Part shown: positions 1-64,000 of the stretch, one piece after another
Layout: each line of letters begins with the position of its first letter
Position numbering within the stretch: position 1 is the stretch's first letter
NCBI GenBank assembly: GCA_964629655.1
Contig: CAZVQU010000001.1
Location: 164,056-228,055 of the forward strand
DNA length: 64,000 nucleotides
Source of the DNA: an uncultured Planctomycetia bacterium
GTDB taxonomy: Bacteria; Omnitrophota; Gorgyraeia; Duberdicusellales; 4484-171
Reading direction: 5' to 3'
Translations under genes and position numbers: made by a program
Notes under the pieces: generated by a model
Told to the model about the DNA's origin: nothing
The model's database searches: none
Seen by the model: only the letters and a program-made list of their open reading frames with translations

Positions 1-1629
1 CGTACCATCGGCCATTGTAAAAGCTGCTGCTCCAGCATCACGATTAGCACCATCAGCAAGAGCATCATTTGCTGTTGCAGTAAATGCGCCGTCAATTGTT
101 ACATTCGCATTAACAAGAATACTTCTTCCTGCCTGCAAGGTAAGATTCCCTGTCCCAGCAGAAGAATCCACAGCCTGGGTTACAGTAATATCAGTATTAG
201 CCTGCAAAATAAGATTAGTTCCATTCAGAGCAGCCTCTACGTTCTCATCAGAAAAATCAGCTGTAGCTGTAGGGTTATCAGAAAAGACATCATTAGCAGC
301 AACCGCGTCTACTCCACCATCAGTAATCGTAATATTTTTTGGGTCAATAAATAATGTTCCCCTATCTCCATTCTCAGCTAATAAATCCACTGACCCTTGG
401 AATATCATACTTTCCTTACCGGATACTTCAACAAAGCCACCATCACCGCTGGATAAACCACCCTTTGCTTCAATTTTTGCACCACTCCAGAAGTTTGCCG
501 TCTCAGGTGAATAAACAATTATTTCACCACCATTCCCATCTACCTCAGCATTAGCAGTTGTTAAGCTATCTGCGGTTAAAGCAATAACATCTCGGGCATA
601 CAAATCAATGTTCCCGCCATCGCCGTCGCCAAGCGCGTCAGCATGAACTTGCCCGAACTGGCCAACTTTATCGCCGCGTATCTCTATTTCGCCACCATTT
701 ACTCCTTGATCAATTGCCGATGTAGTAATAGTTCCTGTATTTTGAATTATGCCTTCACTGGCAGAAACCAGAACAATTTTTCCGTTACGCTCAACCATTG
801 AGCCAGCGCGAACAATACCATCCTGATTAATTAACTTATCAAAGACATCCCCAACCGCAGCTACCTCCATATATACTGCGCCGCCATCAGCAGTAATAGT
901 ACCTGCATTGTTAACGCCGACATCTATCCTGTCACCATTTTGATCATAAACATTATCCAAGATTTCCTCATCAACAACTGCCTGGATATTACCGTTACCT
1001 CCTATATCTACAGTAACTTTGCTTCCGGCAACAAGGTTTACTGTTCCAAAATCAGCCCTGATTGCACCTAGATTACTGACTGCACCACCGGCTAATACAA
1101 CCCCTCCGCCAGAAGCAATAATATTGCCGGCATTAGATATAGAGTTTAATTGCTGACCGCCAAGGTCAAGAACATAATTTCCAGATAAAAAATCATCCTG
1201 GCTCATCATAAGAGTAGAAGCAATTAATCCTCCTACATTCACTTGAGCGGTAGGTGAGAATAATATGCCATTGGGGTTAATAAGAAATTGGTTACAATTA
1301 CTATTCCAAATACCGGCGATATCCGAACTACTTGAACCAATAACATTATAAAGCATAGCTGCTGAAGCGTTCGGCCCGAGACTATTTAAGGTATACCCAT
1401 TGCCAATATCAAAAGAGGTTGCGTCTCCCCACCATTTAGAACCATTGGTTATAACCGACATTTCATTACCATTAACCGAAATGTCTGCTGAGCCGATTCG
1501 ATCGGTTATTCCCGAAGGAAGATTTTCAGCATATATATTGCTGGGAAAAATATAGAAGGAAGCCAGAGCAACAGCAAGAAAGACACGTAGCCCCTTTCCT
1601 AAGCTCGGTTTATTTTTACTGTTTTGCAT
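1..1629 (-). CDS. TpsA-like exoprotein (filamentous haemagglutinin family), N-terminal part; gene runs off the window
   Basis: Minus-strand ATG at 1629..1627 gives MQNSKNKPSLGKGLRVFLAVALASFYIFPS, which looks like a signal peptide. It is followed by NPNGIL and GGLIASTL, both typical of the TPS secretion domain. Downstream is Gly/Asn/Thr/Ala-rich sequence consistent with a beta-helix. The reading frame stays open to position 1. Confidence 0.7.
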   Translation of the reverse strand, partial: MQNSKNKPSLGKGLRVFLAVALASFYIFPSNIYAENLPSGITDRIGSADISVNGNEMSVITNGSKWWGDATSFDIGNGYTLNSLGPNASAAMLYNVIGSSSSDIAGIWNSNCNQFLINPNGILFSPTAQVNVGGLIASTLMMSQDDFLSGNYVLDLGGQQLNSISNAGNIIASGGGVVLAGGAVSNLGAIRADFGTVNLVAGSKVTVDIGGNGNIQAVVDEEILDNVYDQNGDRIDVGVNNAGTITADGGAVYMEVAAVGDVFDKLINQDGIVRAGSMVERNGKIVLVSASEGIIQNTGTITTSAIDQGVNGGEIEIRGDKVGQFGQVHADALGDGDGGNIDLYARDVIALTADSLTTANAEVDGNGGEIIVYSPETANFWSGAKIEAKGGLSSGDGGFVEVSGKESMIFQGSVDLLAENGDRGTLFIDPKNITITDGGVDAVAANDVFSDNPTATADFSDENVEAALNGTNLILQANTDITVTQAVDSSAGTGNLTLQAGRSILVNANVTIDGAFTATANDALADGANRDAGAAAFTMADGT

Positions 1630-1683
1630 TTTCATTACTTTCTTCTACTATCAATAATAATTTCTTACGCCGCTAAAAAATAT

Positions 1684-3510
1684 CTAAAACTCATATTGAA
1701 GCCCAAAATGAACCTTACCGGTGGAATCATCGCTTGGTTTCTCTTTACCGGCAGGAAAACCCCAATCTATCCTTCCGCGAAGATGTTCAGCAAAATCAAA
1801 ACGTAATCCAAGCCCGGCACCGACCAAATAGCTGGTGCCTTTCTCGCCAACCTGGGCATTTACAAGATATCCCTTTCCTAAATCAACAAAATATACAAAT
1901 TGAAGAGCATCTTTCAAAGACATTCCCTTTTTGTCATAAGGAACTTTTATTGCTCGAGGGAAGATAAAGGCCGGGGTTCTCAACTCTATGGTTGAAATCC
2001 AACCATAATCGGCAAGATATTCATTCTCTGGGAATCCTCTTATCGTATTAGCCCCACCAAGAGATAATTGTTCGGAATTGACTAGCGGATCCTCAACATA
2101 TTGTCCCCGTATTGAAGCAATCAAATACGACGATAACGGCAAACGGGTAGTCCTGGAAAGTGAACCAACGTATTTTACAAATTCACCCCCGGCATCTAAA
2201 CGGCTGGAACTCACATCATATTTATCCATAGAACCAATGAAATCATCCATGCCAACACGTACTTCACTAGACACGAATGTCCGCCCCATGCTATCTTTCT
2301 CATCAAAGCTTATTCCTGCCTTCAAAACTCGTAGTTCATCATGGCTTGTTTCCTGGCCTAATATCTTGTTCACTACACTTATCGAATCCAACCCGGCAGT
2401 AACCGTGCTGGCAATATTAATCGGAGTCGGCTCTAAGAAATTATCATCAAATAAAGTATGTCGCCCATATACACCCCAAAGCGTTGCTCTACCTTCAGGA
2501 GTAAGGATTTGAAACATTTCACCGATGTCAGCCTGACTATACATGCCGTAAAACCCTAAGCGAGTATCGTAGCGAGAAATCGGGAAATTATAATCAAGAC
2601 TGCCTGCATATACTCTATCATAGTTAGAGCCTGCCCGCAAATTCAAAGACAAAATATCATCATTCCCAAGAAGATTGTTATGTACAAAGCCTAGCTCAGA
2701 ACGGTACTTGCCGCTATATTCGGTCCCCTGATTATTATACCCTAAATACCAATGTATCGGACTCCTTTCTTCTTCAAGTTTCAATAAAACATCCGAAGTA
2801 GCCGGCTCTTCACCCGGCAGTAATACCGCTTTTACCACTCTATCCGGCTGTCTATTAAACCGTTTAATATCCTTTTCCAGCTTAGCGTAATCCAAAATTT
2901 GCCCTTCCTCGACAATCAATTTACGCTTAATTTTCTCTTTGCTGTAATACTTACCGTCTTCAGCCTTAACCTTACCCAAACGGCCTTCAATAACCTGGAA
3001 TTCTATACTACCATCTGTAACTTCTTGTGCAGGCGCGTAAGCCAAACTGGTAAGATACCCTTTGCTACGATAAAATGCAGTAAGTTCATCAGCTGCATTT
3101 TTCAAATCACTCATTCCTAAGTCTTTATCGCGATATTTATCTAAAATCACCTCAAAATCTTTAGCCTTAAATAAATACACTCCATTTAAAATGAACTTCT
3201 CTACAAAAACTTTTGGCTCGGGCGGAAGTAATGCCTCCTTTGCCGCGGGAACCGTATCTGCCACTCTTTCTATAACGTCTCTTTGTCTCCGGATTATCTC
3301 TTCCTGTGCCGAAACTTTTTTCTCCAATTTTTTAATTCTTTTTTCAAATTCATCAACTCGGCTAACTTTTTCTTTAAGCCGATTTAATTCTTCCATTATC
3401 GCCTTAATATCGCTGCTCTCACTGGGAAAAACAGCAGTACTATTTGACAATAAAAAGACTAAGCTTATAAATACGACAACGAAATTCTTTTTATTGATAA
3501 TTTTCCTCAT
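1684..3510 (-). CDS. TpsB outer-membrane transporter (ShlB/FhaC family) of a two-partner secretion system
   Basis: 608 aa with a signal peptide and POTRA-like segments (VEKFILNGVYLF...). The C-terminal beta-barrel ends in the OMP signature ...GLQYEF. It sits immediately upstream of the TpsA-like gene. Confidence 0.75.
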   Translation of the reverse strand: MRKIINKKNFVVVFISLVFLLSNSTAVFPSESSDIKAIMEELNRLKEKVSRVDEFEKRIKKLEKKVSAQEEIIRRQRDVIERVADTVPAAKEALLPPEPKVFVEKFILNGVYLFKAKDFEVILDKYRDKDLGMSDLKNAADELTAFYRSKGYLTSLAYAPAQEVTDGSIEFQVIEGRLGKVKAEDGKYYSKEKIKRKLIVEEGQILDYAKLEKDIKRFNRQPDRVVKAVLLPGEEPATSDVLLKLEEERSPIHWYLGYNNQGTEYSGKYRSELGFVHNNLLGNDDILSLNLRAGSNYDRVYAGSLDYNFPISRYDTRLGFYGMYSQADIGEMFQILTPEGRATLWGVYGRHTLFDDNFLEPTPINIASTVTAGLDSISVVNKILGQETSHDELRVLKAGISFDEKDSMGRTFVSSEVRVGMDDFIGSMDKYDVSSSRLDAGGEFVKYVGSLSRTTRLPLSSYLIASIRGQYVEDPLVNSEQLSLGGANTIRGFPENEYLADYGWISTIELRTPAFIFPRAIKVPYDKKGMSLKDALQFVYFVDLGKGYLVNAQVGEKGTSYLVGAGLGLRFDFAEHLRGRIDWGFPAGKEKPSDDSTGKVHFGLQYEF

Positions 3511-5735
3511 CTATCTTGTGCCTTTCTTCGTTTACGAAGCTTTTCAGCTTGTTTAGCTTCTCTCGCAACGCGAGCTTTCTCTCGCTTAATCTCCAGATTA
3601 ACTTCTCTTTGTATTTGCTTGCGGAGTTTTGCAGCCTGCTTAGCATCTTTCGCAGCTTGGGCTCTTTCTCTCTTATCCTGGATTCGAGCTTCTTTCTCTC
3701 TCTTCTTGCGGAGCTTTTCAGCTTTCTTAGCTTCCTTCTCAGCCTGGGCTGTTTCTCTCTTAATCTCCAGATTAACTTTTCTTTGTATTTGCTTACGAAG
3801 ATTTTGGGCTTGTTTAGTTTCTGCCGCGGTTTGAATGCTCTCTCGCTTAGCCTGGAGTTGATCTTCTCTTTGTTTCTTCCTGCGGATTTTTTCCATCAAC
3901 TTAGCCTCTTTTGCAGCCTTCGCTTTCTTTCTTCTAACATATAATTCCACTTCTTTTTGTTTCTGCTTACTGAGTTTTTCAGCTTTTTTAGCCTCCTTGG
4001 CGGCTTGCGCTTTTTCTTTCTTGGCTTGGCGCTGAGCTGCTTTATCTTGAGCCGCTAGTTTAGCTGCTCTTTTTTCCTGCTTGCGAAGCCTTTCAGCTGC
4101 CTTAGCCTCTTTTGCGGCTTGAGCTACTTCTCTCTTAACTTTTAACTCAGCTTCTTTTTGTATTTGCTTACGGACTTTTGCAGCTTCCTTGGCAGCTTTT
4201 TTAGCTTGAATTCGAGCTTCTTTTTGCTCCTGTTCGCGGAGTTTTTCAGCCTGCTTAGCCTCTTCCGCAGCTTGAGCCTCCTCTCTCATAACTTTCAACT
4301 CAGCTTCTTTTTGTATTTGCTTATGAAGTTTTGCAGCTTTCTCAGCTTCCTTCTTAACCTGGGCTGCTTCTCTCTTAACCTGCAAATCGACTTCTTTTTG
4401 TATTTGCTTATCAAGCTTCTCAGCTTGTTTAGTACCTTTCGCGGGCCGACTTACCCGCTTACTCAAAATCGCTTTTATCTTTTTCTTTTTCTTACGAACT
4501 TCTCTTTTTAAACCTTTCTTGTCTGTAATATCCTCAACGTAATTGAATATGGGCAGAGCAGTTTCATATTCTCCTATTAGAAATAAATCATTCGCGTCTT
4601 CAAAAATCTCCTGAGGTGTCTTTTTAACTTTTATAACTATATAATCGCTCGTTCCCTCCACAACGGTAGTTTTTTTACGCTTAAGCTGCAGCTCGACTTC
4701 TTTTTGTATCTTCCTGCGAAGTTTTTCAGCCCGTTCAGCTTCTTTCTCGGTCTGAACTTTTCTACCTCGACCATCTAGCTTAGCTGCTCTCTCTTCCTGC
4801 CTCCGGAATTCTTCAGCTAACTTAGCCTCTTCCGCGGCTTGAGCTTCCTCTCGCTTAAGCTGCAACTCAGCTTCTCTTTGCATTCGCTTGTGGAGCTCTT
4901 TTGCTTGCCTAGCTTCCTCCTCGGCTTGGACTTCTTTTCTTGGAACACTTACCTCACCTGTTCTCTCTTCCTGCTTAGGGAATTTTCCAGTTTTTTTAGC
5001 TTCCTTGGCGGCTTGGGCTTTTTCTCTCTTATCCTGGATTCGAGCTTCTTTTTGCTCCTGCCTGCGGAGTTTTTCAGCTTTTTTAGCCTCCTTGGCGGCT
5101 TGGGCTTTTTCTCTTTTATCCTGGATTCGAGCTTCTTTTTGCTCCTGCTTGCGGAGTTTTGCAGCTTCCTTAGCATCTTTTCTGGCCTGGACCTCTCGTG
5201 CCTTCAACTCGGCTTTTATCCTTTTATTCTTCTCCTTGTCTTTAACACTATCTCTCTTAGCCTGGATTCGAGCCTCTTTCTCTTCCTGTTTGCGGAGTTT
5301 TGCAGCCTGCTTAGCGTCTTTTGCAGCTTCCTTAGCAGCTTTTTTAGCTTGAATTCGAGCTTCTTTTTGCTCCTGCTTACGGAGTTTTGCAGCCTGTTTA
5401 GCCTCCTTCGCGGTAGAATACTCCTTTTCTGGTTCTGAGGGAATAGTTGACTTCTCTTCTAAGGAAGGCCTTGTAAAAATACTTAGAGTACTATTTATTC
5501 TGTCCTTGCGAATACTCTCTAAATATATCTTTGCCTTTTCGTTGTAAGGATTAACCATTAAGGCCTTTTTGAATTCTGTTTTGGCCTCTTGAATGCGGCC
5601 GCTTTCTAAAAAAGTTTCACCTAATTCTACGAGGTAATCATCTGAAGAAGGTAAGTCAATATAATCATCTGAAGAGGGTAAACCGTTTAGGGGGAAAATG
5701 AGCAGCATTAAAGATAGTATGAGCAGTATCTTCAT
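3507..5735 (-). CDS. Secreted single-TPR protein with long TolA-like Lys/Glu/Ala/Gln/Arg-rich repeat region
   Basis: 742 aa with a signal peptide. One TPR-like unit is present (LVELGETFLESGRIQEAKTEFKKALMVNPYNEKAKIYL). Dozens of approximately 22-aa repeats follow, of the type KEAKQAEKLRKQEQKEARIQAKK. The stop overlaps the tpsB start in ATGA (3507..3510). Confidence 0.8.
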   Translation of the reverse strand: MKILLILSLMLLIFPLNGLPSSDDYIDLPSSDDYLVELGETFLESGRIQEAKTEFKKALMVNPYNEKAKIYLESIRKDRINSTLSIFTRPSLEEKSTIPSEPEKEYSTAKEAKQAAKLRKQEQKEARIQAKKAAKEAAKDAKQAAKLRKQEEKEARIQAKRDSVKDKEKNKRIKAELKAREVQARKDAKEAAKLRKQEQKEARIQDKREKAQAAKEAKKAEKLRRQEQKEARIQDKREKAQAAKEAKKTGKFPKQEERTGEVSVPRKEVQAEEEARQAKELHKRMQREAELQLKREEAQAAEEAKLAEEFRRQEERAAKLDGRGRKVQTEKEAERAEKLRRKIQKEVELQLKRKKTTVVEGTSDYIVIKVKKTPQEIFEDANDLFLIGEYETALPIFNYVEDITDKKGLKREVRKKKKKIKAILSKRVSRPAKGTKQAEKLDKQIQKEVDLQVKREAAQVKKEAEKAAKLHKQIQKEAELKVMREEAQAAEEAKQAEKLREQEQKEARIQAKKAAKEAAKVRKQIQKEAELKVKREVAQAAKEAKAAERLRKQEKRAAKLAAQDKAAQRQAKKEKAQAAKEAKKAEKLSKQKQKEVELYVRRKKAKAAKEAKLMEKIRRKKQREDQLQAKRESIQTAAETKQAQNLRKQIQRKVNLEIKRETAQAEKEAKKAEKLRKKREKEARIQDKRERAQAAKDAKQAAKLRKQIQREVNLEIKREKARVAREAKQAEKLRKRRKAQDR
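3540..5440. repeat. Intragenic tandem direct DNA repeats (approximately 66-75 nt units) encoding the KEAK repeats
   Basis: An example is the near-identical 75-nt units at about 5000..5075 and 5076..5150. The long opposite-strand ORFs seen here are repeat artefacts. Confidence 0.7.
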
Positions 5736-5899
5736 TATAGTAATTTTATCAAAAAAATGCTAATATTTCAAGCATTTTTCCTTATTTTTCGATTTTAAAT
5801 CGGGGGTTTTAATCTGTTCTGAAGAAAGTAATTCTAAAAGTTAGAATTTATAGCCAAAACTTCCGTAATAACTCTTCACACAATGCACTATCATCTTCC

Positions 5900-7357
5900 T
5901 CAACCGGCTTTTTTTCTTATAAAAACACCGAGTAAAAAAATACTACAAATAAAAGGAAAAAACTCTCCGTGCTTATTGTAAAAACTTCTCTCCTCATTCA
6001 AAGAGACTACAAAGTTCTTGGTTCCGGCAAAGAATACTTCCTTTCTATTCTTCCGAAATTTCTCAATTTCGCCTTTAAAAGAAACCCAACCGCTTATGCC
6101 GGTATTAGCGCTTCGGATTATAGAAATTCTATTCTCAACAGCTCTTAAAGTCATAATGCTGAGGTGCTGGCTGGCTTCCGGCTCCCCCTTAAACCAGGCA
6201 TCATTAGTGATGTTTACTAGAAAATCGTTGCCCCGTGCAAAATTCATAACATGCTTAGGGAAAACATCTTCGAAACAAATAAGTGCAGAAAATCTCTTAC
6301 CCTTATGAGAAAAACTCACGAAATCGTCGCCTCTGGCCATATCCCCAATGGAATTAAAGACGCTGATAAAGGTTAAGAATCTTCTTAAAGGAACATACTC
6401 ACCATATGGAACTAATTTTATCTTTTGGTAAGCGTCTACGAGCTTTGCTTTCTTATCAAATTGCAAAGCCTCATTGTAAAACTGGCCTTCTTTTTCTGTC
6501 ACAGCTCCAATAACAACATCCTTTTCTAGCTTCCAGATAAATTGTTCCAATTCATAGAAATTTTCTTCACCAACAGTAAGCGGCCAGGAAGCTTCAGGAA
6601 AAATTACTAAAGAGTCTTCTTCTGTTTCTTCAGCTAAGCTATTTAATACCTTTACAATTTTAAACCGGGAAAAAGGCTCCCACTTTAATTCCTGAGGAAT
6701 ATTCGGTTGGACTATTGATATTTTATGAGAATCTGTTTCTTTTAAATTTTTTACTCTGTAGACTGAGTATGAAAAGAAAATTGTAAAGACAAAAAAAACG
6801 AAAATTGTCTTCTTGAAAATATTTTTTCTTAACTCCGGGTCTCTGCTTCTTTTGCTTAGAAACAAAAATGCCTGAAGAATTAAAATATTTACCATTACAA
6901 TTAAAAAAGAGATAAGTTTTGTTCCAGCTAAATCTGCTATCTGGATAAGGTAAAAATTATCGTATTGGGAATACCCTAAATTTGCCCAGCCAAATCCACA
7001 CCAGATATTTTCTTTTAAAAACTCTAGGAGGACCCAAAGGCAAGGCAAAGTAATAAGCCTCAAGGTCTTCCTGTAAAGATTCCTCCCAAGCAACGAAAAA
7101 ATTATACTGTAGATAGAAAGGTAAGAAAGTAAAAAAAGTAACCCTAGCTTGGTAACATTAGCTACCCAAAAAAGAGTAAGGCCATAGAAAGAAAGAGCGA
7201 AAACTATCCCCGAGAAGACAGCTGTCTTAAGGCGTCCTCTACTTATTGCATAGATAAAAGGAGCTATTGAAAACCAAACCAGGAAAGAAAGATTGGGCAG
7301 GTTAAAACTTAATCCGGTTAGCGCGCCGCTGAGAAAAGATAATATTAAGCTGATCAT
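5900..7357 (-). CDS. lnt: Apolipoprotein N-acyltransferase
   Basis: 485 aa. The N-terminus is polytopic membrane sequence. The C-terminus is a CN-hydrolase domain with a catalytic Cys in ALICFEDVF. Confidence 0.8.
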   Translation of the reverse strand: MISLILSFLSGALTGLSFNLPNLSFLVWFSIAPFIYAISRGRLKTAVFSGIVFALSFYGLTLFWVANVTKLGLLFLLSYLSIYSIIFSLLGRNLYRKTLRLITLPCLWVLLEFLKENIWCGFGWANLGYSQYDNFYLIQIADLAGTKLISFLIVMVNILILQAFLFLSKRSRDPELRKNIFKKTIFVFFVFTIFFSYSVYRVKNLKETDSHKISIVQPNIPQELKWEPFSRFKIVKVLNSLAEETEEDSLVIFPEASWPLTVGEENFYELEQFIWKLEKDVVIGAVTEKEGQFYNEALQFDKKAKLVDAYQKIKLVPYGEYVPLRRFLTFISVFNSIGDMARGDDFVSFSHKGKRFSALICFEDVFPKHVMNFARGNDFLVNITNDAWFKGEPEASQHLSIMTLRAVENRISIIRSANTGISGWVSFKGEIEKFRKNRKEVFFAGTKNFVVSLNEERSFYNKHGEFFPFICSIFLLGVFIRKKAG

Positions 7358-7409
7358 GATTTAGTCCATAGTTCGTGTGCGATGCCCCTCCTATGGGTTA
7401 CGAACTATT

Positions 7410-10271
7410 CTATTTTCCACAACACTTCTTGTATTTCTTACCGCTACCGCAAGGGCAAGGTTCATTTCTGCCTACCTTCTTAGTAACAGAAATAGTCTTA
7501 GGGGCCGGGGGGGACTTTTCTTTGCTTTTATCCAAAGGTGTGTATTGGGAGTGTATAAAATTTTTGGCTGAATCAGTGAAGACTCCTACCTCTTCTTCTG
7601 CGGGTTTTATCTTTGATCTAAAAGCTAACTCGGCAATACCTTCTTTAATCGCAACAACCATCTCCTGAAAAGCAAAATAAGATTCTTTTTGATATTCTAC
7701 TAAGGGATCAACATGAGCATGAGCCCGCAAATGTATGCCCTCTCTCAGATGATCTACAGTTAAAAGATGCTCCTTCCAACGAGAATCCACAACCCATAGG
7801 CTAACTGCTTTTTCCATCTGACGCATATTCTGAAATCCAGATTTTTCTTCCTTCTCCCGATAAATACTTCTAAGCCTTTTACTGAGGAAATCTACTGCCT
7901 GGTCAGGCAATAAACTACTAAGTTCATCAATCGGTATCTCTAAATCAAACTTGGATTTTATCCAATGAGCCAATCCTATAAAATTACTCTCTTCCTGAAA
8001 ATAATGAGGAATGTCCCTCTCTAAGAACTCATCAACCATAGAAAGGATTTCCTCTTTCATATTTTTGTTCTCTAAAATCTCTTTTCTCTGACTATAGATA
8101 ACCTCTCTTTGTTTATTCATCACATTATCATACTGCAAGAGTTGTTTTCGAATCTCAAAATTATGAGCCTCTACCTTCTTTTGAGCAGCAGCTAAAGAAT
8201 GATTAATAAGTCCGTGCTCTATTGGCTGATCTTCAGAAAAGCCAAAGGCTTCCATCAAACCATAAATCCTCTCCGAACCAAATAGACGCATTAAATCATC
8301 CTCTAGCGAGACATAGAAACGAGAGGAACCGGGATCACCTTGACGTCCCGACCTACCCCTAAGCTGATTATCAATTCTTCTTGCTTCGTGACGCTGAGTG
8401 CCGATGATATACAAACCTCCCAATTTAATAACTTCGTCATGCTCAGCCTGAAATTTATCCTTATGCTCATTATTTAAATGCTCATATTCTTCTCTGTAGC
8501 TAGGACTTTCAGCAAGTATATTATTGCGGGCTAAGATATCTTTAATAAAGTAGTCAATATTCCCTCCTAAAACTATATCGGTGCCTCGTCCAGCCATATT
8601 AGTAGCAATGGTTATCTGGGATAGATGACCGGCCTGGGCAATAATGACAGCCTCTTTCTCATGATACTTAGCATTCAAAATATTGTAAGGGATACCTTTC
8701 TTCTGGAGCAAAAAAGAAAGTTGCTCTGAGTCTTCAATTGAAGTTGTACCCACCAAAACAGGCCTCTTTATCTTGTAAAGCTCTTCAATCTCACCTATTA
8801 CAGCATTAAATTTACCCCTCTTGTTCTTGTAAATTCTATCAGCACAATTCTCCCTTATTAAAGGTTTATTCGTAGGAACTGCCATTACATCTAACTTGTA
8901 GATATGATTAAATTCGCTAGCCTCTGTATAAGCAGTTCCAGTCATCCCAGCTAGCTTATCGTACATTCGAAAGTAATTCTGTAGAGTAATTGTGGCTAGA
9001 GTCTGGCTCTCTTCTTGAATTCTTAAACCTTCCCTTGCCTCTACAGCTTGATGCAGACCATCAGACCAACGCCGACCCGACATAAGCCGGCCGGTAAACT
9101 CATCAACAATAACTACCTTGCCATCTTTTACTATATATTCTCTATCTCTGTGAAAAAAATTATGTGCTCTAAGGCTTTGAGTAAGATAATGTTTCCAGGA
9201 ATTAGAAAGTTTATCCGGTGTTTCTTCGGAAATGCTGCTAATACCTAAAAGTTTTTCAGCTCTTTTTTCACCTTTTGGGGTAAAATCAATATTTTGAGTT
9301 TTCTCTTCACCGATTGCATCAAAATTCTGCTCTAGCTCTTCGGAAGATAGTTTCGTCTCACTTCCATCAAGATTCTTCAAGGTAATCGTTCCGTCTGTTT
9401 TATTATAAAAACTCTGGATAATAAGCTTAGTTTTTAATTGCTTAACTATTCTGTCAGCATCATAATATTTTTTTACATTACTCTCAGCAGGACCGGATAT
9501 AATCAAAGGTGTCCTGGCTTCATCTACCAATATAGAATCAACCTCATCAACTATTGCATAAAAATGTTCTCTTTGAACCATATCCGCCAAATTAGTCACC
9601 ATATTGTCGCGAAGATAATCAAACCCAAATTCATTATTAGTTCCATAGGTTATATCGCAAAGATAAGCTGTTCTTCTTTGCTGCTTGGGCATATCTTGCT
9701 GGATAACCCCGCAAGATAAGCCTAAGAACTCATAGATTGGCTCCATCCACTCTTTATCACGCTTAGCTAAATAGTCATTAACCGTGATGATGTGAACACC
9801 TTCACCGGTAAGGGCATTCAAAGATGCGGCAAGAGTCGCCACAAGAGTTTTTCCTTCTCCGGTAACCATCTCGGCTATTTTATTTTTATGTAGGATAATT
9901 CCACCCAGGATTTGAACATCAAAATGGCGCATCTTCACTGTCCTCTTTGCTGCCTCTCTGACCATCGCAAAGTAGAAAGGAAGAATTTCATCAAGAATAC
10001 TTTCGACTACCTCTTTATACTTCTGGGGGGCTACATTGGCAGTCCTAGATCTTATTAATTCCTTAAATTCAGATGTTTTTTCTTTGAAGAATCCATCGGG
10101 TTTATCTATCAAAGCTTCTTCTTGAGAATTAACCTTACTAACTAAAGAAGCTAGAGGGGGTATCTCCTTTAAGGAAGGGGTGGGAAGTTCACGATTTAAG
10201 CAAATATCCGCTTTAGGCCTTAAGACATTAATCTTTTTCTGGCAGCTTTTAAGAATAAATTTTTTAATCAT
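7410..10271 (-). CDS. secA: Preprotein translocase ATPase SecA
   Basis: 953 aa. Motifs include MRHFDVQILGG, GEGKTLVA and DEVDSILVDEARTPLIISG. The C-terminal zinc finger is CPCGSGKKYKKCCGK. Confidence 0.95.
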   Translation of the reverse strand: MIKKFILKSCQKKINVLRPKADICLNRELPTPSLKEIPPLASLVSKVNSQEEALIDKPDGFFKEKTSEFKELIRSRTANVAPQKYKEVVESILDEILPFYFAMVREAAKRTVKMRHFDVQILGGIILHKNKIAEMVTGEGKTLVATLAASLNALTGEGVHIITVNDYLAKRDKEWMEPIYEFLGLSCGVIQQDMPKQQRRTAYLCDITYGTNNEFGFDYLRDNMVTNLADMVQREHFYAIVDEVDSILVDEARTPLIISGPAESNVKKYYDADRIVKQLKTKLIIQSFYNKTDGTITLKNLDGSETKLSSEELEQNFDAIGEEKTQNIDFTPKGEKRAEKLLGISSISEETPDKLSNSWKHYLTQSLRAHNFFHRDREYIVKDGKVVIVDEFTGRLMSGRRWSDGLHQAVEAREGLRIQEESQTLATITLQNYFRMYDKLAGMTGTAYTEASEFNHIYKLDVMAVPTNKPLIRENCADRIYKNKRGKFNAVIGEIEELYKIKRPVLVGTTSIEDSEQLSFLLQKKGIPYNILNAKYHEKEAVIIAQAGHLSQITIATNMAGRGTDIVLGGNIDYFIKDILARNNILAESPSYREEYEHLNNEHKDKFQAEHDEVIKLGGLYIIGTQRHEARRIDNQLRGRSGRQGDPGSSRFYVSLEDDLMRLFGSERIYGLMEAFGFSEDQPIEHGLINHSLAAAQKKVEAHNFEIRKQLLQYDNVMNKQREVIYSQRKEILENKNMKEEILSMVDEFLERDIPHYFQEESNFIGLAHWIKSKFDLEIPIDELSSLLPDQAVDFLSKRLRSIYREKEEKSGFQNMRQMEKAVSLWVVDSRWKEHLLTVDHLREGIHLRAHAHVDPLVEYQKESYFAFQEMVVAIKEGIAELAFRSKIKPAEEEVGVFTDSAKNFIHSQYTPLDKSKEKSPPAPKTISVTKKVGRNEPCPCGSGKKYKKCCGK

Positions 10272-11366
10272 TTAATCTAGTGATTGAGAGCTATCATACT
10301 CTAGGTAACTGTAAATAAACTCATCTATCTTACCATCTAAGACTGCCTTTGCGTCATGATTTTCTAAGTTTGTCCTATGGTCTTTTACCAAAAGGTAAGG
10401 GTGCAAAATATAAGAACGAATTTGAGAACCCCATTCAATTTTCTGTTTTTTCCCGGAAGTCTCCTCAAGCTCCTTTCTACTTTCGGCTTCTTTACATTCA
10501 TACAATTTCGCTTTGAGAATCTTTAAGGCTACCTGCTTATTCTGATATTGAGAGCGTTCATTTTGGCAAGTAACTATAATCTTTGAAGGTAGGTGAGTAA
10601 TCCTTACCGCCGAATCAGTAACGTTTACATGCTGACCGCCAGCTCCTGAAGCCCGGAAGGTATCTATCTTTAAATCTTCTAATTTTATTTCAATTTCAAT
10701 ATCATCCTTTATCTCTGGAAGCACACCGACTGAAGCAAAAGATGTGTGGCGCCTCTTATTGGCGTCAAAAGGAGAAATCCTCACTAAACGATGAACTCCT
10801 ATCTCTGACCTCAATAATCCGTAAGCCTTTCTGCCTTCAATAAAAAAAGTAACACTCTTTACCCCGGCCTCATCACCTCTAAGTTCATTCAATACCTTAA
10901 ACTTAAATTTCTTATCCTCAGCCCACCTAAAATACATCCTAAATAACATACTAGCCCAATCACAAGCTTCGGTGCCTCCGGCTCCAGAATTTATTTCGAT
11001 AATAGCACTAGCGGTGTCAAACTTACCTGAAAAGAGAATTCTTAATCTTAAACGCTGACAATCACCCCTTAATTCCTTTTCTTCAGTTAAAATATCTTTC
11101 TCAAGACTAGGCTCATAGATGGAAAGAAGTTCTATTAGATTATTAAGCCTGCCACTTAGATCATCCCAATCATCAACATCGCTCTTAACTTCTTTAAGCG
11201 AAGCTATCACCATGGCTGCTTGTTTTGAATCTGTCCAAAAATCAGGCTCAGACATCTTAAGCTGTAGCTCCTTAACCTGGGTACGCTTGGGCTCAACATT
11301 AAGCATCTGGCCTAAATTCTTAACTTCCTCTTCTAATTTATCTATTTGTTTTTTTATCTCTTGCAT
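10272..11366 (-). CDS. prfB: Peptide chain release factor 2
   Basis: 364 aa with the SPF tripeptide (RISPFDANKRRHTS) and GGQ (GAGGQHVNVTDSAVRITHLP). It is one continuous ORF with no in-frame UGA frameshift site. Confidence 0.9.
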   Translation of the reverse strand: MQEIKKQIDKLEEEVKNLGQMLNVEPKRTQVKELQLKMSEPDFWTDSKQAAMVIASLKEVKSDVDDWDDLSGRLNNLIELLSIYEPSLEKDILTEEKELRGDCQRLRLRILFSGKFDTASAIIEINSGAGGTEACDWASMLFRMYFRWAEDKKFKFKVLNELRGDEAGVKSVTFFIEGRKAYGLLRSEIGVHRLVRISPFDANKRRHTSFASVGVLPEIKDDIEIEIKLEDLKIDTFRASGAGGQHVNVTDSAVRITHLPSKIIVTCQNERSQYQNKQVALKILKAKLYECKEAESRKELEETSGKKQKIEWGSQIRSYILHPYLLVKDHRTNLENHDAKAVLDGKIDEFIYSYLEYDSSQSLD

Positions 11367-11433
11367 AATCTCACTAAAGCTTTTTGACTAGTTTTGGGAT
11401 TTTTGACTATTGTGTCAGCTAAAGGTTCTCGTT

Positions 11434-12510
11434 CTATCCTTCTAGCTTCCCCCGAGTCCTTAATTCCATTGCCAGTTCTTCTTTGCTATCAGCATACTCT
11501 AGGGCAACTTCAGGACTAACTTTACCTGATTCAACAAGTTCCAGTAAAGATTTTTGGAAATTAACCATTCCGTAGATATCTCCGGAATCAATATACTTAG
11601 GAACTTCCCAAAGCTTATCCTCCCTTATAAGGCGAGATATTGAAGGACTTAGTACCATTGATTCACAGGCCGGGATAAGCCCTGGCTTATCACATCTGGG
11701 AAGCAACCTCTGCGACAATACTCCCTTGATGAGAGAGGAAAGCTGGTTAAGAACAAACTTATGTTGATGAGAAGGAAATAAATTTACTAATCTCTCTACT
11801 GTTGAAGCTGCATTTACCGTATGCAGAGTAGAAAAAACAAGGGCTCCTGTTTGGGCAACAGTTAAGGCTGCATGGCAGGTTTCAACATCACGGATATTTC
11901 CGATATAAATAACATCCGGGGAATGTAAGGCAAATTGCTTAAGAGCATCCTTATAACTCCAGACATCCGTACCTATCTCCCGCTGATTTATTATTGACTT
12001 TTTATCCTCAAAGGTAAATTCGATAGGTTCTTCGATAGTAAAGATATGACGACCGAAATTATTATTAATATACTCTATCATACTGGCAATAGTTGTAGAC
12101 TTTCCGCTCCCAGTTATGCCAGTAAGAAAGATTATTCCTCTTTTTTCTTGACAAAACTTCTTTAATAATTCAGACGGGAGATTAAGATCTTCAAGGGAAG
12201 GAATACGTAAATCAATTTTTCTTACTACTAAAGCTAAGGTACTCCTCTGATAAAATACGCCGACACGAAAACGCCAAAAATCCTTATACCAATACGTAAA
12301 CTCACACCCCTTTTGGCTTCTTAGCTTTTCCTTATCGCTCTCGCGAGTTATTTCCTTAACAATCATGTTTATATTATCTGAACTTATTATCTTATCGCTA
12401 ACCGTCTCTACCCTAGAATAAACCCTTCCCTTAAGGTTTCCATTAGCTCTTATGAAGATATCTGATATATTTTTTTCAATCATTATGTCGAGAATTTCTT
12501 TAAAAGTCAT
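11434..12510 (-). CDS. pilT: Type IV pilus retraction ATPase PilT family
   Basis: 358 aa. Walker A is LTGITGSGKSTT. The sequence IFTIEEPIEF and the overall length match PilT/PilU. Confidence 0.8.
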   Translation of the reverse strand: MTFKEILDIMIEKNISDIFIRANGNLKGRVYSRVETVSDKIISSDNINMIVKEITRESDKEKLRSQKGCEFTYWYKDFWRFRVGVFYQRSTLALVVRKIDLRIPSLEDLNLPSELLKKFCQEKRGIIFLTGITGSGKSTTIASMIEYINNNFGRHIFTIEEPIEFTFEDKKSIINQREIGTDVWSYKDALKQFALHSPDVIYIGNIRDVETCHAALTVAQTGALVFSTLHTVNAASTVERLVNLFPSHQHKFVLNQLSSLIKGVLSQRLLPRCDKPGLIPACESMVLSPSISRLIREDKLWEVPKYIDSGDIYGMVNFQKSLLELVESGKVSPEVALEYADSKEELAMELRTRGKLEG

Positions 12511-12611
12511 TACTTACCTCCTCAATAATCCCGCCAACGGCGAGGGAACTGACCCTGAGCGACTTCGGCACTACGTCGAAAAAATCAAAGGGCCTAAAAA
12601 TAATTTCTTTC

Positions 12612-12881
12612 CTATTTTATCATATCTCTTATTTTTTTCTCTAAATTTATTAGTTTTTCCTTTAGATCTCGGCCCAAAGAATATCCGCCTAATTCTTTTG
12701 AGGATTTTATTACCCGGTGGCAAGGGATAAATAAAGGGTAAGGATTCTTTGCTAAGGCATTTGCTACCGCCCTATAAGCCTTAGGCCTGCCAACTTTTCT
12801 TGCTACCCACTTATAACTACGTAACTGGCCTAAGGGAATCCTTGAAACCACTCCTAATACTTTCTTCTCAAAGTCAGTCAT
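12612..12881 (-). CDS. ogt: Methylated-DNA--protein-cysteine methyltransferase, DNA-binding domain only (Ogt-like)
   Basis: 89 aa containing the PCHRV active-site motif. It overlaps the uvrC stop by 4 nt. Confidence 0.7.
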   Translation of the reverse strand: MTDFEKKVLGVVSRIPLGQLRSYKWVARKVGRPKAYRAVANALAKNPYPLFIPCHRVIKSSKELGGYSLGRDLKEKLINLEKKIRDMIK

Positions 12882-14110
12882 TTGTTTTTAGTTATAGTGA
12901 CTGTTCTCCTCTTGCGAAGTACTAATCCGTAAGCATGGGCAAATCTATGAGCCTCGTCTCTGGCTCTTTGAATTAAATGCAGCCCGGGATTACTTCTAGG
13001 AATAGTCAGGGGGTTTTTTTCCGAAACCGTCCAAACCTCCTCGTTCTTTTTGGCAATACCAATAAGAGGAACCGAAACCCTAAGCGTTTCTAATTCTTTA
13101 TATGCTCGCAAAAGATGGCCTTTACCTCCATCGACAATGATTAAATCCGGCAAAGGGGAATTCTCTTTCTTAAGGCGAGAGTACCTTCTTCTTATAACTT
13201 CAGCAATCATATCATAGTCATCCCTCTCTCTCGCTGTTCTTATTTGAAAACGGCGATAACTATTCTTATCAGGAACTCCATCCCTAAAGATCACCACTGA
13301 ACCCACACAATCACTTCTGCCCAAAGAAGAAATGTCTATAGCTTCTATGAGCAAGGGAAGCTTGGGTAAATTTAAGATCTCCTTTAAAGCAATAATCTCA
13401 TGGGCTTGGGGTTTGCCCTTATAGAGACTGTCAATGGCTAATAATTTATCTCTTAGGGAAGCGGCCCATTCAAACTTTTTTGCTGCTGCCGATTTCTTCA
13501 TCTTAGCAGTTAACTCCTTAGCTAGCTCTCTCCTCTGCCCCTTTAATATTCTGCAAATACTCTGTATAGTGCTCCTGTAAGCACTCATCGACACCTTCCC
13601 CGCGCAGGGAGCCGGACAAAGCTTAAGATGAAAGAATAAACAAGCTTCCTTTGGCATTCTCCTGCAAGAACGATAAGGAAAAACTCTTCTTATTAAAGTT
13701 AGAGCCGACTCTAAAGTCTTTGCCTGAGGGTAAGGACCAAAAAGAATGTTTTTATTCTTTGCCTTAGGCCTTGAAATAAAAATTCTCGGAAATTTCTCCT
13801 TAGTTATTTCAATATAAGGATAACTCTTGTTGTCCCTAAGAGAAATATTATATCTTGGTTTTTTCTCTTTGATTAGAGCGGCTTCTAAAATTAAAGCCTG
13901 TTCTGAGCTCTCACATTCGATATAATCAATATCACTTACATTCTTAAGCAGGCTGTCAGTTTTGAGATCACCTGTTTTAGAAAAATAACTGCTGACTCTC
14001 TTTCGCAAAGAAGAAGCTTTGCCGACATAAAGAATTCTACCCCCCTTTAATTTCATGATGTAGACACCGGGGCTTTGTGGCAATCTTTTTACTTTCTCTC
14101 TAATGCCCAT
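12878..14110 (-). CDS. uvrC: Excinuclease ABC subunit C (short form; C-terminal HhH apparently absent)
   Basis: GIY-YIG motif (GVYIM...ILYVGKA). Cys cluster CRRMPKEACLFFHLKLCPAPCAG. UVR motif, and an RNase H-like segment DLIIVDGGKGHL. Confidence 0.7.
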   Translation of the reverse strand: MGIREKVKRLPQSPGVYIMKLKGGRILYVGKASSLRKRVSSYFSKTGDLKTDSLLKNVSDIDYIECESSEQALILEAALIKEKKPRYNISLRDNKSYPYIEITKEKFPRIFISRPKAKNKNILFGPYPQAKTLESALTLIRRVFPYRSCRRMPKEACLFFHLKLCPAPCAGKVSMSAYRSTIQSICRILKGQRRELAKELTAKMKKSAAAKKFEWAASLRDKLLAIDSLYKGKPQAHEIIALKEILNLPKLPLLIEAIDISSLGRSDCVGSVVIFRDGVPDKNSYRRFQIRTARERDDYDMIAEVIRRRYSRLKKENSPLPDLIIVDGGKGHLLRAYKELETLRVSVPLIGIAKKNEEVWTVSEKNPLTIPRSNPGLHLIQRARDEAHRFAHAYGLVLRKRRTVTITKNK

Positions 14111-15624
14111 TTTTTCAAATAATCGATCTGCTTTATTCCAAGAATATACCCACCGATAATAAATATACCCAGTAGTGATATTACAACAATCAGCATGTTG
14201 ATATATTTATTAAAGAAAAGGGAATTTAAAAGGATACGGGCAGTAATTCCTATAGCAACGCTTAGCAGAAGGGTTTTTAAAAATTGGATTCTGGTATCCT
14301 GAAAATCTATTTTACCTATTCTTCTTCTAAGCCAGTAATAAAGGAGGCAAAAATTAAACGCTGCTGCTAAACTACTGCCTAAAGCTACACCACCAATCTT
14401 TAAAGGAAACATCAAAATAGCACTTAGGATAATATTGACAGCTAAAGAGAGAGTCGCAGTCTTTGCTGGAAGAGTCGTCTCCTTTAAAGCGTAGAAAGAA
14501 TTAACTAATAATTTTATACCGCAGAAGAAAAACAAGCCAAAAGAATAGAAGAAAAGAACTGAAGCGGTCATGCTTAAAGAATTAATATCAAATTTACCCC
14601 GAGTAAAGATAACATTAATTATATCTTCGGAGGCAAAAATAAAGAAGCTGACCAAGGGAATGATAAAGAAAATAATGTTCTGGAGAGAAAAAACAAAGAG
14701 TTTCTTAAAATCATCCATATTGCCTTTGTGATGGTAAGAAGATAAATCAACAATGGCAACTCGGGATATCGAAAGAGCAATAAGGGCAAACGGGAATTGA
14801 ATCAACCGATTAGCATAGTAGACCGAAGCTAGGGCTCCCTGGCCTACTATTGAGACCAAAGAAGAAAATATGGTATCAATAAATACACTTAGATGATAAA
14901 CAATGCTAGACCAAATTCGGGGGATGAATAGCTTTAGCATTCGGATGATTACACTATTTCTTAGAGATTTAAAAAAGTTCAATCTTAAGACAAAGCCTTC
15001 TCTCTTGAGAGAAATAAAAGGGAAAAGTAATTGGATTACACCGGCAACCAATACACAGGCAATCAGAATATAGCCCTCGTTGGACCGGCTAAAGAATATT
15101 ATCCCAACGATAAAAGAAATATTTAAAAAGACCGGGTTTATGGCCGGAACGAAGAACTTCTTAAGCGAATACAGAAGAGAGACAACATTGGCTGAAAGAC
15201 CGATAAAAAAGAGATAAATAAAGGTTATCTTGGTAAAAGATACAGCTAAATTAAATTTGAAACTTTCAGCAATGAATCCCGGGGCGATAAGAATAACCAG
15301 AAACTTAGCAAAAATAATCCCCAGGACAGTCGCAACAAGAAGGACAACTGCAAAAAGGGAGAGCAGATGGTTACCTATCTGGAATATTCTCTCTTTATTG
15401 CCTTGATGTTCCGAAAGGACCGGTGTAGCTACCGAGTCAGAGAAACCTTCGGCAAAAACACTCCTAAATATATTAGGCAGGCGAAAAGATACAATAAATG
15501 CCTCAAGAATCCCAGTAGTACCGAAAAAATTAGCAATTAATATATCCCGGATAAACCCTAGCACTCGCGAAGATAATGTTCCTAAACCCAATATATATGT
15601 ATTCTTTATGATTCTCTTAAGCAT
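14089..15624 (-). CDS. murJ: Lipid II flippase MurJ
   Basis: 511 aa polytopic protein. The N-terminus LGLGTLSSRVLGFIRDILIANFFG is typical of MurJ/MviN. Confidence 0.85.
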   Translation of the reverse strand: MLKRIIKNTYILGLGTLSSRVLGFIRDILIANFFGTTGILEAFIVSFRLPNIFRSVFAEGFSDSVATPVLSEHQGNKERIFQIGNHLLSLFAVVLLVATVLGIIFAKFLVILIAPGFIAESFKFNLAVSFTKITFIYLFFIGLSANVVSLLYSLKKFFVPAINPVFLNISFIVGIIFFSRSNEGYILIACVLVAGVIQLLFPFISLKREGFVLRLNFFKSLRNSVIIRMLKLFIPRIWSSIVYHLSVFIDTIFSSLVSIVGQGALASVYYANRLIQFPFALIALSISRVAIVDLSSYHHKGNMDDFKKLFVFSLQNIIFFIIPLVSFFIFASEDIINVIFTRGKFDINSLSMTASVLFFYSFGLFFFCGIKLLVNSFYALKETTLPAKTATLSLAVNIILSAILMFPLKIGGVALGSSLAAAFNFCLLYYWLRRRIGKIDFQDTRIQFLKTLLLSVAIGITARILLNSLFFNKYINMLIVVISLLGIFIIGGYILGIKQIDYLKKWALERK

Positions 15625-15645
15625 AAATCTTATCTAAAAAAAGGC

Positions 15646-15674
15646 TTGACATTATTGCGGTATTTCTATAAAAT
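15646..15674 (+). promoter_or_regulatory. Sigma70-type promoter of rpsT (TTGACA-N17-TAAAAT), followed by SD AAGGAGG
   Basis: TTGACA at 15646..15651, TAAAAT at 15669..15674. AAGGAGG at 15687..15693 lies 4 nt before the ATG. Confidence 0.6.
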
Positions 15675-15697
15675 CATCCCTAAGCTAAGGAGGAAAC

Positions 15698-15973
15698 ATG
15701 CCCCAAAGAAAAACAGCAAAAAAAGACTTAAAGCAAAACAAAAAAAGACAGCAAAGGAATTTAGAGATCAAGCAAAGCGTAAAAGATGCAATAAAAAAGC
15801 TTAAAAGAGCTGTAGACTCTAAAGATGCTTCGACCAGGGAAAAAGCCCTGACCGAAGTGTATAAAATTCTTGATAAAGCCGCTTCCAAAAATATAATTCA
15901 TCGTAACAAAGCATCCCGGAAAAAAAGCCGTCTCTCTAGGCTACTGAAGAAAACCACTTCTAAATCTTCCTAA
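15698..15973 (+). CDS. rpsT: 30S ribosomal protein S20
   Basis: 91 aa, MPQRKTAKKDLKQNKKRQQRNLEIKQ... with the S20 signature ...KNIIHRNKASRKKSRL. Confidence 0.9.
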   Translation: MPQRKTAKKDLKQNKKRQQRNLEIKQSVKDAIKKLKRAVDSKDASTREKALTEVYKILDKAASKNIIHRNKASRKKSRLSRLLKKTTSKSS

Positions 15974-16040
15974 AGCTCACCTTAAGCAAATAAAATATCA
16001 CGGAACAGATTAGCTCTGCCTTTTAGAGCCCTAATATTAT

Positions 16041-16733
16041 TCAATTGGGTCCAAGAACTCGTACTAAGAGTGACTCGATAACTAGACGAGGATCCATACC
16101 TTTTTCTTTTATCGCCCGATCTGCCTTCCACAAATATTTAAAATACCTCTCTTTCTCGGTAGGATTTTTAAGAAAAGAAAGCTTTCTAACTAATATTCCT
16201 ATAATCTGCGGTCCTAATATTTTATCTTTGGAGCCACCGGCAAATAACTTCTCAAGGATATACACCGAAACTGCCAAATCATTCCTTTTCAAGCTTGTTA
16301 TAAAATCCTCTATTGTAGCTTTTTCCCTAGTTGAAACTACCCTGAACAAAGCCGCTCTTTTTAAAACAGAGACAAAAAATTCATCATTAGTAAACCGCTT
16401 ATCTCTTTGAAACTGGTAGTAATCTTTATCGGTCTCAAAGATAAGATAACTATTAGATAATACCCTCTTTAAATTACCAAAAAGGAATTTCCTTGCTGCC
16501 GAAGGCAAATCCTGAGAATTCTTAAAAACTGCTATCTTACCTCCTCCGAAAGAAGTGGTAAAAAGTTTTTCTCCTAAATCCTTAGGATTTACCTCTTTGC
16601 CATAAAAGGTAAGAACATTAAGAGATGACTCTTTCCCTTTTAGTATTCTTTTCTTTATATTTTCTACTGCCCGTTGCCGCTGCAAAAAATTAGTTCCCGA
16701 AATTAAAAAAACTCTTTCTCTGATGTTTACCAT
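16041..16733 (-). CDS. holA: Probable DNA polymerase III delta subunit (short)
   Basis: 230 aa. The N-terminus VFLISGTNFLQRQRAVENIKKRIL looks like HolA. It sits in the conserved lptE-holA / holA-rpsT context. Confidence 0.45.
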   Translation of the reverse strand: MVNIRERVFLISGTNFLQRQRAVENIKKRILKGKESSLNVLTFYGKEVNPKDLGEKLFTTSFGGGKIAVFKNSQDLPSAARKFLFGNLKRVLSNSYLIFETDKDYYQFQRDKRFTNDEFFVSVLKRAALFRVVSTREKATIEDFITSLKRNDLAVSVYILEKLFAGGSKDKILGPQIIGILVRKLSFLKNPTEKERYFKYLWKADRAIKEKGMDPRLVIESLLVRVLGPN

Positions 16734-17245
16734 TCTTCCGTAACTGCCTCACATATTCTTCTTGCCGTATCATCTATTAAATCCAGCTGAGCAGCACTCT
16801 CACTCTTTGAATTAGCTCCGGTAAGATAGTAAGTAGTCTCTCCAGTGACATCCTTCTCTTTCAATACTCCTCCATCACCGGATGTAAGCTTTATGTGAGC
16901 GTGGAGACGCAGGCGTTGCTCACTTACTGCATCGCTATCAGTGTAACGTAGGGTCTCTTTACTGTAGTCATTCACCGTGCAAACAAGTTTTAAAGCTTTC
17001 GGGTCTTCGCTTACTACCTTAAGATTTCCGTCGATATTAAACTTACTAACTATCTCATTAGTCAATCTATTCTCAATCAAAATAGGGAAACTCGTATAAT
17101 CTGAGTATTTTCTATTCTCAGAAGTAATATTTATCTTGTTTATTACTGGCTTAATCACTATTGCATCTTCGGTATAAATAAAACCTCGCGTGGTGTACCC
17201 ACAACCAACCACAACAAGAAGTAATAAAACTAAGAAATTTTTCAT
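16727..17245 (-). CDS. Lipoprotein, LptE-like
   Basis: Start chosen at MKNFLVLLLLVVVGCGYTTRG. A GGAGG sits 6 nt upstream and there is a lipobox VVGC. Size and position next to holA fit LptE. Confidence 0.4.
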   Translation of the reverse strand: MKNFLVLLLLVVVGCGYTTRGFIYTEDAIVIKPVINKINITSENRKYSDYTSFPILIENRLTNEIVSKFNIDGNLKVVSEDPKALKLVCTVNDYSKETLRYTDSDAVSEQRLRLHAHIKLTSGDGGVLKEKDVTGETTYYLTGANSKSESAAQLDLIDDTARRICEAVTEEW

Positions 17246-17285
17246 CGGTCGCCTCCTGTAACTTTTTTGCTCTATCCTCAATTAA

Positions 17286-19679
17286 TTACCAAAACCAAAA
17301 CTTCTTCTTCACTCCCTGCTGCTTTTTCTTCTTCCTTAGTTTCGCCGCAAGCAAATCTTTTTTTCTAGCTCTAGCCACCTTTTCCGCCTCTAGCTTCTCT
17401 TGACGCTTCTTTTCCTTGAGCTCTTTCTTCTTTCTTATTTTTTCCTGTTTTTTCTGGATCTTCTCCCTTCGGCGTTTTTGCTTTTCTGCTATTTTTTTGT
17501 TTTTACGCTCCCTTTTTTCTCTTGTTTCCTCGCTTTCGGATTCCCTCTTCTTTCTTATCTTTACATCCTTTAAATATTTTTTCTTTGCCCGAGCTTCCTC
17601 TTTTCTTTTAAGCTTATCTTGCTTCTTTTGCCCTTTGAGAAACTTTTTTTTCTGAGCTCGTTCCTTCTTTATCCTTACTTTTTCCTTTTTATTGCGAAGC
17701 TTTTTGGCCTGCTTAGCTTCTTTTTTAACCTGCCTGCGGAATTTTTCAATTCGTTTAGCTTTTTTCGCGGCCTGAGCTCTTTCTCTCTTGGCCTGAAGCC
17801 GATCTTCTCTTTTGCCCTCCCTGCGGAATTTCTGAACTAGCTTGCTTTCTCTCTTTGCCCGAGCTTTTTCTTCTCTCTTGAGTCTATCCTGCGCTCTCTC
17901 CCGAGCTCGTTTTTTCCTTACCCTTGCCTTTTCCTGTTTCTTACGAAACTTTTCGACCTGTTTAGCTTTCTTAGCAGCTTGAGCCTCCTCTTTTCTCTTG
18001 AGCTTATCTTGCTTCTCTTGCTCTTTGAGAAACTTTTTTTTCTGGACTCGTTCTTGCTTTATCCTTACCTTTTCTTGTTTCTTGCGAATCTTTTTGGCCT
18101 GTTTAGCTTCCTTCGCGGTTTGAGCTTCCTCTTTTCTCTTGAGCTTATCTTGCTTCTTTTGCTCTTTGAGAGACTCCTTCTCTCTGGCTCGCTCTTGCTT
18201 TATCCTTACCTTTTCCTTTTCCTTGCGGAGCTTTTTGGCTTGTTTAGCTTTTTTCGCAGCTTGAGCTTTTTCTCTCTTAACTTTCAACTCAGCTTCTCTT
18301 TGTATTTGCTTGCGGAGTTTTTGAACTTGTTTAGCTTCTTTCGCAACCTTAGCTTCTTCTCGTTTAGCTTGAAGTTGATCTTTTTTTTGTTCCTGCTCAC
18401 GAAGCTCCTCAGCTTGTTTAACTTCTTCCGCAACTTTGGCTTTTTCTCGCTTAGCTTGAAGTTGATCTTTTTTTTGTCCTTGCTTACGAAGCTCCTCAGC
18501 TTGTTTAGCTTTCTTAGCAGCTTGAGCTTCCTCTTTTCTCTTAAGCTTATCTTGCTTCTTTTGCTCTTTGAGAGACTCCTTCTCTCTGGCTCGCTCTTGC
18601 TTTATCCTTACCTTTTCTTGTTTTTTCCTTTCTTTCTCTTCTTGAACTTCCCTTTTTTTTCTTACCCTTTCTTCCTTCTTCGCAGTTAACACTTCTTGGC
18701 TTACTTCCTTCTTTAATTCCCTTTTTGTGATGTTTCTTTGAACCAACCCTTCTAATTCCTCGATTCTTTCTATGGCAAGATCATAATAATCACTATCGGA
18801 ATAATTCTTAACTACTTTTTTATAATAAATTATGCCGCTTTTATATTGATCCTGATTTTCATAAAATTGGCCGGTATTAAATACTTTTTTTGCCTCTTCA
18901 TTCCTTAAGGTTCTAAGCTGATCCTCTGCCTCAGAGGAAATCTTTGCCTCAGGATGATCTTTTATAAACTCATCAAGCCTACTTGCTGCTTCCTGAAGGT
19001 ATGAAGAATCATAATCCGCACCGGAGAATGCTTGTGATGTTGCTAAAGCTAATTGATACTTTGCTGGTGCAGCCCACTCACTATCTGAATAATTATCTAT
19101 GACTTTCTGGAAAGCTTTCCGGGATTCCTCATAGCGCCTCAATTGAAAAAGTATCATTCCTAATTTATATTGGGCTCGGGGTGCATACTCTGAGTATGGA
19201 ACTTTATTAACGATTCCTCCGAATATCTCAATTGATGGATGCTCTACGAAATCATAAAGAGATACGCCTAGCCATTCCTTACGCTCCCTATTCAAAAAAT
19301 ACTCTCCGATATGATATTCTCTCTCCACCACCTCATTTATCCTCTGGCTATTAGGATAGGAAGCGACTAGTTTTTGATACTCTCGAAAAGCATCATAAGG
19401 CTTATCAAACTTCTCCAGGCACCTGGCTAGGTAATATTGAGCCTCAGCAGCCTCCTTAGAATCAGGATAATTTATTAGAAGCTTTTTGAATGCTTCGTAG
19501 GCTTCCTTGAATTGATCCTTCTTGAAATACTTTAGGCCCTGTTTATATTGAAGATAGGGGTTGGCCAAAGCTGCATATTTAGGATTTTTCCACTCTTGGG
19601 TCTTCGGAGACCATATCCAAAAAGGGTAGGCATCAAAGGAAAAAAGAAGTAAAATCAAAAGGATTATGCTCTTTCTCAT
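17286..19679 (-). CDS. Secreted multi-TPR (BamD/CpoB-like) protein with long Lys/Glu/Arg/Gln-rich repeat tail ending FWFW
   Basis: 797 aa. A signal peptide is followed by about 330 aa of TPR-like repeats. About 450 aa of KEAKQ/KRKEEAQAAKKAKQ repeats follow. The C-terminus is KKKFWFW. It is a paralogue of the 3507..5735 protein. Confidence 0.8.
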   Translation of the reverse strand: MRKSIILLILLLFSFDAYPFWIWSPKTQEWKNPKYAALANPYLQYKQGLKYFKKDQFKEAYEAFKKLLINYPDSKEAAEAQYYLARCLEKFDKPYDAFREYQKLVASYPNSQRINEVVEREYHIGEYFLNRERKEWLGVSLYDFVEHPSIEIFGGIVNKVPYSEYAPRAQYKLGMILFQLRRYEESRKAFQKVIDNYSDSEWAAPAKYQLALATSQAFSGADYDSSYLQEAASRLDEFIKDHPEAKISSEAEDQLRTLRNEEAKKVFNTGQFYENQDQYKSGIIYYKKVVKNYSDSDYYDLAIERIEELEGLVQRNITKRELKKEVSQEVLTAKKEERVRKKREVQEEKERKKQEKVRIKQERAREKESLKEQKKQDKLKRKEEAQAAKKAKQAEELRKQGQKKDQLQAKREKAKVAEEVKQAEELREQEQKKDQLQAKREEAKVAKEAKQVQKLRKQIQREAELKVKREKAQAAKKAKQAKKLRKEKEKVRIKQERAREKESLKEQKKQDKLKRKEEAQTAKEAKQAKKIRKKQEKVRIKQERVQKKKFLKEQEKQDKLKRKEEAQAAKKAKQVEKFRKKQEKARVRKKRARERAQDRLKREEKARAKRESKLVQKFRREGKREDRLQAKRERAQAAKKAKRIEKFRRQVKKEAKQAKKLRNKKEKVRIKKERAQKKKFLKGQKKQDKLKRKEEARAKKKYLKDVKIRKKRESESEETREKRERKNKKIAEKQKRRREKIQKKQEKIRKKKELKEKKRQEKLEAEKVARARKKDLLAAKLRKKKKQQGVKKKFWFW

Positions 19680-19712
19680 AGAAAAAAACTATATCAGAAG
19701 CCTTGTTTCTTG

Positions 19713-21197
19713 TCAATGAGAAAGGGGGCGCTTCTCAACCTCATAATCTGCCCTATTAAGCAAAGAACCGTCCCCGAAAAAAGCAAAAATTGTTCCAAGA
19801 ATAAGGTAATAAATGGCTACACCTTTAAGAGAAAAATTGTAAGAAATAAAAGAAAATTTTATCGAACCAAGAACTTGCACCAGGTTAATAAAACCCGATA
19901 TAAGCAAGGACAAAACTTCTCCTAGAGATTGGGCCAAAAATCTTAGAGGGGAAAAGATTAATAGAAGAAAATTAGTCACTAAGATAAGGGTGAAAAAGGG
20001 AATCAAGGCAACATTGTAAAAGATACTTAAAATATGTATTTTTCCAAAATAATAGGAGACCACGGGTGTTAAAAAAAGTGTTACAAATAGGGAGCAAAAG
20101 AAAATCTGCTTTAAGTAATGTAGCGCTACTATCTTAACTGGTTTTACGTTAAATGTTTTGAAGCTCAAAATTATGGCAAAAACAGAGATAAATGACAACT
20201 GGAATCCAATTGCAAAAAGGGATGAAGAATCTAGAAATAAAGCAACAAATCCGGCTAAAGCTAAAGAATTCAGCGCATTGGTCTTTCTTTTAAAGAGAAA
20301 ACCAAAAGCAAATACCGAATACATGGTAACAGCTCGCAAAGTAGAAGAGCTGGCTCCGGTAAGAAAAGTATAAAAATAAAGAAAAACTAAAGAAATAATA
20401 AGAGAGGCTCTAAATCTTACATTAAAAAACTTTAATACAAAGAATAAAATTAATGAAGTAAACCCTATGTGTAATCCGCTTATAGCCAGGAGATGAGATA
20501 CCCCAGCATTAGAGAATATCTCTCTTTCTTCACCTAAAAGTTCCTTTCTTCCTAAAAATACTCCGCTTAAAAATCTATATCCTCTATCTGAACAATTTTC
20601 CCTCAAAACGTTAAGAATATAATTAGATGATTTTCTCCCAAATTGTGCCCAGATTCCTAAAGGCAATTCTTGAAGGCCAACATCCTTTTTGATGTTTAAA
20701 GAGTAGTATGAATAACCATGGTATTTTCTCTTAGCTATCTTACCCTCTAATTGGTAGCAGCCTAGATAATCCATGCTCTGGGTATAATCACTAACCTTTA
20801 CCTTAAGTTTTAGGGGATAAGAATTTATCTTCCTTACTTGAGCAGTAAAGGTATTTCTCCTAGCTCCTTCTTTAGGTAGCGAGATGACTTTCAGAGTAAT
20901 GGCGCTCTCTGTTTTGGTAAATCTATCGATAGTTTGTAGGGAATGAGATGAATGCCATAGGGCTCCTAAAGAAAAAAAGAAAATCAAAATAAAAATATCT
21001 GAGAGAAAAAGCTTGCGATAGCGGTAGAAGATATAGACAAGACTAAGGGTGACTAGAGAAAGGCTAACAAAGATGAGAGGGGAGGTGAGAAAATTCCTAA
21101 GAATAATTCCCAAACAAAAACAGATAAAAAGAAAGAAATTTAGAAGACCTGCAAAATTTATCTTTCGCGTCAACAATTGTTTAATTGAAAGCGACAT
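19713..21197 (-). CDS. comEC: ComEC/Rec2 DNA-uptake channel (competence domain only; no C-terminal metallo-beta-lactamase domain)
   Basis: 494 aa polytopic protein with the HLLAISGLHIGF competence motif. Confidence 0.8.
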   Translation of the reverse strand: MSLSIKQLLTRKINFAGLLNFFLFICFCLGIILRNFLTSPLIFVSLSLVTLSLVYIFYRYRKLFLSDIFILIFFFSLGALWHSSHSLQTIDRFTKTESAITLKVISLPKEGARRNTFTAQVRKINSYPLKLKVKVSDYTQSMDYLGCYQLEGKIAKRKYHGYSYYSLNIKKDVGLQELPLGIWAQFGRKSSNYILNVLRENCSDRGYRFLSGVFLGRKELLGEEREIFSNAGVSHLLAISGLHIGFTSLILFFVLKFFNVRFRASLIISLVFLYFYTFLTGASSSTLRAVTMYSVFAFGFLFKRKTNALNSLALAGFVALFLDSSSLFAIGFQLSFISVFAIILSFKTFNVKPVKIVALHYLKQIFFCSLFVTLFLTPVVSYYFGKIHILSIFYNVALIPFFTLILVTNFLLLIFSPLRFLAQSLGEVLSLLISGFINLVQVLGSIKFSFISYNFSLKGVAIYYLILGTIFAFFGDGSLLNRADYEVEKRPLSH

Positions 21198-21528
21198 GCT
21201 TCTTTATGGCTTCTATTTTTTTATCGCCAATGCCTTTAACCTTTTTTAAATCTTCTAAATCCTTGAAAGATCCAAATTGATTACGATAATCAATAATTCG
21301 GCGAGCAATTACTTCCCCTATGCCGGGAATTCTCTTTAAGTCCCCTGGTGAAGCCGCATTAATATTGATAGGTCTGCTAAAGTCGGAGTTTTCAGATATA
21401 AGAACTCTTTCTCTATCAAGAGACAGATCTTCCCGGCTATCATTTAGAATTTTTAAAATGCTGCCTATCAAAACTAAAATTCCTATAAAGATGAGGACTT
21501 TTCTTTCTTGGTGGGTAAGGGAGAACAT
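21181..21528 (-). CDS. comEA: DNA-binding competence protein ComEA (HhH)
   Basis: 115 aa. A membrane anchor precedes a tandem HhH region (ININAASPGDLKRIPGIGEVIARRII...LKKVKGIGDKKIEAIKKHV). Confidence 0.85.
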   Translation of the reverse strand: MFSLTHQERKVLIFIGILVLIGSILKILNDSREDLSLDRERVLISENSDFSRPININAASPGDLKRIPGIGEVIARRIIDYRNQFGSFKDLEDLKKVKGIGDKKIEAIKKHVAFN

Positions 21529-21553
21529 CTGGGCCTTACTTTCCTGAATCTAA

Positions 21554-24010
21554 TTAAACTACAATATTAACTATCTTTCCTTCGATGTAGATGATCTTTT
21601 TTAGTGGTTTCGAAGAGAGTAACTTTTGGACCTTATCTTGGGCTAGAGCTTTTTTCTCCACTTCTTCCTTTGACCAATTAACATTAATTAGTAATTTATC
21701 TCTTACTCTGCCATTAACAAGTATGGCAATCTCCACCTCTTCTTCTTCCAAATATTTCTCTTCTACCTTAGGCCAGTTTCTATCTAAAACCGAAGGCTTA
21801 TTGCCTAGAATCTCGTTGACTTCTTCACTTACATGGGGAATAAAAGGTGCTAGGAGCAGAAAAATAGCATCAACTGCTTCTTTGAGTATGTCTTTTTTCA
21901 AAGCCCCTTCGCCTAACCCTTTATAAGTCTGGTTCACCAACTCCATAATTCTGCTTATGGCTGTGTTAAATTGAAAGTTACCCTCTAGATCCCGAGTTAC
22001 ATCTTTAATGGTAGAATGTATTTTCTTGGTAAGTTCTCTCTCAGCTGTGTTGAGTTCTCCCGGAATACCCTCTACTTTACATTCAGCTAAAGCATCTACT
22101 AAACGCAGAGCTCTTTGGATGAATCTCCAAACTCCCTGCAAGCCTTCATCCTGCCACTCAGCATCTTTTTGAGGCGGACCCATAAATAAAATATAAAGCC
22201 TCATCGTGTCAGCACCATACTTATCAAGGATATAATCAGGTGCAACGACATTTCCTTTTGACTTAGACATCTTAGCTCCATCCTTAACAATCATCCCTTG
22301 AGTAAATAATCTCTTAAACGGTTCGGGAAAATTAACCAGGCCTTCACTTTTGAGGAATTTATTAATAAACCTCGAATACATAAGGTGTAAAATTGCATGC
22401 TCTACTCCTCCAATGTATTGGTCTACAGGAAGCCACTTATTGATATCTCCACTTACAAAAGGTGCTTTTCCCTCTTTAGGAGATATGTAGCGTAGATAAT
22501 ACCAGCTGGAATCAACAAAGGTATCCATAGTGTCAGTCTCACGTTTAGCTGGGCCACCACACTTCGGACACTTAGTCTGCATAAACTCCTCTATATAGGT
22601 TAAAGGAGACTGGCCAGTAGGTAAAAATTCCTTAACTTCCGGGAGTAAAACCGGTAAATCTTCCTCAGGTACTGGCACTTGGCCGCAATCCTGGCAATAA
22701 ATGATCGGGATTGGTGCTCCCCAATAGCGCTGGCGGGAGACTAACCAATCTCTTAACTTATAGTTAAGGGCTCTTTTCCCTATTCTATGAGATTCCATGT
22801 AGCCAGCAATTTTTTCCTTTGCTTGCTCAGAACCTAAACCGTCGAAATGTCCAGAATTAACTAAAACTCCTTCGTCTTCAAAAGCGTCTTCACTTTCTGA
22901 ATCAGAACCCTTAAAGCCAGGATCTTTTATAACTTTCCTTATTGATAAGTTATACTTTCGGGCAAATTCTAGATCTCTGCTGTCATGAGCCGGGACACAC
23001 ATTATTGCTCCGGTACCATAACCAACAAGGATATAATTAGCAATCCAAATAGGAATCTTTTCGGCATTCATCGGATTTATAGCAAATTTTCCGGTAAAGA
23101 TTCCTTTCTTCTCACCAATCTCAACCTGATATCCAGAAGCAGATTGGTTTTTGGTCTGTTCAATAAACTTTTCTATCTCCTCTCTGTTAGATGCATCGGC
23201 AATTAGTTCTCCTATGTTCGGATGGGCCCAGTTCAAAGCTATAAAAGTAGCTCCCAAAATAGTATCTACCCGGGTAGTAAAACACTTTAATTTTGTCTCC
23301 GAACCCTCTATGGGAAAATCTATCTCTACACCCTCTGATTTTCCAATCCAATTATCCTGCATTGTCTTAACCCTCTGAGGCCATTCCTCCAACAACTCTA
23401 GATCATCTAATAGAGCTTGAGCATAATCAGTTATTTTAAAAAACCATTGGTCTAAATTCTTAAGGCTAACTTCAGTCGAACAACGCTCACACTCACCATT
23501 AATAACCTGTTCATTGGCCAAGACTGTTTTACAGGAGTTACACCAATTAACCGCAGCCTGCTTACGGTAGGCAAGTCCTTTTTTGTAAAGCTTTAAGAAA
23601 ATCCACTGGGTCCACTTATAGTAATCCGGGAAACAGGTAGCAATTTCTCTGGACCAATCATAGCCTATCCCCCAACTCCCTAGCTGCTCTTTTATTCGTT
23701 CGATATTCTTCGAAGTCCAATCCTGAGGGTGAATCTTATGTTTAATAGCCTGATTTTCTGCCGGAAGACCAAAAGCATCCCAACCCATAGGACTTAAAAC
23801 ATAAAACCCGCGCATCTTTTTATAACGCGCTACAGCATCACCAATCACATAATTACGGGCATGGCCTACGTGAAGTTCACTTGAAGGATAGGGAAACATA
23901 ACTAAACAATAATACTTATTTCCGGAAACTTTCTTAGTTTCAACCGTAAAAGTCTTATTGTCCTTCCAATACTCTTGCCATTTCTTGTCAGTCTCTTTTG
24001 TGTAATTCAT
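21554..24010 (-). CDS. leuS: Leucyl-tRNA synthetase
   Basis: 818 aa. HIGH motif (HVGHARNY) and KMSKS motif (KMSKSKGN) are present, plus an editing domain. Confidence 0.95.
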   Translation of the reverse strand: MNYTKETDKKWQEYWKDNKTFTVETKKVSGNKYYCLVMFPYPSSELHVGHARNYVIGDAVARYKKMRGFYVLSPMGWDAFGLPAENQAIKHKIHPQDWTSKNIERIKEQLGSWGIGYDWSREIATCFPDYYKWTQWIFLKLYKKGLAYRKQAAVNWCNSCKTVLANEQVINGECERCSTEVSLKNLDQWFFKITDYAQALLDDLELLEEWPQRVKTMQDNWIGKSEGVEIDFPIEGSETKLKCFTTRVDTILGATFIALNWAHPNIGELIADASNREEIEKFIEQTKNQSASGYQVEIGEKKGIFTGKFAINPMNAEKIPIWIANYILVGYGTGAIMCVPAHDSRDLEFARKYNLSIRKVIKDPGFKGSDSESEDAFEDEGVLVNSGHFDGLGSEQAKEKIAGYMESHRIGKRALNYKLRDWLVSRQRYWGAPIPIIYCQDCGQVPVPEEDLPVLLPEVKEFLPTGQSPLTYIEEFMQTKCPKCGGPAKRETDTMDTFVDSSWYYLRYISPKEGKAPFVSGDINKWLPVDQYIGGVEHAILHLMYSRFINKFLKSEGLVNFPEPFKRLFTQGMIVKDGAKMSKSKGNVVAPDYILDKYGADTMRLYILFMGPPQKDAEWQDEGLQGVWRFIQRALRLVDALAECKVEGIPGELNTAERELTKKIHSTIKDVTRDLEGNFQFNTAISRIMELVNQTYKGLGEGALKKDILKEAVDAIFLLLAPFIPHVSEEVNEILGNKPSVLDRNWPKVEEKYLEEEEVEIAILVNGRVRDKLLINVNWSKEEVEKKALAQDKVQKLLSSKPLKKIIYIEGKIVNIVV

Positions 24011-24855
24011 CCTTTATGCAGCTGCCTTACTACCTTTAAATTTTCTTTATCTTCATCTTGGTTATTCTTAGGAGTCTCTAAAATAAATGGTAATTCTCTT
24101 AACTTGGGATGATTAACTATTAAATTAAAACCTCTCCGGCCAATCTGGCCTTCGCCAATATCATAGTGCCGATCACGAAGTGAACCTAACTCTTCCTGGG
24201 TATCGTTAAGATGAATGACTTTTAAGCGTTCTAGGCCTACGGCTTGGTCAATTTCATCGAGCAAAGCTTTCAGGCCTCTGGGTTCATTTATCTTATATCC
24301 TGCTGCCCAAGCATGCGCAGTGTCTAAACAAATACCAACAACCTCAGGCCTATTTAAACCATCTAAAATAATCTTCTGATGAGAAAACTTATAACCTAGC
24401 CAGTGACCGCTACCAGAGGTATTCTCAAGAAGAACTTTGGTCTTGGCTCCTTTGGTTTCTTTTAAAATCTTATTCAGAGCCTGAATTATTCTTGAAAGTC
24501 CTCCTTCCTCAGTCCCCCCTTTATAAGAACCCACGTGAGTCACTAGGTAATCAGCTCCGAGCTTATCTGCTTCAACGAGGTCGGAGATAAATTCTCTTAT
24601 CGTAATCTTGAAAAAACTTTTCTTTGCTGTAGCCAGATTAAGCAAGTACGGTATATGGATAACTACCGGGCTAATATTTGCCTTTTTTACTTTTTTCTTA
24701 AATCTCTCTACATCTTCGTCGCTTAAACTAGACTTTCTCCATTGACGGGGATTTCGAGAGAAAATCTGCATTGTATTGCAACCAAGCTCAACTGCCCTAT
24801 CAATGGATTTATAAATCTTACCCGCAATCGATACGTGAACACCAAGTTTCAACAA
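24007..24855 (-). CDS. nfo: Endonuclease IV (AP endonuclease family 2)
   Basis: 282 aa, MLKLGVHVSIAG... with the xylose-isomerase-like TIM barrel signature. Confidence 0.85.
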   Translation of the reverse strand: MLKLGVHVSIAGKIYKSIDRAVELGCNTMQIFSRNPRQWRKSSLSDEDVERFKKKVKKANISPVVIHIPYLLNLATAKKSFFKITIREFISDLVEADKLGADYLVTHVGSYKGGTEEGGLSRIIQALNKILKETKGAKTKVLLENTSGSGHWLGYKFSHQKIILDGLNRPEVVGICLDTAHAWAAGYKINEPRGLKALLDEIDQAVGLERLKVIHLNDTQEELGSLRDRHYDIGEGQIGRRGFNLIVNHPKLRELPFILETPKNNQDEDKENLKVVRQLHKG

Positions 24856-24891
24856 TTTTCTCTTTATCCCTATGGTTTAACTGACTTAAAT

Positions 24892-24967
24892 TGGTGGAGC
24901 CGGAGAGATTTGAACTCTCGACCTCTACGCTGCCAGCGTAGCGTTCTCCCAGCTGAACTACGGCCCC
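24892..24967 (-). tRNA. tRNA-Ala (anticodon GGC), CCA encoded
   Basis: Manual cloverleaf: GGGGCCG acceptor stem, G3:U70 Ala identity pair, anticodon loop CTGGCAG, T-loop TTCAAAT. Confidence 0.85.
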
Positions 24968-24988
24968 TAATACTATAAATTATAAAGA

Positions 24989-25017
24989 ATATTATCATTT
25001 ACCAACTAAATTGTCAA
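24989..25017 (-). promoter_or_regulatory. Promoter for tRNA-Ala (TTGACA-N17-TAATAT)
   Basis: On the minus strand, -35 is at 25017..25012 and -10 at 24994..24989. This is about 20 nt upstream of the tRNA 5' end. Confidence 0.55.
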
Positions 25018-25066
25018 TTGGCACATTCGGCTCCACTCAGTGTCAATTCTGGGTATTACCGAAGGG

Positions 25067-25095
25067 TTGACAAAGAAAATCAACGATGTTATGAT
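25067..25095 (+). promoter_or_regulatory. Promoter for tRNA-Leu (TTGACA-N17-TATGAT)
   Basis: TTGACA at 25067..25072, TATGAT at 25090..25095. The tRNA begins 12 nt downstream. Confidence 0.6.
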
Positions 25096-25107
25096 TTTTA
25101 TCTAATT

Positions 25108-25191
25108 GCCGGAGTGATGGAACTGGCAGACGTGCTGGATTCAAAATCCAGTCTTCGAAAGAAGGTGAGGGTTCAACTCCCTCCTCCGGCA
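25108..25191 (+). tRNA. tRNA-Leu (anticodon CAA), long variable arm, CCA not encoded
   Basis: GCCGGAG acceptor stem, anticodon loop TTCAAAA, variable arm TCTTCGAAAGAAGG, T-loop TTCAACT. Confidence 0.85.
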
Positions 25192-25238
25192 TTTTAAATG
25201 CCTTACCCCATTCTTCTCATATCTGGTATAATATTCCG

Positions 25239-27176
25239 ATGGAAAAGTTCAAGCTAGATAGATTCCAAGAAGAAGCAATTAATGCCAGTAAAAATAACCA
25301 CTCAGTAATTGTAAGTGCACCTACCGGAGCAGGAAAGACTCTAATCGCTGAATACATAATTGAAGATTGCATAAAAAATAATAAGGGAATAATCTATACC
25401 GCTCCAATAAAAGCCCTAAGCAACCAGAAATTCCGAGACTTCTCTAAAAAATACCCTCGAAAGACCGGCATTCTTACCGGGGATGTAAGCATAAACAGAA
25501 ATGCTCCGATCTTAATTATGACTACTGAGATTTTCCGTAATGCTATTCTGGTAAATCCCCAAGAGTTTGCGCATCGAGAGTGGATAATCTTTGATGAGAT
25601 TCACTACCTTGATGATATTGAAAGAGGCACTGTCTGGGAAGAAGCAATAATACTACTGCCTAAACAGATGAGAATATTGGCTTTAAGCGCAACTATTCCT
25701 AATATTGACCAATTTACAGGGTGGTTACGGAAAATCCACAGTTTTCCCTTAAAAGTAATAGTCGAAGGCGTAAGGCCAGTTCCTCTACACTTCTTCTTTC
25801 AATCTAATAATCAGATATTTTATAATTTTTCAAAATTAAAAGAATCTGATCTCCTGCGTAAAACCTTAAAAAGCCCAACCTATCAGGAAAAATACATATT
25901 CTCTAAACCAAATAAGACTAAAAACCTCTTAAAGGGCATAAATGATCTTAAGGGCTACCCTTGTGTATACTTCTCCTTCTCGCGGCGAAGATGTGAAGAG
26001 CTGGCTCATGAAACCGGACAATTTGACTTTCTCGATGGTGATGAAAAGAATAGAATGGCAGAAATGTTCGATAACCTATTAGATAAATTTAGTATCTCCT
26101 CCTCGCCTCATGTAAGTTTTCTGGAGCCCCTTATCAAAAGAGGTATTGCTTACCACCATGCCGGACTCTTACCGACTCTAAAAGAAGTTATTGAAAGGCT
26201 CTTTACCACTGGCTTGATAAAGCTAATTTTTACTACTGAAACCTTTGCCTTGGGAATAAATATGCCGGCAAAAACAGTTATCTTTAACTCTCTCAGCAAA
26301 TTCTATGGGAGATACCATGGCTATTTAAAGACTCGGGATTTTTATCAGATGGCTGGACGGGCCGGACGACGAGGAATCGATGAGGAAGGATTTGTATTCT
26401 CCCGAATAAACCCCTCTCACATAGACATATCTTCTTTAGAAAAGATAATTTACGGAAACTATGAACCTATCCAGAGCCAACTTAATTCTTGTTATGCTAC
26501 CATCTTAAATCTCTACAAAATAATGGCCGATAAAATTTATGATATCTATCCCAAATCTTTTCATTGTTACCAAGGCAAAACCTGGAAGAAGAAAGAAGTC
26601 TTAAGTCTTCTAAAAAGGAAAATATCTTTACTTAAGGACCTCGGTTACATCAAAGGAACAGAAATAACCCAAAAAGCACAACTAGCTGCTAAAGTCTACA
26701 GTTTTGAGCTAGCTATTGGGGAGCTATTTGAAGCTGGATTCTTAGACAGCCTCAAGGAAGAAGATTTATTCGTATTCGTAACTGCCTTAGTTTATGAGCC
26801 AAGAAAAGGAGATAAAAAACCTAAGTTAACCAAAAAGACAAAAGCCCTAAAGCGCGGAATAGATAAATTCATAAAAGACATACACAACCAAGAGAGACGT
26901 TTTCGTATCTATCCTTTAAGTAAAAAATTCTTCTTTTATCTAAGCGGAATCTGCCAGATGTGGTTTGCTGGAGCAAGTTTTTCAAAAATAAGCCAGCATT
27001 GTACTATAGACGAAGGTGAAATAGTAAGATACTTTAGAATGGCTATCCAAGTATTGAGAGAGATAAACACATCTAGCGCTATAACCGAATCCTTAAAAAT
27101 AAAGATCTCAAATTGTTTAAAAAAAGTAAATCGCGATGTCGTAGATGCTGAAAAGCAACTGCGCCAAGAGATATGA
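25239..27176 (+). CDS. Ski2-like superfamily-2 RNA helicase (HelY/Mtr4 family) with DSHCT-like C-terminal domain
   Basis: 645 aa. Motif I is VIVSAPTGAGKT. IYTAPIKALSNQKFRDF, DEIH (IFDEIHYLDD) and SAT are present. The C-terminal CQMWFAGASFSKISQHCTIDEGEIVRYFRMAIQVLREI resembles DSHCT. Confidence 0.75.
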   Translation: MEKFKLDRFQEEAINASKNNHSVIVSAPTGAGKTLIAEYIIEDCIKNNKGIIYTAPIKALSNQKFRDFSKKYPRKTGILTGDVSINRNAPILIMTTEIFRNAILVNPQEFAHREWIIFDEIHYLDDIERGTVWEEAIILLPKQMRILALSATIPNIDQFTGWLRKIHSFPLKVIVEGVRPVPLHFFFQSNNQIFYNFSKLKESDLLRKTLKSPTYQEKYIFSKPNKTKNLLKGINDLKGYPCVYFSFSRRRCEELAHETGQFDFLDGDEKNRMAEMFDNLLDKFSISSSPHVSFLEPLIKRGIAYHHAGLLPTLKEVIERLFTTGLIKLIFTTETFALGINMPAKTVIFNSLSKFYGRYHGYLKTRDFYQMAGRAGRRGIDEEGFVFSRINPSHIDISSLEKIIYGNYEPIQSQLNSCYATILNLYKIMADKIYDIYPKSFHCYQGKTWKKKEVLSLLKRKISLLKDLGYIKGTEITQKAQLAAKVYSFELAIGELFEAGFLDSLKEEDLFVFVTALVYEPRKGDKKPKLTKKTKALKRGIDKFIKDIHNQERRFRIYPLSKKFFFYLSGICQMWFAGASFSKISQHCTIDEGEIVRYFRMAIQVLREINTSSAITESLKIKISNCLKKVNRDVVDAEKQLRQEI

Positions 27177-27276
27177 CACCTAAGATCCTTCGTCTTCGCG
27201 GCCTCAGGATCAAGGCAAATCTGCTTTCGCAGTTTTACCTTGACAATGTTCTTTTTTTCAGTATATTAGACTACCT

Positions 27277-27531
27277 ATGAGCAGAAAATGTGAAATTTGT
27301 AGAAAAAAGGCAATGACTGGCAATACTATCACCAGAAGGGGTATGCCTAAGAAAAAAGGCGGGGTAGGCTTAAAAACTACCGGAATAACTAAGAGGAGAT
27401 TCCTCCCTAATCTTCAATCAAAGAGGATTATTGTAAATGGTAAGGTAAAAAAGGTTCTTGTCTGCGCAAAATGTATAAAAAGCGGTAAACTAACCCTTCC
27501 CTTGAGAAAGCCTGCAGTCTCTAATAGTTAA
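27277..27531 (+). CDS. rpmB: 50S ribosomal protein L28
   Basis: 84 aa, MSRKCEICRKKAMTGNTITRRG...KRRFLPNLQSKR. Confidence 0.9.
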   Translation: MSRKCEICRKKAMTGNTITRRGMPKKKGGVGLKTTGITKRRFLPNLQSKRIIVNGKVKKVLVCAKCIKSGKLTLPLRKPAVSNS

Positions 27532-29160
27532 TTTAGGAGCATTGTGGTAGTAGTTAACCTGAAGGGAGAATACTATGTCAAAACTATCGGCATAGTCGAT
27601 AATCTCTAAAATATCCTTATCATAACAAATAGCTTCGTAAGTCCTTTCACTATTTTCAAGCCATAGAGAATAAAAGGAATTAATCTTCTTGGGTGCGCCT
27701 TTTTTAGAGACATTATAGGCAGCGAAAAGAGGCTTGGAGTTACCTTCTCCATAAGGCTTTAACTTCTCTAAGCCCTCAGCAAGCTCCATATCTATATTAC
27801 TAAAATCTATAAGAGCGTCTACACTAATTGTAGGGATAAAATCTTGGGGCGATAAATCCTCCTTTATTAAAGCATTGATTTTTTCCCTGAAATTCTCCAC
27901 TTCCTCTCTTTCAATCTCTACTCCGGCTGCCTTGCTATGGCCGCCATAGGCAAGCAAAGAATCAGCGCACCTATCTAGCATCTCTATCAGATGCACGCTC
28001 TCTATAGAACGGGCAGAACCTTTTCCGGAATCTTGGTCAAGGGAAAATACAAAAGAAGGCCGATAATACTTATCGGCTAAGCGGGAAGCCACAATGCCTA
28101 AGACTCCAGGATGCCAACCATCTCCGGAGACAACAATTGCATGTTCGCTGCCGCCGTCATCTCCGATCCTTTGCTCAGCCTCCTTTAAAATCTGCGCTTC
28201 TATAGACCGCCGTAACTTATTATATTCGCCTAACTTAGAAGCTAAATCGTGAGCTTTATTCTCATCTTCAGTTAAGAATAACTCTAAAGACTCTCGGGCA
28301 TGGGCAACCCGACCTGAAGCATTAATCCTTGGGCCAAGAATATAACCAATATGAAAAGTATCTATATTCTCCTGCTTTAGGCTGCCGGCCTTACAAAGAG
28401 CTTTTATGGCTAATCGCGGGCTTTGCCTAATTGCCTCTAGCCCTCCTCTTAATAATGCTCTATTTTCCCCCTTTAAAGGGACAACATCACAGACTAAAGA
28501 CAGAGCAACTAAATCTAAAACTTGCTCGGGCAAAGAATCTGTTAAAGCCTGCAATAACTTAAAAGATAGAGCGCCGGCACTTAAATCCTTACAAGGATAC
28601 TTCGAGTCTTTCCGCTTAGGATTAACAAAAGCAAACGGCTTAATTGAATTTTCCCCTATTAGGTGGTGGTCAACTACAATAACATCTATCTTAAGTGATT
28701 CCGCCAATGCTATCTCTTCCACTGCCCCAGTACCACAATCAAAAGTAATAATTAAGCTTACTTCCTCCTCTTTTGCTCTGGCAATAGCTTCCCTATTCAA
28801 GCCATAACCTTCTTCTACGCGATGAGGAATATAAAAAGAGAATAGACTGGAAAATTCTTTTGAAAACTCGTGAAAGATAGCCAAAGAAGTAATCCCGTCA
28901 ACGTCATAGTCGCCAAAGACAAGTACCTTCTCCTTTTCTTTAACAGCTTGTTTAATTCTAGCTACGGCCTTTTCAATATCGGGAAGCAAAGATGGACAAT
29001 GAAGGCTAGAAAACTTAGGATTAAGAACGTTCTTGAAATCTTCTTGTTTTATCCCCCGATTAAGGAAAATCTGGACTAGGAAGGTAGACATACCATAGAT
29101 TTTAGCCAGTTCCCTAGCCTTAGGGTTTAATTCTTTTACCTTCCACAAATGTCTTCTCAT
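27490..29160 (-). CDS. recJ: Single-stranded-DNA-specific exonuclease RecJ
   Basis: 556 aa. DHH motifs (VFGDYDVDGITS, VVDHH) and a DHHA1 domain are present. Confidence 0.9.
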   Translation of the reverse strand: MRRHLWKVKELNPKARELAKIYGMSTFLVQIFLNRGIKQEDFKNVLNPKFSSLHCPSLLPDIEKAVARIKQAVKEKEKVLVFGDYDVDGITSLAIFHEFSKEFSSLFSFYIPHRVEEGYGLNREAIARAKEEEVSLIITFDCGTGAVEEIALAESLKIDVIVVDHHLIGENSIKPFAFVNPKRKDSKYPCKDLSAGALSFKLLQALTDSLPEQVLDLVALSLVCDVVPLKGENRALLRGGLEAIRQSPRLAIKALCKAGSLKQENIDTFHIGYILGPRINASGRVAHARESLELFLTEDENKAHDLASKLGEYNKLRRSIEAQILKEAEQRIGDDGGSEHAIVVSGDGWHPGVLGIVASRLADKYYRPSFVFSLDQDSGKGSARSIESVHLIEMLDRCADSLLAYGGHSKAAGVEIEREEVENFREKINALIKEDLSPQDFIPTISVDALIDFSNIDMELAEGLEKLKPYGEGNSKPLFAAYNVSKKGAPKKINSFYSLWLENSERTYEAICYDKDILEIIDYADSFDIVFSLQVNYYHNAPKLTIRDCRLSQGKG

Positions 29161-29177
29161 TTTAAAAAGGGAGTTAC

Positions 29178-30782
29178 TTACATTCTCTCAGCCGGCTTGA
29201 TGCCTAAGAGAGAAAGGCCGCAATGGAAAACTATTCTTACGGCGCTAACCAGATTAATTCTTGCTTGGGATATTTTTCTATCCTCATCCAATACTCTTTT
29301 CTTCTCATAAAACTTATGAAAGCTAGCGGCTAAATTCTTTAAAAACTCAATAATAAAAACCGGCTCTTGTGAGTAGTAAGCTTTTTCAAGACAATATGAG
29401 AACTGTAGCAATGCCCGAAGAAGCGCTAACTCTTCCGAGTCCTTTAGGAACTTACTAAAATTACTCTTGGCAGAGACCTTCTTAATCTTTCTAAAGATAC
29501 TTTCGATCCGAACACAAACATACTGAATATAATACAAAGGGTTATTAAAAGAAGCTTCTTTGGCAAGATCGATATCAAATTCAAGGTGTGAAGAGTTTCT
29601 ACGAGTAAGATAGTAGAATCTTGCAGTATCAGGCCCAACATCTTTAATTAAATCCGAAAGCAGAATCATTGTTCCGGCTCTCTTAGACATCCGCTCTTTG
29701 GTTTTTAATGTTACTAACTGAATTATAATTATCTTTAAGATATCCTGATCATGCTTTAAGGCTTTTATAGCTGATTTTACCCTCTTTATGTAGCCGTGAT
29801 GATCCGGCCCCCATAAATTTATCAACTTATTAAACCTACGATCAATCTTATCTTTATGATAAGCAATATCTGAAGCAAAGTAGGTAAGTTCTCCATCAGC
29901 CTTCTTAATAACCCTATCCTTATCATCACCGAACTTAGTCGAAAGAAACCACATGGCGCCGTCTTTCTCATAAATCAGGCCTTTTTTCTTTAAAGTATCA
30001 ATGGCGCTGTCGACTTTTTTACTGCTAATCAGCTTTTTCTGGCTAAACCAATTATCAAACTTTATGCCTAAAGTATTAAGATCCTTTTTGATAAGCTCGG
30101 TCATCTCTTTAATAATCTTTTTTCTTAAGCGATTACGATTCGATTCTAATTTAATAATCGAGACGCTACTTGCAGTCTTGCTAACATATTCGCCTTTATA
30201 CCCCCCTTCGGGGATAGAAACATCCTCGCCTCTATTTTCTTTAATCCTTGTTTTAACAGAATCAACTAAAAGCTCTATCTGACGGCCTTCATCATTTAAG
30301 TAATACTCTCTTTTGACATCATTACCGAAAAATTCCAATACATTAGCAATCGCATCACCGACTACTGCCTGGCGGCCATGGGCTACTGAGAGCGGACCAG
30401 TAGGGTTTGCACTTAAGAATTCAATAAGCACCTTTTTCTTAATCTGGCTGCGGAAAAACTTATCTTTATCTTTAAGAACTTTATTTAGAGAATGTATGAG
30501 GGTCTTTGGAGAAATAAATATATTGATGAAACCCGGCCTTAGAATCTCTATTTTATCGACATCCTTAGAAAGCGCCTCTTCCAAAGACATCTTTATCTGG
30601 GCAGCAATCTCTAAAGGATCCTTTTTGAGATGCGAAGCAAGTTTTAAAGCTACCATCGAAGATAAATCTCCAAACTCCTGCTTCTGGGGTAGTTCCCATA
30701 AAGGATGCTCCAAAGAAAAATCGTAATCCTTCTTTATTATTTTTTCTAGAACATGAGAAACCTTCTCTTGGAAACTTCTCAT
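29178..30782 (-). CDS. argS: Arginyl-tRNA synthetase
   Basis: 534 aa. SANPTGPLSVAHGR HIGH-like motif and a class I anticodon-binding C-terminus. Confidence 0.9.
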   Translation of the reverse strand: MRSFQEKVSHVLEKIIKKDYDFSLEHPLWELPQKQEFGDLSSMVALKLASHLKKDPLEIAAQIKMSLEEALSKDVDKIEILRPGFINIFISPKTLIHSLNKVLKDKDKFFRSQIKKKVLIEFLSANPTGPLSVAHGRQAVVGDAIANVLEFFGNDVKREYYLNDEGRQIELLVDSVKTRIKENRGEDVSIPEGGYKGEYVSKTASSVSIIKLESNRNRLRKKIIKEMTELIKKDLNTLGIKFDNWFSQKKLISSKKVDSAIDTLKKKGLIYEKDGAMWFLSTKFGDDKDRVIKKADGELTYFASDIAYHKDKIDRRFNKLINLWGPDHHGYIKRVKSAIKALKHDQDILKIIIIQLVTLKTKERMSKRAGTMILLSDLIKDVGPDTARFYYLTRRNSSHLEFDIDLAKEASFNNPLYYIQYVCVRIESIFRKIKKVSAKSNFSKFLKDSEELALLRALLQFSYCLEKAYYSQEPVFIIEFLKNLAASFHKFYEKKRVLDEDRKISQARINLVSAVRIVFHCGLSLLGIKPAERM

Positions 30783-30785
30783 CGT

Positions 30786-31862
30786 TTAAATTCCTGCTAC
30801 TTTTAATAGTGTCTTAACGTCAGATTTGACAACTGGAGGGCGTTTTATGCTCTTTATAGCAATATTAGGGTCTTTAAGGCCGTGTCCGGTAAGAGTACAG
30901 GCAATAATTATCTTCTTCTTCCTGTTTTTTAGTTTCTTGAAGAATCCTCTTTTGTTTAGCATAAATAATCCAGCCACCGAAGCTGCTGAAGCCGGCTCAA
31001 CAAAGACTCCTTCCTCTGAGGCTAAAAACTTATAGGCCGAAAGTATCTGACTATCACTCACAGCCTCAATTAATCCCTTAGATTCCTTGCGGGCCGCTAG
31101 AGCTTGCTTCCAGCTTGCCGGATTCCCAATCTTAATAGCAGTGGCAATTGTTTTAGGCTTGCTTATTGGATGGCCTTTTACAATCGGAGCTGAACCCTTT
31201 GCTTGGAAACCACACATACGCGGTAAGTATTTTATTTTTTTATAAGAATAGTACTCTTTATAACCCTTCCAGTAAGCAGTTATATTACCGGCATTACCTA
31301 CTGGTAAACAATGAAAATCAGGAGCAGTTCCCAGAAAATCGCAAACCTCAAAAGAAGCTGTCTTCTGGCCTTCAATACGATGAGGATTTATAGAATTTAC
31401 TAACCTTATTGGATAATCGCAAGCTATTTCTCTAACTACCTTAAAAGCATCATCAAAGTTTCCCTTTACCGCTACCACCTTGGCATTATGGATAAGAGCC
31501 TGAGCTAACTTTCCTAAAGCGATTGCTCCCTCAGGTATTACTACAATACACTTTAAGTTTGCTTGAGCCGAATAAGCAGCAGCTGAAGCTGAAGTATTCC
31601 CGGTTGAAGCACAAATCACAGCCCGTGCCCCCTCTTCCTTGGCTTTAGAAATAGCCATAGTCATTCCCCGGTCCTTAAAAGAACCTGTCGGATTGATGCC
31701 TTCATATTTAAGATATACCTTAAAATTACTACCTAAGATAGCTGAAATCTTCTTAGCATGTATTAAAGGAGTGTTCCCCTCCTGAAGAGTTATCAGAGGA
31801 GTTTTCTTTGTTACTGGTAGATACCTTTTGTAACGGGCTATAACCCCATTGTAAAGACTCAT
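30786..31862 (-). CDS. thrC: Threonine synthase
   Basis: 358 aa. PLP lysine motif GSFKDRGMT. 4-nt overlap with hom. Confidence 0.9.
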   Translation of the reverse strand: MSLYNGVIARYKRYLPVTKKTPLITLQEGNTPLIHAKKISAILGSNFKVYLKYEGINPTGSFKDRGMTMAISKAKEEGARAVICASTGNTSASAAAYSAQANLKCIVVIPEGAIALGKLAQALIHNAKVVAVKGNFDDAFKVVREIACDYPIRLVNSINPHRIEGQKTASFEVCDFLGTAPDFHCLPVGNAGNITAYWKGYKEYYSYKKIKYLPRMCGFQAKGSAPIVKGHPISKPKTIATAIKIGNPASWKQALAARKESKGLIEAVSDSQILSAYKFLASEEGVFVEPASAASVAGLFMLNKRGFFKKLKNRKKKIIIACTLTGHGLKDPNIAIKSIKRPPVVKSDVKTLLKVAGI

Positions 31863-33130
31863 AAATCCTCTATTCTTATTCTCTGAGAAGGACCTTTGAT
31901 TACCTTTAGACTGTCAATTTCAGCCAAAGCTTTTCTAACGCTCTCCTCTCTAGCCTCATGAGTAAGCATAATAATCGGTACGACCCTTCCTCTATTCCTC
32001 TCTTTTTGAGTTACTGAGGCAATACTGATATTCAAAGAAGTAAGTATTTTAGAAATCTTTGCTAATACACCGGGATAATCTTGAGCCATAAATCTTATGT
32101 AGTAGCGAGCCCTGACATCTTTTATATTTTGAATAGAAACTTTTTCTTTCCTTCCAATAACCATACCTTGACCAGAAGCGATACTGACAATATCAGATAT
32201 AACCGCAGACGAAGTAGGTACTCCCCCGGCTCCTTCTCCGCGAAAGAGAAGCTCACCGGCTGGTTGAGTATCAAGATAAACTGCATTGTAAGCTAAAGAA
32301 ACATGAGAAAGCGGATGCTCCATAGATACCAGCGTAGGATGTACGCGCAGATCCAAAGAATTCTTTCCTTTCTTGGCTATAGCTAATAGTTTTATTCGGT
32401 AATTTAACTTCTGCGCATAGAGAATATCCAAGAGAGATATCTTGGAAATCCCTTCAGTATAGACTTTGTTTGATGACGGCCACACACCATAGCAAAGATA
32501 ACTTAAGATACACAGCTTATGAAGAGTATCTTTGCCTTCAATGTCTAGACGCGGACTTCTTTCAGCCAGTCCATTATCCTGAGCTTGACTGAGAGCTTGC
32601 TTAAAATCAATATTTTCCTTGGCCATCTTATAGAGAATATAATTAGTTGTTCCGTTAAGTATTCCGTATATCTTCTTAACTTCACAACTTATTAAACCTT
32701 GAGAAATGCTCTTTATAAGAGGGATAGCTCCGCAAACAGAAGCTTCAAAGCCAATGCTTCTGTTTTTCCGCTTAGCTAAGGAAAAAATTTGCTTACCCGA
32801 AGATGCTAGGAGAGCCTTATTAGCAGTTACAACATCTTTACCTTTTCTTAAAGCCTCCTCAATAAAAGCACCTGCGGGCTTAATCCCTCCGACTAATTCC
32901 ACAATAATATCTATCTGAGGATCATTGATTAATTCCTGAGGATTTGAGGAAAATGAAAGGCCTAACCTCTTAGCAACTTTTCTCTTAGCCTTATCTTTAT
33001 CACATACCTTCTTTACCACTATGCGCAAAGGAACCCGTCTACTGATTAATGCAGAGTACTTCTTCAAAGATTTTGCTACAGACTCTCCGACATGACCCAA
33101 ACCGATTATTCCTATTTTTTTAATTATCAT
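31859..33130 (-). CDS. hom: Homoserine dehydrogenase with C-terminal ACT domain
   Basis: 423 aa. IGIIGLGHVGESVAK Rossmann motif. ACT domain at the C-terminus. Confidence 0.9.
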   Translation of the reverse strand: MIIKKIGIIGLGHVGESVAKSLKKYSALISRRVPLRIVVKKVCDKDKAKRKVAKRLGLSFSSNPQELINDPQIDIIVELVGGIKPAGAFIEEALRKGKDVVTANKALLASSGKQIFSLAKRKNRSIGFEASVCGAIPLIKSISQGLISCEVKKIYGILNGTTNYILYKMAKENIDFKQALSQAQDNGLAERSPRLDIEGKDTLHKLCILSYLCYGVWPSSNKVYTEGISKISLLDILYAQKLNYRIKLLAIAKKGKNSLDLRVHPTLVSMEHPLSHVSLAYNAVYLDTQPAGELLFRGEGAGGVPTSSAVISDIVSIASGQGMVIGRKEKVSIQNIKDVRARYYIRFMAQDYPGVLAKISKILTSLNISIASVTQKERNRGRVVPIIMLTHEAREESVRKALAEIDSLKVIKGPSQRIRIEDL

Positions 33131-33477
33131 TTTAAACTTTCCTTAATAAATTCGCCTAATTTCTTAAAAAAGTTATCATCCAAGCCTACGAAACTAACCC
33201 TAGTCTCATAAACTAAATCTCGAACTATCTCCCGAGAATCAATAACCTCCCCTTCGAGTTCTATTCTTTGAGGAATAAAAGGGATTCTCAAATTCATGGT
33301 TAAACGAGTACCCTTCTTAAATGACTTGTTAGTATTAAGAAGCGCTCCTCCCTGGCTAACATCTTTAGTCTGGGAAAGATCATAGCTGCTTTCCAACTCT
33401 TGAATCCGATAGTTAATCACAAAATTACCGTTTATTCTCGGATGTTCTCTTTTTTCTTGACCCTTGGGATCTGTCAT
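33127..33477 (-). CDS. PilZ-domain c-di-GMP receptor
   Basis: 116 aa with RxxxR (REHPRI) and DxSxGG (DVSQGG) motifs. The stop overlaps the hom start by 4 nt. Confidence 0.7.
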   Translation of the reverse strand: MTDPKGQEKREHPRINGNFVINYRIQELESSYDLSQTKDVSQGGALLNTNKSFKKGTRLTMNLRIPFIPQRIELEGEVIDSREIVRDLVYETRVSFVGLDDNFFKKLGEFIKESLK

Positions 33478-33498
33478 TTTGCCCCCTTTTTGCTAACT

Positions 33499-33577
33499 TG
33501 GTCGGGAGAGTGGGATTTGAACCCACGGCCCCTTGCACCCCATGCAAGTGCGCTAATCCGAGCTGCGCCACCTCCCG
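33499..33577 (-). tRNA. tRNA-Pro (anticodon GGG), CCA encoded
   Basis: CGGGAGG acceptor stem, anticodon loop ATGGGGT, T-loop TTCAAAT. Confidence 0.8.
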
Positions 33578-33605
33578 TATAGTCAATAATTAACAAACAA
33601 CAAGG

Positions 33606-33634
33606 ATTTTATCACGATTTAGAAGTGTCATCAA
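33606..33634 (-). promoter_or_regulatory. Promoter copy A (TTGATG-N17-TAAAAT with conserved spacer AATCGTGATAAAAT) upstream of tRNA-Pro/PilZ operon
   Basis: On the minus strand, -35 is at 33634..33629 and -10 at 33611..33606. A 35-nt block is near-identical to copy B at 34997..35025. Confidence 0.55.
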
Positions 33635-33684
33635 GGTAAATGTAGTATGGAAAAGGGCCGGAAACCATCCAGGTTGTTGATTCT

Positions 33685-34110
33685 CTAATAATAGTGAAAG
33701 GTTATATTTAAAATATCGTGTCTTCCCACTACACCAACAAGTTTATCCTTGTCAAAAACTGGTATAGTGTGAACATTCTTCTTGTGCATGATAGCCATAG
33801 CCTTTGCGACTTTTGTATCTTTTTGAAGCGATACTATACATCTGCTTGCTAAATCACCTACTTCTCGTTTAGAAATCTCCTTTAGGGCATTTTCTCTATG
33901 GCCCCCCTTAGAAAGAACCTCATCTATAACCCTAAATAAATCTGTAGTAGTAAAAATTCCCATTAATTTGCTCTTATCGTCTTTGGCGACTACTAATATT
34001 CCGTTTATACGATAGCGAAATAGTAGATGAGCTACATCGCCAACACCAACATCCTCTTTCACCGTTATAGGATGTTCGCACATAATATCCTTTAAGGATA
34101 ATTTCAGCAT
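33685..34110 (-). CDS. CBS-pair domain protein
   Basis: 141 aa with two CBS motifs (HPITVKEDVGVGDVAHLL..., HTIPVFDKDKLVGVVGRHDIL). Confidence 0.7.
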   Translation of the reverse strand: MLKLSLKDIMCEHPITVKEDVGVGDVAHLLFRYRINGILVVAKDDKSKLMGIFTTTDLFRVIDEVLSKGGHRENALKEISKREVGDLASRCIVSLQKDTKVAKAMAIMHKKNVHTIPVFDKDKLVGVVGRHDILNITFHYY

Positions 34111-34118
34111 TTTTCTTT

Positions 34119-34961
34119 TTAATCTCTTTCCCAGAAACTGGGATTGACCTGAAGTAACTCTAAAAACACTTTCACAACCCTAGGATCTAATTGAGTTCCT
34201 GAGACTTTCTCCAGTTCTGCCAGGATAGTATCTTTAGATAGCGGTTTTCTGTATGGCCTTGCTGAATTCATAGCGTCAAAAGTATCAGCGACTGCCATAA
34301 TTCGTGCTCCTGGGGATATTTCCTCACCCTTAATTCCTTCAGGGTATCCTCCTCCAGCATACCTTTCGTGGTGATGAAGAATTATCTCTTTCTCAACAGG
34401 TAAGAATTTTAAAGGCTCGAGTATTTCTAAACCTCTTTGAGGATGCCCCTTCATAATTTTCCACTCTTCGTCGTTAAGCTTGCCGGGCTTATTTAAAATA
34501 CTATCACCAATGCTTATCTTTCCTAAATCATGTAATATACCAGCTCGCTCTACAATCTTTTGCTCCTCTTGCGAAAAACCCATAGCTTTAGCTATAGCCA
34601 GAGCATATTGAGACACTCTCTTAGTATGGCCACGTACATAAGTATCTTTTGCTTCCTCAGTTAGAATCAAAACAGCAATAGTGTCGATTTCTGCTTCTTG
34701 CAATCTCTTCTGGGCAACAATAAGAGCCTCATTCAAGGACTGCAACCGATATCTATCTCTGAGTTCCTGGACCCAAAGGTAAGCTATCAAGGCTAATACC
34801 GTGCCAAGGATAATCTCACTGGATATTATAACTGCATTGGGGTAGACCACTACAGCATATAGGTGAAAAAAGACAATAAGGAAAATAATTGCTACGATCC
34901 AAAGCTTAAAGGTATCGCTTAGAAAAGCTCTACCTTTTCCATTTTTCTCAGGTTTACTCAT
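34119..34961 (-). CDS. HD-GYP domain c-di-GMP phosphodiesterase, membrane anchored
   Basis: 280 aa. Two N-terminal TM helices. HD (ILHDLGK) and HHERYAGGGYP motifs. Confidence 0.8.
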   Translation of the reverse strand: MSKPEKNGKGRAFLSDTFKLWIVAIIFLIVFFHLYAVVVYPNAVIISSEIILGTVLALIAYLWVQELRDRYRLQSLNEALIVAQKRLQEAEIDTIAVLILTEEAKDTYVRGHTKRVSQYALAIAKAMGFSQEEQKIVERAGILHDLGKISIGDSILNKPGKLNDEEWKIMKGHPQRGLEILEPLKFLPVEKEIILHHHERYAGGGYPEGIKGEEISPGARIMAVADTFDAMNSARPYRKPLSKDTILAELEKVSGTQLDPRVVKVFLELLQVNPSFWERD

Positions 34962-34996
34962 TGTAATATTCAGTTAATAATTCTCTGTGCTTAAAA

Positions 34997-35025
34997 ATTT
35001 TATCACGATTCAGAAACATCATCAA
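34997..35025 (-). promoter_or_regulatory. Promoter copy B (TTGATG-N17-TAAAAT) upstream of HD-GYP/CBS operon
   Basis: On the minus strand, -35 is at 35025..35020 and -10 at 35002..34997. The spacer TTCTGAATCGTGA is near-identical to copy A. Confidence 0.55.
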
Positions 35026-35150
35026 GGCAAAATATATATTGAAAACAAAGGCTGAAAACGCTTTTACAGCTAACTACACATACCTTGAAAGAGCAAATTG
35101 CCATATGTTATACTTAACCCAAAGAGGGTTTGAAGGTTAGACCAAACCAA

Positions 35151-35178
35151 GGGGGCGAGGAGCCCCCTACTTTTTTTT
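35151..35178. terminator. Rho-independent terminator hairpin GGGGGC-GAGGA-GCCCCC with T8 on the plus side
   Basis: Perfect 6-bp GC stem at 35151..35167 followed by TTTTTTTT at 35171..35178. In minus orientation the trailing tract is TTGGTTTGG. It lies 11 nt after the gpsA stop, so it could act in both directions. Confidence 0.5.
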
Positions 35179-35188
35179 ATAGCTATTC

Positions 35189-36193
35189 TTAGTTTATTTT
35201 CTCTGCTTTTAGAGATCTGGACATCAAATCTGCCACTGCCTTCTTAGGCGACTTACCTTGATAAAGAACAGCGTAAACCTGCTGGGTTATTGGCATGTCT
35301 ACGTTTAATTTCTTACTTAGACGAAAGGCAGACTTTACGGTATCAACACCCTCAGCTACCATCCTCATCTTTCCAGTAATCTCACTTAGAGTTTTGCCTT
35401 TACCTATCTCTTCCCCCACTAACCTATTGCGCGAGTAAGGAGAAAAACAAGTAGTTACTAAATCCCCTAAACCACTTATCCCCCAGAAGGTTGAAACATT
35501 TGCCCCTAATTTCTCCCCTAGCCGGGTAATCTCTGCTAAGCCTCTGGTTGCTAAAGCTGCTTTGGTATTAGTTCCAAAACCTAAGCCATCAGAAATTCCG
35601 CACGAAAGGGCAATTATATTCTTCAAGGCTCCTCCCAACTCCACTCCAGCAACATCTTTATGTAGATAGATTCTAAAAGTTGACGTATTGAATAATAATT
35701 GCAGTTTCTCACCGATGCTCTTGCTCTTGCAAGCTAGGATAGACGTGGACGGAACTCCTCGTAATACTTCATGGGCAATATTTGGGCCAGAGAGAACAGC
35801 AACCTTAGAAGCTTTTAGCTCTTTTTCGATTAACTGGGATACTCTCTTCAAAGACTTAGCTTCTATTCCTTTGCTAACACTAACGAAAATTTTGTTTTTA
35901 ATAAGCGGTTTGTATTTTTTAATCTTTTTCAAAGTCCCAGAGACAAACTTAACCGGAATCGCAACTATTATTATCTTACTCTCAAGAACTTCTTTAAGGG
36001 AAGAGTTTGCCTGCAGGTTACGAGGAAATTTTACGCCTTTTAAAAATAACTTATTCTCTCTCTCCCGCTGCATCTTCAGATTATAATCTTTAAAGACACT
36101 ATGAAGTTGAACAGCTACTCCCTTCTTGGAAAGAACTACCCCTAAGGTTGTTCCCCAACTTCCTGCGCCAATTATTGAAATTTTATCTTTCAT
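35189..36193 (-). CDS. gpsA: NAD(P)H-dependent glycerol-3-phosphate dehydrogenase
   Basis: 334 aa, KISIIGAGSWGTTLG. Confidence 0.9.
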   Translation of the reverse strand: MKDKISIIGAGSWGTTLGVVLSKKGVAVQLHSVFKDYNLKMQRERENKLFLKGVKFPRNLQANSSLKEVLESKIIIVAIPVKFVSGTLKKIKKYKPLIKNKIFVSVSKGIEAKSLKRVSQLIEKELKASKVAVLSGPNIAHEVLRGVPSTSILACKSKSIGEKLQLLFNTSTFRIYLHKDVAGVELGGALKNIIALSCGISDGLGFGTNTKAALATRGLAEITRLGEKLGANVSTFWGISGLGDLVTTCFSPYSRNRLVGEEIGKGKTLSEITGKMRMVAEGVDTVKSAFRLSKKLNVDMPITQQVYAVLYQGKSPKKAVADLMSRSLKAEKIN

Positions 36194-36201
36194 CTTTTAA
36201 A

Positions 36202-36275
36202 TGGAGCGGGCGATCGGGATCGAACCGACATAACAGGCTTGGAAGGCCTGTGTTCTACCACTGAACTACACCCGC
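36202..36275 (-). tRNA. tRNA-Gly (anticodon TCC), CCA encoded
   Basis: GCGGGTG acceptor stem, anticodon loop CTTCCAA, T-loop TTCGATC. Confidence 0.8.
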
Positions 36276-36322
36276 GTCTATTTTTTCCACTTACTTTGTG
36301 GTATCTAAATTTGAGTTTTAAA

Positions 36323-36405
36323 TGGGCAGGGAAGGATTTGAACCTTCGAAGTGCAAGCACAATAGATTTACAGTCTATCCCCGTTGGCCGCTAGGGTACC
36401 TGCCC
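36323..36405 (-). tRNA. tRNA-Tyr (anticodon GTA), long variable arm
   Basis: GGGCAGG acceptor stem, anticodon stem-loop ATAGA-CTGTAAA-TCTAT, T-loop TTCAAAT. Confidence 0.75.
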
Positions 36406-36416
36406 GAAATAATAAA

Positions 36417-36492
36417 TGGAGCCCAGGAGAGGAATCGAACCCCCAACCTGAGGTTTACAAAACCCCTGCTCTGCCGATTGAGCTACCTGGGC
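36417..36492 (-). tRNA. tRNA-Thr (anticodon TGT), CCA encoded
   Basis: GCCCAGG acceptor stem, anticodon loop TTTGTAA, T-loop TTCGATT. Confidence 0.75.
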
Positions 36493-36508
36493 ATTTCCAT
36501 TTTTATAT

Positions 36509-37378
36509 CTACCTTTTTTTCAATAAACGTTTAATTGCTTTCGGAAAATACTCAATTATATCTGAAGCAATCAGACAATTTTCGGTCTTATCTCTTACTG
36601 CTATATCGGCAGCTAACCCGTGTAAATATACTCCGACTTTTGCTGCTTGGAATTGGTCTAGTCCTTGTGAAAGCAGGCCAGAAATTATTCCTGAAAGGAC
36701 ATCTCCGGTACCAGCAGTTGCCATGCCAGGATTACCAGTATTATTCTCAAAAGTCCTCTGCCCATCACTCACCAAGGTACGATTACCTTTAAGAACAAGG
36801 GTTAAATTATATCTAAGAGCAAACTTTTTGACAAGCTCTTTTCTCTTTTTCTTGATTCTACTCACATCTGTCTTTATCAGACGAGAAAACTCACCTAAAT
36901 GAGGGGTTAAAATAAGCGTTTTTGTCTTTCGTTTGAGTAAAACCTCTAGGTTCGAAGCCAAAGCAGTTAGAGCATCAGCATCAACTATCATCGGCTTATC
37001 TATATCCTTTACGATTCTTGCAATTAATCTCTTTGTAGAAGCTCCCAGACCTGCTCCTGGACCAATAACAATAAGATCAGCTTTTTTCAAAAAACTCTCT
37101 ATATTGCTAAAAGCTTCTTGGCTAAGAGCACCACCTTTATCAGCTAAAGGTAAGCTCATCGCCTCAGTAAGCTTAATTTCAAAGATACTGTTTAAACTCT
37201 TAGGTACTCCTACGGTAACTAACCCAGCGCCGCTTCTTAAAGCCGCTCTAGCACATAGGCAAACTGCTCCACTAAGGCCAAAAGAACCTCCTATAATTAA
37301 AATATGCCCGTAATCTCCTTTATGGGTATCAGGCTTTCTTTTGAGCAACTGCACAGGCAACCGCATAGTCTTCAACAT
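36509..37378 (-). CDS. nnrD: ADP-dependent NAD(P)H-hydrate dehydratase (YjeF C-terminal family)
   Basis: 289 aa. HKGDYGHILIIGGSFGLSGAV, and GTGDVLSGIISGL in the ATP/ADP-binding region. Confidence 0.75.
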   Translation of the reverse strand: MLKTMRLPVQLLKRKPDTHKGDYGHILIIGGSFGLSGAVCLCARAALRSGAGLVTVGVPKSLNSIFEIKLTEAMSLPLADKGGALSQEAFSNIESFLKKADLIVIGPGAGLGASTKRLIARIVKDIDKPMIVDADALTALASNLEVLLKRKTKTLILTPHLGEFSRLIKTDVSRIKKKRKELVKKFALRYNLTLVLKGNRTLVSDGQRTFENNTGNPGMATAGTGDVLSGIISGLLSQGLDQFQAAKVGVYLHGLAADIAVRDKTENCLIASDIIEYFPKAIKRLLKKR

Positions 37379-37682
37379 GGGTTATAGAAAGAAAAATATC
37401 AATACCAATATCTTTTTTAAATTTACAATAAGGAGCACCATTCTCCCTATTGAGAATTAGAATGTCAGTGAGAGCCAAAGGATACTCTTTTGAAATTGCC
37501 TTTATTACCGCCTCCTTAGCTGCGAAACGAGCAGCAAGGCGCTGGTAATACATCTTGCCTTTGAGGATATTCTCTAGCTCCTCGGCATTAAATACGCGGT
37601 CTAAGAAGCTACTTTTCCACTTCTCTATCGATTTCTTAATCTTCTCTATTTGTATTATGTCTATTCCTACGCCCACAACCAT
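37329..37682 (-). CDS. acpS: Holo-ACP synthase
   Basis: 117 aa, MVVGVGIDIIQIEKI...FAAKEAVIKA. Confidence 0.8.
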   Translation of the reverse strand: MVVGVGIDIIQIEKIKKSIEKWKSSFLDRVFNAEELENILKGKMYYQRLAARFAAKEAVIKAISKEYPLALTDILILNRENGAPYCKFKKDIGIDIFLSITHVEDYAVACAVAQKKA

Positions 37683-37685
37683 CTT

Positions 37686-38408
37686 TTATTTTTTAATTCT
37701 TAATAAGGAAATCATTTCCTCAACAGCCTGAGTAATCCCGATAAAAACAGAACGGCAAATTATTGAATGCCCGATATTAAGCTCCTCTATCTCTTTTATT
37801 TTTACTATCTCTCCCAAATTTTCATAATCAAGGCCATGGCCGGCAGCGACAAAAAAGCCCTCACTCTTACCAAACTTTGCTGCTTCTTTTATCTTTTTTA
37901 TTTCCTTGCCTAAAACAGCTTTGGTTTTAGCCAAAGAAAAAGCACCGGTATTAATCTCAATGATCTCTATACCTAAATTCTTAGCTGCTTTAATTTGCTT
38001 CTTCACCGGATCAATAAATAAGCTAACCTTTATCTTGGCTTTCATTAACCTCTCTATTACCTTAGCTACTTTCTTATTATTCTTTACAAGATCAAGCCCA
38101 CCTTCGGTAGTCAACTCCTGTCTTTTCTCAGGAACTAAAGTTGCCTGTTGGGGGACTACCTTACAAGCAAAATCAACAATATCCCCAGAAGTAGACATCT
38201 CTAGATTTAAAGGAATCTTTACAGCTTCTTTAACAAAAGTTACATCCCGTTCCTTTATATGCCTTTTATCTTCTCTTAGATGGACAACTATTGAATCGCA
38301 GCCAGCATACTCTGCCAAAAGAGCTGCCACTACTGGATCAGGGTAAGCTGTGTTATTCCGAGCTTGCCTTAAGGTCGCCACATGGTCGACGTTAACCCCT
38401 AGCCTCAT
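37686..38408 (-). CDS. pdxJ: Pyridoxine 5'-phosphate synthase
   Basis: 240 aa, MRLGVNVDHVATLRQAR. Confidence 0.9.
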   Translation of the reverse strand: MRLGVNVDHVATLRQARNNTAYPDPVVAALLAEYAGCDSIVVHLREDKRHIKERDVTFVKEAVKIPLNLEMSTSGDIVDFACKVVPQQATLVPEKRQELTTEGGLDLVKNNKKVAKVIERLMKAKIKVSLFIDPVKKQIKAAKNLGIEIIEINTGAFSLAKTKAVLGKEIKKIKEAAKFGKSEGFFVAAGHGLDYENLGEIVKIKEIEELNIGHSIICRSVFIGITQAVEEMISLLRIKK

Positions 38409-38542
38409 ATAATCCTTCCGCCGCCAGTAATTGCACCACTAACATACAACCAAATAAAAATAGCAATAACTAAAGCCGTAAGCTTAAGCCAAAAGTTATA
38501 CGTGATTGCTCTTTTAATACTTATCTTCTTTAAAAATTCCAT
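38405..38542 (-). CDS. Small hydrophobic protein (approximately 46 aa) translationally coupled to pdxJ
   Basis: MEFLKKISIKRAITYNFWLKLTALVIAIFIWLYVSGAITGGGRII. A GGAGG sits 8 nt upstream. The TGA stop overlaps the pdxJ ATG. Confidence 0.3.
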   Translation of the reverse strand: MEFLKKISIKRAITYNFWLKLTALVIAIFIWLYVSGAITGGGRII

Positions 38543-38598
38543 ATCCATATCCTCCCTGATTGTAATCAGAAATAAAATTCTAAACCCAAAGGTTTATC

Positions 38599-39357
38599 TT
38601 AGCGAGGCTTTGTTAATTGCCCTTTAAGGATAGTAAGTAAATCATTAGGCGTTAGATTCCGAGTCAACTGTCCGTTTATGGCCAAAGATACTGAACCATT
38701 TTCTTCCGAGACTGACACGACAAGTGCGTCCGAATTCTCAGAAAGACCTACTGCTGCCCGATGGCGCATGCCTAAAGTCCTCTCTAGGTTCGGATTATCA
38801 CTAAGCGGAAAAAGACAGGAAGCAGCTATTACTGTTGTTTCATCAACCACTACTCCGCCATCATGTAATGGTGCCGAAGGATAAAAAATGTTTTGTAATA
38901 ACTCTGTTGTAAGCTCAGCATTCAAAACTACCCCACTCTCGATATACCGTTTAAGCCCGATTTCCCTCTTTATAGCGATAAGAGCACCGTGTTTCTTGCG
39001 CGAAAGAGCTCCAGCTGCAGAAACGATTTCACGTAAGGTTTTCTCGATCTCCTCCCTTTTAGGTTCAATCGAGAAAATATGACGTTTGCCTAAATGTATA
39101 AGACCTTCCCTTAGCTCGGGCTGAAAAATAATAACTACCAGAACCAGAAAAAAAGCAAAAAGGTAGGTAAGCAAACGTGTCAAAATCGGTAAACCCAACA
39201 TTTGAAAAGTAAGCAGAGAGATTATCAGAATGATAATACCTCTTAAAAGGTAAACGGCTTTTGTGCCTTTTAAAAACAGAAATATCCTATAGACAACCGC
39301 CCATAGGATTAATATCTCAACTATAGCTTTCCATTTTAGGAGTCCTAAAAGATCCAT
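38599..39357 (-). CDS. cdaA: Diadenylate cyclase CdaA (c-di-AMP synthase), membrane anchored
   Basis: 252 aa. Three N-terminal TM helices. DAC motifs DGGVVVD and GMRHRAAVG. Confidence 0.85.
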   Translation of the reverse strand: MDLLGLLKWKAIVEILILWAVVYRIFLFLKGTKAVYLLRGIIILIISLLTFQMLGLPILTRLLTYLFAFFLVLVVIIFQPELREGLIHLGKRHIFSIEPKREEIEKTLREIVSAAGALSRKKHGALIAIKREIGLKRYIESGVVLNAELTTELLQNIFYPSAPLHDGGVVVDETTVIAASCLFPLSDNPNLERTLGMRHRAAVGLSENSDALVVSVSEENGSVSLAINGQLTRNLTPNDLLTILKGQLTKPR

Positions 39358-40574
39358 TAGTTATTAGTAATTTTTGAGGCTACTTTTATAGCCTGAGCAG
39401 TTTCTGCTACATCATGTACCCTTAAAATATTAGCACCCTTAGCAAAAGAAATGATGCTAGCGGCAATTGTTCCTACCAAACGCTCACTAGTACCCACATT
39501 AAGTATCTTACCAATAAAAGATTTACGAGACAACCCTAAAAAAATCGGTAGCCCCAAAACCTTCAGTTTGTAAAGTTCATTAATTATCTTGGTATTATCT
39601 TCTAGACGCTTACCAAATCCTATCCCGGGATCGATAAGAATCTGACTCTTACTTATACCTCTCCGGTCGCAAAACTTCAATCTTTCTTTGAAAAAATCAA
39701 TTATCTCTACTGTTACATCTTTATAGCCAGGTTTTATTTGCATAGTCGCAGGAGCCCCCTTCATATGCATTAATATACACCCTAATTTATATCTCTTAAT
39801 TAAAGACGCCATTTGGGGGCTACCTCTTAAAGCTGTAATATCATTAATTATATCAACTCCTTCGGCCACAGCTGCTTTTGCTACTGGATACTTATAAGTA
39901 TCTATGGCTAGAAGAACTTTTTTGAATTCCTTGCGCAAAGCTTTCAAAACAGGCACAACCCTCTTTATCTCATCTCCTACTTTAATTGGGCTTGAGAAAG
40001 GCCTTGTTGATTCTCCGCCTAAGTCTATTATTTTTGCCCCGGATTTCACCATCTCCTCTGCTTTCTCTAAAGCTAAACTTTGAACTTTGGACTTTGAACT
40101 TTGGACTTTGCTAAGTAGCCCATCTCCGGTGAAAGAATCCTTAGTGACATTTATAATCCCACAGATAACTGGTTTCTTAATTTTTAGGACTTTACCTCTA
40201 GCCTTAAAAATAAGCTCTTTCATACCCAAGTTGTTCAGATAAGCAGAAATGCTTCCAGAAACTTCTTTCAGAGCAAACGGCTGATCTTTCAATTTTTCAG
40301 AGAGCTTTTTCAATTGGCTTAAGCTTCCAAAAATAAGAACAGAAGTCTTTATGTTCTTTATTAGGGCTTTCCGCTCCAAGGCTGCATCACTTCCTAGAGA
40401 AAGAAGTTGTTGCTTTATTATATTTGCTTCCCAAGACTTGATTCCTTCAATTCTAAATGCTGCATGTAGACTTTTCGGGGATAAAATTCTTACGCCCTCA
40501 GGGCTTACGCCCATAGAAGACATTATCTTTCGGGCTTCTTCTTCATTTCTTACGCTTAGGGGAGTTATCCTCAT
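39357..40574 (-). CDS. folP: Dihydropteroate synthase with approximately 130-aa N-terminal extension of unknown function
   Basis: 405 aa. The pterin-binding barrel starts at KKPVICGIINVTKDSFTGDGLL, with DTYK and GASIL-like motifs after it. The N-terminal 130 aa have no recognisable motif. Confidence 0.8.
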   Translation of the reverse strand: MRITPLSVRNEEEARKIMSSMGVSPEGVRILSPKSLHAAFRIEGIKSWEANIIKQQLLSLGSDAALERKALIKNIKTSVLIFGSLSQLKKLSEKLKDQPFALKEVSGSISAYLNNLGMKELIFKARGKVLKIKKPVICGIINVTKDSFTGDGLLSKVQSSKSKVQSLALEKAEEMVKSGAKIIDLGGESTRPFSSPIKVGDEIKRVVPVLKALRKEFKKVLLAIDTYKYPVAKAAVAEGVDIINDITALRGSPQMASLIKRYKLGCILMHMKGAPATMQIKPGYKDVTVEIIDFFKERLKFCDRRGISKSQILIDPGIGFGKRLEDNTKIINELYKLKVLGLPIFLGLSRKSFIGKILNVGTSERLVGTIAASIISFAKGANILRVHDVAETAQAIKVASKITNN

Positions 40575-42417
40575 CTTTTAAGTTAATTATACTCTTAACC
40601 TCTTCGGCATTTAACACTTCTTTCTCTAACAAAGCATCAGCTAATGATTTTAGTTTTTTCTTGTTACCCTCAATTAACTTTTTGGCCCGTTCATGGCACT
40701 CACCAACGATACGTTTTACCTCTTCATCAACAATCTTAGCTGTCTCTTCACTATAATCCTTCTCGTGAACCAAATCTCTTCCTAAAAATACTGGACCGTG
40801 ACTACGCCCTAAGGTATAATTACCCAATCGTTCACTCATCCCATAATCACAAACCATCTTTCTGGCTATACGAGAAACCTCCATCAAATCATTCATAGCC
40901 CCGGTAGTAATATCACCTAAATTCACCTCTTCAGAGACTCTCCCACCCAAAGCAACAGTTATTATCCCTAAAAGTTCTTTCTTGGATTTATACCATCGAT
41001 CCTCTTTGGGAGGTGAAAATGTATATCCGCCAGCCATGCCTCGAGGTATGATTGAAACCTTAGTCATAGAATCGACTTCAGGAATTAATAAAGATAATAA
41101 TGCATGCCCAGCTTCATGGAAAGCAGTTAATTCTTTCTCATGCTTAGAAATTATTCGGCTCTTTTTCTCTGGCCCCATCATCACCCTCTCTATAGATTCC
41201 TCTAGTTCTGACTGCTCAACAGCGGCCTTATCATGCCTAGCTGCTAGGAGTGCGGCCTCATTACAAAGATTTTCTAAATCGGCACCTGAAAACCCGGGAG
41301 TTTTCTTAGCCACCGCAGCTAAATCAATATTTTTAGCTAATGTTATCTTCTTGGTATGGACCTTTAAAATCTCCTCTCTTCCCTTAATGTCAGGAGAATA
41401 AATTACGATATGCCGGTCAAATCTACCTGGCCTAAGAAGCGCCGGGTCTAAAACATCAGGCCGGTTAGTTGCAGCCATAACAATTATCCCCGCTTGAGTC
41501 TGAAAACCATCCATCTCAGTAAGGAGTTGATTCAGAGTCTGTTCTCTCTCATCATGGCCTCCACCTACTCCGGCAAAACGTTGCCGTCCTACAGCATCTA
41601 TTTCGTCGATAAAAATAATACACCCTTTATTCTCTATCTTGGCAGCTTTTTTAGCCTGCTCAAATAAGTCTCTTACCCTAGAGGCTCCAACACCGACAAA
41701 CATCTCGACAAAATCAGAACCACTAATACTAAAAAAAGGAACTCGGGCTTCACCGGCAACCGCCTTAGCCAAAAGGGTCTTACCACATCCCGGAGGACCA
41801 ACTAATAAAACTCCTTTAGGAAATCTTCCGCCTAAACGCTGAAACTTTTTAGGGTCTTTTAAAAACTCTATTACTTCCTGCAACTCTTCCTTGGCCTCAT
41901 CTATGCCAGCTACATCACCAAAGGTAATCCGGGTTGCCTTTTCTTTATCTAGAGAAGCTACCCTTGCTTTTCCAAAAGACCAAACCCGTGAACCCATCTG
42001 ATTTCCTTTGCGGGAAAAATACCAGAGAAAGAGAATAAACAGAAGCATCGGGCCGAAGAAATAAAGAATATTTGAAAAGATACCTGGTGCCTCTACCTCA
42101 AATTTACCTATATTTTTTCTCAAAAGGCTAATTATCTCCTTATCCTCCTGGGGGATATAGAGCTGAAAATACCCTTCTCCTCTGCCTGCACCTGCCGTGA
42201 AACCGCCGAATACACGATTTTCGTTTAATTTAACCCACTCTATAACAGGATCTTCCAAATTGTGCTCTACTAAATAGTAAAATTCATTGTAGGTGAGTTT
42301 CTTGGTAAGCCCAGCGCTAAAAAGGCTTACCATCCAGACCAGACTGAGGAAAACGAGGATTAAAAGGAATGTTTTCCTCAAAAAATCGGAATTTGGGGTC
42401 TTTTTTTTCTTAGCCAT
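40543..42417 (-). CDS. ftsH: ATP-dependent zinc metalloprotease FtsH
   Basis: 624 aa. Two TM helices, Walker A GPPGCGKT, second region of homology, HEAGHA zinc motif. Confidence 0.95.
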
Positions 42418-42441
42418 CGCTAGCTATTATACTGTATCGGG

Positions 42442-43425
42442 TTATAAAATCAAGGATTGAATAAAAAGCGATTTTTCCTCTTTTTTCGCTCTAAGATCGG
42501 GTAAATCTACAATACTTCCTTTGGGCCGCCGAAAGACTAAGTCCTGTAATTCATTAAGATGCTTGGCCTGGAGCTTTCGGGTATTCCCTTTTAGCTCCTC
42601 AATGGCGATACGAACTACATTATTAAATATAGCCAGAGGCAAGTCTTTTAAACCCTTTAAATCCAAGCAAAGGCTTTTGGTAGTTTCTTTACGCTTAAGA
42701 GCAAGGAACTTACTGTGCGAAAAGGAATAGATAAAATCATAGTCTAAGGAGATATTTGAAGCTAAATTGTATAAACTACTCACTATGTTAGGGTTTAACT
42801 CCCTAAGTAAGGGTAATAACTTTAATCTTACCCGATTGCGAAAGAATTTATCTTCAAAATTACTCTTATCTGTACAAAAAGATATCTTTTGCCCCTCTAG
42901 CCACTCAACAATCTCTTTCTTCCTAACCTCAACCAGTGGCCTAATAACAGTCAAGCTCTTAAATTTCGTCTTGGGTAAAAACCCCCTTAAGCCTTTCAGG
43001 CCTGAGCCCCGAATCATTCTCATCAATACCGTCTCAACTAAATCGTCCTTATGGTGAGCTAAAGCAATCTTTTTAATCTTGGTCTGGCGAGAAACCTTCA
43101 TGAAGAAATCCAGACGTAAATTTCTAGCTGTCTGTTCTAAGGAATCTCCGTTGAAAAAGCTCTGCACGTCCTTCTTCTCGCTTATAAATTTTACCCCTAA
43201 TTTTTCACATAGCTTGCGAATAAACTCTTCTTCCCTATCGGCCTCTCCCCGTAAGCTATGGTTAAAGTGAGCACAAACTAATTGTAATTTATACTCCTTA
43301 CGAATCTTGGAGAATTGATAAAGCATAGCTACTGAATCCGGGCCGCCAGAGACCCCTAGAATTACCTTATCTTTCTTCTTTAATAAATTGTACTTTCTCA
43401 GGGCATTTCTAAAAATTACTTCCAT
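42442..43425 (-). CDS. tilS: tRNA(Ile)-lysidine synthetase
   Basis: 327 aa. PP-loop LGVSGGPDSVAM. Confidence 0.85.
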   Translation of the reverse strand: MEVIFRNALRKYNLLKKKDKVILGVSGGPDSVAMLYQFSKIRKEYKLQLVCAHFNHSLRGEADREEEFIRKLCEKLGVKFISEKKDVQSFFNGDSLEQTARNLRLDFFMKVSRQTKIKKIALAHHKDDLVETVLMRMIRGSGLKGLRGFLPKTKFKSLTVIRPLVEVRKKEIVEWLEGQKISFCTDKSNFEDKFFRNRVRLKLLPLLRELNPNIVSSLYNLASNISLDYDFIYSFSHSKFLALKRKETTKSLCLDLKGLKDLPLAIFNNVVRIAIEELKGNTRKLQAKHLNELQDLVFRRPKGSIVDLPDLRAKKEEKSLFIQSLIL

Positions 43426-43462
43426 GGTTTTAATATTATATCACATTTGCTATAATGGTTTC

Positions 43463-44737
43463 ATGAATATTTTGGCCATAAATCCCTGGATAGTAGACTT
43501 TGCTGCCTATGATTTTTGGCTTAAGCCCTATGGGTTTTTGACCCTCCTAACCTACCTCAAAAACAAAGGCTTAAATATAGATTACATAGACTGCTTAAGC
43601 AGGAAAGTTACAAATACTAACTTTGGAAGGGGAAAATACTATTCGCAAATCATTGAAAAACCCTCATCCTTAAAGCCAATCCCTCGCTACTTTAAACGTT
43701 ACGGCATTACCCTTGATGAATTCAAGGAACGTATATGTAATAAAAAACCTGACTATATTCTCCTAACCTCTTCGATGACTTACTGGTATCCGGCAATCAC
43801 TGATGCAGTAAACATCCTAAGAAAAAAATTTCCTAAGGTGAAAATAATTTTAGGTGGGACTTACGCTACCCTATTACCAAAACATGCCAAAGAAACAACT
43901 GGTTGTGACTTTGTCTTTGAAACTAATTCTTTGAAAGATTTTTTTAAACTCCTAAAGGTAGAATTTAACTTCAAAGAGCTCTTATCAACATTTCCGATGT
44001 ATAACGATTTCCACCCTAACCTAGATTATGTAGTGCTGCGAACTTCCTGGGGTTGTCCTTTTGAATGCACCTTCTGCGCTATAAGGAAGACCGCCTCGCG
44101 TTTTTTCAGGGTCAAGCTACAAGATGTACTAGACTTCATCCTTAAATATCAAGGCCAGGGATTAAAAGATTTCATCCTTTACGATGACGCCTTCCTTTAT
44201 GAACCAGACTATGCCAAAGAACTCCTTGTGAAAGTTGCTAATTTGAATTTAGATATTAACTTCCACACCCCCAATGCTCTTCATTTAAGATTTCTTGATA
44301 AAGAGATTGCTAGCCTGCTTAAGAAAGTAGGCTTTATTAATCCCCACTTTGGATTAGAAACCTTAAACCCAAAACTACAAAAATTGTGGGGTGATAAGGT
44401 AGATAAAGACGAATTAATAAAAGGAATAAATTGGTTGAAACAGGCCGGATTTAAAAATGGTGAATTCAGTATATATCTACTCTTAGGATATCCTAACCAA
44501 AACTTAGGCCAATTGCGAAAAGACGCAGACTTCCTGAATAACTTAGGGGCTAGAGTATCCTTAGCTGAATTCTCTCCTACGCCTGAGACAAAAATCTTCC
44601 ACCGGCATAAGGATAATCTCGATGAACCACTCCTGCACAATAACTCTATATTTGGCTTTTTCCAAAAAGAAAGGATAAAGGATTTCTGGGAAATAAAGAA
44701 TTACGTAAGGGACTTGAACAAAAGGCTAAACTCTTAA
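43463..44737 (+). CDS. B12-binding-domain radical SAM protein
   Basis: Start chosen at MNILAINPW..., the typical class-B N-terminus, directly after TGcTATAAT. The radical SAM cluster is CPFECTFC. The longer ORF from 43388 would overlap tilS. Confidence 0.7.
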   Translation: MNILAINPWIVDFAAYDFWLKPYGFLTLLTYLKNKGLNIDYIDCLSRKVTNTNFGRGKYYSQIIEKPSSLKPIPRYFKRYGITLDEFKERICNKKPDYILLTSSMTYWYPAITDAVNILRKKFPKVKIILGGTYATLLPKHAKETTGCDFVFETNSLKDFFKLLKVEFNFKELLSTFPMYNDFHPNLDYVVLRTSWGCPFECTFCAIRKTASRFFRVKLQDVLDFILKYQGQGLKDFILYDDAFLYEPDYAKELLVKVANLNLDINFHTPNALHLRFLDKEIASLLKKVGFINPHFGLETLNPKLQKLWGDKVDKDELIKGINWLKQAGFKNGEFSIYLLLGYPNQNLGQLRKDADFLNNLGARVSLAEFSPTPETKIFHRHKDNLDEPLLHNNSIFGFFQKERIKDFWEIKNYVRDLNKRLNS

Positions 44738-44746
44738 TGAGAAAGA

Positions 44747-45349
44747 TTATTTCTTAGAAACAAAAGGATTATCCTTAATGTAGAATCGTAAAGGCAAATT
44801 TTTGGATTTAGCCGCGTAATCAACGCCGACTCTCTTTGCTTTAACTATAGTAAAGTTTTTATTGGCTGGTGAAGAGATAAAAATATCTTTAGATACAACT
44901 TCTCGGCCTAAGAAGCTCTTATTAATCGAAAAACTTTGAGTCCAACGACAAGGACCATTAGTCAGCTTCTCTACTCTCTCTACACCTCTTCTTTTTTTCA
45001 TCAACTCTATACCCTGGACAGGCTCAATCGCTCTTATAAATACTGCTTGAGGATCGTCCTTCTTGGAAACTACAATATTAAAACACCAGAATTTGCCATA
45101 AATAAGGTAGACATATATAAGGCCTCCCTGGCTATAGATGATCTTATTACGGGCAGTAATTCGTCCCCCAAAACTATGAGAAGCATCATCACCTATGCCT
45201 AAGTAAGCTTCAGTTTCAACTATTTTTCCAATTAAGGTCTGTTTTTTTGTTTTAAGGGTTAAATAATCACCGAGGATATTCTTGGCTACGTATTTCCCTT
45301 GGCGGTAAAAAAAGGCTTTAGTTCTCCTCTTGGCTCTCGGCTTCTTCAT
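44747..45349 (-). CDS. mpg: DNA-3-methyladenine glycosylase (AAG/Mpg family)
   Basis: 200 aa, GKIVETEAYLG...GLIYVYLIYG. Confidence 0.8.
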   Translation of the reverse strand: MKKPRAKRRTKAFFYRQGKYVAKNILGDYLTLKTKKQTLIGKIVETEAYLGIGDDASHSFGGRITARNKIIYSQGGLIYVYLIYGKFWCFNIVVSKKDDPQAVFIRAIEPVQGIELMKKRRGVERVEKLTNGPCRWTQSFSINKSFLGREVVSKDIFISSPANKNFTIVKAKRVGVDYAAKSKNLPLRFYIKDNPFVSKK

Positions 45350-45692
45350 ATCTAGAGCTGCTCCAGCCTCTGAGACGATTGCCCCTAAAGAATAGATCTA
45401 CTTTTTCGTCCTCATACATCCAATTCTCATAACCATCCAGCTCCATCTTAGTCTTGGTAGGAAAGCCAATCTTAAAAACAATATCTTTCTTGGTATCCCC
45501 AAAGATTAAAGCTATATCTTCACCAACCACGCGGTAACTCTTCTTATCAACACCCTGGCCAAAGCCATTTCTTACACCGACCACAAAACTTCCATCCCTT
45601 GTGCAGGTATAATCTCTCATTTGCGCACAGCCATAGGTAGAAAATAAAACCAAAATAAGAAAACCTCGGGTAATCTTGCGAATATCTTTCAT
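45318..45692 (-). CDS. Hypothetical lipoprotein
   Basis: Start chosen at MKDIRKITRGFLILVLFSTYGCAQ (lipobox). No recognisable domain. Confidence 0.4.
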   Translation of the reverse strand: MKDIRKITRGFLILVLFSTYGCAQMRDYTCTRDGSFVVGVRNGFGQGVDKKSYRVVGEDIALIFGDTKKDIVFKIGFPTKTKMELDGYENWMYEDEKVDLFFRGNRLRGWSSSRYEEAESQEEN

Positions 45693-45744
45693 TTCAACTC
45701 CCTGCCTGCCGAGAAGCAGACCTAATGTCAATATAATCGAATTA

Positions 45745-46368
45745 CTATTTTTTATCCCTTATAAACAAAAGTGGAAATATTATATCACTAACGCAACAAG
45801 GAATCCATACTGCTAAAAATAGAAACATACACACAGTGCCATAATAAGTCCAGCCCAAAGGTTGGCCTCCAGCCATAATTATGTGAAAAAGTGACGCCCA
45901 GGTACTTAATAACACATGTCCGTAGTGTGAAAATTTAGTTGATGGCCGAAAATAGGCTATGGCAATTCCAATTATTGCTAAAGGATTTACAAGCCACCAC
46001 TTCTCAATAAAACCAGCGTGGACTTCGCGATGAGGCATCTTAAGCAGAGCCTCTCCAAAATAGGGAATTATCGAGTCACTTAAAGTGGCTATGCCTACTG
46101 CACCAAAATAACCAATCACCAGCAGAACAGGAAGGCTGCACATCTTCCTTTCAACCGGGCATTTATGTAGCTCATACATAGAAGCTGTAGCTAAAGCACT
46201 TAATAATATATGCACCGGATGAAAAACGTAAAAAAGATTGTAAGAAATCTTTGGCGAAATATTGCGGAAAATAATCATGACAGCAATTCCGGTAATTGCA
46301 CCAAAAGCTGTAAAAGGAGCATGATGCCTTAGCTCTTCATGTATTCTCTTAAATACTTCATTTTTCAT
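45745..46368 (-). CDS. Hypothetical polytopic membrane protein rich in conserved His
   Basis: 207 aa with about 5 TM segments. His clusters HEELRHH, HPVH and HYGH. Confidence 0.4.
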   Translation of the reverse strand: MKNEVFKRIHEELRHHAPFTAFGAITGIAVMIIFRNISPKISYNLFYVFHPVHILLSALATASMYELHKCPVERKMCSLPVLLVIGYFGAVGIATLSDSIIPYFGEALLKMPHREVHAGFIEKWWLVNPLAIIGIAIAYFRPSTKFSHYGHVLLSTWASLFHIIMAGGQPLGWTYYGTVCMFLFLAVWIPCCVSDIIFPLLFIRDKK

Positions 46369-46384
46369 GTTTTTTCCTTAAAAA

Positions 46385-47092
46385 CTATAACTGAAATTCT
46401 TGGCCAACCTTTACATCCCAGAAATTTTCGGCATAAACTTGCTTAAAGATATTCATCGCCTCAAATCCTGTACAATGCGAAGGTCCAACATTCTCTACAC
46501 CTAGGTTTTTTAACTCTTCTGTAAGATATTTTATAACTCTATTATCTTCATCAATAAGATGAAATCCACCAAGAACAGCATATATCTTATCTTGGGGAAA
46601 CTCTTTTTTTACTTTCTCAATAAATTTAATAACTCCCGGATGAGAACAGCCACAGATAACAGAAATACCTTTACCTGTCTTTGCTAACAAGGCTTGCTCC
46701 TCTATCTCCCTATCTTTGTAGCGCCCATTAAATGGTCCAGTTGTATAAATATTATCGCAAATTTCAAAAAAACTATCAACTACTTTAAGATTGTAGGAAA
46801 TAAACTTCTCCTTAAATTCTCTAGCAAAATCTGAACAAGCGAAAATCTCGATATCTTTATTAATACTTAAAAGATCCCAAAGCCCGCCAGTATGGTCCCA
46901 ATGGTTATGGGAAACAACAACTCTTTCTATTGCCTCTATATCTACATCGAAAGCCTTTAGGTTTTTTAGGGTATGCTCTCCCCTTTCCCCGGTGTCGAAT
47001 AAGGTTTTATCATCAATCATACAGGAAGTACCCCAGCCACAGGAATACTTATCTTCAAATTTTTCTTTGTCAAAAATTATCTTAATTCTCAT
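46385..47092 (-). CDS. MBL-fold metallo-hydrolase
   Basis: 235 aa with the HxHxDH motif (VVVSHNHWDHTGG). Confidence 0.7.
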   Translation of the reverse strand: MRIKIIFDKEKFEDKYSCGWGTSCMIDDKTLFDTGERGEHTLKNLKAFDVDIEAIERVVVSHNHWDHTGGLWDLLSINKDIEIFACSDFAREFKEKFISYNLKVVDSFFEICDNIYTTGPFNGRYKDREIEEQALLAKTGKGISVICGCSHPGVIKFIEKVKKEFPQDKIYAVLGGFHLIDEDNRVIKYLTEELKNLGVENVGPSHCTGFEAMNIFKQVYAENFWDVKVGQEFQL

Positions 47093-47101
47093 TTTCTAAA
47101 A

Positions 47102-47764
47102 TTATTTACTATACTTTCTTTCACCAAAGATTGCTGTTCCGACCCTGACCAAGTTAGCTCCTTCCTCTATGGCTATTCCGTATGATGTACTCATGCCCAT
47201 AGAAAGATATCTCCACTCTAATTTTCCCCGGCAATTACCTTTAATCTTATCAAATAAATCTTTTGTTTTTTTAAAAAAAGGTCTCAGCTCCTGGGGGTTA
47301 TTCAACCAAGGCCCCATGGTCATAAGTCCCATAGGTTTTAAATTAGCAAATTGCAAGATCTTACCAAGAAGTCGCTCAACATCTTCAGCTAAGACCCCTT
47401 GCTTCTGAGGCTCATTGGCAGAGTTAACTTCAATTAAGACCGGCATAACTTTATTTATTTTTCTACACTCCTCATCTAGCACTTCAGCTAAAGCTAAAGA
47501 ATCAAGGGTTTCAATCATATCAAATATTTTTACTCCTCTTCTAACCTTATTCTTCTGAAGGTGGCCGATAAAATGCCACCTGACTTTATTACCTAAAACG
47601 GCAAATTTCTCCTGAGCTTGCCTTACGTAGTTCTCACCGAATATTTTTACTCCCGCCTCGAAAGCTTCAACAATCTCAGCTGCACTCCGCTCCTTGCTAG
47701 CTGCGACTAACTCTACGCCCCCCGGCAGGTCTTCTAAGACTTTCTTAACATTATCTTTAATCAT
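47102..47764 (-). CDS. yggS: PLP-homeostasis protein YggS family
   Basis: 220 aa, LVAASKERSA...WHFIGHLQKNK. Confidence 0.85.
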   Translation of the reverse strand: MIKDNVKKVLEDLPGGVELVAASKERSAAEIVEAFEAGVKIFGENYVRQAQEKFAVLGNKVRWHFIGHLQKNKVRRGVKIFDMIETLDSLALAEVLDEECRKINKVMPVLIEVNSANEPQKQGVLAEDVERLLGKILQFANLKPMGLMTMGPWLNNPQELRPFFKKTKDLFDKIKGNCRGKLEWRYLSMGMSTSYGIAIEEGANLVRVGTAIFGERKYSK

Positions 47765-48695
47765 TAGCTATGAAGTGTTTTATTCCTCTGATTCTGCTCA
47801 TCTTTATCAGTTTCTTTGCCAGGAGTAAAGAAAGCTGTTTGTTCACCTGGCTGGAACTGGCAGCCAAAGAATTTAGCAAATCTTCTAAGCTCCCCGGCCT
47901 AACTCTTAAAAAGTTTAAGATATCTTTCTTCAAGTTTCCAGGAGTCCTGTTACTTCTTCCCTTGAGAGAGAATTTAACCACAACCTTAGAACTTTTGCCT
48001 AAAACTTTCTTTATCATCTCTATTTTACTTTCCCTCGGCAAAGATATCTTTACCCCGGCCGGCCTTACTGGAAGATTGAGCTGAATCTTATCAGGATTTA
48101 TTCTTTTTATGATTTCTCTAAATTTCTCTATTTCGCCCTTACTATCGTTTATTCCGGAGATAAGCATTATTTCTAGCCAAATTTTACCCTTGAACTCTTT
48201 TCTCAAGCTAATAAGGCCACTGACTATTTTTTTAAGAGTTACTCCCTTAAGCGGACGATTGATTTTAGAAAATGTTTTCTCGCTAGCCGCATCTAGAGAA
48301 GGGACGATTAAGTCTGCCATTTTTAGCTCATCTCTGACCCCCTTTCTGTAGAGAAGGGATGAATTAGTAATTACAGCTACTGGATACTTATTTCGGGTAA
48401 CTTTTTTTATAGTAGCAATTATCTTATCTAAGCCCTTATGCAAGGTTGGTTCTCCGGACCCAGAGATAGTTATATAATTAATCTCAGGGTTCCTGTTAAT
48501 AATCTCTCCTAAATCCTCTTTGAATTTTGAAAGCTTAAGGGAAGAGAACCTTTTTGCAGTTTTTTTACTGCTTAAACCTAATTGGCAATATAGACAATTA
48601 AAAGAACATGTCTTCTTGGGAAGCAAATCTACCCCTAAAGAAAAACCTAATCTTCTTGAAGGAACTGGGCCGTAAAAATAGCTCTTTATTGACAT
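47757..48695 (-). CDS. Radical SAM protein (unassigned family)
   Basis: 312 aa. N-terminal GPVPSRRLGFSLGVDLLPKKTCSFNCLYC, a CxxxCxxC cluster. Confidence 0.7.
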   Translation of the reverse strand: MSIKSYFYGPVPSRRLGFSLGVDLLPKKTCSFNCLYCQLGLSSKKTAKRFSSLKLSKFKEDLGEIINRNPEINYITISGSGEPTLHKGLDKIIATIKKVTRNKYPVAVITNSSLLYRKGVRDELKMADLIVPSLDAASEKTFSKINRPLKGVTLKKIVSGLISLRKEFKGKIWLEIMLISGINDSKGEIEKFREIIKRINPDKIQLNLPVRPAGVKISLPRESKIEMIKKVLGKSSKVVVKFSLKGRSNRTPGNLKKDILNFLRVRPGSLEDLLNSLAASSSQVNKQLSLLLAKKLIKMSRIRGIKHFIAND

Positions 48696-49711
48696 CGCCT
48701 AAATTCTTTTAAGGCCAGTTTGAGATTGTTTAAGTGGGTGCGGGTAGTAAGGAGGGTGAAATCCTCGGTATCGATGAAAAAAACATCCTCTAGGCCTAAA
48801 ACCATAGTTTTTTTCTTCAAACTATCCGTATAAATTAGGTTATTCTTAGCATCGCGAATAAAGGAATTGCCTCTGGTTGCATTACCCTTCTTATCTTTGG
48901 CCAAAACCTCATAGATTGCCAACCAAGAACCAAAGTCTTTCCATGAGAAATTCCCTTTAACCATTTTAGCTTTTTTTGTCTTCTCCATTATTGCTTTATC
49001 AAAAGGAATATTGCTTATTTTCTTATAAAGAGAAGAAATTCTCTTAGCCTTAAAGCAACTGTTAAAATACTTATAATCAGAGTAATACTTCTCATACTCA
49101 TCAATTAGGGTAGACACAGTTGCAATAAACATCCCGCTATTATAAAAACAACTTCCTGAAGAAATAAGCTTTTTTGCACAAGGTACTGTTGGCTTTTCAA
49201 TAAACTTCTTTACTGAAAAAATACCCTTTTTAGCTGCTCCCTTTAGTTGAATATAGCCAAAATTCGGTGTAGGTGAAGATGGCTTTATGCCTAAGGTACA
49301 TATCCAACCATCTTGGGCTGCTACCAAAGATTTCTTCAGGGTCCGGTAAAACTCTGTCTCATTTTTTATAAGGGTGTCTACCGGTGAAATAATTAGATTC
49401 CTTCTGGAATGCTTTTGCAAATGATGTAAAGATAAAAGAATTGCAGCCGCAGTATTTTTACTGGCTGGTTCAAAGAAAATATTATTCTTTTTAATTAATT
49501 TTACTTTCGCCAGCTCTTTTCTTTCTGCCTGATTGGCAACTAAAAATATATTATCTCGGGTGGTTATCTTTAAAAATCTCTTTATGGTAAGCTCTAAGGG
49601 AGAGAAGCCAAAAATATCTAAGAAATTCTTGCTCACCTTCCGAGATAATGGCCAAAGCCGCAATGACCTTCCCCCGCAAAGAATTAGAACTAACGGCTTA
49701 TTACTTAGCAC
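48686..49711 (-). CDS. Sugar-phosphate nucleotidyltransferase (mannose-1-phosphate guanylyltransferase-like)
   Basis: 341 aa. LVLILCGGRSLRLWPLSR glycosyltransferase-A-like N-terminus. Confidence 0.7.
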   Translation of the reverse strand: MLSNKPLVLILCGGRSLRLWPLSRKVSKNFLDIFGFSPLELTIKRFLKITTRDNIFLVANQAERKELAKVKLIKKNNIFFEPASKNTAAAILLSLHHLQKHSRRNLIISPVDTLIKNETEFYRTLKKSLVAAQDGWICTLGIKPSSPTPNFGYIQLKGAAKKGIFSVKKFIEKPTVPCAKKLISSGSCFYNSGMFIATVSTLIDEYEKYYSDYKYFNSCFKAKRISSLYKKISNIPFDKAIMEKTKKAKMVKGNFSWKDFGSWLAIYEVLAKDKKGNATRGNSFIRDAKNNLIYTDSLKKKTMVLGLEDVFFIDTEDFTLLTTRTHLNNLKLALKEFRRCQ

Positions 49712-51155
49712 TCATCTCCCTTGTTTGTTTCGAAAAATACCCTCCGGTATAACCATCAATAATCGCAGTTAGCTCTGCCAATCTTAGCTTCTTTTTAAAT
49801 AAATCCTCCTCTGACAAGGAAGCACTAGCAAGCTCCCTCCTCAAGCGTACCCTTTCAAAATATACTCTGTTTATTTCATCAAGAATATCCAGCCGCAACT
49901 GGGTGTTAAGACGGGCCCGGGTATCGACATCGTCCTCATAGGAATTCCAAAGTAAATCGCCGACATTCCAGGAAAAAGAAACTCCCCAATCATAAGGTCC
50001 TGTATAATATCTATCAGCACCACTATCATAATTAATTGTCTTATCATAATCGACATTAACCGAGGGACATAACCCTCTGTATTTTAAACCAGTCCTCCAC
50101 TTTTTTATCTTGTCAGGATGAACCTCATTGTAAAATAAGGCTGCTTCTTGGATTTCACCTACCGAAGGCTCTCCTTCTAAGACCACTCCTAGATTATTTT
50201 TGGAATAAACTGATGAAAAATAATCATTTTCAAATAAGCCTTTAGGTGTCGCTAAATAAATTCTGCCCTCAGGAGTAAATTCTATCCAGGAAACATAAGA
50301 GGAATGCAACCCCTCAAAAATCTGTTTAGATGTGTTTCTCCTCAAATCAACCATAAAAAATCCTTTAGTAGTACCTAGATAAATAGCATTAGCCTGTAAT
50401 TTTGTCTGGGTAAAACAATTAACAGAAAGATTGTCTATCCCTGATATATACAGTTTTCTCCAATTAGCCCCCTTATCTTCGGAAATGAATAAGCCCTGGT
50501 TTGTCCCAAGCCAAAGATAACCTTTGTTCAAAATATCTGCCTTGATAATTTGAGATGATAGGCCTTCTTCACCTACAGCTTCTTCTTTTCTCATTACAAA
50601 CAATCTCTTTACCTTTTTCTCATTCTTTAAGAGATAGGCGCCTCTTTCAGTGGCTAGATACAAATTATCCCCGGATGGTTCTAGAAAATAAATAGAGAAA
50701 CCGCTGAAGGATTTTATTTTTCCCCAAATTAAACCATCTTCGGAAGCAAAACGTAGCCCTTGGCTTGTTCCGATATAGAGCAGCCCTCTGTGTTTCGCAG
50801 CCGTAAAGACTGACTCATCATCGGATGAGGAGAATAACTTCTCCAGCCTTTCCCTTAATCTGTAAAGGTGGCGGCTAGTAACGATATATACAGTACCGGC
50901 TAAGGAAGAATCAAAGAAGACATGCTGGACTTCTTCATCTTTAAATACTGCTAGCTTCTCAAATTTCTGGCCGCCATCTTGACTCTTATATAGAGAATTA
51001 TTTGAAGCAACACAAATAACTTTTGGATCAAAAGATGATATGATTACTCTTTTTACATTACCGCTTTCCAACCCTTGGACTGGCCTAAAAAGAGAAAAAC
51101 TGTTATGGAAAGGAATAAGCAAAAGAAAGGAAAGGAGAAGGATTATTTTTTTCAC
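49701..51155 (-). CDS. Secreted BNR/beta-propeller-like protein
   Basis: 484 aa. Signal peptide, then repeated S/T-x-D/N-G-G/A-x-W/F blades (SQDGGQKF, SEDKGANW). Confidence 0.5.
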   Translation of the reverse strand: MKKIILLLSFLLLIPFHNSFSLFRPVQGLESGNVKRVIISSFDPKVICVASNNSLYKSQDGGQKFEKLAVFKDEEVQHVFFDSSLAGTVYIVTSRHLYRLRERLEKLFSSSDDESVFTAAKHRGLLYIGTSQGLRFASEDGLIWGKIKSFSGFSIYFLEPSGDNLYLATERGAYLLKNEKKVKRLFVMRKEEAVGEEGLSSQIIKADILNKGYLWLGTNQGLFISEDKGANWRKLYISGIDNLSVNCFTQTKLQANAIYLGTTKGFFMVDLRRNTSKQIFEGLHSSYVSWIEFTPEGRIYLATPKGLFENDYFSSVYSKNNLGVVLEGEPSVGEIQEAALFYNEVHPDKIKKWRTGLKYRGLCPSVNVDYDKTINYDSGADRYYTGPYDWGVSFSWNVGDLLWNSYEDDVDTRARLNTQLRLDILDEINRVYFERVRLRRELASASLSEEDLFKKKLRLAELTAIIDGYTGGYFSKQTREMSAK

Positions 51156-51188
51156 TTATTTAACTAATAATTATTAACTAATAAAAAG

Positions 51189-51261
51189 TGCCGAGGAAGG
51201 GAGTCGAACCCCTGACGCAGGGATTTTCAGTCCCTCGCTCTACCGCCTGAGCTACCTCGGC
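51189..51261 (-). tRNA. tRNA-Phe (anticodon GAA), CCA not encoded
   Basis: GCCGAGG acceptor stem, anticodon loop CTGAAAA, T-loop TTCGACT. Confidence 0.85.
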
Positions 51262-51360
51262 AACAAATATTCACCAGTGTAAAGCAACCGGCAAACAAAA
51301 GAAAATTATAGCATAGAAACTCCGGTTGACAATATTTTTTTAAGATGACTTTTCCAATAT

Positions 51361-52482
51361 TTACAGGCTTATTTTGACCATGTTCCCGACTATTTTAGCA
51401 ATAGCAAGAGATGCTGTTAAGCCTGGAGATTCAATGCCAATAAGGTTTATAAAACCGCTAAAACCATTGTTAGACTCATCTTCTACAATGAAGTCTCTAA
51501 AGCCTTGACCCGGTCCCTGAAGCTTTGCTCGTATACCTGAGGTATCTGGCCCTAAATCCTCAAGCTTAATGAAAGGAAGAAGCGTTTTAACATCATCATA
51601 AAAAATCTCTTTCTTTGACTGATCAATATCGTAGCAGACCTTATCTACATATTCATCATCAGGGCCCAGGCGCAGGCCCCGGCCTAAATCCAAAGTAGCA
51701 TGTATACCTAGACTTAAGGCTTCTGTTTTCGGAAAAGGGTATATTAATCTATTAATAAGCTTTGCTTTGTTATTATGCACCCTAAAGTAATCTCCTTTGC
51801 AATATTTTATTCTGTACTCATCCTTCTTAATTCCAACCATCTCTGCCACTTTGTCTGAGTTGAACCCGGAAGCATTGATAACCACCCGGGCAGAAAAACT
51901 AAATAATCCGCCGGTATCCTCTACTGAAACTTTAAAGCCATCGCTAACCTTATCTACTCCAACCACCTCTGCATTGTAGGCTATCTGGCCACCTCTGTCC
52001 CTAAATTCTGAAAGTAAATTTTTCATTAAACTATGGGAATCAATAATGCCAGTAGAAGGCGAAGAAATAGCCGCTTCAGCATTTATATTGGGTTCGATCT
52101 TTTTTATCTCTTCCTTAGAGATAATTTTTAAATCCTCTACTCCGCTCTCTAAACCATTTTCTAAAAGCTTCTCTAGCCCTTCCCTTTCATTATTATTATT
52201 AGTTATAGCAATAAGCTTACCGATTCTCTTATGTCCAACATTATTCTTCTGACAATACTCATAGAGGAGTTTCTTCCCTCTAAGACAAGTCTTTGCCTTC
52301 AAAGAATCTTTTGGGTAATAGATTCCGGCATGGATTACTTCGCTATTTCTTGAGCTTGTTTCCTGACCAAAGGAAGGATTTTTTTCAATTACCAGGATAT
52401 CTTTATGATTTTTGGAAAGTTGCCTAGCTACAGCTAAGCCAATAACCCCTGCACCAACGATGACGATCTCAACTCTATCCAT
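51361..52482 (-). CDS. FAD-dependent oxidoreductase (L-2-hydroxyglutarate oxidase/GlpA-like)
   Basis: 373 aa. The N-terminal VIVGAGVIGLAVARQL is a dinucleotide-binding motif. Confidence 0.7.
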   Translation of the reverse strand: MDRVEIVIVGAGVIGLAVARQLSKNHKDILVIEKNPSFGQETSSRNSEVIHAGIYYPKDSLKAKTCLRGKKLLYEYCQKNNVGHKRIGKLIAITNNNNEREGLEKLLENGLESGVEDLKIISKEEIKKIEPNINAEAAISSPSTGIIDSHSLMKNLLSEFRDRGGQIAYNAEVVGVDKVSDGFKVSVEDTGGLFSFSARVVINASGFNSDKVAEMVGIKKDEYRIKYCKGDYFRVHNNKAKLINRLIYPFPKTEALSLGIHATLDLGRGLRLGPDDEYVDKVCYDIDQSKKEIFYDDVKTLLPFIKLEDLGPDTSGIRAKLQGPGQGFRDFIVEDESNNGFSGFINLIGIESPGLTASLAIAKIVGNMVKISL

Positions 52483-52506
52483 AATATCGATAGCATAGTT
52501 TGCAAA

Positions 52507-52734
52507 CTACTGCTCACTCTTAAACTCAGCAATTATTCTCTTAGCTTCTTCTACATCATCTTCCAAAACTTTTATCTCTCCCTTCCCAATTGAAGGCTGA
52601 AAGATTGAGTATACCGAGGTAGCTTGATAGTAAAAAACATCTACGGAAATATTATTCTCCTTTAAGATTGCTTCCAATTGCGGGGCTTCTAAATCATCGA
52701 AGATGGTGTAAATCTTAATCCATTTTTTACTCAA
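52507..52734 (-). CDS. Small DUF2007-like protein
   Basis: 75 aa. No catalytic motif. Confidence 0.4.
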   Translation of the reverse strand: MSKKWIKIYTIFDDLEAPQLEAILKENNISVDVFYYQATSVYSIFQPSIGKGEIKVLEDDVEEAKRIIAEFKSEQ

Positions 52735-53161
52735 GGCTAGCCTCCTCTCCTGTCCTTATGCCTTCTACTTCTTCATCTTCAAAACAATTAAAGATTTTTG
52801 ATGCTGCAAACTCAGCAAGTGAGTAATTAAGAGAGGCTACCTCTACTTGAGTCTTACGGTTCTCTAACTCTGTAAAAAATATTGCCACCTCTGTTGATTC
52901 ACTACATTGCGGAAAAATTCTATTAAAGCCAATAATCACAAGAAAGCCTTCTTTCCTTCCTCCTCGATAGAAAGAAACTTCCATTTTGTTTAATTTTTGA
53001 TTAATTTGTGAATAGCAGGAGAAGAAATCTTTATCAAAGGTCTTGCTATAGACTTTACCCTGCTCCCTGAAACGCTTGGTTCCTGCTCCGAAGAGCCGAC
53101 TCAGCTCAAGCGGAGAGCAGCCTAGAAAAAAAAGAAGAAAAATAAGAATTAGCCTCTTCAT
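52727..53161 (-). CDS. Hypothetical lipoprotein
   Basis: 144 aa, LILIFLLFFLGCS lipobox. Confidence 0.4.
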   Translation of the reverse strand: MKRLILIFLLFFLGCSPLELSRLFGAGTKRFREQGKVYSKTFDKDFFSCYSQINQKLNKMEVSFYRGGRKEGFLVIIGFNRIFPQCSESTEVAIFFTELENRKTQVEVASLNYSLAEFAASKIFNCFEDEEVEGIRTGEEASLE

Positions 53162-53167
53162 CTACTC

Positions 53168-53440
53168 TTACCCTAATCTTTGGCTATCTTCCTTTCTGTA
53201 AACCAATACAACGATAAACACTATGGTGAAAAGAATAAGATTCGCAATATTGAATGTCCGCCAAACTAAATCTTCTGAAGCAAAGCCGTCAGGAGCCATC
53301 AAGACGAAACAAGTCCACACACCTGCTACCCAATATATACTGATATCCCGAGACGACTTTCGCTTGGCTATTCTCACAATCAGAGGTATATTCCATAAAG
53401 GTAGGATTATCGCCGCTAAGAGTGCTATTTTTTCTGCCAT
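53168..53440 (-). CDS. Small membrane protein
   Basis: 90 aa, 3 predicted TM helices. Confidence 0.35.
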   Translation of the reverse strand: MAEKIALLAAIILPLWNIPLIVRIAKRKSSRDISIYWVAGVWTCFVLMAPDGFASEDLVWRTFNIANLILFTIVFIVVLVYRKEDSQRLG

Positions 53441-53475
53441 TTAGTGGATTAGTTGTTAAAAGTATTTACTGGTAA

Positions 53476-54624
53476 TTAGGATTTTTTGGAGAAAGATTTA
53501 AGCGCTTTGAGATAATTATCGTAGTTAGAACTTATTTCCCCTAGAGCATCAGACCCAAATTTTTCCAAAAAGCTCTCTGTTAAAGCAATCGCTGACATAT
53601 TCTCAGCAATAAGAGCACAGGCAGCTATCGCACAAACATCTGAGCGCACAATTGGTGCCTTCTCGGTTTTCTTGTTAAGTATATTTACTGAATCAAGAGG
53701 TTTAGCTAATGTAGCAATTGGTTTCATGGCTAACCTTAAAACAATCGGCGACCCGGTAGAAATGCCGCCCTCGATACCACCAGAGTTATTAGTCCTTCTG
53801 ATAAATCCCTTGCCAGATTTATAATATATTGCATCGTGAGAAAGTGAGCCTCTCACTCTTGCATAATCAAAACCTAAACCTACCTCGACCCCTTTAACTG
53901 CCGGAATACTCATCAGATAAGAAGTAAGCTTAGCGTCTAGGCGCCGGTCAAAATGCATCGGGCAACCCAACCCCGGCACAACTCCCTCTATCCAAAGTTC
54001 AATTATCCCTCCTAAAGTATCTGAGGACTTAACGGCACATTCAATCTCCTTAATCATTAGTTTTTCTTTCTTATTATCAATGCAATTCAGCTTTGACTTC
54101 TTAATTCTACTGACAATATCACTTATATTTTTAGGACGCTTATTAGAAGAAATTCCGCCAACGCTTATAGTAAAACTAGCAGTCTTTATCCCGAAATTTA
54201 AGAGAAATTGTTTACATATCGCACCGGCACAAACCCTGGCTACTGTCTCTCTCGCTGAAGAACGCTCAAGTATATTCCTTATATCTGTTTCCTGATATTT
54301 TAATGCCCCGGCTAAATCAGCATGTGAAGGTCGCGGTACAGAGATAGGGGGCAAATTATCCTTACTTTGAGCGGATATCTTAGCGTCTTTGTTTTTAACT
54401 AACATCGCTATCGGACTACCTAAAGTTATTTTATTACGCAAACCAGAGACAATACTGACCTTATCTCGCTCTATAGACATCCGTTTCCCCCGGCCGAAAC
54501 CAGACATTCTCTTTTTTAACTCTTCATTGATGAATTTCTCATCAACCTTAAGGCCTTTGGGAAACCCCTCTAAGATAGTGGTAATACACTCCCCATGGGA
54601 TTCGCCAGCAGTTAGAATTCGCAT
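53476..54624 (-). CDS. aroC: Chorismate synthase
   Basis: 382 aa, MRILTAGESHGECITTILEG. Confidence 0.9.
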   Translation of the reverse strand: MRILTAGESHGECITTILEGFPKGLKVDEKFINEELKKRMSGFGRGKRMSIERDKVSIVSGLRNKITLGSPIAMLVKNKDAKISAQSKDNLPPISVPRPSHADLAGALKYQETDIRNILERSSARETVARVCAGAICKQFLLNFGIKTASFTISVGGISSNKRPKNISDIVSRIKKSKLNCIDNKKEKLMIKEIECAVKSSDTLGGIIELWIEGVVPGLGCPMHFDRRLDAKLTSYLMSIPAVKGVEVGLGFDYARVRGSLSHDAIYYKSGKGFIRRTNNSGGIEGGISTGSPIVLRLAMKPIATLAKPLDSVNILNKKTEKAPIVRSDVCAIAACALIAENMSAIALTESFLEKFGSDALGEISSNYDNYLKALKSFSKKS

Positions 54625-54625
54625 T

Positions 54626-55486
54626 TCATCCTCCTATCCCTAAAATAAGACTCAATATTCTGTCTCCCCAGAAAAACGCAACTACCGTTGCTAAAGATAA
54701 ATACGGTAAATAAGGTATCAAGTGTGACTTCTTAAAGATAATAGCAAAAATCGAATACAAGAGCGCGATAAAAGGGGCGATAAAGAATACTAACACTACA
54801 TCCCAAACTATGAATCCTAAAACTGGTGAATTAATCCCCAAGAATACACCAACCATGCCCATAAAATCGACATCGCCTAACCCTAAAGACTCTTTTTCGC
54901 CTTCGATTGACTCTTGTTTACGAAGCTTGAGATAAAAATCAATACCGATATCGCCAAAGAACTTAAAAGCATAAGTAAAACCAAAGCCAAAAAGTAATCC
55001 TTTCAAAGCTCTGTAAAAAGGCAACTCCTCTAAATCAAAGACTCCGGCTTTAAAAAGCTCACAAGTCGGCCACAGACTAAAGAGTAATCCTACAATAATT
55101 CCTATAAAACACAGGTGTACCGGAATAGCGTGGTAGTCGATATCGATGAATGAAACTACCACTAACAACGAAAAGAGAAATATATATTTTGCTAATTCTG
55201 CAGTAAGCCCTAATTTTAAATATAGGATTAGAAAGAATGCAGCAGTAATAAGCTCAACTAGCGGGTATCTTATAGATATCTTCTCGCTACAATCTCTACA
55301 GCGGCCTCTCAAAAAAAGATAGCTTAATATCGGAACATTATCATACCACTTAACAGGAGTCTTGCACTTTGGGCAAAAAGAACCGGGGAAAACAAGACTC
55401 TTCTCTTTAGGCAGACGATGAATGCACACATTCAAAAAACTACCGACACAGCTGCCAAAAACCAATATAAATATTTTTACAATCAT
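54626..55486 (-). CDS. pilD: Type IV prepilin peptidase (A24 family)
   Basis: Start chosen at MIVKIFILVFGSCVGSFLNVCIHRLP. Its ATG overlaps the aroE TGA. The zinc-binding CPKC...CRDC segment is followed by polytopic membrane sequence. Confidence 0.85.
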   Translation of the reverse strand: MIVKIFILVFGSCVGSFLNVCIHRLPKEKSLVFPGSFCPKCKTPVKWYDNVPILSYLFLRGRCRDCSEKISIRYPLVELITAAFFLILYLKLGLTAELAKYIFLFSLLVVVSFIDIDYHAIPVHLCFIGIIVGLLFSLWPTCELFKAGVFDLEELPFYRALKGLLFGFGFTYAFKFFGDIGIDFYLKLRKQESIEGEKESLGLGDVDFMGMVGVFLGINSPVLGFIVWDVVLVFFIAPFIALLYSIFAIIFKKSHLIPYLPYLSLATVVAFFWGDRILSLILGIGG

Positions 55487-56352
55487 TTCCTTCCCAGCTC
55501 CATATCTAAGGCTTCCCACATTACTTCTACTATTTTAGCACAAGGAATGGCAGTTTCAGTGAAATAAATAAAAGAAAAAGCTCCCTGATAAACAAGCATA
55601 CCTAAACCATCAGAACAGCGTAAACCTTTATCCTTAGCAAGAGATAATAATTTTGTCGGAGAAGGATTATAAATAAGATCATAAACAAATAAATCTTCAT
55701 GAAGCATGTTCTCTTCTATCAAACAGGGGTCATCCTTTGCCAAACCTACAGGAGTTGCGTTTACTAACAAGTCCTTATTGGCTATATTTAGCTGCCCGAT
55801 CTCATCTACTACTGATATATCAAGCTCCGGGAAAAGCTCCCCTAACATAAGAGAAACACCCTCTGCTTTATTCTTATCAATATCAAAAATAGCTATCTGG
55901 GCTACTTCTTTTTTCGCCACAGCATAGGCTACAGCCTTCCCGGCCCCTCCAGCACCTAGTATAGCTACTCTCTTATTCGTAGGATCAAAATTTAATTTGT
56001 TTAAATGCCTTAAGAACCCTGCTACATCGGTATTAAATCCTCTTATATCTTTTCCCTTTCTAACTATTGTATTTACAGCTCGGATTTCCTTTGCGTAGCG
56101 GGCTAATCTATCTAACTTTATGAGGCCAAAATCCAAAACTTTTTCTTTATAGGGAACAGTAACATTTAGCCCCCAGATGTTTTCATCCTCCAGACGGTCT
56201 AGGAAAGATTCTAATTCTTCAGGTTTCTTTTGGAATAAACGGTATTCTCCGGGAAGTTTTAATCTTCTAAAAGCAGTATTGTGCATTAAGGGAGAAAAAG
56301 AATGCTTTATCGGATGACCTATCAACCCATATATTTTGTAAGACGTTTTCAT
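55483..56352 (-). CDS. aroE: Shikimate dehydrogenase
   Basis: Start chosen at MKTSYKIYGLIGHPIKHSFSPLMHN. GAGGAGKAV NADP site. Confidence 0.85.
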   Translation of the reverse strand: MKTSYKIYGLIGHPIKHSFSPLMHNTAFRRLKLPGEYRLFQKKPEELESFLDRLEDENIWGLNVTVPYKEKVLDFGLIKLDRLARYAKEIRAVNTIVRKGKDIRGFNTDVAGFLRHLNKLNFDPTNKRVAILGAGGAGKAVAYAVAKKEVAQIAIFDIDKNKAEGVSLMLGELFPELDISVVDEIGQLNIANKDLLVNATPVGLAKDDPCLIEENMLHEDLFVYDLIYNPSPTKLLSLAKDKGLRCSDGLGMLVYQGAFSFIYFTETAIPCAKIVEVMWEALDMELGRK

Positions 56353-56354
56353 AT

Positions 56355-56807
56355 TTACCCTCCGAGAGCAATACCCCAAAAGTAATCCCAGGTTTCCTTC
56401 CTGAAGTAAGAAAAAGGGTTAGGATAAGTATACCTAAGATGGCCTTCTATCTCCCCTTGAGTTCGGTATCTCCTGACCATCAAATCTCCTTGGTCTTCTT
56501 CGATATAATCATAGACTAAATTCCAAAAATCATCCCATTGAGAAGGCTCAAACTGGCCAAATACATCTTTCGCTAAGTGGATAAGCCTAGCTTCTCTGCT
56601 GATAAAACTTAACGGACGCTTTCTTTCGGGAGCAAAGGTGAAGGAAAGATTATGCTTAAAAATATCTACTTTTTGTTTGGTAATCCCAAACCAACTCCCA
56701 ATAGTTGCTTTTAAAGAAGTTAATCTCTCTATTTTGTGGAAACTAATTATGCCTAAGGCTAGTGCGATGACTACGACAATCCCAATAAAATTCTTAAAAT
56801 ACTTCAT
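56355..56807 (-). CDS. Hypothetical membrane-anchored protein
   Basis: 150 aa. N-terminal TM helix. 4-nt overlap with the leuA stop. Confidence 0.4.
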   Translation of the reverse strand: MKYFKNFIGIVVVIALALGIISFHKIERLTSLKATIGSWFGITKQKVDIFKHNLSFTFAPERKRPLSFISREARLIHLAKDVFGQFEPSQWDDFWNLVYDYIEEDQGDLMVRRYRTQGEIEGHLRYTYPNPFSYFRKETWDYFWGIALGG

Positions 56808-58315
56808 CCAACTCTATTTAGAGCATCTAGATAAGCTTTTACTGAAGACTCTAAAATATCGGTACTTGCTCCCCGGCCATTAACAGTCTTGCCTTTGACA
56901 ACGACCTCTACCCTTACCCGTCCTTGAGCATCCTTTCCTCTGGTAATTGCATCAAGCTTATAATTAAGGAGCTTTGTTTTTATCCTGGTAATCTTATCAA
57001 TAGCTTTATAACAAGCATCTACCGGTCCGTCGCCAGTAGATTTAGCTTCGCGAATCTTGCCTTTGTATTTAATCTTGACTTCAGCTTGAGGCAAAACGTC
57101 AGTCTCGGTAACTACCTTTATTGAAATCAAATCATATATCTTAACCTTTGGTTTTGTTTGCTCTTCGGCTAAAGCAACCAAATCACCATCAAAAATCTCT
57201 TTTTTCTTGTCAGCTAACTCTTTAAACTGCTTAAAAATTACATTTATCCTCTCTTGGGAAAGTTTAAAGCCTAGTTTTTCCAACCTCTTGACTAAAGCAT
57301 GTCGGCCGGAGTGCTTACCTAAGACTATTTGGCTCTTATCTATTCCTACATCCTTAGGATTCATTATCTCGTAAGTACTTCGTTTCTTTAGAATAGCGTC
57401 TTGATGAATCCCTGATTCATGAGCAAAAGCATTCCTTCCAACAATCGCTTTGTTAGGAGGAACTATAAATCCGGTAAGGTGGCTAACCAAACGCGAGGTA
57501 CGGGCAATTTCTTTAGTATTTACACCTATAGCAAGATTCTTAAAAGCATCTTTACGGGTATTTAAAGCCATTACTATCTCCTCCAGCGAAGCATTACCTG
57601 CTCTCTCACCAATACCATTTACTGTACAATGAACCTGGCGAGCTCCGGCTGCAACTGCCGATAGGGAGTTTGCTACTGCCATCCCCAAATCATCATGACA
57701 GTGTATAGCTATAATTGCCTTATTAATATTAGGAACATTATTACGAATATCATCAATCAGAGAGTAAACTTCTTGAGGATAAGAATATCCTACTGTATCA
57801 GGAATATTGATTGTCCTTGCCCCTTGTTTTATGGCTGTTTCAATCACTCGATAAAGAAAGTCTTTTTTGGAACGGGTAGCATCCTCAGGAGAAAACTCAA
57901 TGTCAGGACATAAGTTGCGAGCAAACTTAGTAGCTCCTTTAGCTAAAGTTAAAATCTCCTCTTCAGCTTTTCTAAATTTATACTTGAGATGAATCTTTGA
58001 AGTGGCTAAAAAAATATGGATGCGAGGATGTTTTGCCCTTTTCAACGATTTATGGACAGCTTCGATATCTTTAGGCAGACATCTTGCCAGACCACAAATG
58101 AAACTTTTCTTTATATTCCGGGCGATAAGATCTACGGCCTTAGAATCATCGGGACTCGCAATAGGAAAACCTGCCTCGATAACATCTACACCTAACCTTT
58201 CTAACTGATATGCTACTTCTAACTTCTGTTCAGAGGTCAGAGACGCTCCCGGAGCCTGCTCTCCGTCTCTTAAGGTAGTGTCAAAGATAATAATCTTTTC
58301 TTTTTTTGCGCTCAT
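56804..58315 (-). CDS. leuA: 2-isopropylmalate synthase
   Basis: 503 aa, IIFDTTLRDGEQAPGASLT...HCHDDLGMAVANSL. Confidence 0.85.
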   Translation of the reverse strand: MSAKKEKIIIFDTTLRDGEQAPGASLTSEQKLEVAYQLERLGVDVIEAGFPIASPDDSKAVDLIARNIKKSFICGLARCLPKDIEAVHKSLKRAKHPRIHIFLATSKIHLKYKFRKAEEEILTLAKGATKFARNLCPDIEFSPEDATRSKKDFLYRVIETAIKQGARTINIPDTVGYSYPQEVYSLIDDIRNNVPNINKAIIAIHCHDDLGMAVANSLSAVAAGARQVHCTVNGIGERAGNASLEEIVMALNTRKDAFKNLAIGVNTKEIARTSRLVSHLTGFIVPPNKAIVGRNAFAHESGIHQDAILKKRSTYEIMNPKDVGIDKSQIVLGKHSGRHALVKRLEKLGFKLSQERINVIFKQFKELADKKKEIFDGDLVALAEEQTKPKVKIYDLISIKVVTETDVLPQAEVKIKYKGKIREAKSTGDGPVDACYKAIDKITRIKTKLLNYKLDAITRGKDAQGRVRVEVVVKGKTVNGRGASTDILESSVKAYLDALNRVG

Positions 58316-58325
58316 CGCAAACTGA

Positions 58326-59339
58326 TTATTCCATCCAAGGCATCATGCCCCGGAGCTCTTTTCCTATTTTCTCAATCGGATGCTCTTTCTCTTCTTCAGT
58401 TATTCTGTTATAGTTTGGCCGACCATCCTGGTTCTCCTTTATCCATTCATTAGCAAAAGAACCTGACTGAACTTCACCGAGAATCTTCTTCATCTCTTCT
58501 CTGGTCTGTTTATTAATAATTCTTTTACCTCTGGTTATATCTCCATACTCAGCCGTATCAGATACTTTCTTTCTCATCCCATAAATACCGCTCTTATAAA
58601 TAAGGTCGGTAATTAATTTTAGCTCATGTAAGCACTCAAAATAAGCAATCTCCGGTTGATATCCAGCCTCAACTAGAGTATCAAAGCCTGCTTTTATTAA
58701 CTCTGCAGTACCACCACAAAGTACTGCTTGCTCACCAAAAAGGTCAGTTTCAGTCTCCTCTTTAAAGGTAGTTTCAATAACCCCAGCTCTTGTTCCGCCT
58801 ATTGCCTTAGCATAAGCCAAAGCTTTATCTTTAGCTTTGCCGCTGTAATCTTGGAATACTGCGATAAGACAAGGTACACCCCTACCCTGTTCGTATTGCT
58901 CCCTTACCAAAGCACCGGGACCCTTAGGCGCAACCATAAAAACATCAGCATTCTTTGGTGGCACTATCTGCTTAAAGTGTATGTTAAATCCATGAGAAAA
59001 CACAAGGGCATTGCCTTCTTTAAGGTTAGCTTCTATTGCTTGTCTGTAAACCATACCTTGAACATGGTCTTGAGTTAATATCTGGATAATATCAGCTTGG
59101 TCCGCAGCTTCCTGCGCAGAAATAACATTAAACCCATCTTTTTTAGCTTGTTGGTGGTTTGGTGTATCTTCCAATTCGCTGACCAAAACCTCAATGCCGC
59201 TATCTCTTAAATTCAAAGCCTGCCCCCGGCCTTGAATACCATAGCCGATAATAGCTACCTTAAGATTTTTAATTACATCTAGATTAGCATCTTTGTCATA
59301 ATACATCTTGGCCATGTTTTTCCTCCTCCTTAATGACAA
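58326..59339 (-). CDS. ilvC: Ketol-acid reductoisomerase
   Basis: 337 aa, [21 protein letters not shown]. Confidence 0.95.
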
Positions 59340-59363
59340 CCCTGAATGAAGCGAAGGGCCTTG

Positions 59364-59837
59364 TTACTTCCCTATTGCAATTCTTCCAGTTCTTACCAAT
59401 TCCTTTATCCCTAAACTCTTTAACTCTTTTAAAATCTCATCTTCCTGGTGATGATCAGAGCAAATTTCTAAAAGAAAATCTCCTTTAGTCTCATCAATAA
59501 CTTTTACCGGAAACTTTTTAACTAATCTTTCTACAACCTTTTTACTTCCACCATTTTTCAATATTTTGATTAAAATCAAATCTCTATCAATATACTCTCG
59601 GCGGGTAAAATCAACTACTGTAATCACATCAATGAGTTTATGAAGTTGCTTCTTTATCTGCTCTAATATTCTTTCATCCTCGGCATCTACAACAATAGTC
59701 ATGCAGGAAACCGTAGAATCGTGGGTCTCGCCAACAGCTAAAGATTCAATATTATATCCCCGGGCACTAAATAAAGAGGCAACTCTTGCCAAAACTCCGA
59801 ATCTATTTTCCACCAAAGCTTGTATTGTATGTCTCAT
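59364..59837 (-). CDS. ilvN: Acetolactate synthase small (ACT) subunit
   Basis: 157 aa, LVENRFGVLARVASLFSARGYNIESL. Confidence 0.9.
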   Translation of the reverse strand: MRHTIQALVENRFGVLARVASLFSARGYNIESLAVGETHDSTVSCMTIVVDAEDERILEQIKKQLHKLIDVITVVDFTRREYIDRDLILIKILKNGGSKKVVERLVKKFPVKVIDETKGDFLLEICSDHHQEDEILKELKSLGIKELVRTGRIAIGK

Positions 59838-59841
59838 AATA

Positions 59842-61518
59842 TCACGCCATCCCGCCTATCATTCTGTTAATTGCTTCTCCAGCCGGCACCATCGGAAATA
59901 CATTCTCCTCGGGTTCAATCCGAAAATCAGCCAGAACCGATGTCTTTGCCGAAAGAATTTCTTTAACAGCTTTTTTTACTTCACTAACCTTCTTTACCCT
60001 GACACCTTTGATGCCATAACCCTGGGCAACTTTAACAAAATCGGGATTCTTCAGAGGAGTTCCTGAATAACGCCGATTGTAAAAAAGTTCCTGCCACTGC
60101 CTTACCATTCCTAAATAACCGTTATTTAAAATAATTATTTTTACCTTTATATTATAGGTACTCAAAGTAGCTAACTCCTGAATATTCATCTGTATTGAAC
60201 CGTCACCGGCAATAACAATAACTTCTTTTTTAGGATTAGCTATTTTTGCCCCGATTGCCGCCGGAAAACCATAACCCATAGTTCCTAGGCCTCCACTGGA
60301 TAAGAAGTGACGCGGATAGTCATACTTATAAAACTGCGCTGCCCACATCTGATTTTGCCCTACCTCGGTTACAATAATTGCTTTTCCTTTAGTCTGGTTA
60401 TAAATCTCTTCAATAACACGCTGAGGCTTTATCTTACCACTACCACTCTTCTTGTAAGAAAGCGGATGCTTCTTCTTCCAACCCTCTATCTTCTTATGCC
60501 ACTTACTTAAATCCGGAAGCCTAGACTCTTTTATCTCCTCAGTAAGCTGGCCTAAGATATTTTTGGCATCTCCGACAATAGGAACATCAACATTTATATT
60601 CTTACTTATTGAAGTCGGATCAATATCAATATGGATTATCTTTGCTTCAGGGGCAAAAGCATCAAGTTTACCAGTAACTCTATCGTCAAAGCGCGACCCG
60701 ACCGAAATTAAAAGGTCACTTTCAGTAATAGCCATATTAGCGTAAACAGTACCGTGCATTCCCGGCATACCCAAAGCCAAGTCATTCGTCGAAGGAAATC
60801 CTCCGAAACCCATAAGGGTAGTAGAAACAGGAATTTTAGCTTTTTCGGCAAACTTTAAAAGTTCATTATGAGCTTCTGATATTAAAATTCCTCCGCCAGC
60901 AATAATTACCGGCTTTTTGGAATCATAAATTAACTTTAGAACCTTTTTTATCTGACCGGGATGACCATAGTGAGTAGGGTTATAGCTGCGCATTTGGATT
61001 TTATCAGGATAACTAAAATCTGCCTCTTGAATCTGCACGTCAACCGGTAAATCTATAACTACCGGTCCCGGTCTGCCAGTATTAGCTAAATAAAAAGCTT
61101 CTTTTACGGTGTAAGCAAGATCTTTAACATCCTTTACTAAGTAATTATACTTTGAGACAGAACGAGTTACTCCGGTAACATCTGCCTCTTGAAAAGCATC
61201 GTTGCCGATTAAAGATGTTTTCACCTGGCCGGTTATGGCAATAATTGGCACTGAATCCATATGGGCAGTGGCAATACCGGTAATTAAATTAGTGGCTCCC
61301 GGTCCGGAGGTAGCTAAGCAAACTCCGATTTTACCAGTAGAGCGAGCATAGCCATCGGCAGCATGGGCAGCTGCCTGCTCATGACGGGTTAAGATAAATT
61401 TTATCGGGGAATCGTATAAACAATCAAAAATAGGTATGACTGTTCCCCCTGGGTAGCCAAAAATTACCTCGACCCCTTCACGGATTAAGCTTTCTATTAA
61501 GATTTTTGCGCCTTTCAT
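59842..61518 (-). CDS. ilvB: Acetolactate synthase large subunit
   Basis: 558 aa. ThDP motif GDGSIQMNIQEL...NN. Confidence 0.9.
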   Translation of the reverse strand: MKGAKILIESLIREGVEVIFGYPGGTVIPIFDCLYDSPIKFILTRHEQAAAHAADGYARSTGKIGVCLATSGPGATNLITGIATAHMDSVPIIAITGQVKTSLIGNDAFQEADVTGVTRSVSKYNYLVKDVKDLAYTVKEAFYLANTGRPGPVVIDLPVDVQIQEADFSYPDKIQMRSYNPTHYGHPGQIKKVLKLIYDSKKPVIIAGGGILISEAHNELLKFAEKAKIPVSTTLMGFGGFPSTNDLALGMPGMHGTVYANMAITESDLLISVGSRFDDRVTGKLDAFAPEAKIIHIDIDPTSISKNINVDVPIVGDAKNILGQLTEEIKESRLPDLSKWHKKIEGWKKKHPLSYKKSGSGKIKPQRVIEEIYNQTKGKAIIVTEVGQNQMWAAQFYKYDYPRHFLSSGGLGTMGYGFPAAIGAKIANPKKEVIVIAGDGSIQMNIQELATLSTYNIKVKIIILNNGYLGMVRQWQELFYNRRYSGTPLKNPDFVKVAQGYGIKGVRVKKVSEVKKAVKEILSAKTSVLADFRIEPEENVFPMVPAGEAINRMIGGMA

Positions 61519-61629
61519 AGCAATCTAGATTATATCATTGGCTCTCAAAAAAACAACAATGAAATTAACCCCTTATTTTTGTTATTATTTTGTATTCTCA
61601 AGGGCAAATTAAGGAGAGATTTATCCTTT

Positions 61630-63198
61630 TTATTTCAAATCTTTAAGAAGCTTATACTCAAAGCTATCAGCTAAAGCCTGCCAAGATGCTTCGATAACGT
61701 TCTCAGAAACACCAATGGTTGACCAGCTATCTTCCTCATCTTGGGACTCAATCAAAACCCTAACCTTTGCCGCAGTACCGCCCTTCTCATCTAAAACCCT
61801 GACCTTAAAGTCAGTAAGGTGCATTTTTGAAAGAGTGGGGTAAAATTTAGATAAGGCCTTTCTTAAAGCATTATCTAAGGCGTTAACCGGACCGTCGCCT
61901 TCAGAGGCCGTATGCTCTAGCTTGCCGTTAATCTTTAGTTTTATAGTTGCTTCTGAAATTAATTTATTATCTTCTTTTCTTTCAACAACAACTTTGAAAC
62001 CTAACAGATCAAAAAAGTTTTTGTGTTTCTTGAATTCCTTTTGAAGCAATAATTTAAAAGACCCTTCGGCGGCTTCAAATTGATACCCTTGGCTTTCTAA
62101 TCTTTGAATAAGCTTATGCAAATCCTTTGCTTTATCTGACTTCTTGTCTAAATCAAACTCTAACTCTTTAGCCTTTACTACCAGGGTAGACTTTCCAGCC
62201 AGCTCAGAAACCACAAATTTTCTCTTATTTCCCACTAAAGCCGGATCAATATTCTCATAGGCTCGAGGATTTTTAATCACAGCATCGATATGCACTCCCC
62301 CTTTATGAGCAAAAGCGCTTCGCCCGATGAAAGGGTGATTGTCGCGATGAGACATATTACAGACTTCACTTACAAAGCGAGACAGATGGGTTAGCTCAGC
62401 TAACTTCTTACTCGGCACAACATTCTTGCCCATTCTCAATTGCAATATACTCATTATCGGTACTAAATCTGCGTTTCCGCACCTTTCTCCGTAGCCATTC
62501 ATAGTCCCCTGGATATGGACACAACCTTCATCTACGCTAATTATCGAATTTGCTACTGCAAGACCCAGGTCATTATGGCAATGTATGCCAAATTCATCTA
62601 TAGAAAGTTTGCCCTTTATCTCCTGAATAATTGTTTTCATCTCACTAGGGAGTGTTCCACCGTTAGTATCGCAAAGAACAATCAGCTCTGCTCCAGCCTC
62701 TATAGCTGAGCCTACTGTCCGAAGAGCATAATCAGGATTTGCCTTATACCCATCAAAGAAATGTTCAGCATCGTAGAATACTTTCTTACCCTTTTTTGTC
62801 AAAAAATCTACGCTATCAAAGATAATTCTAAGGTTATCTTCAGGCTTTATCCTTAACACTTCGTTTACGTGCAAATCCCAAGTTTTGCCAAAAATAGTAA
62901 CATACTCAGTCTCTGATTCAAGCAGACTAATAAGATTCTTATCGTCCTTAGCCGGTTTTGAAGGATGAGCAGTAGAACCAAAAGGGGTAAGTTTGCTTTT
63001 TCTTAAGGGATTCTTCTTGAAGTATTCGAAGAACTCCTTATCTTTAGGATTAGAGAATGGCCAGCCACCTTCAATAAAATCAATACCAAAATCATCTAGC
63101 TTTTTAGCAATATTGATCTTGTCCTTGCAGCTTAAGGATATTCCTTCAGTCTGGGTTCCATCCCTTAAGGTCGTGTCATAAATATATACTTTTTTCAT
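61630..63198 (-). CDS. cimA: (R)-citramalate synthase (LeuA paralogue)
   Basis: 522 aa. IYDTTLRDGTQTEGISLS...IEGGWPFSNPKD matches the CimA-type N-terminus. Confidence 0.75.
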   Translation of the reverse strand: MKKVYIYDTTLRDGTQTEGISLSCKDKINIAKKLDDFGIDFIEGGWPFSNPKDKEFFEYFKKNPLRKSKLTPFGSTAHPSKPAKDDKNLISLLESETEYVTIFGKTWDLHVNEVLRIKPEDNLRIIFDSVDFLTKKGKKVFYDAEHFFDGYKANPDYALRTVGSAIEAGAELIVLCDTNGGTLPSEMKTIIQEIKGKLSIDEFGIHCHNDLGLAVANSIISVDEGCVHIQGTMNGYGERCGNADLVPIMSILQLRMGKNVVPSKKLAELTHLSRFVSEVCNMSHRDNHPFIGRSAFAHKGGVHIDAVIKNPRAYENIDPALVGNKRKFVVSELAGKSTLVVKAKELEFDLDKKSDKAKDLHKLIQRLESQGYQFEAAEGSFKLLLQKEFKKHKNFFDLLGFKVVVERKEDNKLISEATIKLKINGKLEHTASEGDGPVNALDNALRKALSKFYPTLSKMHLTDFKVRVLDEKGGTAAKVRVLIESQDEEDSWSTIGVSENVIEASWQALADSFEYKLLKDLK

Positions 63199-63234
63199 CT
63201 CTTACCTTTTGTCGGTTTAACAACTTTCTTTAGT

Positions 63235-64000
63235 TTATCCTAATTTAAATCCTTTGTGAAGGACTTTTAATGCTTTTTTACCAGCGGTTTTCTTAACTAT
63301 GCAAGAGATGCTAATCTCTGAAGTTGAAATCATATCGATATTAATCTTGTTTCTTGCCAAGACTGAGAAACATCTTGCTGCTACTCCGGAATGAGATTTC
63401 ATTCCCACACCGACGACAGAAACCTTGGCTATAGTTTCATCAGAGATAACTTCTCCAGTCCCAATACTCTTTGATATACTCTTTGATATTTTAAGAGCTT
63501 TGATGAGATTCTTTTTGGGTACAGTAAAAGAAATGTCTGTTGTCTTTTTATGACTTACGTTCTGAACGATCATATCTACGTTAATATTTTTGCGGGCTAG
63601 TTCGTTGAATAAATGAGCAGCAATTCCCGGCTTATCAGAAACATTGCATAAGGTTAACTTTGCTTCATCGCTGGTAAGGGTTATCCCTCTTACTACCGGC
63701 TCCTCTATAAATGATGTTTTTTTCATAATTATTGTTCCCTCCTTCTTGGTAAAACTTCCCCTTACGTGTATCGGGATATTAAATTTCTTTGCTACCTCGA
63801 TTGCCCTGGTATGCATAACCTGAGCGCCTAAAGATGCAAGCTCAAGCATCTCATCAAAAGTAATATTCTTTAGCTTCTTTGCCGCAAGTACAACTCGCGG
63901 ATCAGCAGTATATATGCCCTCTACATCGGTGTAAATTTCACATAAATCTGCCTTTAAAGATACGGCCATGGCCACAGCGCTTAAATCTGAACCACCTCGT
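63235..64000 (-). CDS. lysC: Aspartate kinase, C-terminal part (ACT domains); gene continues beyond window
   Basis: CEIYTDVEGIYTADPRVV motif. The frame stays open through position 64000 (..GGSDLSAVAMAV..). Confidence 0.85.
   Translation of the reverse strand, partial: RGGSDLSAVAMAVSLKADLCEIYTDVEGIYTADPRVVLAAKKLKNITFDEMLELASLGAQVMHTRAIEVAKKFNIPIHVRGSFTKKEGTIIMKKTSFIEEPVVRGITLTSDEAKLTLCNVSDKPGIAAHLFNELARKNINVDMIVQNVSHKKTTDISFTVPKKNLIKALKISKSISKSIGTGEVISDETIAKVSVVGVGMKSHSGVAARCFSVLARNKINIDMISTSEISISCIVKKTAGKKALKVLHKGFKLG

Follow-up and report, generated by a model that had tools for sequence, protein, structure and literature searches.

A basic helical repeat protein as candidate third partner in a two-partner secretion locus of Omnitrophota

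The first of three genes at a two-partner secretion (TPS) locus on the minus strand of the window (the whole 64,000-nucleotide stretch of DNA analysed) is tentatively read, with a probability of roughly 0.4, as coding for a Sec-exported, strongly basic, elongated helical protein, the conserved lead gene of this three-gene locus in one clade of Omnitrophota TpsB, which would assist TpsB in the periplasm as a BamD-like accessory or scaffold. The locus points to an undescribed third partner that would take part in exporting very large acidic surface proteins. The original prediction for this locus is partly confirmed as an observation and its interpretation is supported.

Analysis of the minus strand revealed the three consecutive genes that had been predicted, with ORFs of 742 aa, 608 aa and at least 545 aa (Table 1). 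The 608-aa product matched Pfam ShlB (4.7e-25, 89 bits) and POTRA_2 (1.9e-17), matched CdiB in a sequence comparison with the PDB (2e-17) and was 50-92% identical to Omnitrophota proteins. Its AlphaFold2 model (31 sequences; pLDDT 76.4, pTM 0.66) gave CdiB 6wim (3.3e-27) and FhaC 4ql0 (1e-24) as best Foldseek matches, and the assignment to TpsB was upheld. The 545-aa TpsA fragment matched Pfam TPS (8.9e-17) and TIGR01901 (4.7e-14), both predicted motifs, NPNGI and GGLIASTL, were read in its translation, and the visible part carries a net charge of -39 with a computed pI of 4.05. The pair resembles CdiB/CdiA and FhaC/FhaB in the two POTRA domains, ShlB-type barrel and L6 (V/I)RG(F/Y) motif of TpsB and in the N-terminal TPS domain with NPNGI of TpsA, and the order B then A is that of cdiBA. 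In contrast to canonical type Vb systems, the Omnitrophota loci add a conserved first cistron overlapping tpsB and have TpsAs of up to 9,757 aa, while in the close orthologues of the window's TpsB a long helical N-terminal segment replaces the short H1. These helices are kept in the close orthologues, with L62, E63 and Q69 invariant; two more distant orthologues and the paralogues carry the canonical short H1-type N-terminus instead.

Table 1. Coordinates of the features of the TPS locus and of the repeat-bearing tail found elsewhere in the window.
Feature	Position	Strand	Evidence
tpsA 5' end, 545 aa visible, continues beyond window start	1..1635	-	ORF, Pfam TPS, TIGR01901
TPS secretion domain, TpsA aa 48-304	724..1494	-	Pfam TPS, TIGR01901, motifs
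GGLIASTL, TpsA aa 135-142	1210..1233	-	read in translation
NPNGI, TpsA aa 120-124	1264..1278	-	read in translation
tpsB, 608-aa Omp85-family transporter	1684..3510	-	Pfam ShlB, POTRA_2
TpsB ShlB-type beta-barrel, aa 238-571	1798..2799	-	Pfam, alignment, model
TpsB L6 motif GGANTIRGF, aa 485-493	2032..2058	-	within barrel
TpsB POTRA_2 domain, aa 103-176	2983..3204	-	Pfam
TpsB N-terminal helices, aa 33-85, signal peptide to POTRA1	3256..3414	-	alignment, model
ATGA overlap, first-cistron stop / tpsB start	3507..3510	-	TGA 3509..3507, ATG 3510..3508
First cistron, third-partner candidate	3507..5735	-	ORF: 742 aa, 86 kDa
Repeat block B, 11 x 29-aa units, aa 432-740	3516..4442	-	HMM units; AlphaFold2: single 306-residue helix
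Hallmark module, aa 362-426	4458..4652	-	TSDYIVIK strand-like motif and TPR-like hairpin (aa 374-403) closing in FNYVEDI
Repeat block A, 8 x 29-aa units, aa 109-356	4668..5411	-	TRF, autocorrelation, HMM units, AlphaFold2
N-terminal TPR-like hairpin and third helix, aa 31-83	5487..5645	-	weak Pfam TPR_2, AlphaFold2
Signal-peptide-like N-terminus, aa 1-18, MKILLILSLMLLIFPLNG	5682..5735	-	translation, hydrophobic segment judged by eye
Promoter-like TTGAAA-17-TAAAAT with TG extension	5743..5771	-	consensus match only
Polycationic C-terminal tail of BamD/YfiO-like protein, 477 aa, net +121	17289..18719	-	sequence; outside operon

The stop/start overlap described in the original prediction is real, and from it we infer that the first cistron and tpsB are translationally coupled. 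The minus strand between the three genes has no terminator-like site, and promoter-like hexamers are confined to the 164-nt gap upstream of position 5735, where the promoter-like element stops 8 nt short of the first-cistron ATG; no Shine-Dalgarno sequence is visible at that start. An overlap of 4 nt between the upstream gene and tpsB recurs in loci L003, L082 and L086 and one of 1 nt in L087, and at the remaining loci the gap is 0-49 nt.

The first-cistron protein has a computed pI of 10.05 and a net charge of +84 (+11 per 100 aa), and no Pfam family above cut-off, NCBIfam family or PDB sequence matched it. The AlphaFold2 model is nearly all helix (pLDDT 72.7, pTM 0.22). The claim that it is secreted is backed in the protein itself by one feature, the hydrophobic N-terminal segment judged by eye, and orthologues show clearer AXA-type sites (SFA-EK, LYA-AG, ACA-ET, SFA-LD), so the N-terminus is probably a signal peptide for Sec export. 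The single TPR that had been claimed corresponds to the hairpin at aa 31-61, where Pfam TPR_2 matched aa 34-65 below threshold (17.8 bits, cut-off 27) and helices 31-45, 48-61 and 66-83 were modelled with pLDDT 84-89, while a second hairpin within the hallmark module had been overlooked. Instead of the predicted number of about 30 repeats, 19 units of 29 aa were counted (8 + 11), with the block A consensus AKEAKKAEKLRKQxQKExxLQxKRExAQA, a DNA period of 87 nt by TRF and an autocorrelation peak at lag 29. Block A was modelled as helices 109-248 and 267-354, and the three polycationic helices together comprise 534 residues, with a predicted length of about 80 nm when fully extended. In salt-bridge density and hydrophobic periodicity these rods do not fit a classical single alpha-helix, and they do not fit a heptad coiled coil either.

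The first-cistron ORF is a real conserved gene and not a chance low-complexity artefact, since it begins with a putative signal peptide, the repeats have diverged at the DNA level (73-89% identity, i.e. not identical copies) and genes related to it stand at the corresponding place in other genomes. That the ORF might be no gene at all was considered because the sequence is of low complexity and shadow ORFs lie opposite it on the other strand, and word-seeded phmmer gave no homologue and no exact record was found. Composition filters, together with gene callers that shorten such genes, account for these misses; in L091, for instance, 103 aa were annotated in an ORF of about 390 aa. The two structured hairpin modules, the hallmark module and an exhaustive profile search of 1.84 billion proteins, in which 110 representatives scored E<1e-3 and some 35 of these were family members matched in a single stretch, also stand against the artefact, which is refuted by the comparative data.

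Comparison across the family indicated that a single copy of the hallmark module, with the consensus SDYIxIK…YNYAxDI, is present in 18 of the 20 family proteins examined with a regex or the module HMM; in two further proteins, P0100 and P0162, the module was missed by the regex and is visible by eye. The L003 upstream gene, which codes for a signal peptide and charged repeats only, lacks the module, and this weakens the accessory reading. Among 91 loci and the window, matches to the module HMM were restricted to genes upstream of orthologous TpsB; that none was found at about 70 other TpsB loci, paralogous Omnitrophota or from other phyla, supports a role as accessory to this clade of TpsB. 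The module core is similar to TPR/PPR hairpins, and some orthologues gave weak TPR_Slam matches below cut-off. Length and repeat number differ widely among family members, and relatives swap the charged helices for TPR arrays or a Lys/Pro-rich linker and keep the module, a spacer-like variability that is also consistent with the accessory reading.

The synteny sought in relatives was found: at each of the 16 orthologous Omnitrophota TpsB loci whose upstream DNA could be read (the window, L001-L006, L081, L082/83, L084, L086-L089, L091 and L094; 39-92% TpsB identity to the window, L094 unscored), a basic K/E/A/Q/R-rich and/or TPR gene abuts tpsB. The three source organisms checked belong to separate named Omnitrophota genera, and the upstream proteins have pI values of 9.1-10.1 (ten full-length or near-full-length proteins computed). 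This linkage, from 4-nt overlap to 49-nt gap, argues for the accessory reading and persists despite differing flanks, the upstream neighbour being lnt, a ParA-like gene, Ysc84, or a DUF378 or Sm_multidrug_ex gene. A further argument is P0056, a TpsB with an N-terminally fused signal peptide, TPR module and linker, the module being homologous to aa 4-103 of the window's first-cistron protein (27% identity in the hairpin region, E 3e-7). It is improbable that the first cistron codes for an unrelated protein of the envelope and owes its place beside tpsB to inherited gene order, the two genes being functionally uncoupled, given the constancy of the linkage while flanks change, the recurrent stop/start overlaps and this natural fusion. 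Such inherited order would fit a protein that lacks a diagnostic domain, and it would fit L092/L093, a relative with a 74% identical lnt, where a hallmark-module repeat protein (48% identical to the window protein in the N-terminal hairpin region) follows lnt, as in the window, and precedes a lipid A acyltransferase gene, with no TpsB in the 2 kb remaining on the contig; this case weakens the accessory reading.

Downstream TpsAs of known length in family loci measure 1,755-9,757 aa, and the TpsAs are acidic (-5 to -13 net charge per 100 aa). The large cargo supports an accessory, and so does charge complementarity with the first-cistron protein, which is weak evidence because acidic TpsAs are common. 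Large cargo alone does not require the gene, since paralogous Omnitrophota TPS loci with TpsAs of 1,800-3,300 aa lack it, which again weakens the accessory reading. Identity to the nearest relative is 92% for TpsB, 63% for TpsA and 59% for the repeat-protein C-terminus, a co-divergence in keeping with that reading. The same values, with a divergence rate similar to TpsA and repeat expansion as in surface-exposed fibrillar proteins, would also suit export of the first-cistron protein itself, as a second product that forms a polycationic fibril or adhesin, is shown on the surface or released together with TpsA and binds negatively charged target-cell surfaces; it might leave via TpsB, despite the lack of a TPS domain, or take a different route. 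Although a putative signal peptide is present and the rods, if extended, would far exceed the typical periplasm length, we consider this product quite unlikely, as neither a TPS domain nor any other known signal for outer-membrane targeting is present in the first-cistron protein. The TpsB N-terminus in FhaC-type proteins is periplasmic, the plug helix excepted, and the fusion of the TPR module to this end of P0056 speaks against export, as does the sharing of the 29-aa repeat with a BamD-like periplasmic protein.

That protein is encoded at 17286..19679 (Pfam YfiO 48 bits, aa 157-308), and no ORF in the window other than its gene and the first cistron carries the 29-aa repeat. Its tail holds at least five copies (repeat HMM 56.8 bits, 5 units), and the repeat DNA is 68-78% identical to that of the first cistron. 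By homology, this BamD/YfiO-like protein would pair with BamA of the Omp85 family. The repeat-bearing tail in the same genome supports the accessory reading, in which a periplasmic first-cistron protein would partner TpsB as BamD partners the related BamA. Its TPR-like hairpins would dock on TpsB, the cargo TPS domain or both, the invariant short SDYIxIK strand could bind a POTRA sheet by beta-augmentation, and the long polycationic helices would form a reach arm or spacer that retains the unfolded TpsA chain, which is long and polyanionic, while it lies between Sec translocon and outer-membrane pore. That the protein is periplasmic, that it binds TpsB or TpsA physically and that it affects secretion are each presumed. 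The length of the extended rods relative to the periplasm and their fit to neither helix class weaken this proposal.

The shared repeat would also suit a spacer or tether of general use in the envelope, comparable in principle to TolA, Lpp or TonB, in which the polycationic rod sets the distance of outer-membrane machines from, or links them to, peptidoglycan or inner membrane. Such a rod would not be a chaperone for a particular cargo, and the TPS locus would be just one of its carriers. The wide variation in length and repeat number, the family member L093 not beside TpsB and the TonB-like Lys/Pro-rich linker that replaces the charged helices in L082 would agree with such a spacer. So would the TpsB variants P0027, P0032 and P0037, with N-terminal SH3_3 domains and Pro/Ala/Val/Lys-rich linkers, and L090, the sole SH3-fused TpsB locus seen, which lacks the upstream family gene; the substitution is, however, known from this one short contig. 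We regard the spacer as rather unlikely, as Pfam and NCBIfam searches of the window protein, which has no lipobox, found no membrane anchor or recognisable peptidoglycan-binding domain, orthologue signal peptides look cleavable, the TolA C-terminal domain is absent, and the tight clade-specific tpsB linkage with overlap favours a dedicated role.

The original prediction that no such TPS locus had been described holds within the literature searched. Third genes are co-encoded with the TpsA/TpsB pair in hmw1ABC, hxuCBA and cdiC/cdiO/bcpO, and a 2017 review of TPS names as extra partners only CdiI/CdiO/CdiC, BcpO, HMW1C and HxuC (PMC5422565). Unlike the first cistron, HMW1C is a cytoplasmic glycosyltransferase, HxuC a TonB-dependent outer-membrane receptor, CdiC acyltransferase-family, and BcpO is predicted to be a lipoprotein of the periplasm in some species and a cytoplasmic protein in others; none of these known partners is a TPR/charged-helix protein or shares a sequence family with the first cistron. 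The terms ShlB and POTRA were absent from the Omnitrophota giant-gene literature checked, and in part of it the only mention of TPR concerns domains within giant proteins.

The TolA-like character that had been proposed stands for composition: TolA domain II and the TonB proline-rich rod also have long periplasmic stretches, Lys/Ala/Glu-rich and helical or extended, that are believed to reach across the envelope. It fails in that a TolA or TonB C-terminal domain, an evident N-terminal membrane anchor in orthologues and a tolQR/pal or exbBD context are missing. CpoB/YbgF combines a coiled coil with TPR; in contrast to TolA, TonB and CpoB, the first-cistron protein is strongly positive and its 29-aa repeat has no heptad signal. 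BamD/BamA, Slam and TamB/TamA pair a TPR-containing or periplasm-spanning partner with an outer-membrane barrel translocase; the BamA and TamA barrels belong to the Omp85 family, while the Slam barrel is different. The first-cistron protein gave no significant sequence match to YfiO, Slam or TamB, and differs from BamD in lacking a lipobox and in that its one or two hairpins stand alone, where BamD has a five-TPR domain. The TPR-barrel fusion P0056 resembles Slam.

Reading of the ORFs bore out the original prediction that three minus-strand genes lie in a row at 1..5735 and that the stop codon of the repeat-protein gene and the start codon of tpsB overlap in ATGA (see table). The tpsB and tpsA genes are spaced by 48 nt, and no terminator-like site was found on the minus strand within the three-gene unit. 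Promoter-like hexamers, recognized by resemblance to the consensus, occur in the 164 nt that separate the first ORF from lnt (5900..7357); the better of these elements is located on the minus strand within 5735..5771, and its -10 ends 8 nt ahead of the first-cistron ATG. Because of this short distance, and since no Shine-Dalgarno sequence is visible before the first cistron, its mRNA may be leaderless or nearly so. An Rfam scan of 1..8000 returned nothing relevant and thus no riboswitch in the leader. The position of lnt and secA before the unit is probably coincidental, since the neighbours differ at other loci, and the gene context of the window (lnt, secA, release factor, PilT-like ATPase, uvrC, murJ, LptE, BamD-like gene and comEC) fits a diderm. 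Plus-strand ORFs opposite the repeat gene (3516..3944, 4158..4511, 4839..5438 and 4888..5352), Leu/Ser/Phe-rich and of at most 199 aa, are shadows of the K/E/A codon repeats and no genes.

Features of the two-partner secretion (TPS) locus, of the first-cistron protein (aa) and of the BamD-like gene
Feature	Position	Strand	Remark
First-cistron ORF, 742 aa	3507..5735	-	ORF reading
tpsB ORF, 608 aa	1684..3510	-	ORF reading
tpsA 5' part, 545 aa visible	1..1635	-	ORF reading; start at 1635, runs past the window start
ATGA, first-cistron stop and tpsB start overlapped	3507..3510	-	Direct reading
lnt and secA, directly upstream of the TPS unit	5900..10271	-	Same strand
BamD/YfiO-like gene, 797 aa	17286..19679	-	YfiO 48 bits; adjoins LptE (16727..17281)
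Signal-peptide-like start	aa 1-18		One N-terminal hydrophobic segment
TPR-like hairpin and third helix	aa 31-83		TPR_2 17.8 bits, below the cut-off of 27; helices pLDDT 84-89
Eight 29-aa repeats	aa 109-356		
Central hallmark module	aa 362-426		Strand-like TSDYIVIK first, then a second TPR-like hairpin closing in FNYVEDI
Eleven more 29-aa repeats	aa 432-740		

Analysis of the 608-aa product with profile models revealed the domain of the 16-stranded ShlB-type barrel (PF03865, aa 238-571; 89 bits, cut-off 22.7) and POTRA_2 (PF08479, 63 bits, aa 103-176), plus a further weak match to POTRA at aa 179-218, and so confirmed its identity as a TpsB. A sequence search of the PDB matched CdiB and the POTRA domain of TpsB4 (5e-9). 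The L6 motif (V/I)RG(Y/F) is present as GGANTIRGF (aa 485-493), in which G485, G486, R491 and G492 are unchanged across 31 orthologues. The AlphaFold2 model built with these 31 orthologues (pLDDT 76.4, pTM 0.66) is nearly all beta-strand in its C-terminal part, and its best Foldseek match was CdiB (6wim, E 3.3e-27, TM 0.64/0.71), followed by FhaC. Relatives at 50-92% identity belong almost exclusively to Candidatus Omnitrophota; in two of the orthologues (P0016 and P0045) the first POTRA segment occurs in two or three tandem near-identical copies (KKFVINGDTLFTPKDFE…). The 545-aa TpsA fragment matched the TPS domain models PF05860 (62 bits, cut-off 33.5) and TIGR01901 (52 bits, cut-off 29.1), and its N-terminus carries both NPNGI (aa 120-124, preceded by a signal peptide judged by eye) and GGLIASTL, exactly as had been predicted. 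The window TpsB and TpsA are ordinary, canonical members of their families, and the adjacency of tpsB to a TPS-domain gene is the basis for the putative secretion of the cognate TpsA.

The first cistron encodes a protein of 86 kDa with a pI of 10.05 and a net charge of +84, in which 68% of the residues are K, A, E, R or Q (K 146, A 113 and E 108 of the 742). About 30 repeats had been predicted, and the count is 19 units of 29 aa (8 + 11); likewise the predicted TPR was recovered in the first hairpin, below the TPR_2 cut-off, but it is not the only one, as the hallmark module holds a second hairpin that is TPR/PPR-like. Where TolA has an inner-membrane anchor, the window protein has one N-terminal hydrophobic segment, and AXA-type sites at the N-termini of orthologues suggest that such segments are cleavable signal peptides. 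The AlphaFold2 model, run without an alignment, gave helices at 109-248, 267-354 and 436-741 and no compact fold (pTM 0.22); these three modelled rod helices (534 residues) would span about 80 nm if fully extended. Spectral analysis of the repeats showed low power at 3.5 and a main period of about 3.2 (29/9), opposite-charge i/i+4 pairs numbered 0.08-0.17 per residue, and K+R amounted to 0.30-0.37 of the repeat helices versus 0.17-0.25 for D+E, basic residues outnumbering acidic ones roughly two to one in the longest two helices and by little in the third. The rod is therefore neither a textbook heptad coiled coil, as the 3.5-residue periodicity is missing, nor a classical ER/K single alpha-helix, in which salt pairs would not be few and net charge would be near zero. 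The protein gave no Pfam family above cut-off, no NCBIfam match and no PDB sequence match, and the similarity that Foldseek found with the full model was confined to local stretches of about 50 aa resembling TPRs, with no match reaching E<=0.001.

The same synteny was sought in relatives: species-representative genomes were scanned with a TpsB profile, the surrounding ORFs were read, and contigs of single TpsB relatives were added. The orthologous TpsB loci covered were the window, L001-L006, L081, L082/83, L084, L086-L089, L091 and L094. At every one of them with readable upstream DNA a basic K/E/A/Q/R-rich and/or TPR gene abuts or overlaps the start of tpsB, and with a conserved gene of this type in that position an artefactual ORF is excluded. 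The upstream proteins have a pI of 9.1-10.1 (n=10, full-length or near-full-length), and their genes overlap tpsB by 4 nt in L003, L082 and L086 as in the window, overlap it by 1 nt in L087 and lie 0-49 nt from it at the remaining loci. The genes farther upstream vary (lnt, ParA-like, Ysc84, DUF378 or Sm_multidrug_ex), so that the trio is retained while its surroundings change; that the first cistron adjoins tpsB without any functional tie appears very doubtful. Ysc84 (PF04366) was found immediately upstream of the unit in L084 (8219-8920), L089 (8279-8824) and L091 (6067-6765), and lnt occupies that position in the window.

Comparison of the upstream proteins revealed exactly one copy of the hallmark module (consensus xSDFITIK…DA..L…G.YEEAL.LYNYA.DI.RD) in each full-length protein examined except that of L003, which consists of a signal peptide and charged repeats alone. 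The rest of the protein varies widely: in the window it is charged helix almost throughout, as in L002 and L089; L087 and L088 alternate TPR hairpins with such helices; L005 and L006 have extended arrays of TPRs above Pfam cut-offs; and L082 has a Lys/Pro-rich linker. TPR models scored above cut-off, at 33-113 bits, in L005, L006, L087 and L088. An HMM of the module matched solely genes upstream of orthologous TpsBs, with none at about 70 TpsB loci that are paralogous within Omnitrophota or belong to other phyla, and no other match within the window.

In the reverse test, which started from the hallmark module and read its neighbours in metagenome contigs, the narrower profile used gave only three loci. 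In L094 the module gene is directly followed by an orthologous TpsB. One counter-example to a strict linkage exists, in a relative (L092/L093) whose lnt is 74% identical to that of the window. There, the gene after lnt (L093:1276-3462) encodes 720 aa, comprising a signal peptide, repeats of the type seen in the window protein, a module 69% identical to that of the window and Ca-binding-like DxNxDGK repeats at the C-terminus; it is followed by a lipid A acyltransferase gene and then by a third gene (4607-5533) whose product has an N-terminal signal peptide and TPR, 48% identical to those of the window protein, and an unannotated domain after them. The remaining 2 kb of the contig contains no TpsB; the linkage of module and TpsB is therefore strong, not absolute. 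The window first cistron looks like a mosaic of the two L093 genes.

A fusion of related parts was found in P0056, a TpsB with an N-terminal signal peptide, a TPR module homologous to aa 4-103 of the window protein (E 3e-7) and a charged linker. That the fusion replaces the accessory is not supported, since a separate 175-aa gene still lies upstream at its locus. In other TpsB orthologues (P0027, P0032 and P0037) the N-terminus holds one to three SH3_3 domains joined by linkers rich in Pro, Ala, Val and Lys, and the sole SH3_3-TpsB locus seen (L090, TpsB at 1423-3918) has a PAS-GGDEF gene upstream and no TPR/charged-repeat gene. A long N-terminal TpsB helix was also considered as the docking site of the accessory and was dismissed, as L005 and L006 keep the accessory gene yet have a short canonical N-terminus.

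Comparison with known systems indicated that the label TolA-like holds for composition alone: the long Lys/Ala/Glu-rich helices match the central helical domain of TolA, whereas the C-terminal TolA/TonB-type globular domain is absent (no Pfam/NCBIfam match; the protein ends within repeats) and the tolQ-tolR-tolA-tolB-pal context is replaced by lnt, secA and tpsB, so that membership was rejected. The five-TPR domain and lipoprotein signal of BamD/YfiO are likewise missing from the 742-aa protein, which has no YfiO match and no lipobox cysteine and is not a BamD. The likeness of the first cistron and TpsB to BamD/BamA, Slam and TamB/TamA would be one of functional analogy. The known third genes of TPS loci are CdiI/CdiO/CdiC, BcpO, HMW1C and HxuC (PMC5422565), none of which is of the TPR/charged-helix type, unlike the first cistron, and a survey of Omp85/TpsB proteins mentions a BamA-BamB-like fusion and no TPR or coiled-coil partner (PMC4104836). 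The terms ShlB and POTRA were absent from the Omnitrophota giant-gene literature searched, and a wider literature search for a TPS system with such a first cistron found nothing closer. The TPS pair is thus canonical, and the clade-wide, tightly coupled gene before TpsB has no counterpart in the literature searched.

The TpsAs of the orthologous loci are 1,755-9,757 aa long (9,757 aa in L082, 5,135 in L088, 4,545 in L091, 4,154 in L086, 4,060 in L089, 3,832 in L087, 2,504 at the P0056 locus and 1,755 in L003), the window TpsA being visible for only 545 aa. All readable parts are strongly acidic, with a net charge of -5 to -13 per 100 aa, and the first cistron is opposite in sign at +11 per 100 aa. 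In L084 the TpsA lies in two genes, a 1,053-aa TPS-domain gene and a 3,804-aa gene (11967-15126 and 15227-21845), which could be a true split or an effect of assembly or frameshift. The idea that giant cargo requires the accessory is weakened by paralogous loci with TpsAs of 1,800-3,300 aa and no accessory gene. Between the window and its nearest relative (L081) the identity is 92% for TpsB, 63% for TpsA and 59% for the C-terminus of the repeat protein. The reading of the repeat protein as a second, surface-exposed product of the locus, though in keeping with this divergence, seems quite improbable.

The best supported reading, with a probability of about 0.4, is that the first cistron encodes an accessory or scaffold protein serving the TpsB translocon from the periplasm, in the manner of BamD. 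Its hairpin modules would dock on TpsB and/or the TPS domain, and its basic rods would act as spacer and electrostatic holder for the acidic unfolded cargo; periplasmic location, binding and an effect on secretion are what we infer for it. Type Vb secretion is held to be a minimal two-protein route for very large proteins, and it is still to be explained how unfolded chains of thousands of residues pass through the periplasm when neither energy nor dedicated chaperones assist them. The first cistron offers a concrete, testable candidate for a periplasmic factor dedicated to this route. The TpsAs of this clade include very large proteins, and the organisms are presumed to live in attachment to other cells.

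BamA, like TpsB, belongs to the Omp85 family. The BamD-like protein of the window, which has no lipobox cysteine, ends in a 477-aa polycationic tail (net +121) in which the 29-aa repeat of the first cistron occurs at least five times, and the DNA of the tail is 68-78% identical to that of the first cistron. Within the 64 kb no other ORF contains the repeat, so that in this organism it is borne both by BamA's TPR partner and by the gene before TpsB, a hint of a wider Omnitrophota envelope feature; no BamD homologues were found in the compared loci. The main rival explanation, in which the rod would be a general-purpose module of the envelope, a spacer or tether with no specificity for cargo, draws on this shared repeat as well as on the SH3_3-linker TpsBs, the Lys/Pro-rich variant of L082 and the family member of L093, and we regard it as somewhat unlikely. 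A bolder form of the accessory reading would be a 'three-partner' secretion in Omnitrophota, in which the first cistron would be an obligate subunit in the periplasm, its TPR/hallmark module binding the POTRA domains of TpsB and its polycationic rods forming a track from the Sec translocon to the outer-membrane pore for polyanionic adhesins of 2,000-10,000 aa. This proposal is unlikely; if true, the 29-aa rod on BamD would mean that the phylum generally furnishes its Omp85-family machines with extended basic arms, which would be a new principle in how an envelope is organised.

The 742-aa protein is not on record by exact look-up, and a word-seeded phmmer search with its whole sequence gave 8,000 candidates, of which none reached E<=1e-3, composition filtering being the probable cause; the 10-module hallmark profile obtained only 2 matches in the same database. 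When 1.84 billion representatives were searched exhaustively with a 3-sequence hallmark profile, weaker than the 10-module one, there were 110 matches at E<1e-3, about 35 of them single-stretch family members and the rest generic multi-TPR proteins. Poor gene calling explains the empty searches: gene callers and composition filters systematically misread or overlook the genes of this family, which keeps them out of sight in standard annotation. In L091 (6800-7968) the gene call for a family ORF of about 390 aa covers its final 103 aa alone, and a spurious antisense call of 83 aa overlies the ORF, a mis-call which indicates that the family is under-represented in protein databases.

Follow-up and report, generated by a model that had tools for sequence, protein, structure and literature searches.

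The gene at 17286..19679 on the reverse strand of the window (the whole stretch of 64,000 nucleotides that was analysed) is an Omnitrophota orthologue of BamD, an assignment we hold with high confidence, and it occupies the ancestral bamD locus in an operon-like comEA-comEC-bamD-lptE cluster. Its reading frame is uninterrupted, and the 797-residue product consists of a signal peptide, a TPR domain of about 300 residues, a 472-residue repeat tail rich in K, E, R, Q and A, and a C-terminal KKKFWFW (table 1). As an overall explanation we favour, with moderate confidence, an Omnitrophota BamD with an expanded chimeric tail that acts as a membrane-associating tether.

Table 1. Coordinates of the bamD gene features, the neighbouring genes and the TPS locus in the window.
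Feature	Position	Strand	Basis
TpsA exoprotein N-terminus, continues past the window start	1..1635	(-)	Pfam TPS domain (PF05860), 62 bits
TpsB (ShlB/FhaC-type Omp85 transporter)	1684..3510	(-)	Pfam ShlB 89 bits, POTRA_2 63 bits
Gene B, accessory gene upstream of TpsB (4-nt overlap)	3507..5735	(-)	sequence, Pfam, relatives' loci
lptE, directly downstream of bamD	16727..17245	(-)	Pfam LptE, 34 bits
KKKFWFW C-terminal tip of BamD	17289..17309	(-)	sequence; stop codon at 17286-17288
Polycationic helical repeat tail (aa 316-790)	17310..18734	(-)	composition, AF2
Repeat block of ~1.1 kb, missing from L001/L009	17497..18614	(-)	blastn of window 16000-21600
Second patch of B-type 29-aa units (aa ~617-660)	17700..17831	(-)	blastn, unit register
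Ancestral BamD-tail 47-aa (141-bp) units, 2.6 copies, 84% matches	17905..18266	(-)	Tandem Repeats Finder
B-type 29-aa (87-bp) units (aa ~373-491)	18207..18563	(-)	Tandem Repeats Finder, blastn, bit scores
BamD TPR domain (aa ~28-315)	18735..19598	(-)	TIGR03302, Pfam YfiO, phmmer against PDB, Foldseek, AF2
FWIWSPKT, at or near the mature N-terminus	19599..19622	(-)	alignment, GTDB loci, AF2
Signal peptide (aa 1-19), MRKSIILLILLLFSFDAYP, without lipobox Cys	19623..19679	(-)	inspection of the sequence
comEC, directly upstream of bamD (33-nt gap)	19713..21197	(-)	Pfam Competence, 169 bits

BamD identity and gene neighbourhood

BAM has two subunits that are essential and conserved most widely, and BamD is one of them. 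TPR families, Pfam YfiO and NCBIfam BamD all matched residues ~40-315 of the 797-residue protein, which scored 88.7 bits against TIGR03302 BamD (NCBIfam cut-off 81.4) and 48.2 bits against PF13525 YfiO (Pfam cut-off 25). When the TPR-domain sequence was searched against the PDB with phmmer, it matched R. marinus BamD (3qky, E 2e-7). AF2 modelled the domain with pLDDT >90 for the most part, and Foldseek placed it on E. coli BamD in BAM complexes with a target-normalised TM score (TMt) of 0.70-0.79 and, for 5d0o_D, an rmsd of 2.9 Å across 199 columns. The TPR domain is homologous to that of the known proteins (YfiO/ComL; E. coli 2yhc and 5d0o_D, R. marinus 3qky; TM 0.70-0.79). The original prediction had placed a BamD-like TPR domain in a cell-envelope protein, and the two family models and the predicted fold agree on this. 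Every named sequence among 311 homologues came from Omnitrophota, many of them annotated as BamD; exact-sequence look-ups of the two window proteins matched no record, and the best identity in a GTDB scan was 82%. The refuting case named originally, frameshifted pseudogenes in related strains, fell away, the relatives' genes being intact. Since the window covers just 64 kb of the genome, a second, canonical bamD may lie outside it.

Gene order is leuS-comEA-comEC-bamD-lptE-(230-aa ORF)-rpsT-murJ-uvrC, which includes the flanking genes named originally (comEA, comEC, lptE, an ORF at the holA position and rpsT), although the 230-aa ORF at the holA position had no Pfam match. lptE probably starts with the ATG at 17245, which follows an AGGAGG, and its product carries the lipobox VVVGC. 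The leuS to uvrC order recurs unchanged in two other genomes: that of a close relative, whose BamD has 407 aa, and a complete one whose tail-less BamD has 314 aa. The gene directly downstream of bamD was lptE in 61/62 Omnitrophota species loci, tail-less orthologues of 315 aa included, so the gene had not been inserted into a conserved neighbourhood, as first proposed, but sits at the ancestral bamD position. Directly upstream, comEC was found in 35/63 species loci.

BamD was originally reported from Neisseria, as the competence lipoprotein ComL. With bamD 33 nt downstream of comEA-comEC and a tail of net charge +121, one could imagine that the tail binds periplasmic DNA and helps ComEA/ComEC in DNA uptake. 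We regard this as highly improbable: the comEC-bamD adjacency also occurs where BamD has no tail and is not found in about 45% of species, the near-universal pair is bamD-lptE, Pfam and NCBIfam searches detected no DNA-binding domain, and non-specific DNA binding is a property of any polycation.

The adjoining lptE gives the protein the outer-membrane biogenesis context of BamD, yet it departs from known BamDs at three points. The lipobox cysteine is absent and an invariant FWIWSPKT stands instead, the TPR region is ~300 aa long rather than ~220 aa, and a 472-aa polycationic helical extension ending in FWFW follows. A precedent for a lineage-specific C-terminal extension of BamD comes from the alphaproteobacterium Caulobacter, where the extension is described as ~60 residues long (Anwari et al. 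2012, PMC3359395). In that account the Caulobacter protein is lipidated, and the passage on its extension makes no mention of repeats or an aromatic tip (PMC3359395).

Two other periplasmic proteins resemble the tail, as TolA domain II and CpoB (YbgF) also form long Lys/Ala/Glu-rich helices. CpoB further has a TPR domain alongside its helical region, but its family model TIGR02795 gave 66.4 bits, under the equivalog cut-off of 90.1, and the TPR domain here scores as BamD; CpoB/YbgF was rejected. TolA was rejected as well, with no TolA match in Pfam or NCBIfam and with comEC and lptE as neighbours. Because TolA/TonB domains (TolA domain III included), an inner-membrane anchor and a tol-pal neighbourhood are all absent, the resemblance to TolA is compositional only, and the label 'TolA-like' given originally does not hold.

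The N-terminal FWIWSPKT motif

No cysteine occurs in the signal-peptide region of the 797-aa protein, within which AF2 predicted a helix at residues 2-14; FWIWSPKT comes next, at the position where other BamDs bear the lipidated cysteine. Among 71-73 aligned Omnitrophota BamD sequences, F20, W21, W23, S24 and K26 were invariant, and the motif was found in ~65 GTDB species loci. AF2 predicted an N-terminal β-hairpin here (strands 22-24 and 29-31, pLDDT ~70). The pattern [AVST]-x-[SPAGT] ahead of FWIW recurred in ~65 species. As Pro occupies position -1 in about 40% of orthologues, the segment could instead be an uncleaved signal-anchor.

Of the ~65 Omnitrophota species examined, nearly all lack the lipobox cysteine; two have a cysteine just ahead of FWIW, in a context that fits a lipobox poorly. 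The window encodes Lnt, and the adjoining LptE bears a lipobox. Because the signal-peptide region has no cysteine and is followed by FWIWSPKT instead, we place the protein, judging from its sequence, in the BamD homology family as a variant that is not a lipoprotein.

To our knowledge, BamD of studied bacteria has always been described as a lipoprotein. The Omnitrophota, a whole phylum of uncultured, ultra-small bacteria, seem to do without the lipid anchor on BamD and to carry an invariant aromatic motif at its N-terminus instead. In the literature searched on BamD and on Omnitrophota, we found no description of an Omnitrophota BamD, a non-lipidated BamD or an FWFW-tipped tail. Why outer-membrane assembly factors are lipoproteins is a current question (PMC11784454), on which a non-lipidated Omnitrophota BamD bears.

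Composition and origin of the C-terminal tail

As originally noted, a long charged repeat region follows the TPR domain. Residues 326-797 are 30% K, 15.5% E, 13% R, 11% Q and 11% A, with P and G nearly absent. The tail carries a net charge of +121; its length of 472 aa is as read from the assembled sequence. AF2 predicted three helices (residues 319-391, 407-619 and 627-796), and modelled the tail of the 407-aa homologue as a single helix of 88 residues with pLDDT >90 over most of its length. Like ER/K SAH domains and coiled-coil stalks, the tail is predicted to be a long, charged, Pro/Gly-free helix. Neither class fits in detail. We detected no heptad or 3.6-residue periodicity, the power at periods 3.5-3.65 not exceeding that of shuffles, and the share of strongly hydrophobic residues in the tail is 13.8%, so that a coiled-coil rod is not expected and this candidate was rejected. 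SAH domains are near neutral and enriched in i/i+4 opposite-charge pairs, whereas the tail is strongly basic, lacks heptads and has 65 such pairs against 71 ± 6 in shuffles; an ER/K single α-helix was therefore rejected too, though helicity itself is predicted. ORFs on the opposite strand, among them one of 236 aa at 17979..18689(+), are by-products of the stop-poor repeat composition.

Tandem Repeats Finder reported an 87-bp (29-aa) period in both bamD and gene B and a further one of 141 bp (47 aa) in bamD; the 29-aa unit common to both genes is approximately AQAAKEAKQAEKLRKQIQKEAELKVKRE. At the DNA level the two genes shared 48 blastn HSPs, the top ones with 70-78% identity across 200-326 bp, and the proteins matched at 63-88 bits, against no more than 20 bits for composition-preserving shuffles. 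The repeat family proposed to be common to bamD and the TPS-operon gene is thus seen in both DNA and protein. All HSPs fall in the tails, however, so the likeness is restricted to the repeat module; with an orthologous BamD as N-domain, the gene is not the paralogue of gene B that it had been taken for.

Within the tail, the shared 29-aa unit covers only residues ~373-491 and ~617-660. In the first patch the 87-bp period was called at 18238-18529 and the best HSPs to gene B were found; the second was matched by an HSP at positions 1849-1965 of the bamD gene, with 77% identity. Comparison of the gene B repeat with 121 BamDs (this one and the best 120 of the 311 homologues) revealed a match to this BamD alone, at 88 bits against 22 bits for the next best. 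The region of 47-aa units behaved in the opposite manner, scoring 35-62 bits against other FWFW-clade BamD tails and 21 bits against gene B. The tail is therefore chimeric, composed of ancestral BamD-tail units of ~47 aa and B-type units of 29 aa. A repeat block of ~1.1 kb is missing altogether from a collinear relative (L001/L009) that is ~86% identical and has a BamD of 407 aa. Misassembly between the two repeat genes was considered and rejected as unlikely, because the longest exact string common to bamD and gene B is 29 nt and the repeat copies are only 73-89% identical.

In one sub-lineage BamD acquired a basic, helix-forming C-terminal extension, which in the closest clade (Candidatus Susulua-like) terminates in KKKFWFW. 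Its growth to 472 aa in the present genome proceeded by tandem amplification of the ancestral ~47-aa unit and also by uptake of 29-aa units that, among the sequences compared, are otherwise seen only in the TPS-operon accessory gene. Gene B is the likely source of these units, and transfer probably ran from gene B to bamD; ectopic recombination between unlinked repeat genes would be the simplest account of their presence in bamD. Read in this way, the chimeric tail is a clear case of repeat modules passing from one envelope gene to another that is not linked to it.

Gene B consists of a signal peptide, a single TPR-like module, ~18 units of 29 aa and an internal 'SDYIVIK...YNY' module. It does not encode the secreted TPS substrate: the Pfam search placed the TPS secretion domain PF05860 on the ORF starting at 1635(-) and found none on gene B. 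The locus is thus ordered accessory gene, TpsB, giant TpsA, which corrects the annotation of gene B: it is not TpsA. In relatives the gene downstream of TpsB encodes 4154-9757 aa, and charged-repeat genes lie upstream of TpsB orthologues in three loci (L005, L006 and L008). These relatives were supplied by protein search and contig look-ups, whereas an exact 8-mer metagenome scan with TpsB returned none. An exhaustive HMMER search with gene B recovered the TPR and 'SDYIxIK' modules only and not the repeats. A preprint on giant genes of Omnitrophota does not mention TPS systems.

Possible roles of the tail and its aromatic tip

The tip is kept as FWFW, FRFW or FWLW in ~23 cluster representatives and 5 GTDB species loci, which answers affirmatively the question whether the FWFW terminus is conserved in relatives. 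It resembles the N-terminal FWIW motif, and among the real ORFs of the window the pattern [FWY]W[FILVWY]W was found only at the two ends of this BamD. An OMP C-terminal signature, one of the identities originally suggested for the tip, does not suit a protein that AF2 predicts to be all-helical and without a barrel; apart from the two-strand N-terminal hairpin no strands were predicted, and a β-barrel OMP with a C-terminal β-signal was rejected.

BamD is a known β-signal receptor. The aromatic C-terminal residue, the aromatics before it and the conservation of the tip in the clade would fit a tethered β-signal mimic, serving as an auto-regulatory plug of the BamD or BamA substrate site. This too seems most improbable to us, as the motif shows neither the polar/hydrophobic alternation nor the Gly expected from the β-signal consensus, and the N-terminal FWIW twin points to a common anchoring or binding role. 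In neither of two AF2 models (of the 797-aa and the 407-aa protein) did FWFW dock on the TPR domain, with pLDDT <50 at the tip.

Most Omnitrophota BamDs have neither a tail nor a lipid anchor, and the tail is therefore not essential for anchoring. Tails are 91-249 aa long in the closest clade, where FWFW is conserved, and range more than five-fold, from 91 to 483 aa, between relatives that share at least ~77% identity in the TPR domain. Such very large variation in length fits weak constraint on the tail. Across these very different lengths the composition stays the same, with K+R at about 43-47%, D+E at 18-20% and P/G nearly absent throughout.

The original prediction was that gene B and this gene, as TolA-like TPR-plus-charged-repeat paralogues, jointly build an envelope-spanning or surface-layer-like scaffold. 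Both proteins do have a signal peptide, long charged helical regions and the common 29-aa unit, both genes are tied to Omp85-family systems (BamD to BamA, gene B to TpsB), and AF2 helices of 73, 213 and 170 residues could in principle span tens of nanometres. The scaffold is nevertheless very unlikely. A fixed-length spanning element is hard to reconcile with tails of 91 to 483 aa attached to TPR domains of at least ~77% identity and of zero length in most of the phylum, and the net charge of +121 speaks against lattice self-assembly. Neither the paralogy nor the TolA/TonB domain, inner-membrane anchor and tol-pal context is present, and no coiled-coil rod is expected from a sequence without heptad periodicity and with ~14% strongly hydrophobic residues.

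The length polymorphism would also fit a largely neutral low-complexity expansion, arising in an AAG/GAA-rich tract by replication slippage and recombination and tolerated because BamD is not disturbed by it, which we consider unlikely. Close relatives differ extremely in tail length, with the 1.1-kb block missing from an 86%-identical genome; neither structural periodicity nor salt-bridge optimisation was detected; and similar charged repeats grow independently in gene B and its orthologues. However, over 1.4 kb the frame has stayed open and the FWFW terminus has been preserved, the composition is constant across tail lengths (K+R about 43-47%, D+E 18-20%), and the repeat copies have diverged to 73-89% identity, which indicates that the tract did not arise very recently by accident. 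The accompanying idea, that function rests solely in the short ancestral tail with its FWFW, is likewise unlikely.

For the membrane-associating tether we infer a tentative mechanism, in which the TPR domain keeps its normal job. The domain would do the usual BamD work on BamA, while the tail, as a flexible polycationic helix, could adhere to acidic surfaces of the envelope, anionic lipid head groups for example, and the Lys-flanked Phe/Trp tip might enter the membrane interface. The tail would then be a second, lipid-independent tether duplicating the N-terminal FWIW, and not a fixed-length envelope strut. In Lys/Arg-Trp antimicrobial peptides, which are cationic and rich in Trp/Phe, clusters of basic and aromatic residues drive binding to the anionic membrane interface. 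By analogy, KKKFWFW may behave similarly, having the same basic and aromatic cluster composition; unlike these peptides, it forms the end of a periplasmic protein with a housekeeping role. The FWFW-tipped polycationic tail is a simple candidate for an anchor or tether that needs no lipid.

A bolder proposal, which we consider quite unlikely, holds that FWIW replaced the acyl anchor of BamD, that one clade added FWFW at the tip of its long polycationic helix so that both ends are clamped, and that the 29-aa repeats might physically couple BAM to TPS. If true, FWIW and FWFW would hold BamD at both ends, to membranes or to BamA, and the repeats it has in common with the TpsB accessory protein would link BAM to a giant-exoprotein secretion machine.

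Identity of the N-terminal domain

The gene upstream of lptE encodes the BamD orthologue, here prolonged by a basic helical region that is lineage-specific, hypervariable and tipped by conserved aromatic residues. Its intact ORF yields a 797-aa product with the N-terminus MRKSIILLILLLFSFDAYP, by inspection a signal-peptide-like stretch, followed by a TPR region. Near-pure K/E/R/Q/A sequence begins at about residue 316 and runs to a terminal KKKFWFW and the stop codon. This tail (aa 326-797: K 30%, E 15.5%, R 13%, Q 11%, A 11%) has a net charge of +121 and is essentially devoid of Pro and Gly. The tetrad [FWY]W[FILVWY]W has just two occurrences in the real ORFs of the 64-kb window, and both belong to BamD, one at its mature N-terminus and the other at its C-terminus. 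The original prediction is confirmed in its factual part (intact 797-aa ORF, signal-peptide-like start, TPR, repeat tail shared with gene B, KKKFWFW).

Features of the window and of relatives
Feature	Position	Strand	Remark
BamD gene	17286..19679	-	
FWIWSPKT motif	19599..19622	-	found in about 65 species loci
BamD block without counterpart in relative L001/L009	17497..18614		about 1.1 kb, aa ~356-727
230-aa ORF	16041..16733	-	overlaps lptE end; position called holA in the original prediction
Lnt homologue	5900..7357		
Gene B	3507..5735	-	charged-repeat gene of the TPS locus
TpsB	1684..3510	-	
TpsA N-terminus	1..1635	-	Pfam TPS domain, NPNGI-type motif; runs off window start
Charged-repeat gene 5' of TpsB orthologue, L006	5144..6004		
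Charged-repeat gene 5' of TpsB orthologue, L008	3..404		
Charged-repeat gene 5' of TpsB orthologue, L005	1..93		
BamD ORF of L041 (CAYQUQ010000005.1)	3058..3816		ends after 253 mature residues

The N-terminal domain is BamD. The NCBIfam model for outer membrane protein assembly factor BamD (TIGR03302) scored 88.7 bits against a curated cut-off of 81.4, while CpoB/YbgF was rejected at 66 bits, under its cut-off of 90. Pfam YfiO also hit the TPR domain, which matched Rhodothermus marinus BamD in a sequence search of the PDB. In the AlphaFold2 model most of this domain reaches pLDDT >90, and its superposition on the E. coli BamD chains of BAM complex structures gave target-normalised TM-scores of 0.70-0.79. 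Residues 1-340 retrieved 311 homologues, many labelled BamD; all those with an organism name were Omnitrophota, including one from Candidatus Susulua stagnicola (80% identical to the query).

The lipobox cysteine is absent from nearly all Omnitrophota BamD orthologues examined (about 65 loci, L009-L079); in two, a Cys immediately precedes FWIW, but its surroundings fit a lipobox poorly. In the aligned proteins F20, W21, W23, S24 and K26 are invariant, placing FWIWSPKT directly after the signal peptide, and AlphaFold2 models this motif with moderate confidence as a small β-hairpin. The residues before it in the roughly 65 species loci follow a small-x-small pattern that would suit signal peptidase I; the exact cleavage site is uncertain because Pro is frequent at position -1. 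The lipoprotein pathway is present in this organism, since the neighbouring LptE (likely start ATG 17245) has a VVVGC lipobox and an Lnt homologue is encoded. A recent review asks why outer-membrane assembly factors are lipoproteins and points out that several still function without lipid (PMC11784454).

Gene order and tail states among relatives

The gene had been described as inserted into its neighbourhood, which was not borne out. The order leuS-comEA-comEC-bamD-lptE-(230-aa ORF)-rpsT-murJ-uvrC-...-secA is identical in a close relative (BamD of 407 aa, flanks about 86% identical in DNA), and leuS-to-secA order is also kept in a complete Omnitrophota genome of 1.5 Mb with a tail-less BamD (314 aa). 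Novelty in the window genome is limited to the 3' part of bamD. Among GTDB species representatives, lptE lies directly 3' of bamD in 61 of the 62 loci with enough flank and comEC directly 5' in 35/63, and the conserved unit is therefore bamD-lptE. Binding of the tail to DNA in the periplasm, beside ComEA/ComEC, is a possible reading with less support than the membrane-associated role proposed below. The 230-aa ORF is kept 3' of lptE in 53/67 loci and gave no match in a Pfam search. At L041, the sole exception to direct adjacency, the bamD ORF is truncated and lptE still follows about 580 bp on. This truncation is probably a frameshift or assembly error, because a library protein with an identical signal-peptide sequence (P0024, 465 aa, on 7 contigs) is intact.

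Homologues fall into three tail states. The majority are tail-less (about 315 aa; TPR domains 34-66% identical to the window BamD). One subgroup has charged tails of about 50-350 aa with no aromatic tip and often a terminal acidic patch. In the closest clade (TPR domains about 77-87% identical), tails are basic, 91-249 aa long and end in KKKFWFW, with FRFW or FWLW as rare variants; the clade comprises about 23 cluster representatives and 5 GTDB species loci. At 472-483 aa, the window tail is the longest among the homologues compared. Largely neutral repeat expansion is a possible account of the tail, with less support than the role proposed below. The tests proposed with the original prediction, namely tip conservation, intact genes in relatives (L041 being the one truncated GTDB locus) and relatedness of the repeats, all favour a real feature.

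Structure and possible role of the tail

AlphaFold2 predicted helices at residues 319-391, 407-619 and 627-796 of the window BamD, and a single 88-residue helix in the tail of the 407-aa homologue (pLDDT >90 over most of its length). In both models pLDDT falls below 50 at the FWFW tip, which is therefore not docked against the TPR domain. We found no hydrophobic periodicity of 3.5 or 3.6 residues in the tail, only about 14% strongly hydrophobic residues, and no enrichment of opposite charges at i/i+4 over shuffles. On these grounds the tail is no canonical coiled coil and no optimised ER/K single helix; the best description of it is a helix-prone polycation.

We propose that the TPR domain functions as BamD, that the tail would stick electrostatically to acidic envelope surfaces, and that its Lys-flanked Phe/Trp tip would insert at the membrane interface, so duplicating the N-terminal FWIW motif, which would have replaced the lipid anchor. 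A tethered β-signal mimic is a possible reading of the tip, with less support than this interfacial role. The more than five-fold variation in tail length among close relatives and the lack of a tail in most of the phylum argue against the envelope-spanning structure originally envisaged, if a fixed strut, and tail-less, unlipidated orthologues argue against an essential anchoring role. A short C-terminal extension of about 60 residues is reported for alphaproteobacterial BamD (PMC3359395). In the literature searched, we found neither a BamD clade described as unlipidated nor any mention of the FWIWSPKT motif or an FWFW-tipped polycationic tail. This otherwise ordinary housekeeping gene with an unusual appendage should be of moderate interest to specialists in outer-membrane biogenesis.

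Origin of the repeats and the TPS locus

Tandem Repeats Finder detected 87-bp (29-aa) and 141-bp (47-aa) periods in bamD and the 87-bp period in gene B. The two genes share 48 DNA HSPs, the best being 70-78% identical over 200-326 bp. Their proteins match at 63 bits, or at 88 bits (E 1e-21) with the gene B repeat region as query, while composition-preserving shuffles reach at most 20 bits. The common unit, roughly AQAAKEAKQAEKLRKQIQKEAELKVKRE, can be aligned in register in both. Gene B had been called a paralogue of BamD, which holds for these 29-aa repeats and not outside them.

The window is collinear with relative L001/L009 at about 86% nucleotide identity on either side of the repeat block, within which the alignment breaks. 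Tails of other FWFW-clade BamDs match the 47-aa-unit region (aa ~484-600) with scores of 35-62 bits, whereas gene B does not match it (21 bits). Conversely, the gene B repeat has no match in the other 120 BamDs inspected, the best 120 of the 311 homologues (best score 22 bits). Judged by these comparisons, the tail is a chimera of two repeat sources. The simplest reading is that an ancestral BamD-tail unit was amplified in tandem and that ectopic recombination occurred with the gene B array. An assembly chimera was rejected, because the two genes have no exact string longer than 29 nt in common and identity between repeat copies is just 73-89%. Long L/F/S-rich ORFs lie opposite both repeat genes (17979..18689, 17416..17840 and 3516..5438, all +); we rejected them as genes, being by-products of stop-poor AAG/GAA-rich repeats.

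The gene B product combines a signal peptide and a single weak TPR with about 18 of the 29-aa units and, internally, an 'SDYIVIK...YNY' module; the gene overlaps TpsB (ShlB/FhaC family) by 4 nt. It was rejected as a secreted substrate, as we found no TPS domain in it and the true TpsA starts at 1635 (-). Charged-repeat proteins, varying in repeat type and number, also precede TpsB orthologues in three relatives, which makes gene B a conserved accessory gene upstream of TpsB. The 'SDYIxIK' module recurs in one of these proteins (51% identity, E 1e-11), and the C-terminal ...KQ.EK.RK....QDR motif of gene B in another. No TPS system is known to need a charged-repeat, TPR-containing accessory protein. 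The window probably borders on a giant Omnitrophota gene, because in those relatives the TpsB orthologue is succeeded by a gene of 4154 to 9757 aa.

The signal peptide and TPR module of gene B also starts three library proteins of about 900-1000 aa (P0216, P0223, P0242) with an aromatic C-terminal residue (...YYKKKF, ...IFYRKTF or ...YKRNF), one with a K/E-rich linker. All three are probably large outer-membrane β-barrels. TPR plus charged linker may thus be a modular periplasmic element of envelope proteins in Omnitrophota. TpsB itself has a charged, coiled-coil-like stretch, EELNRLKEKVSRVDEFEKRIKKLEKKVSAQEEIIRRQRD, at aa ~38-85, N-terminal to its POTRA domain. Elsewhere in the window, the ORF 39357..40574 contains five tandem copies of the 7-bp unit AACTTTG (40076..40110), perfect or nearly so.
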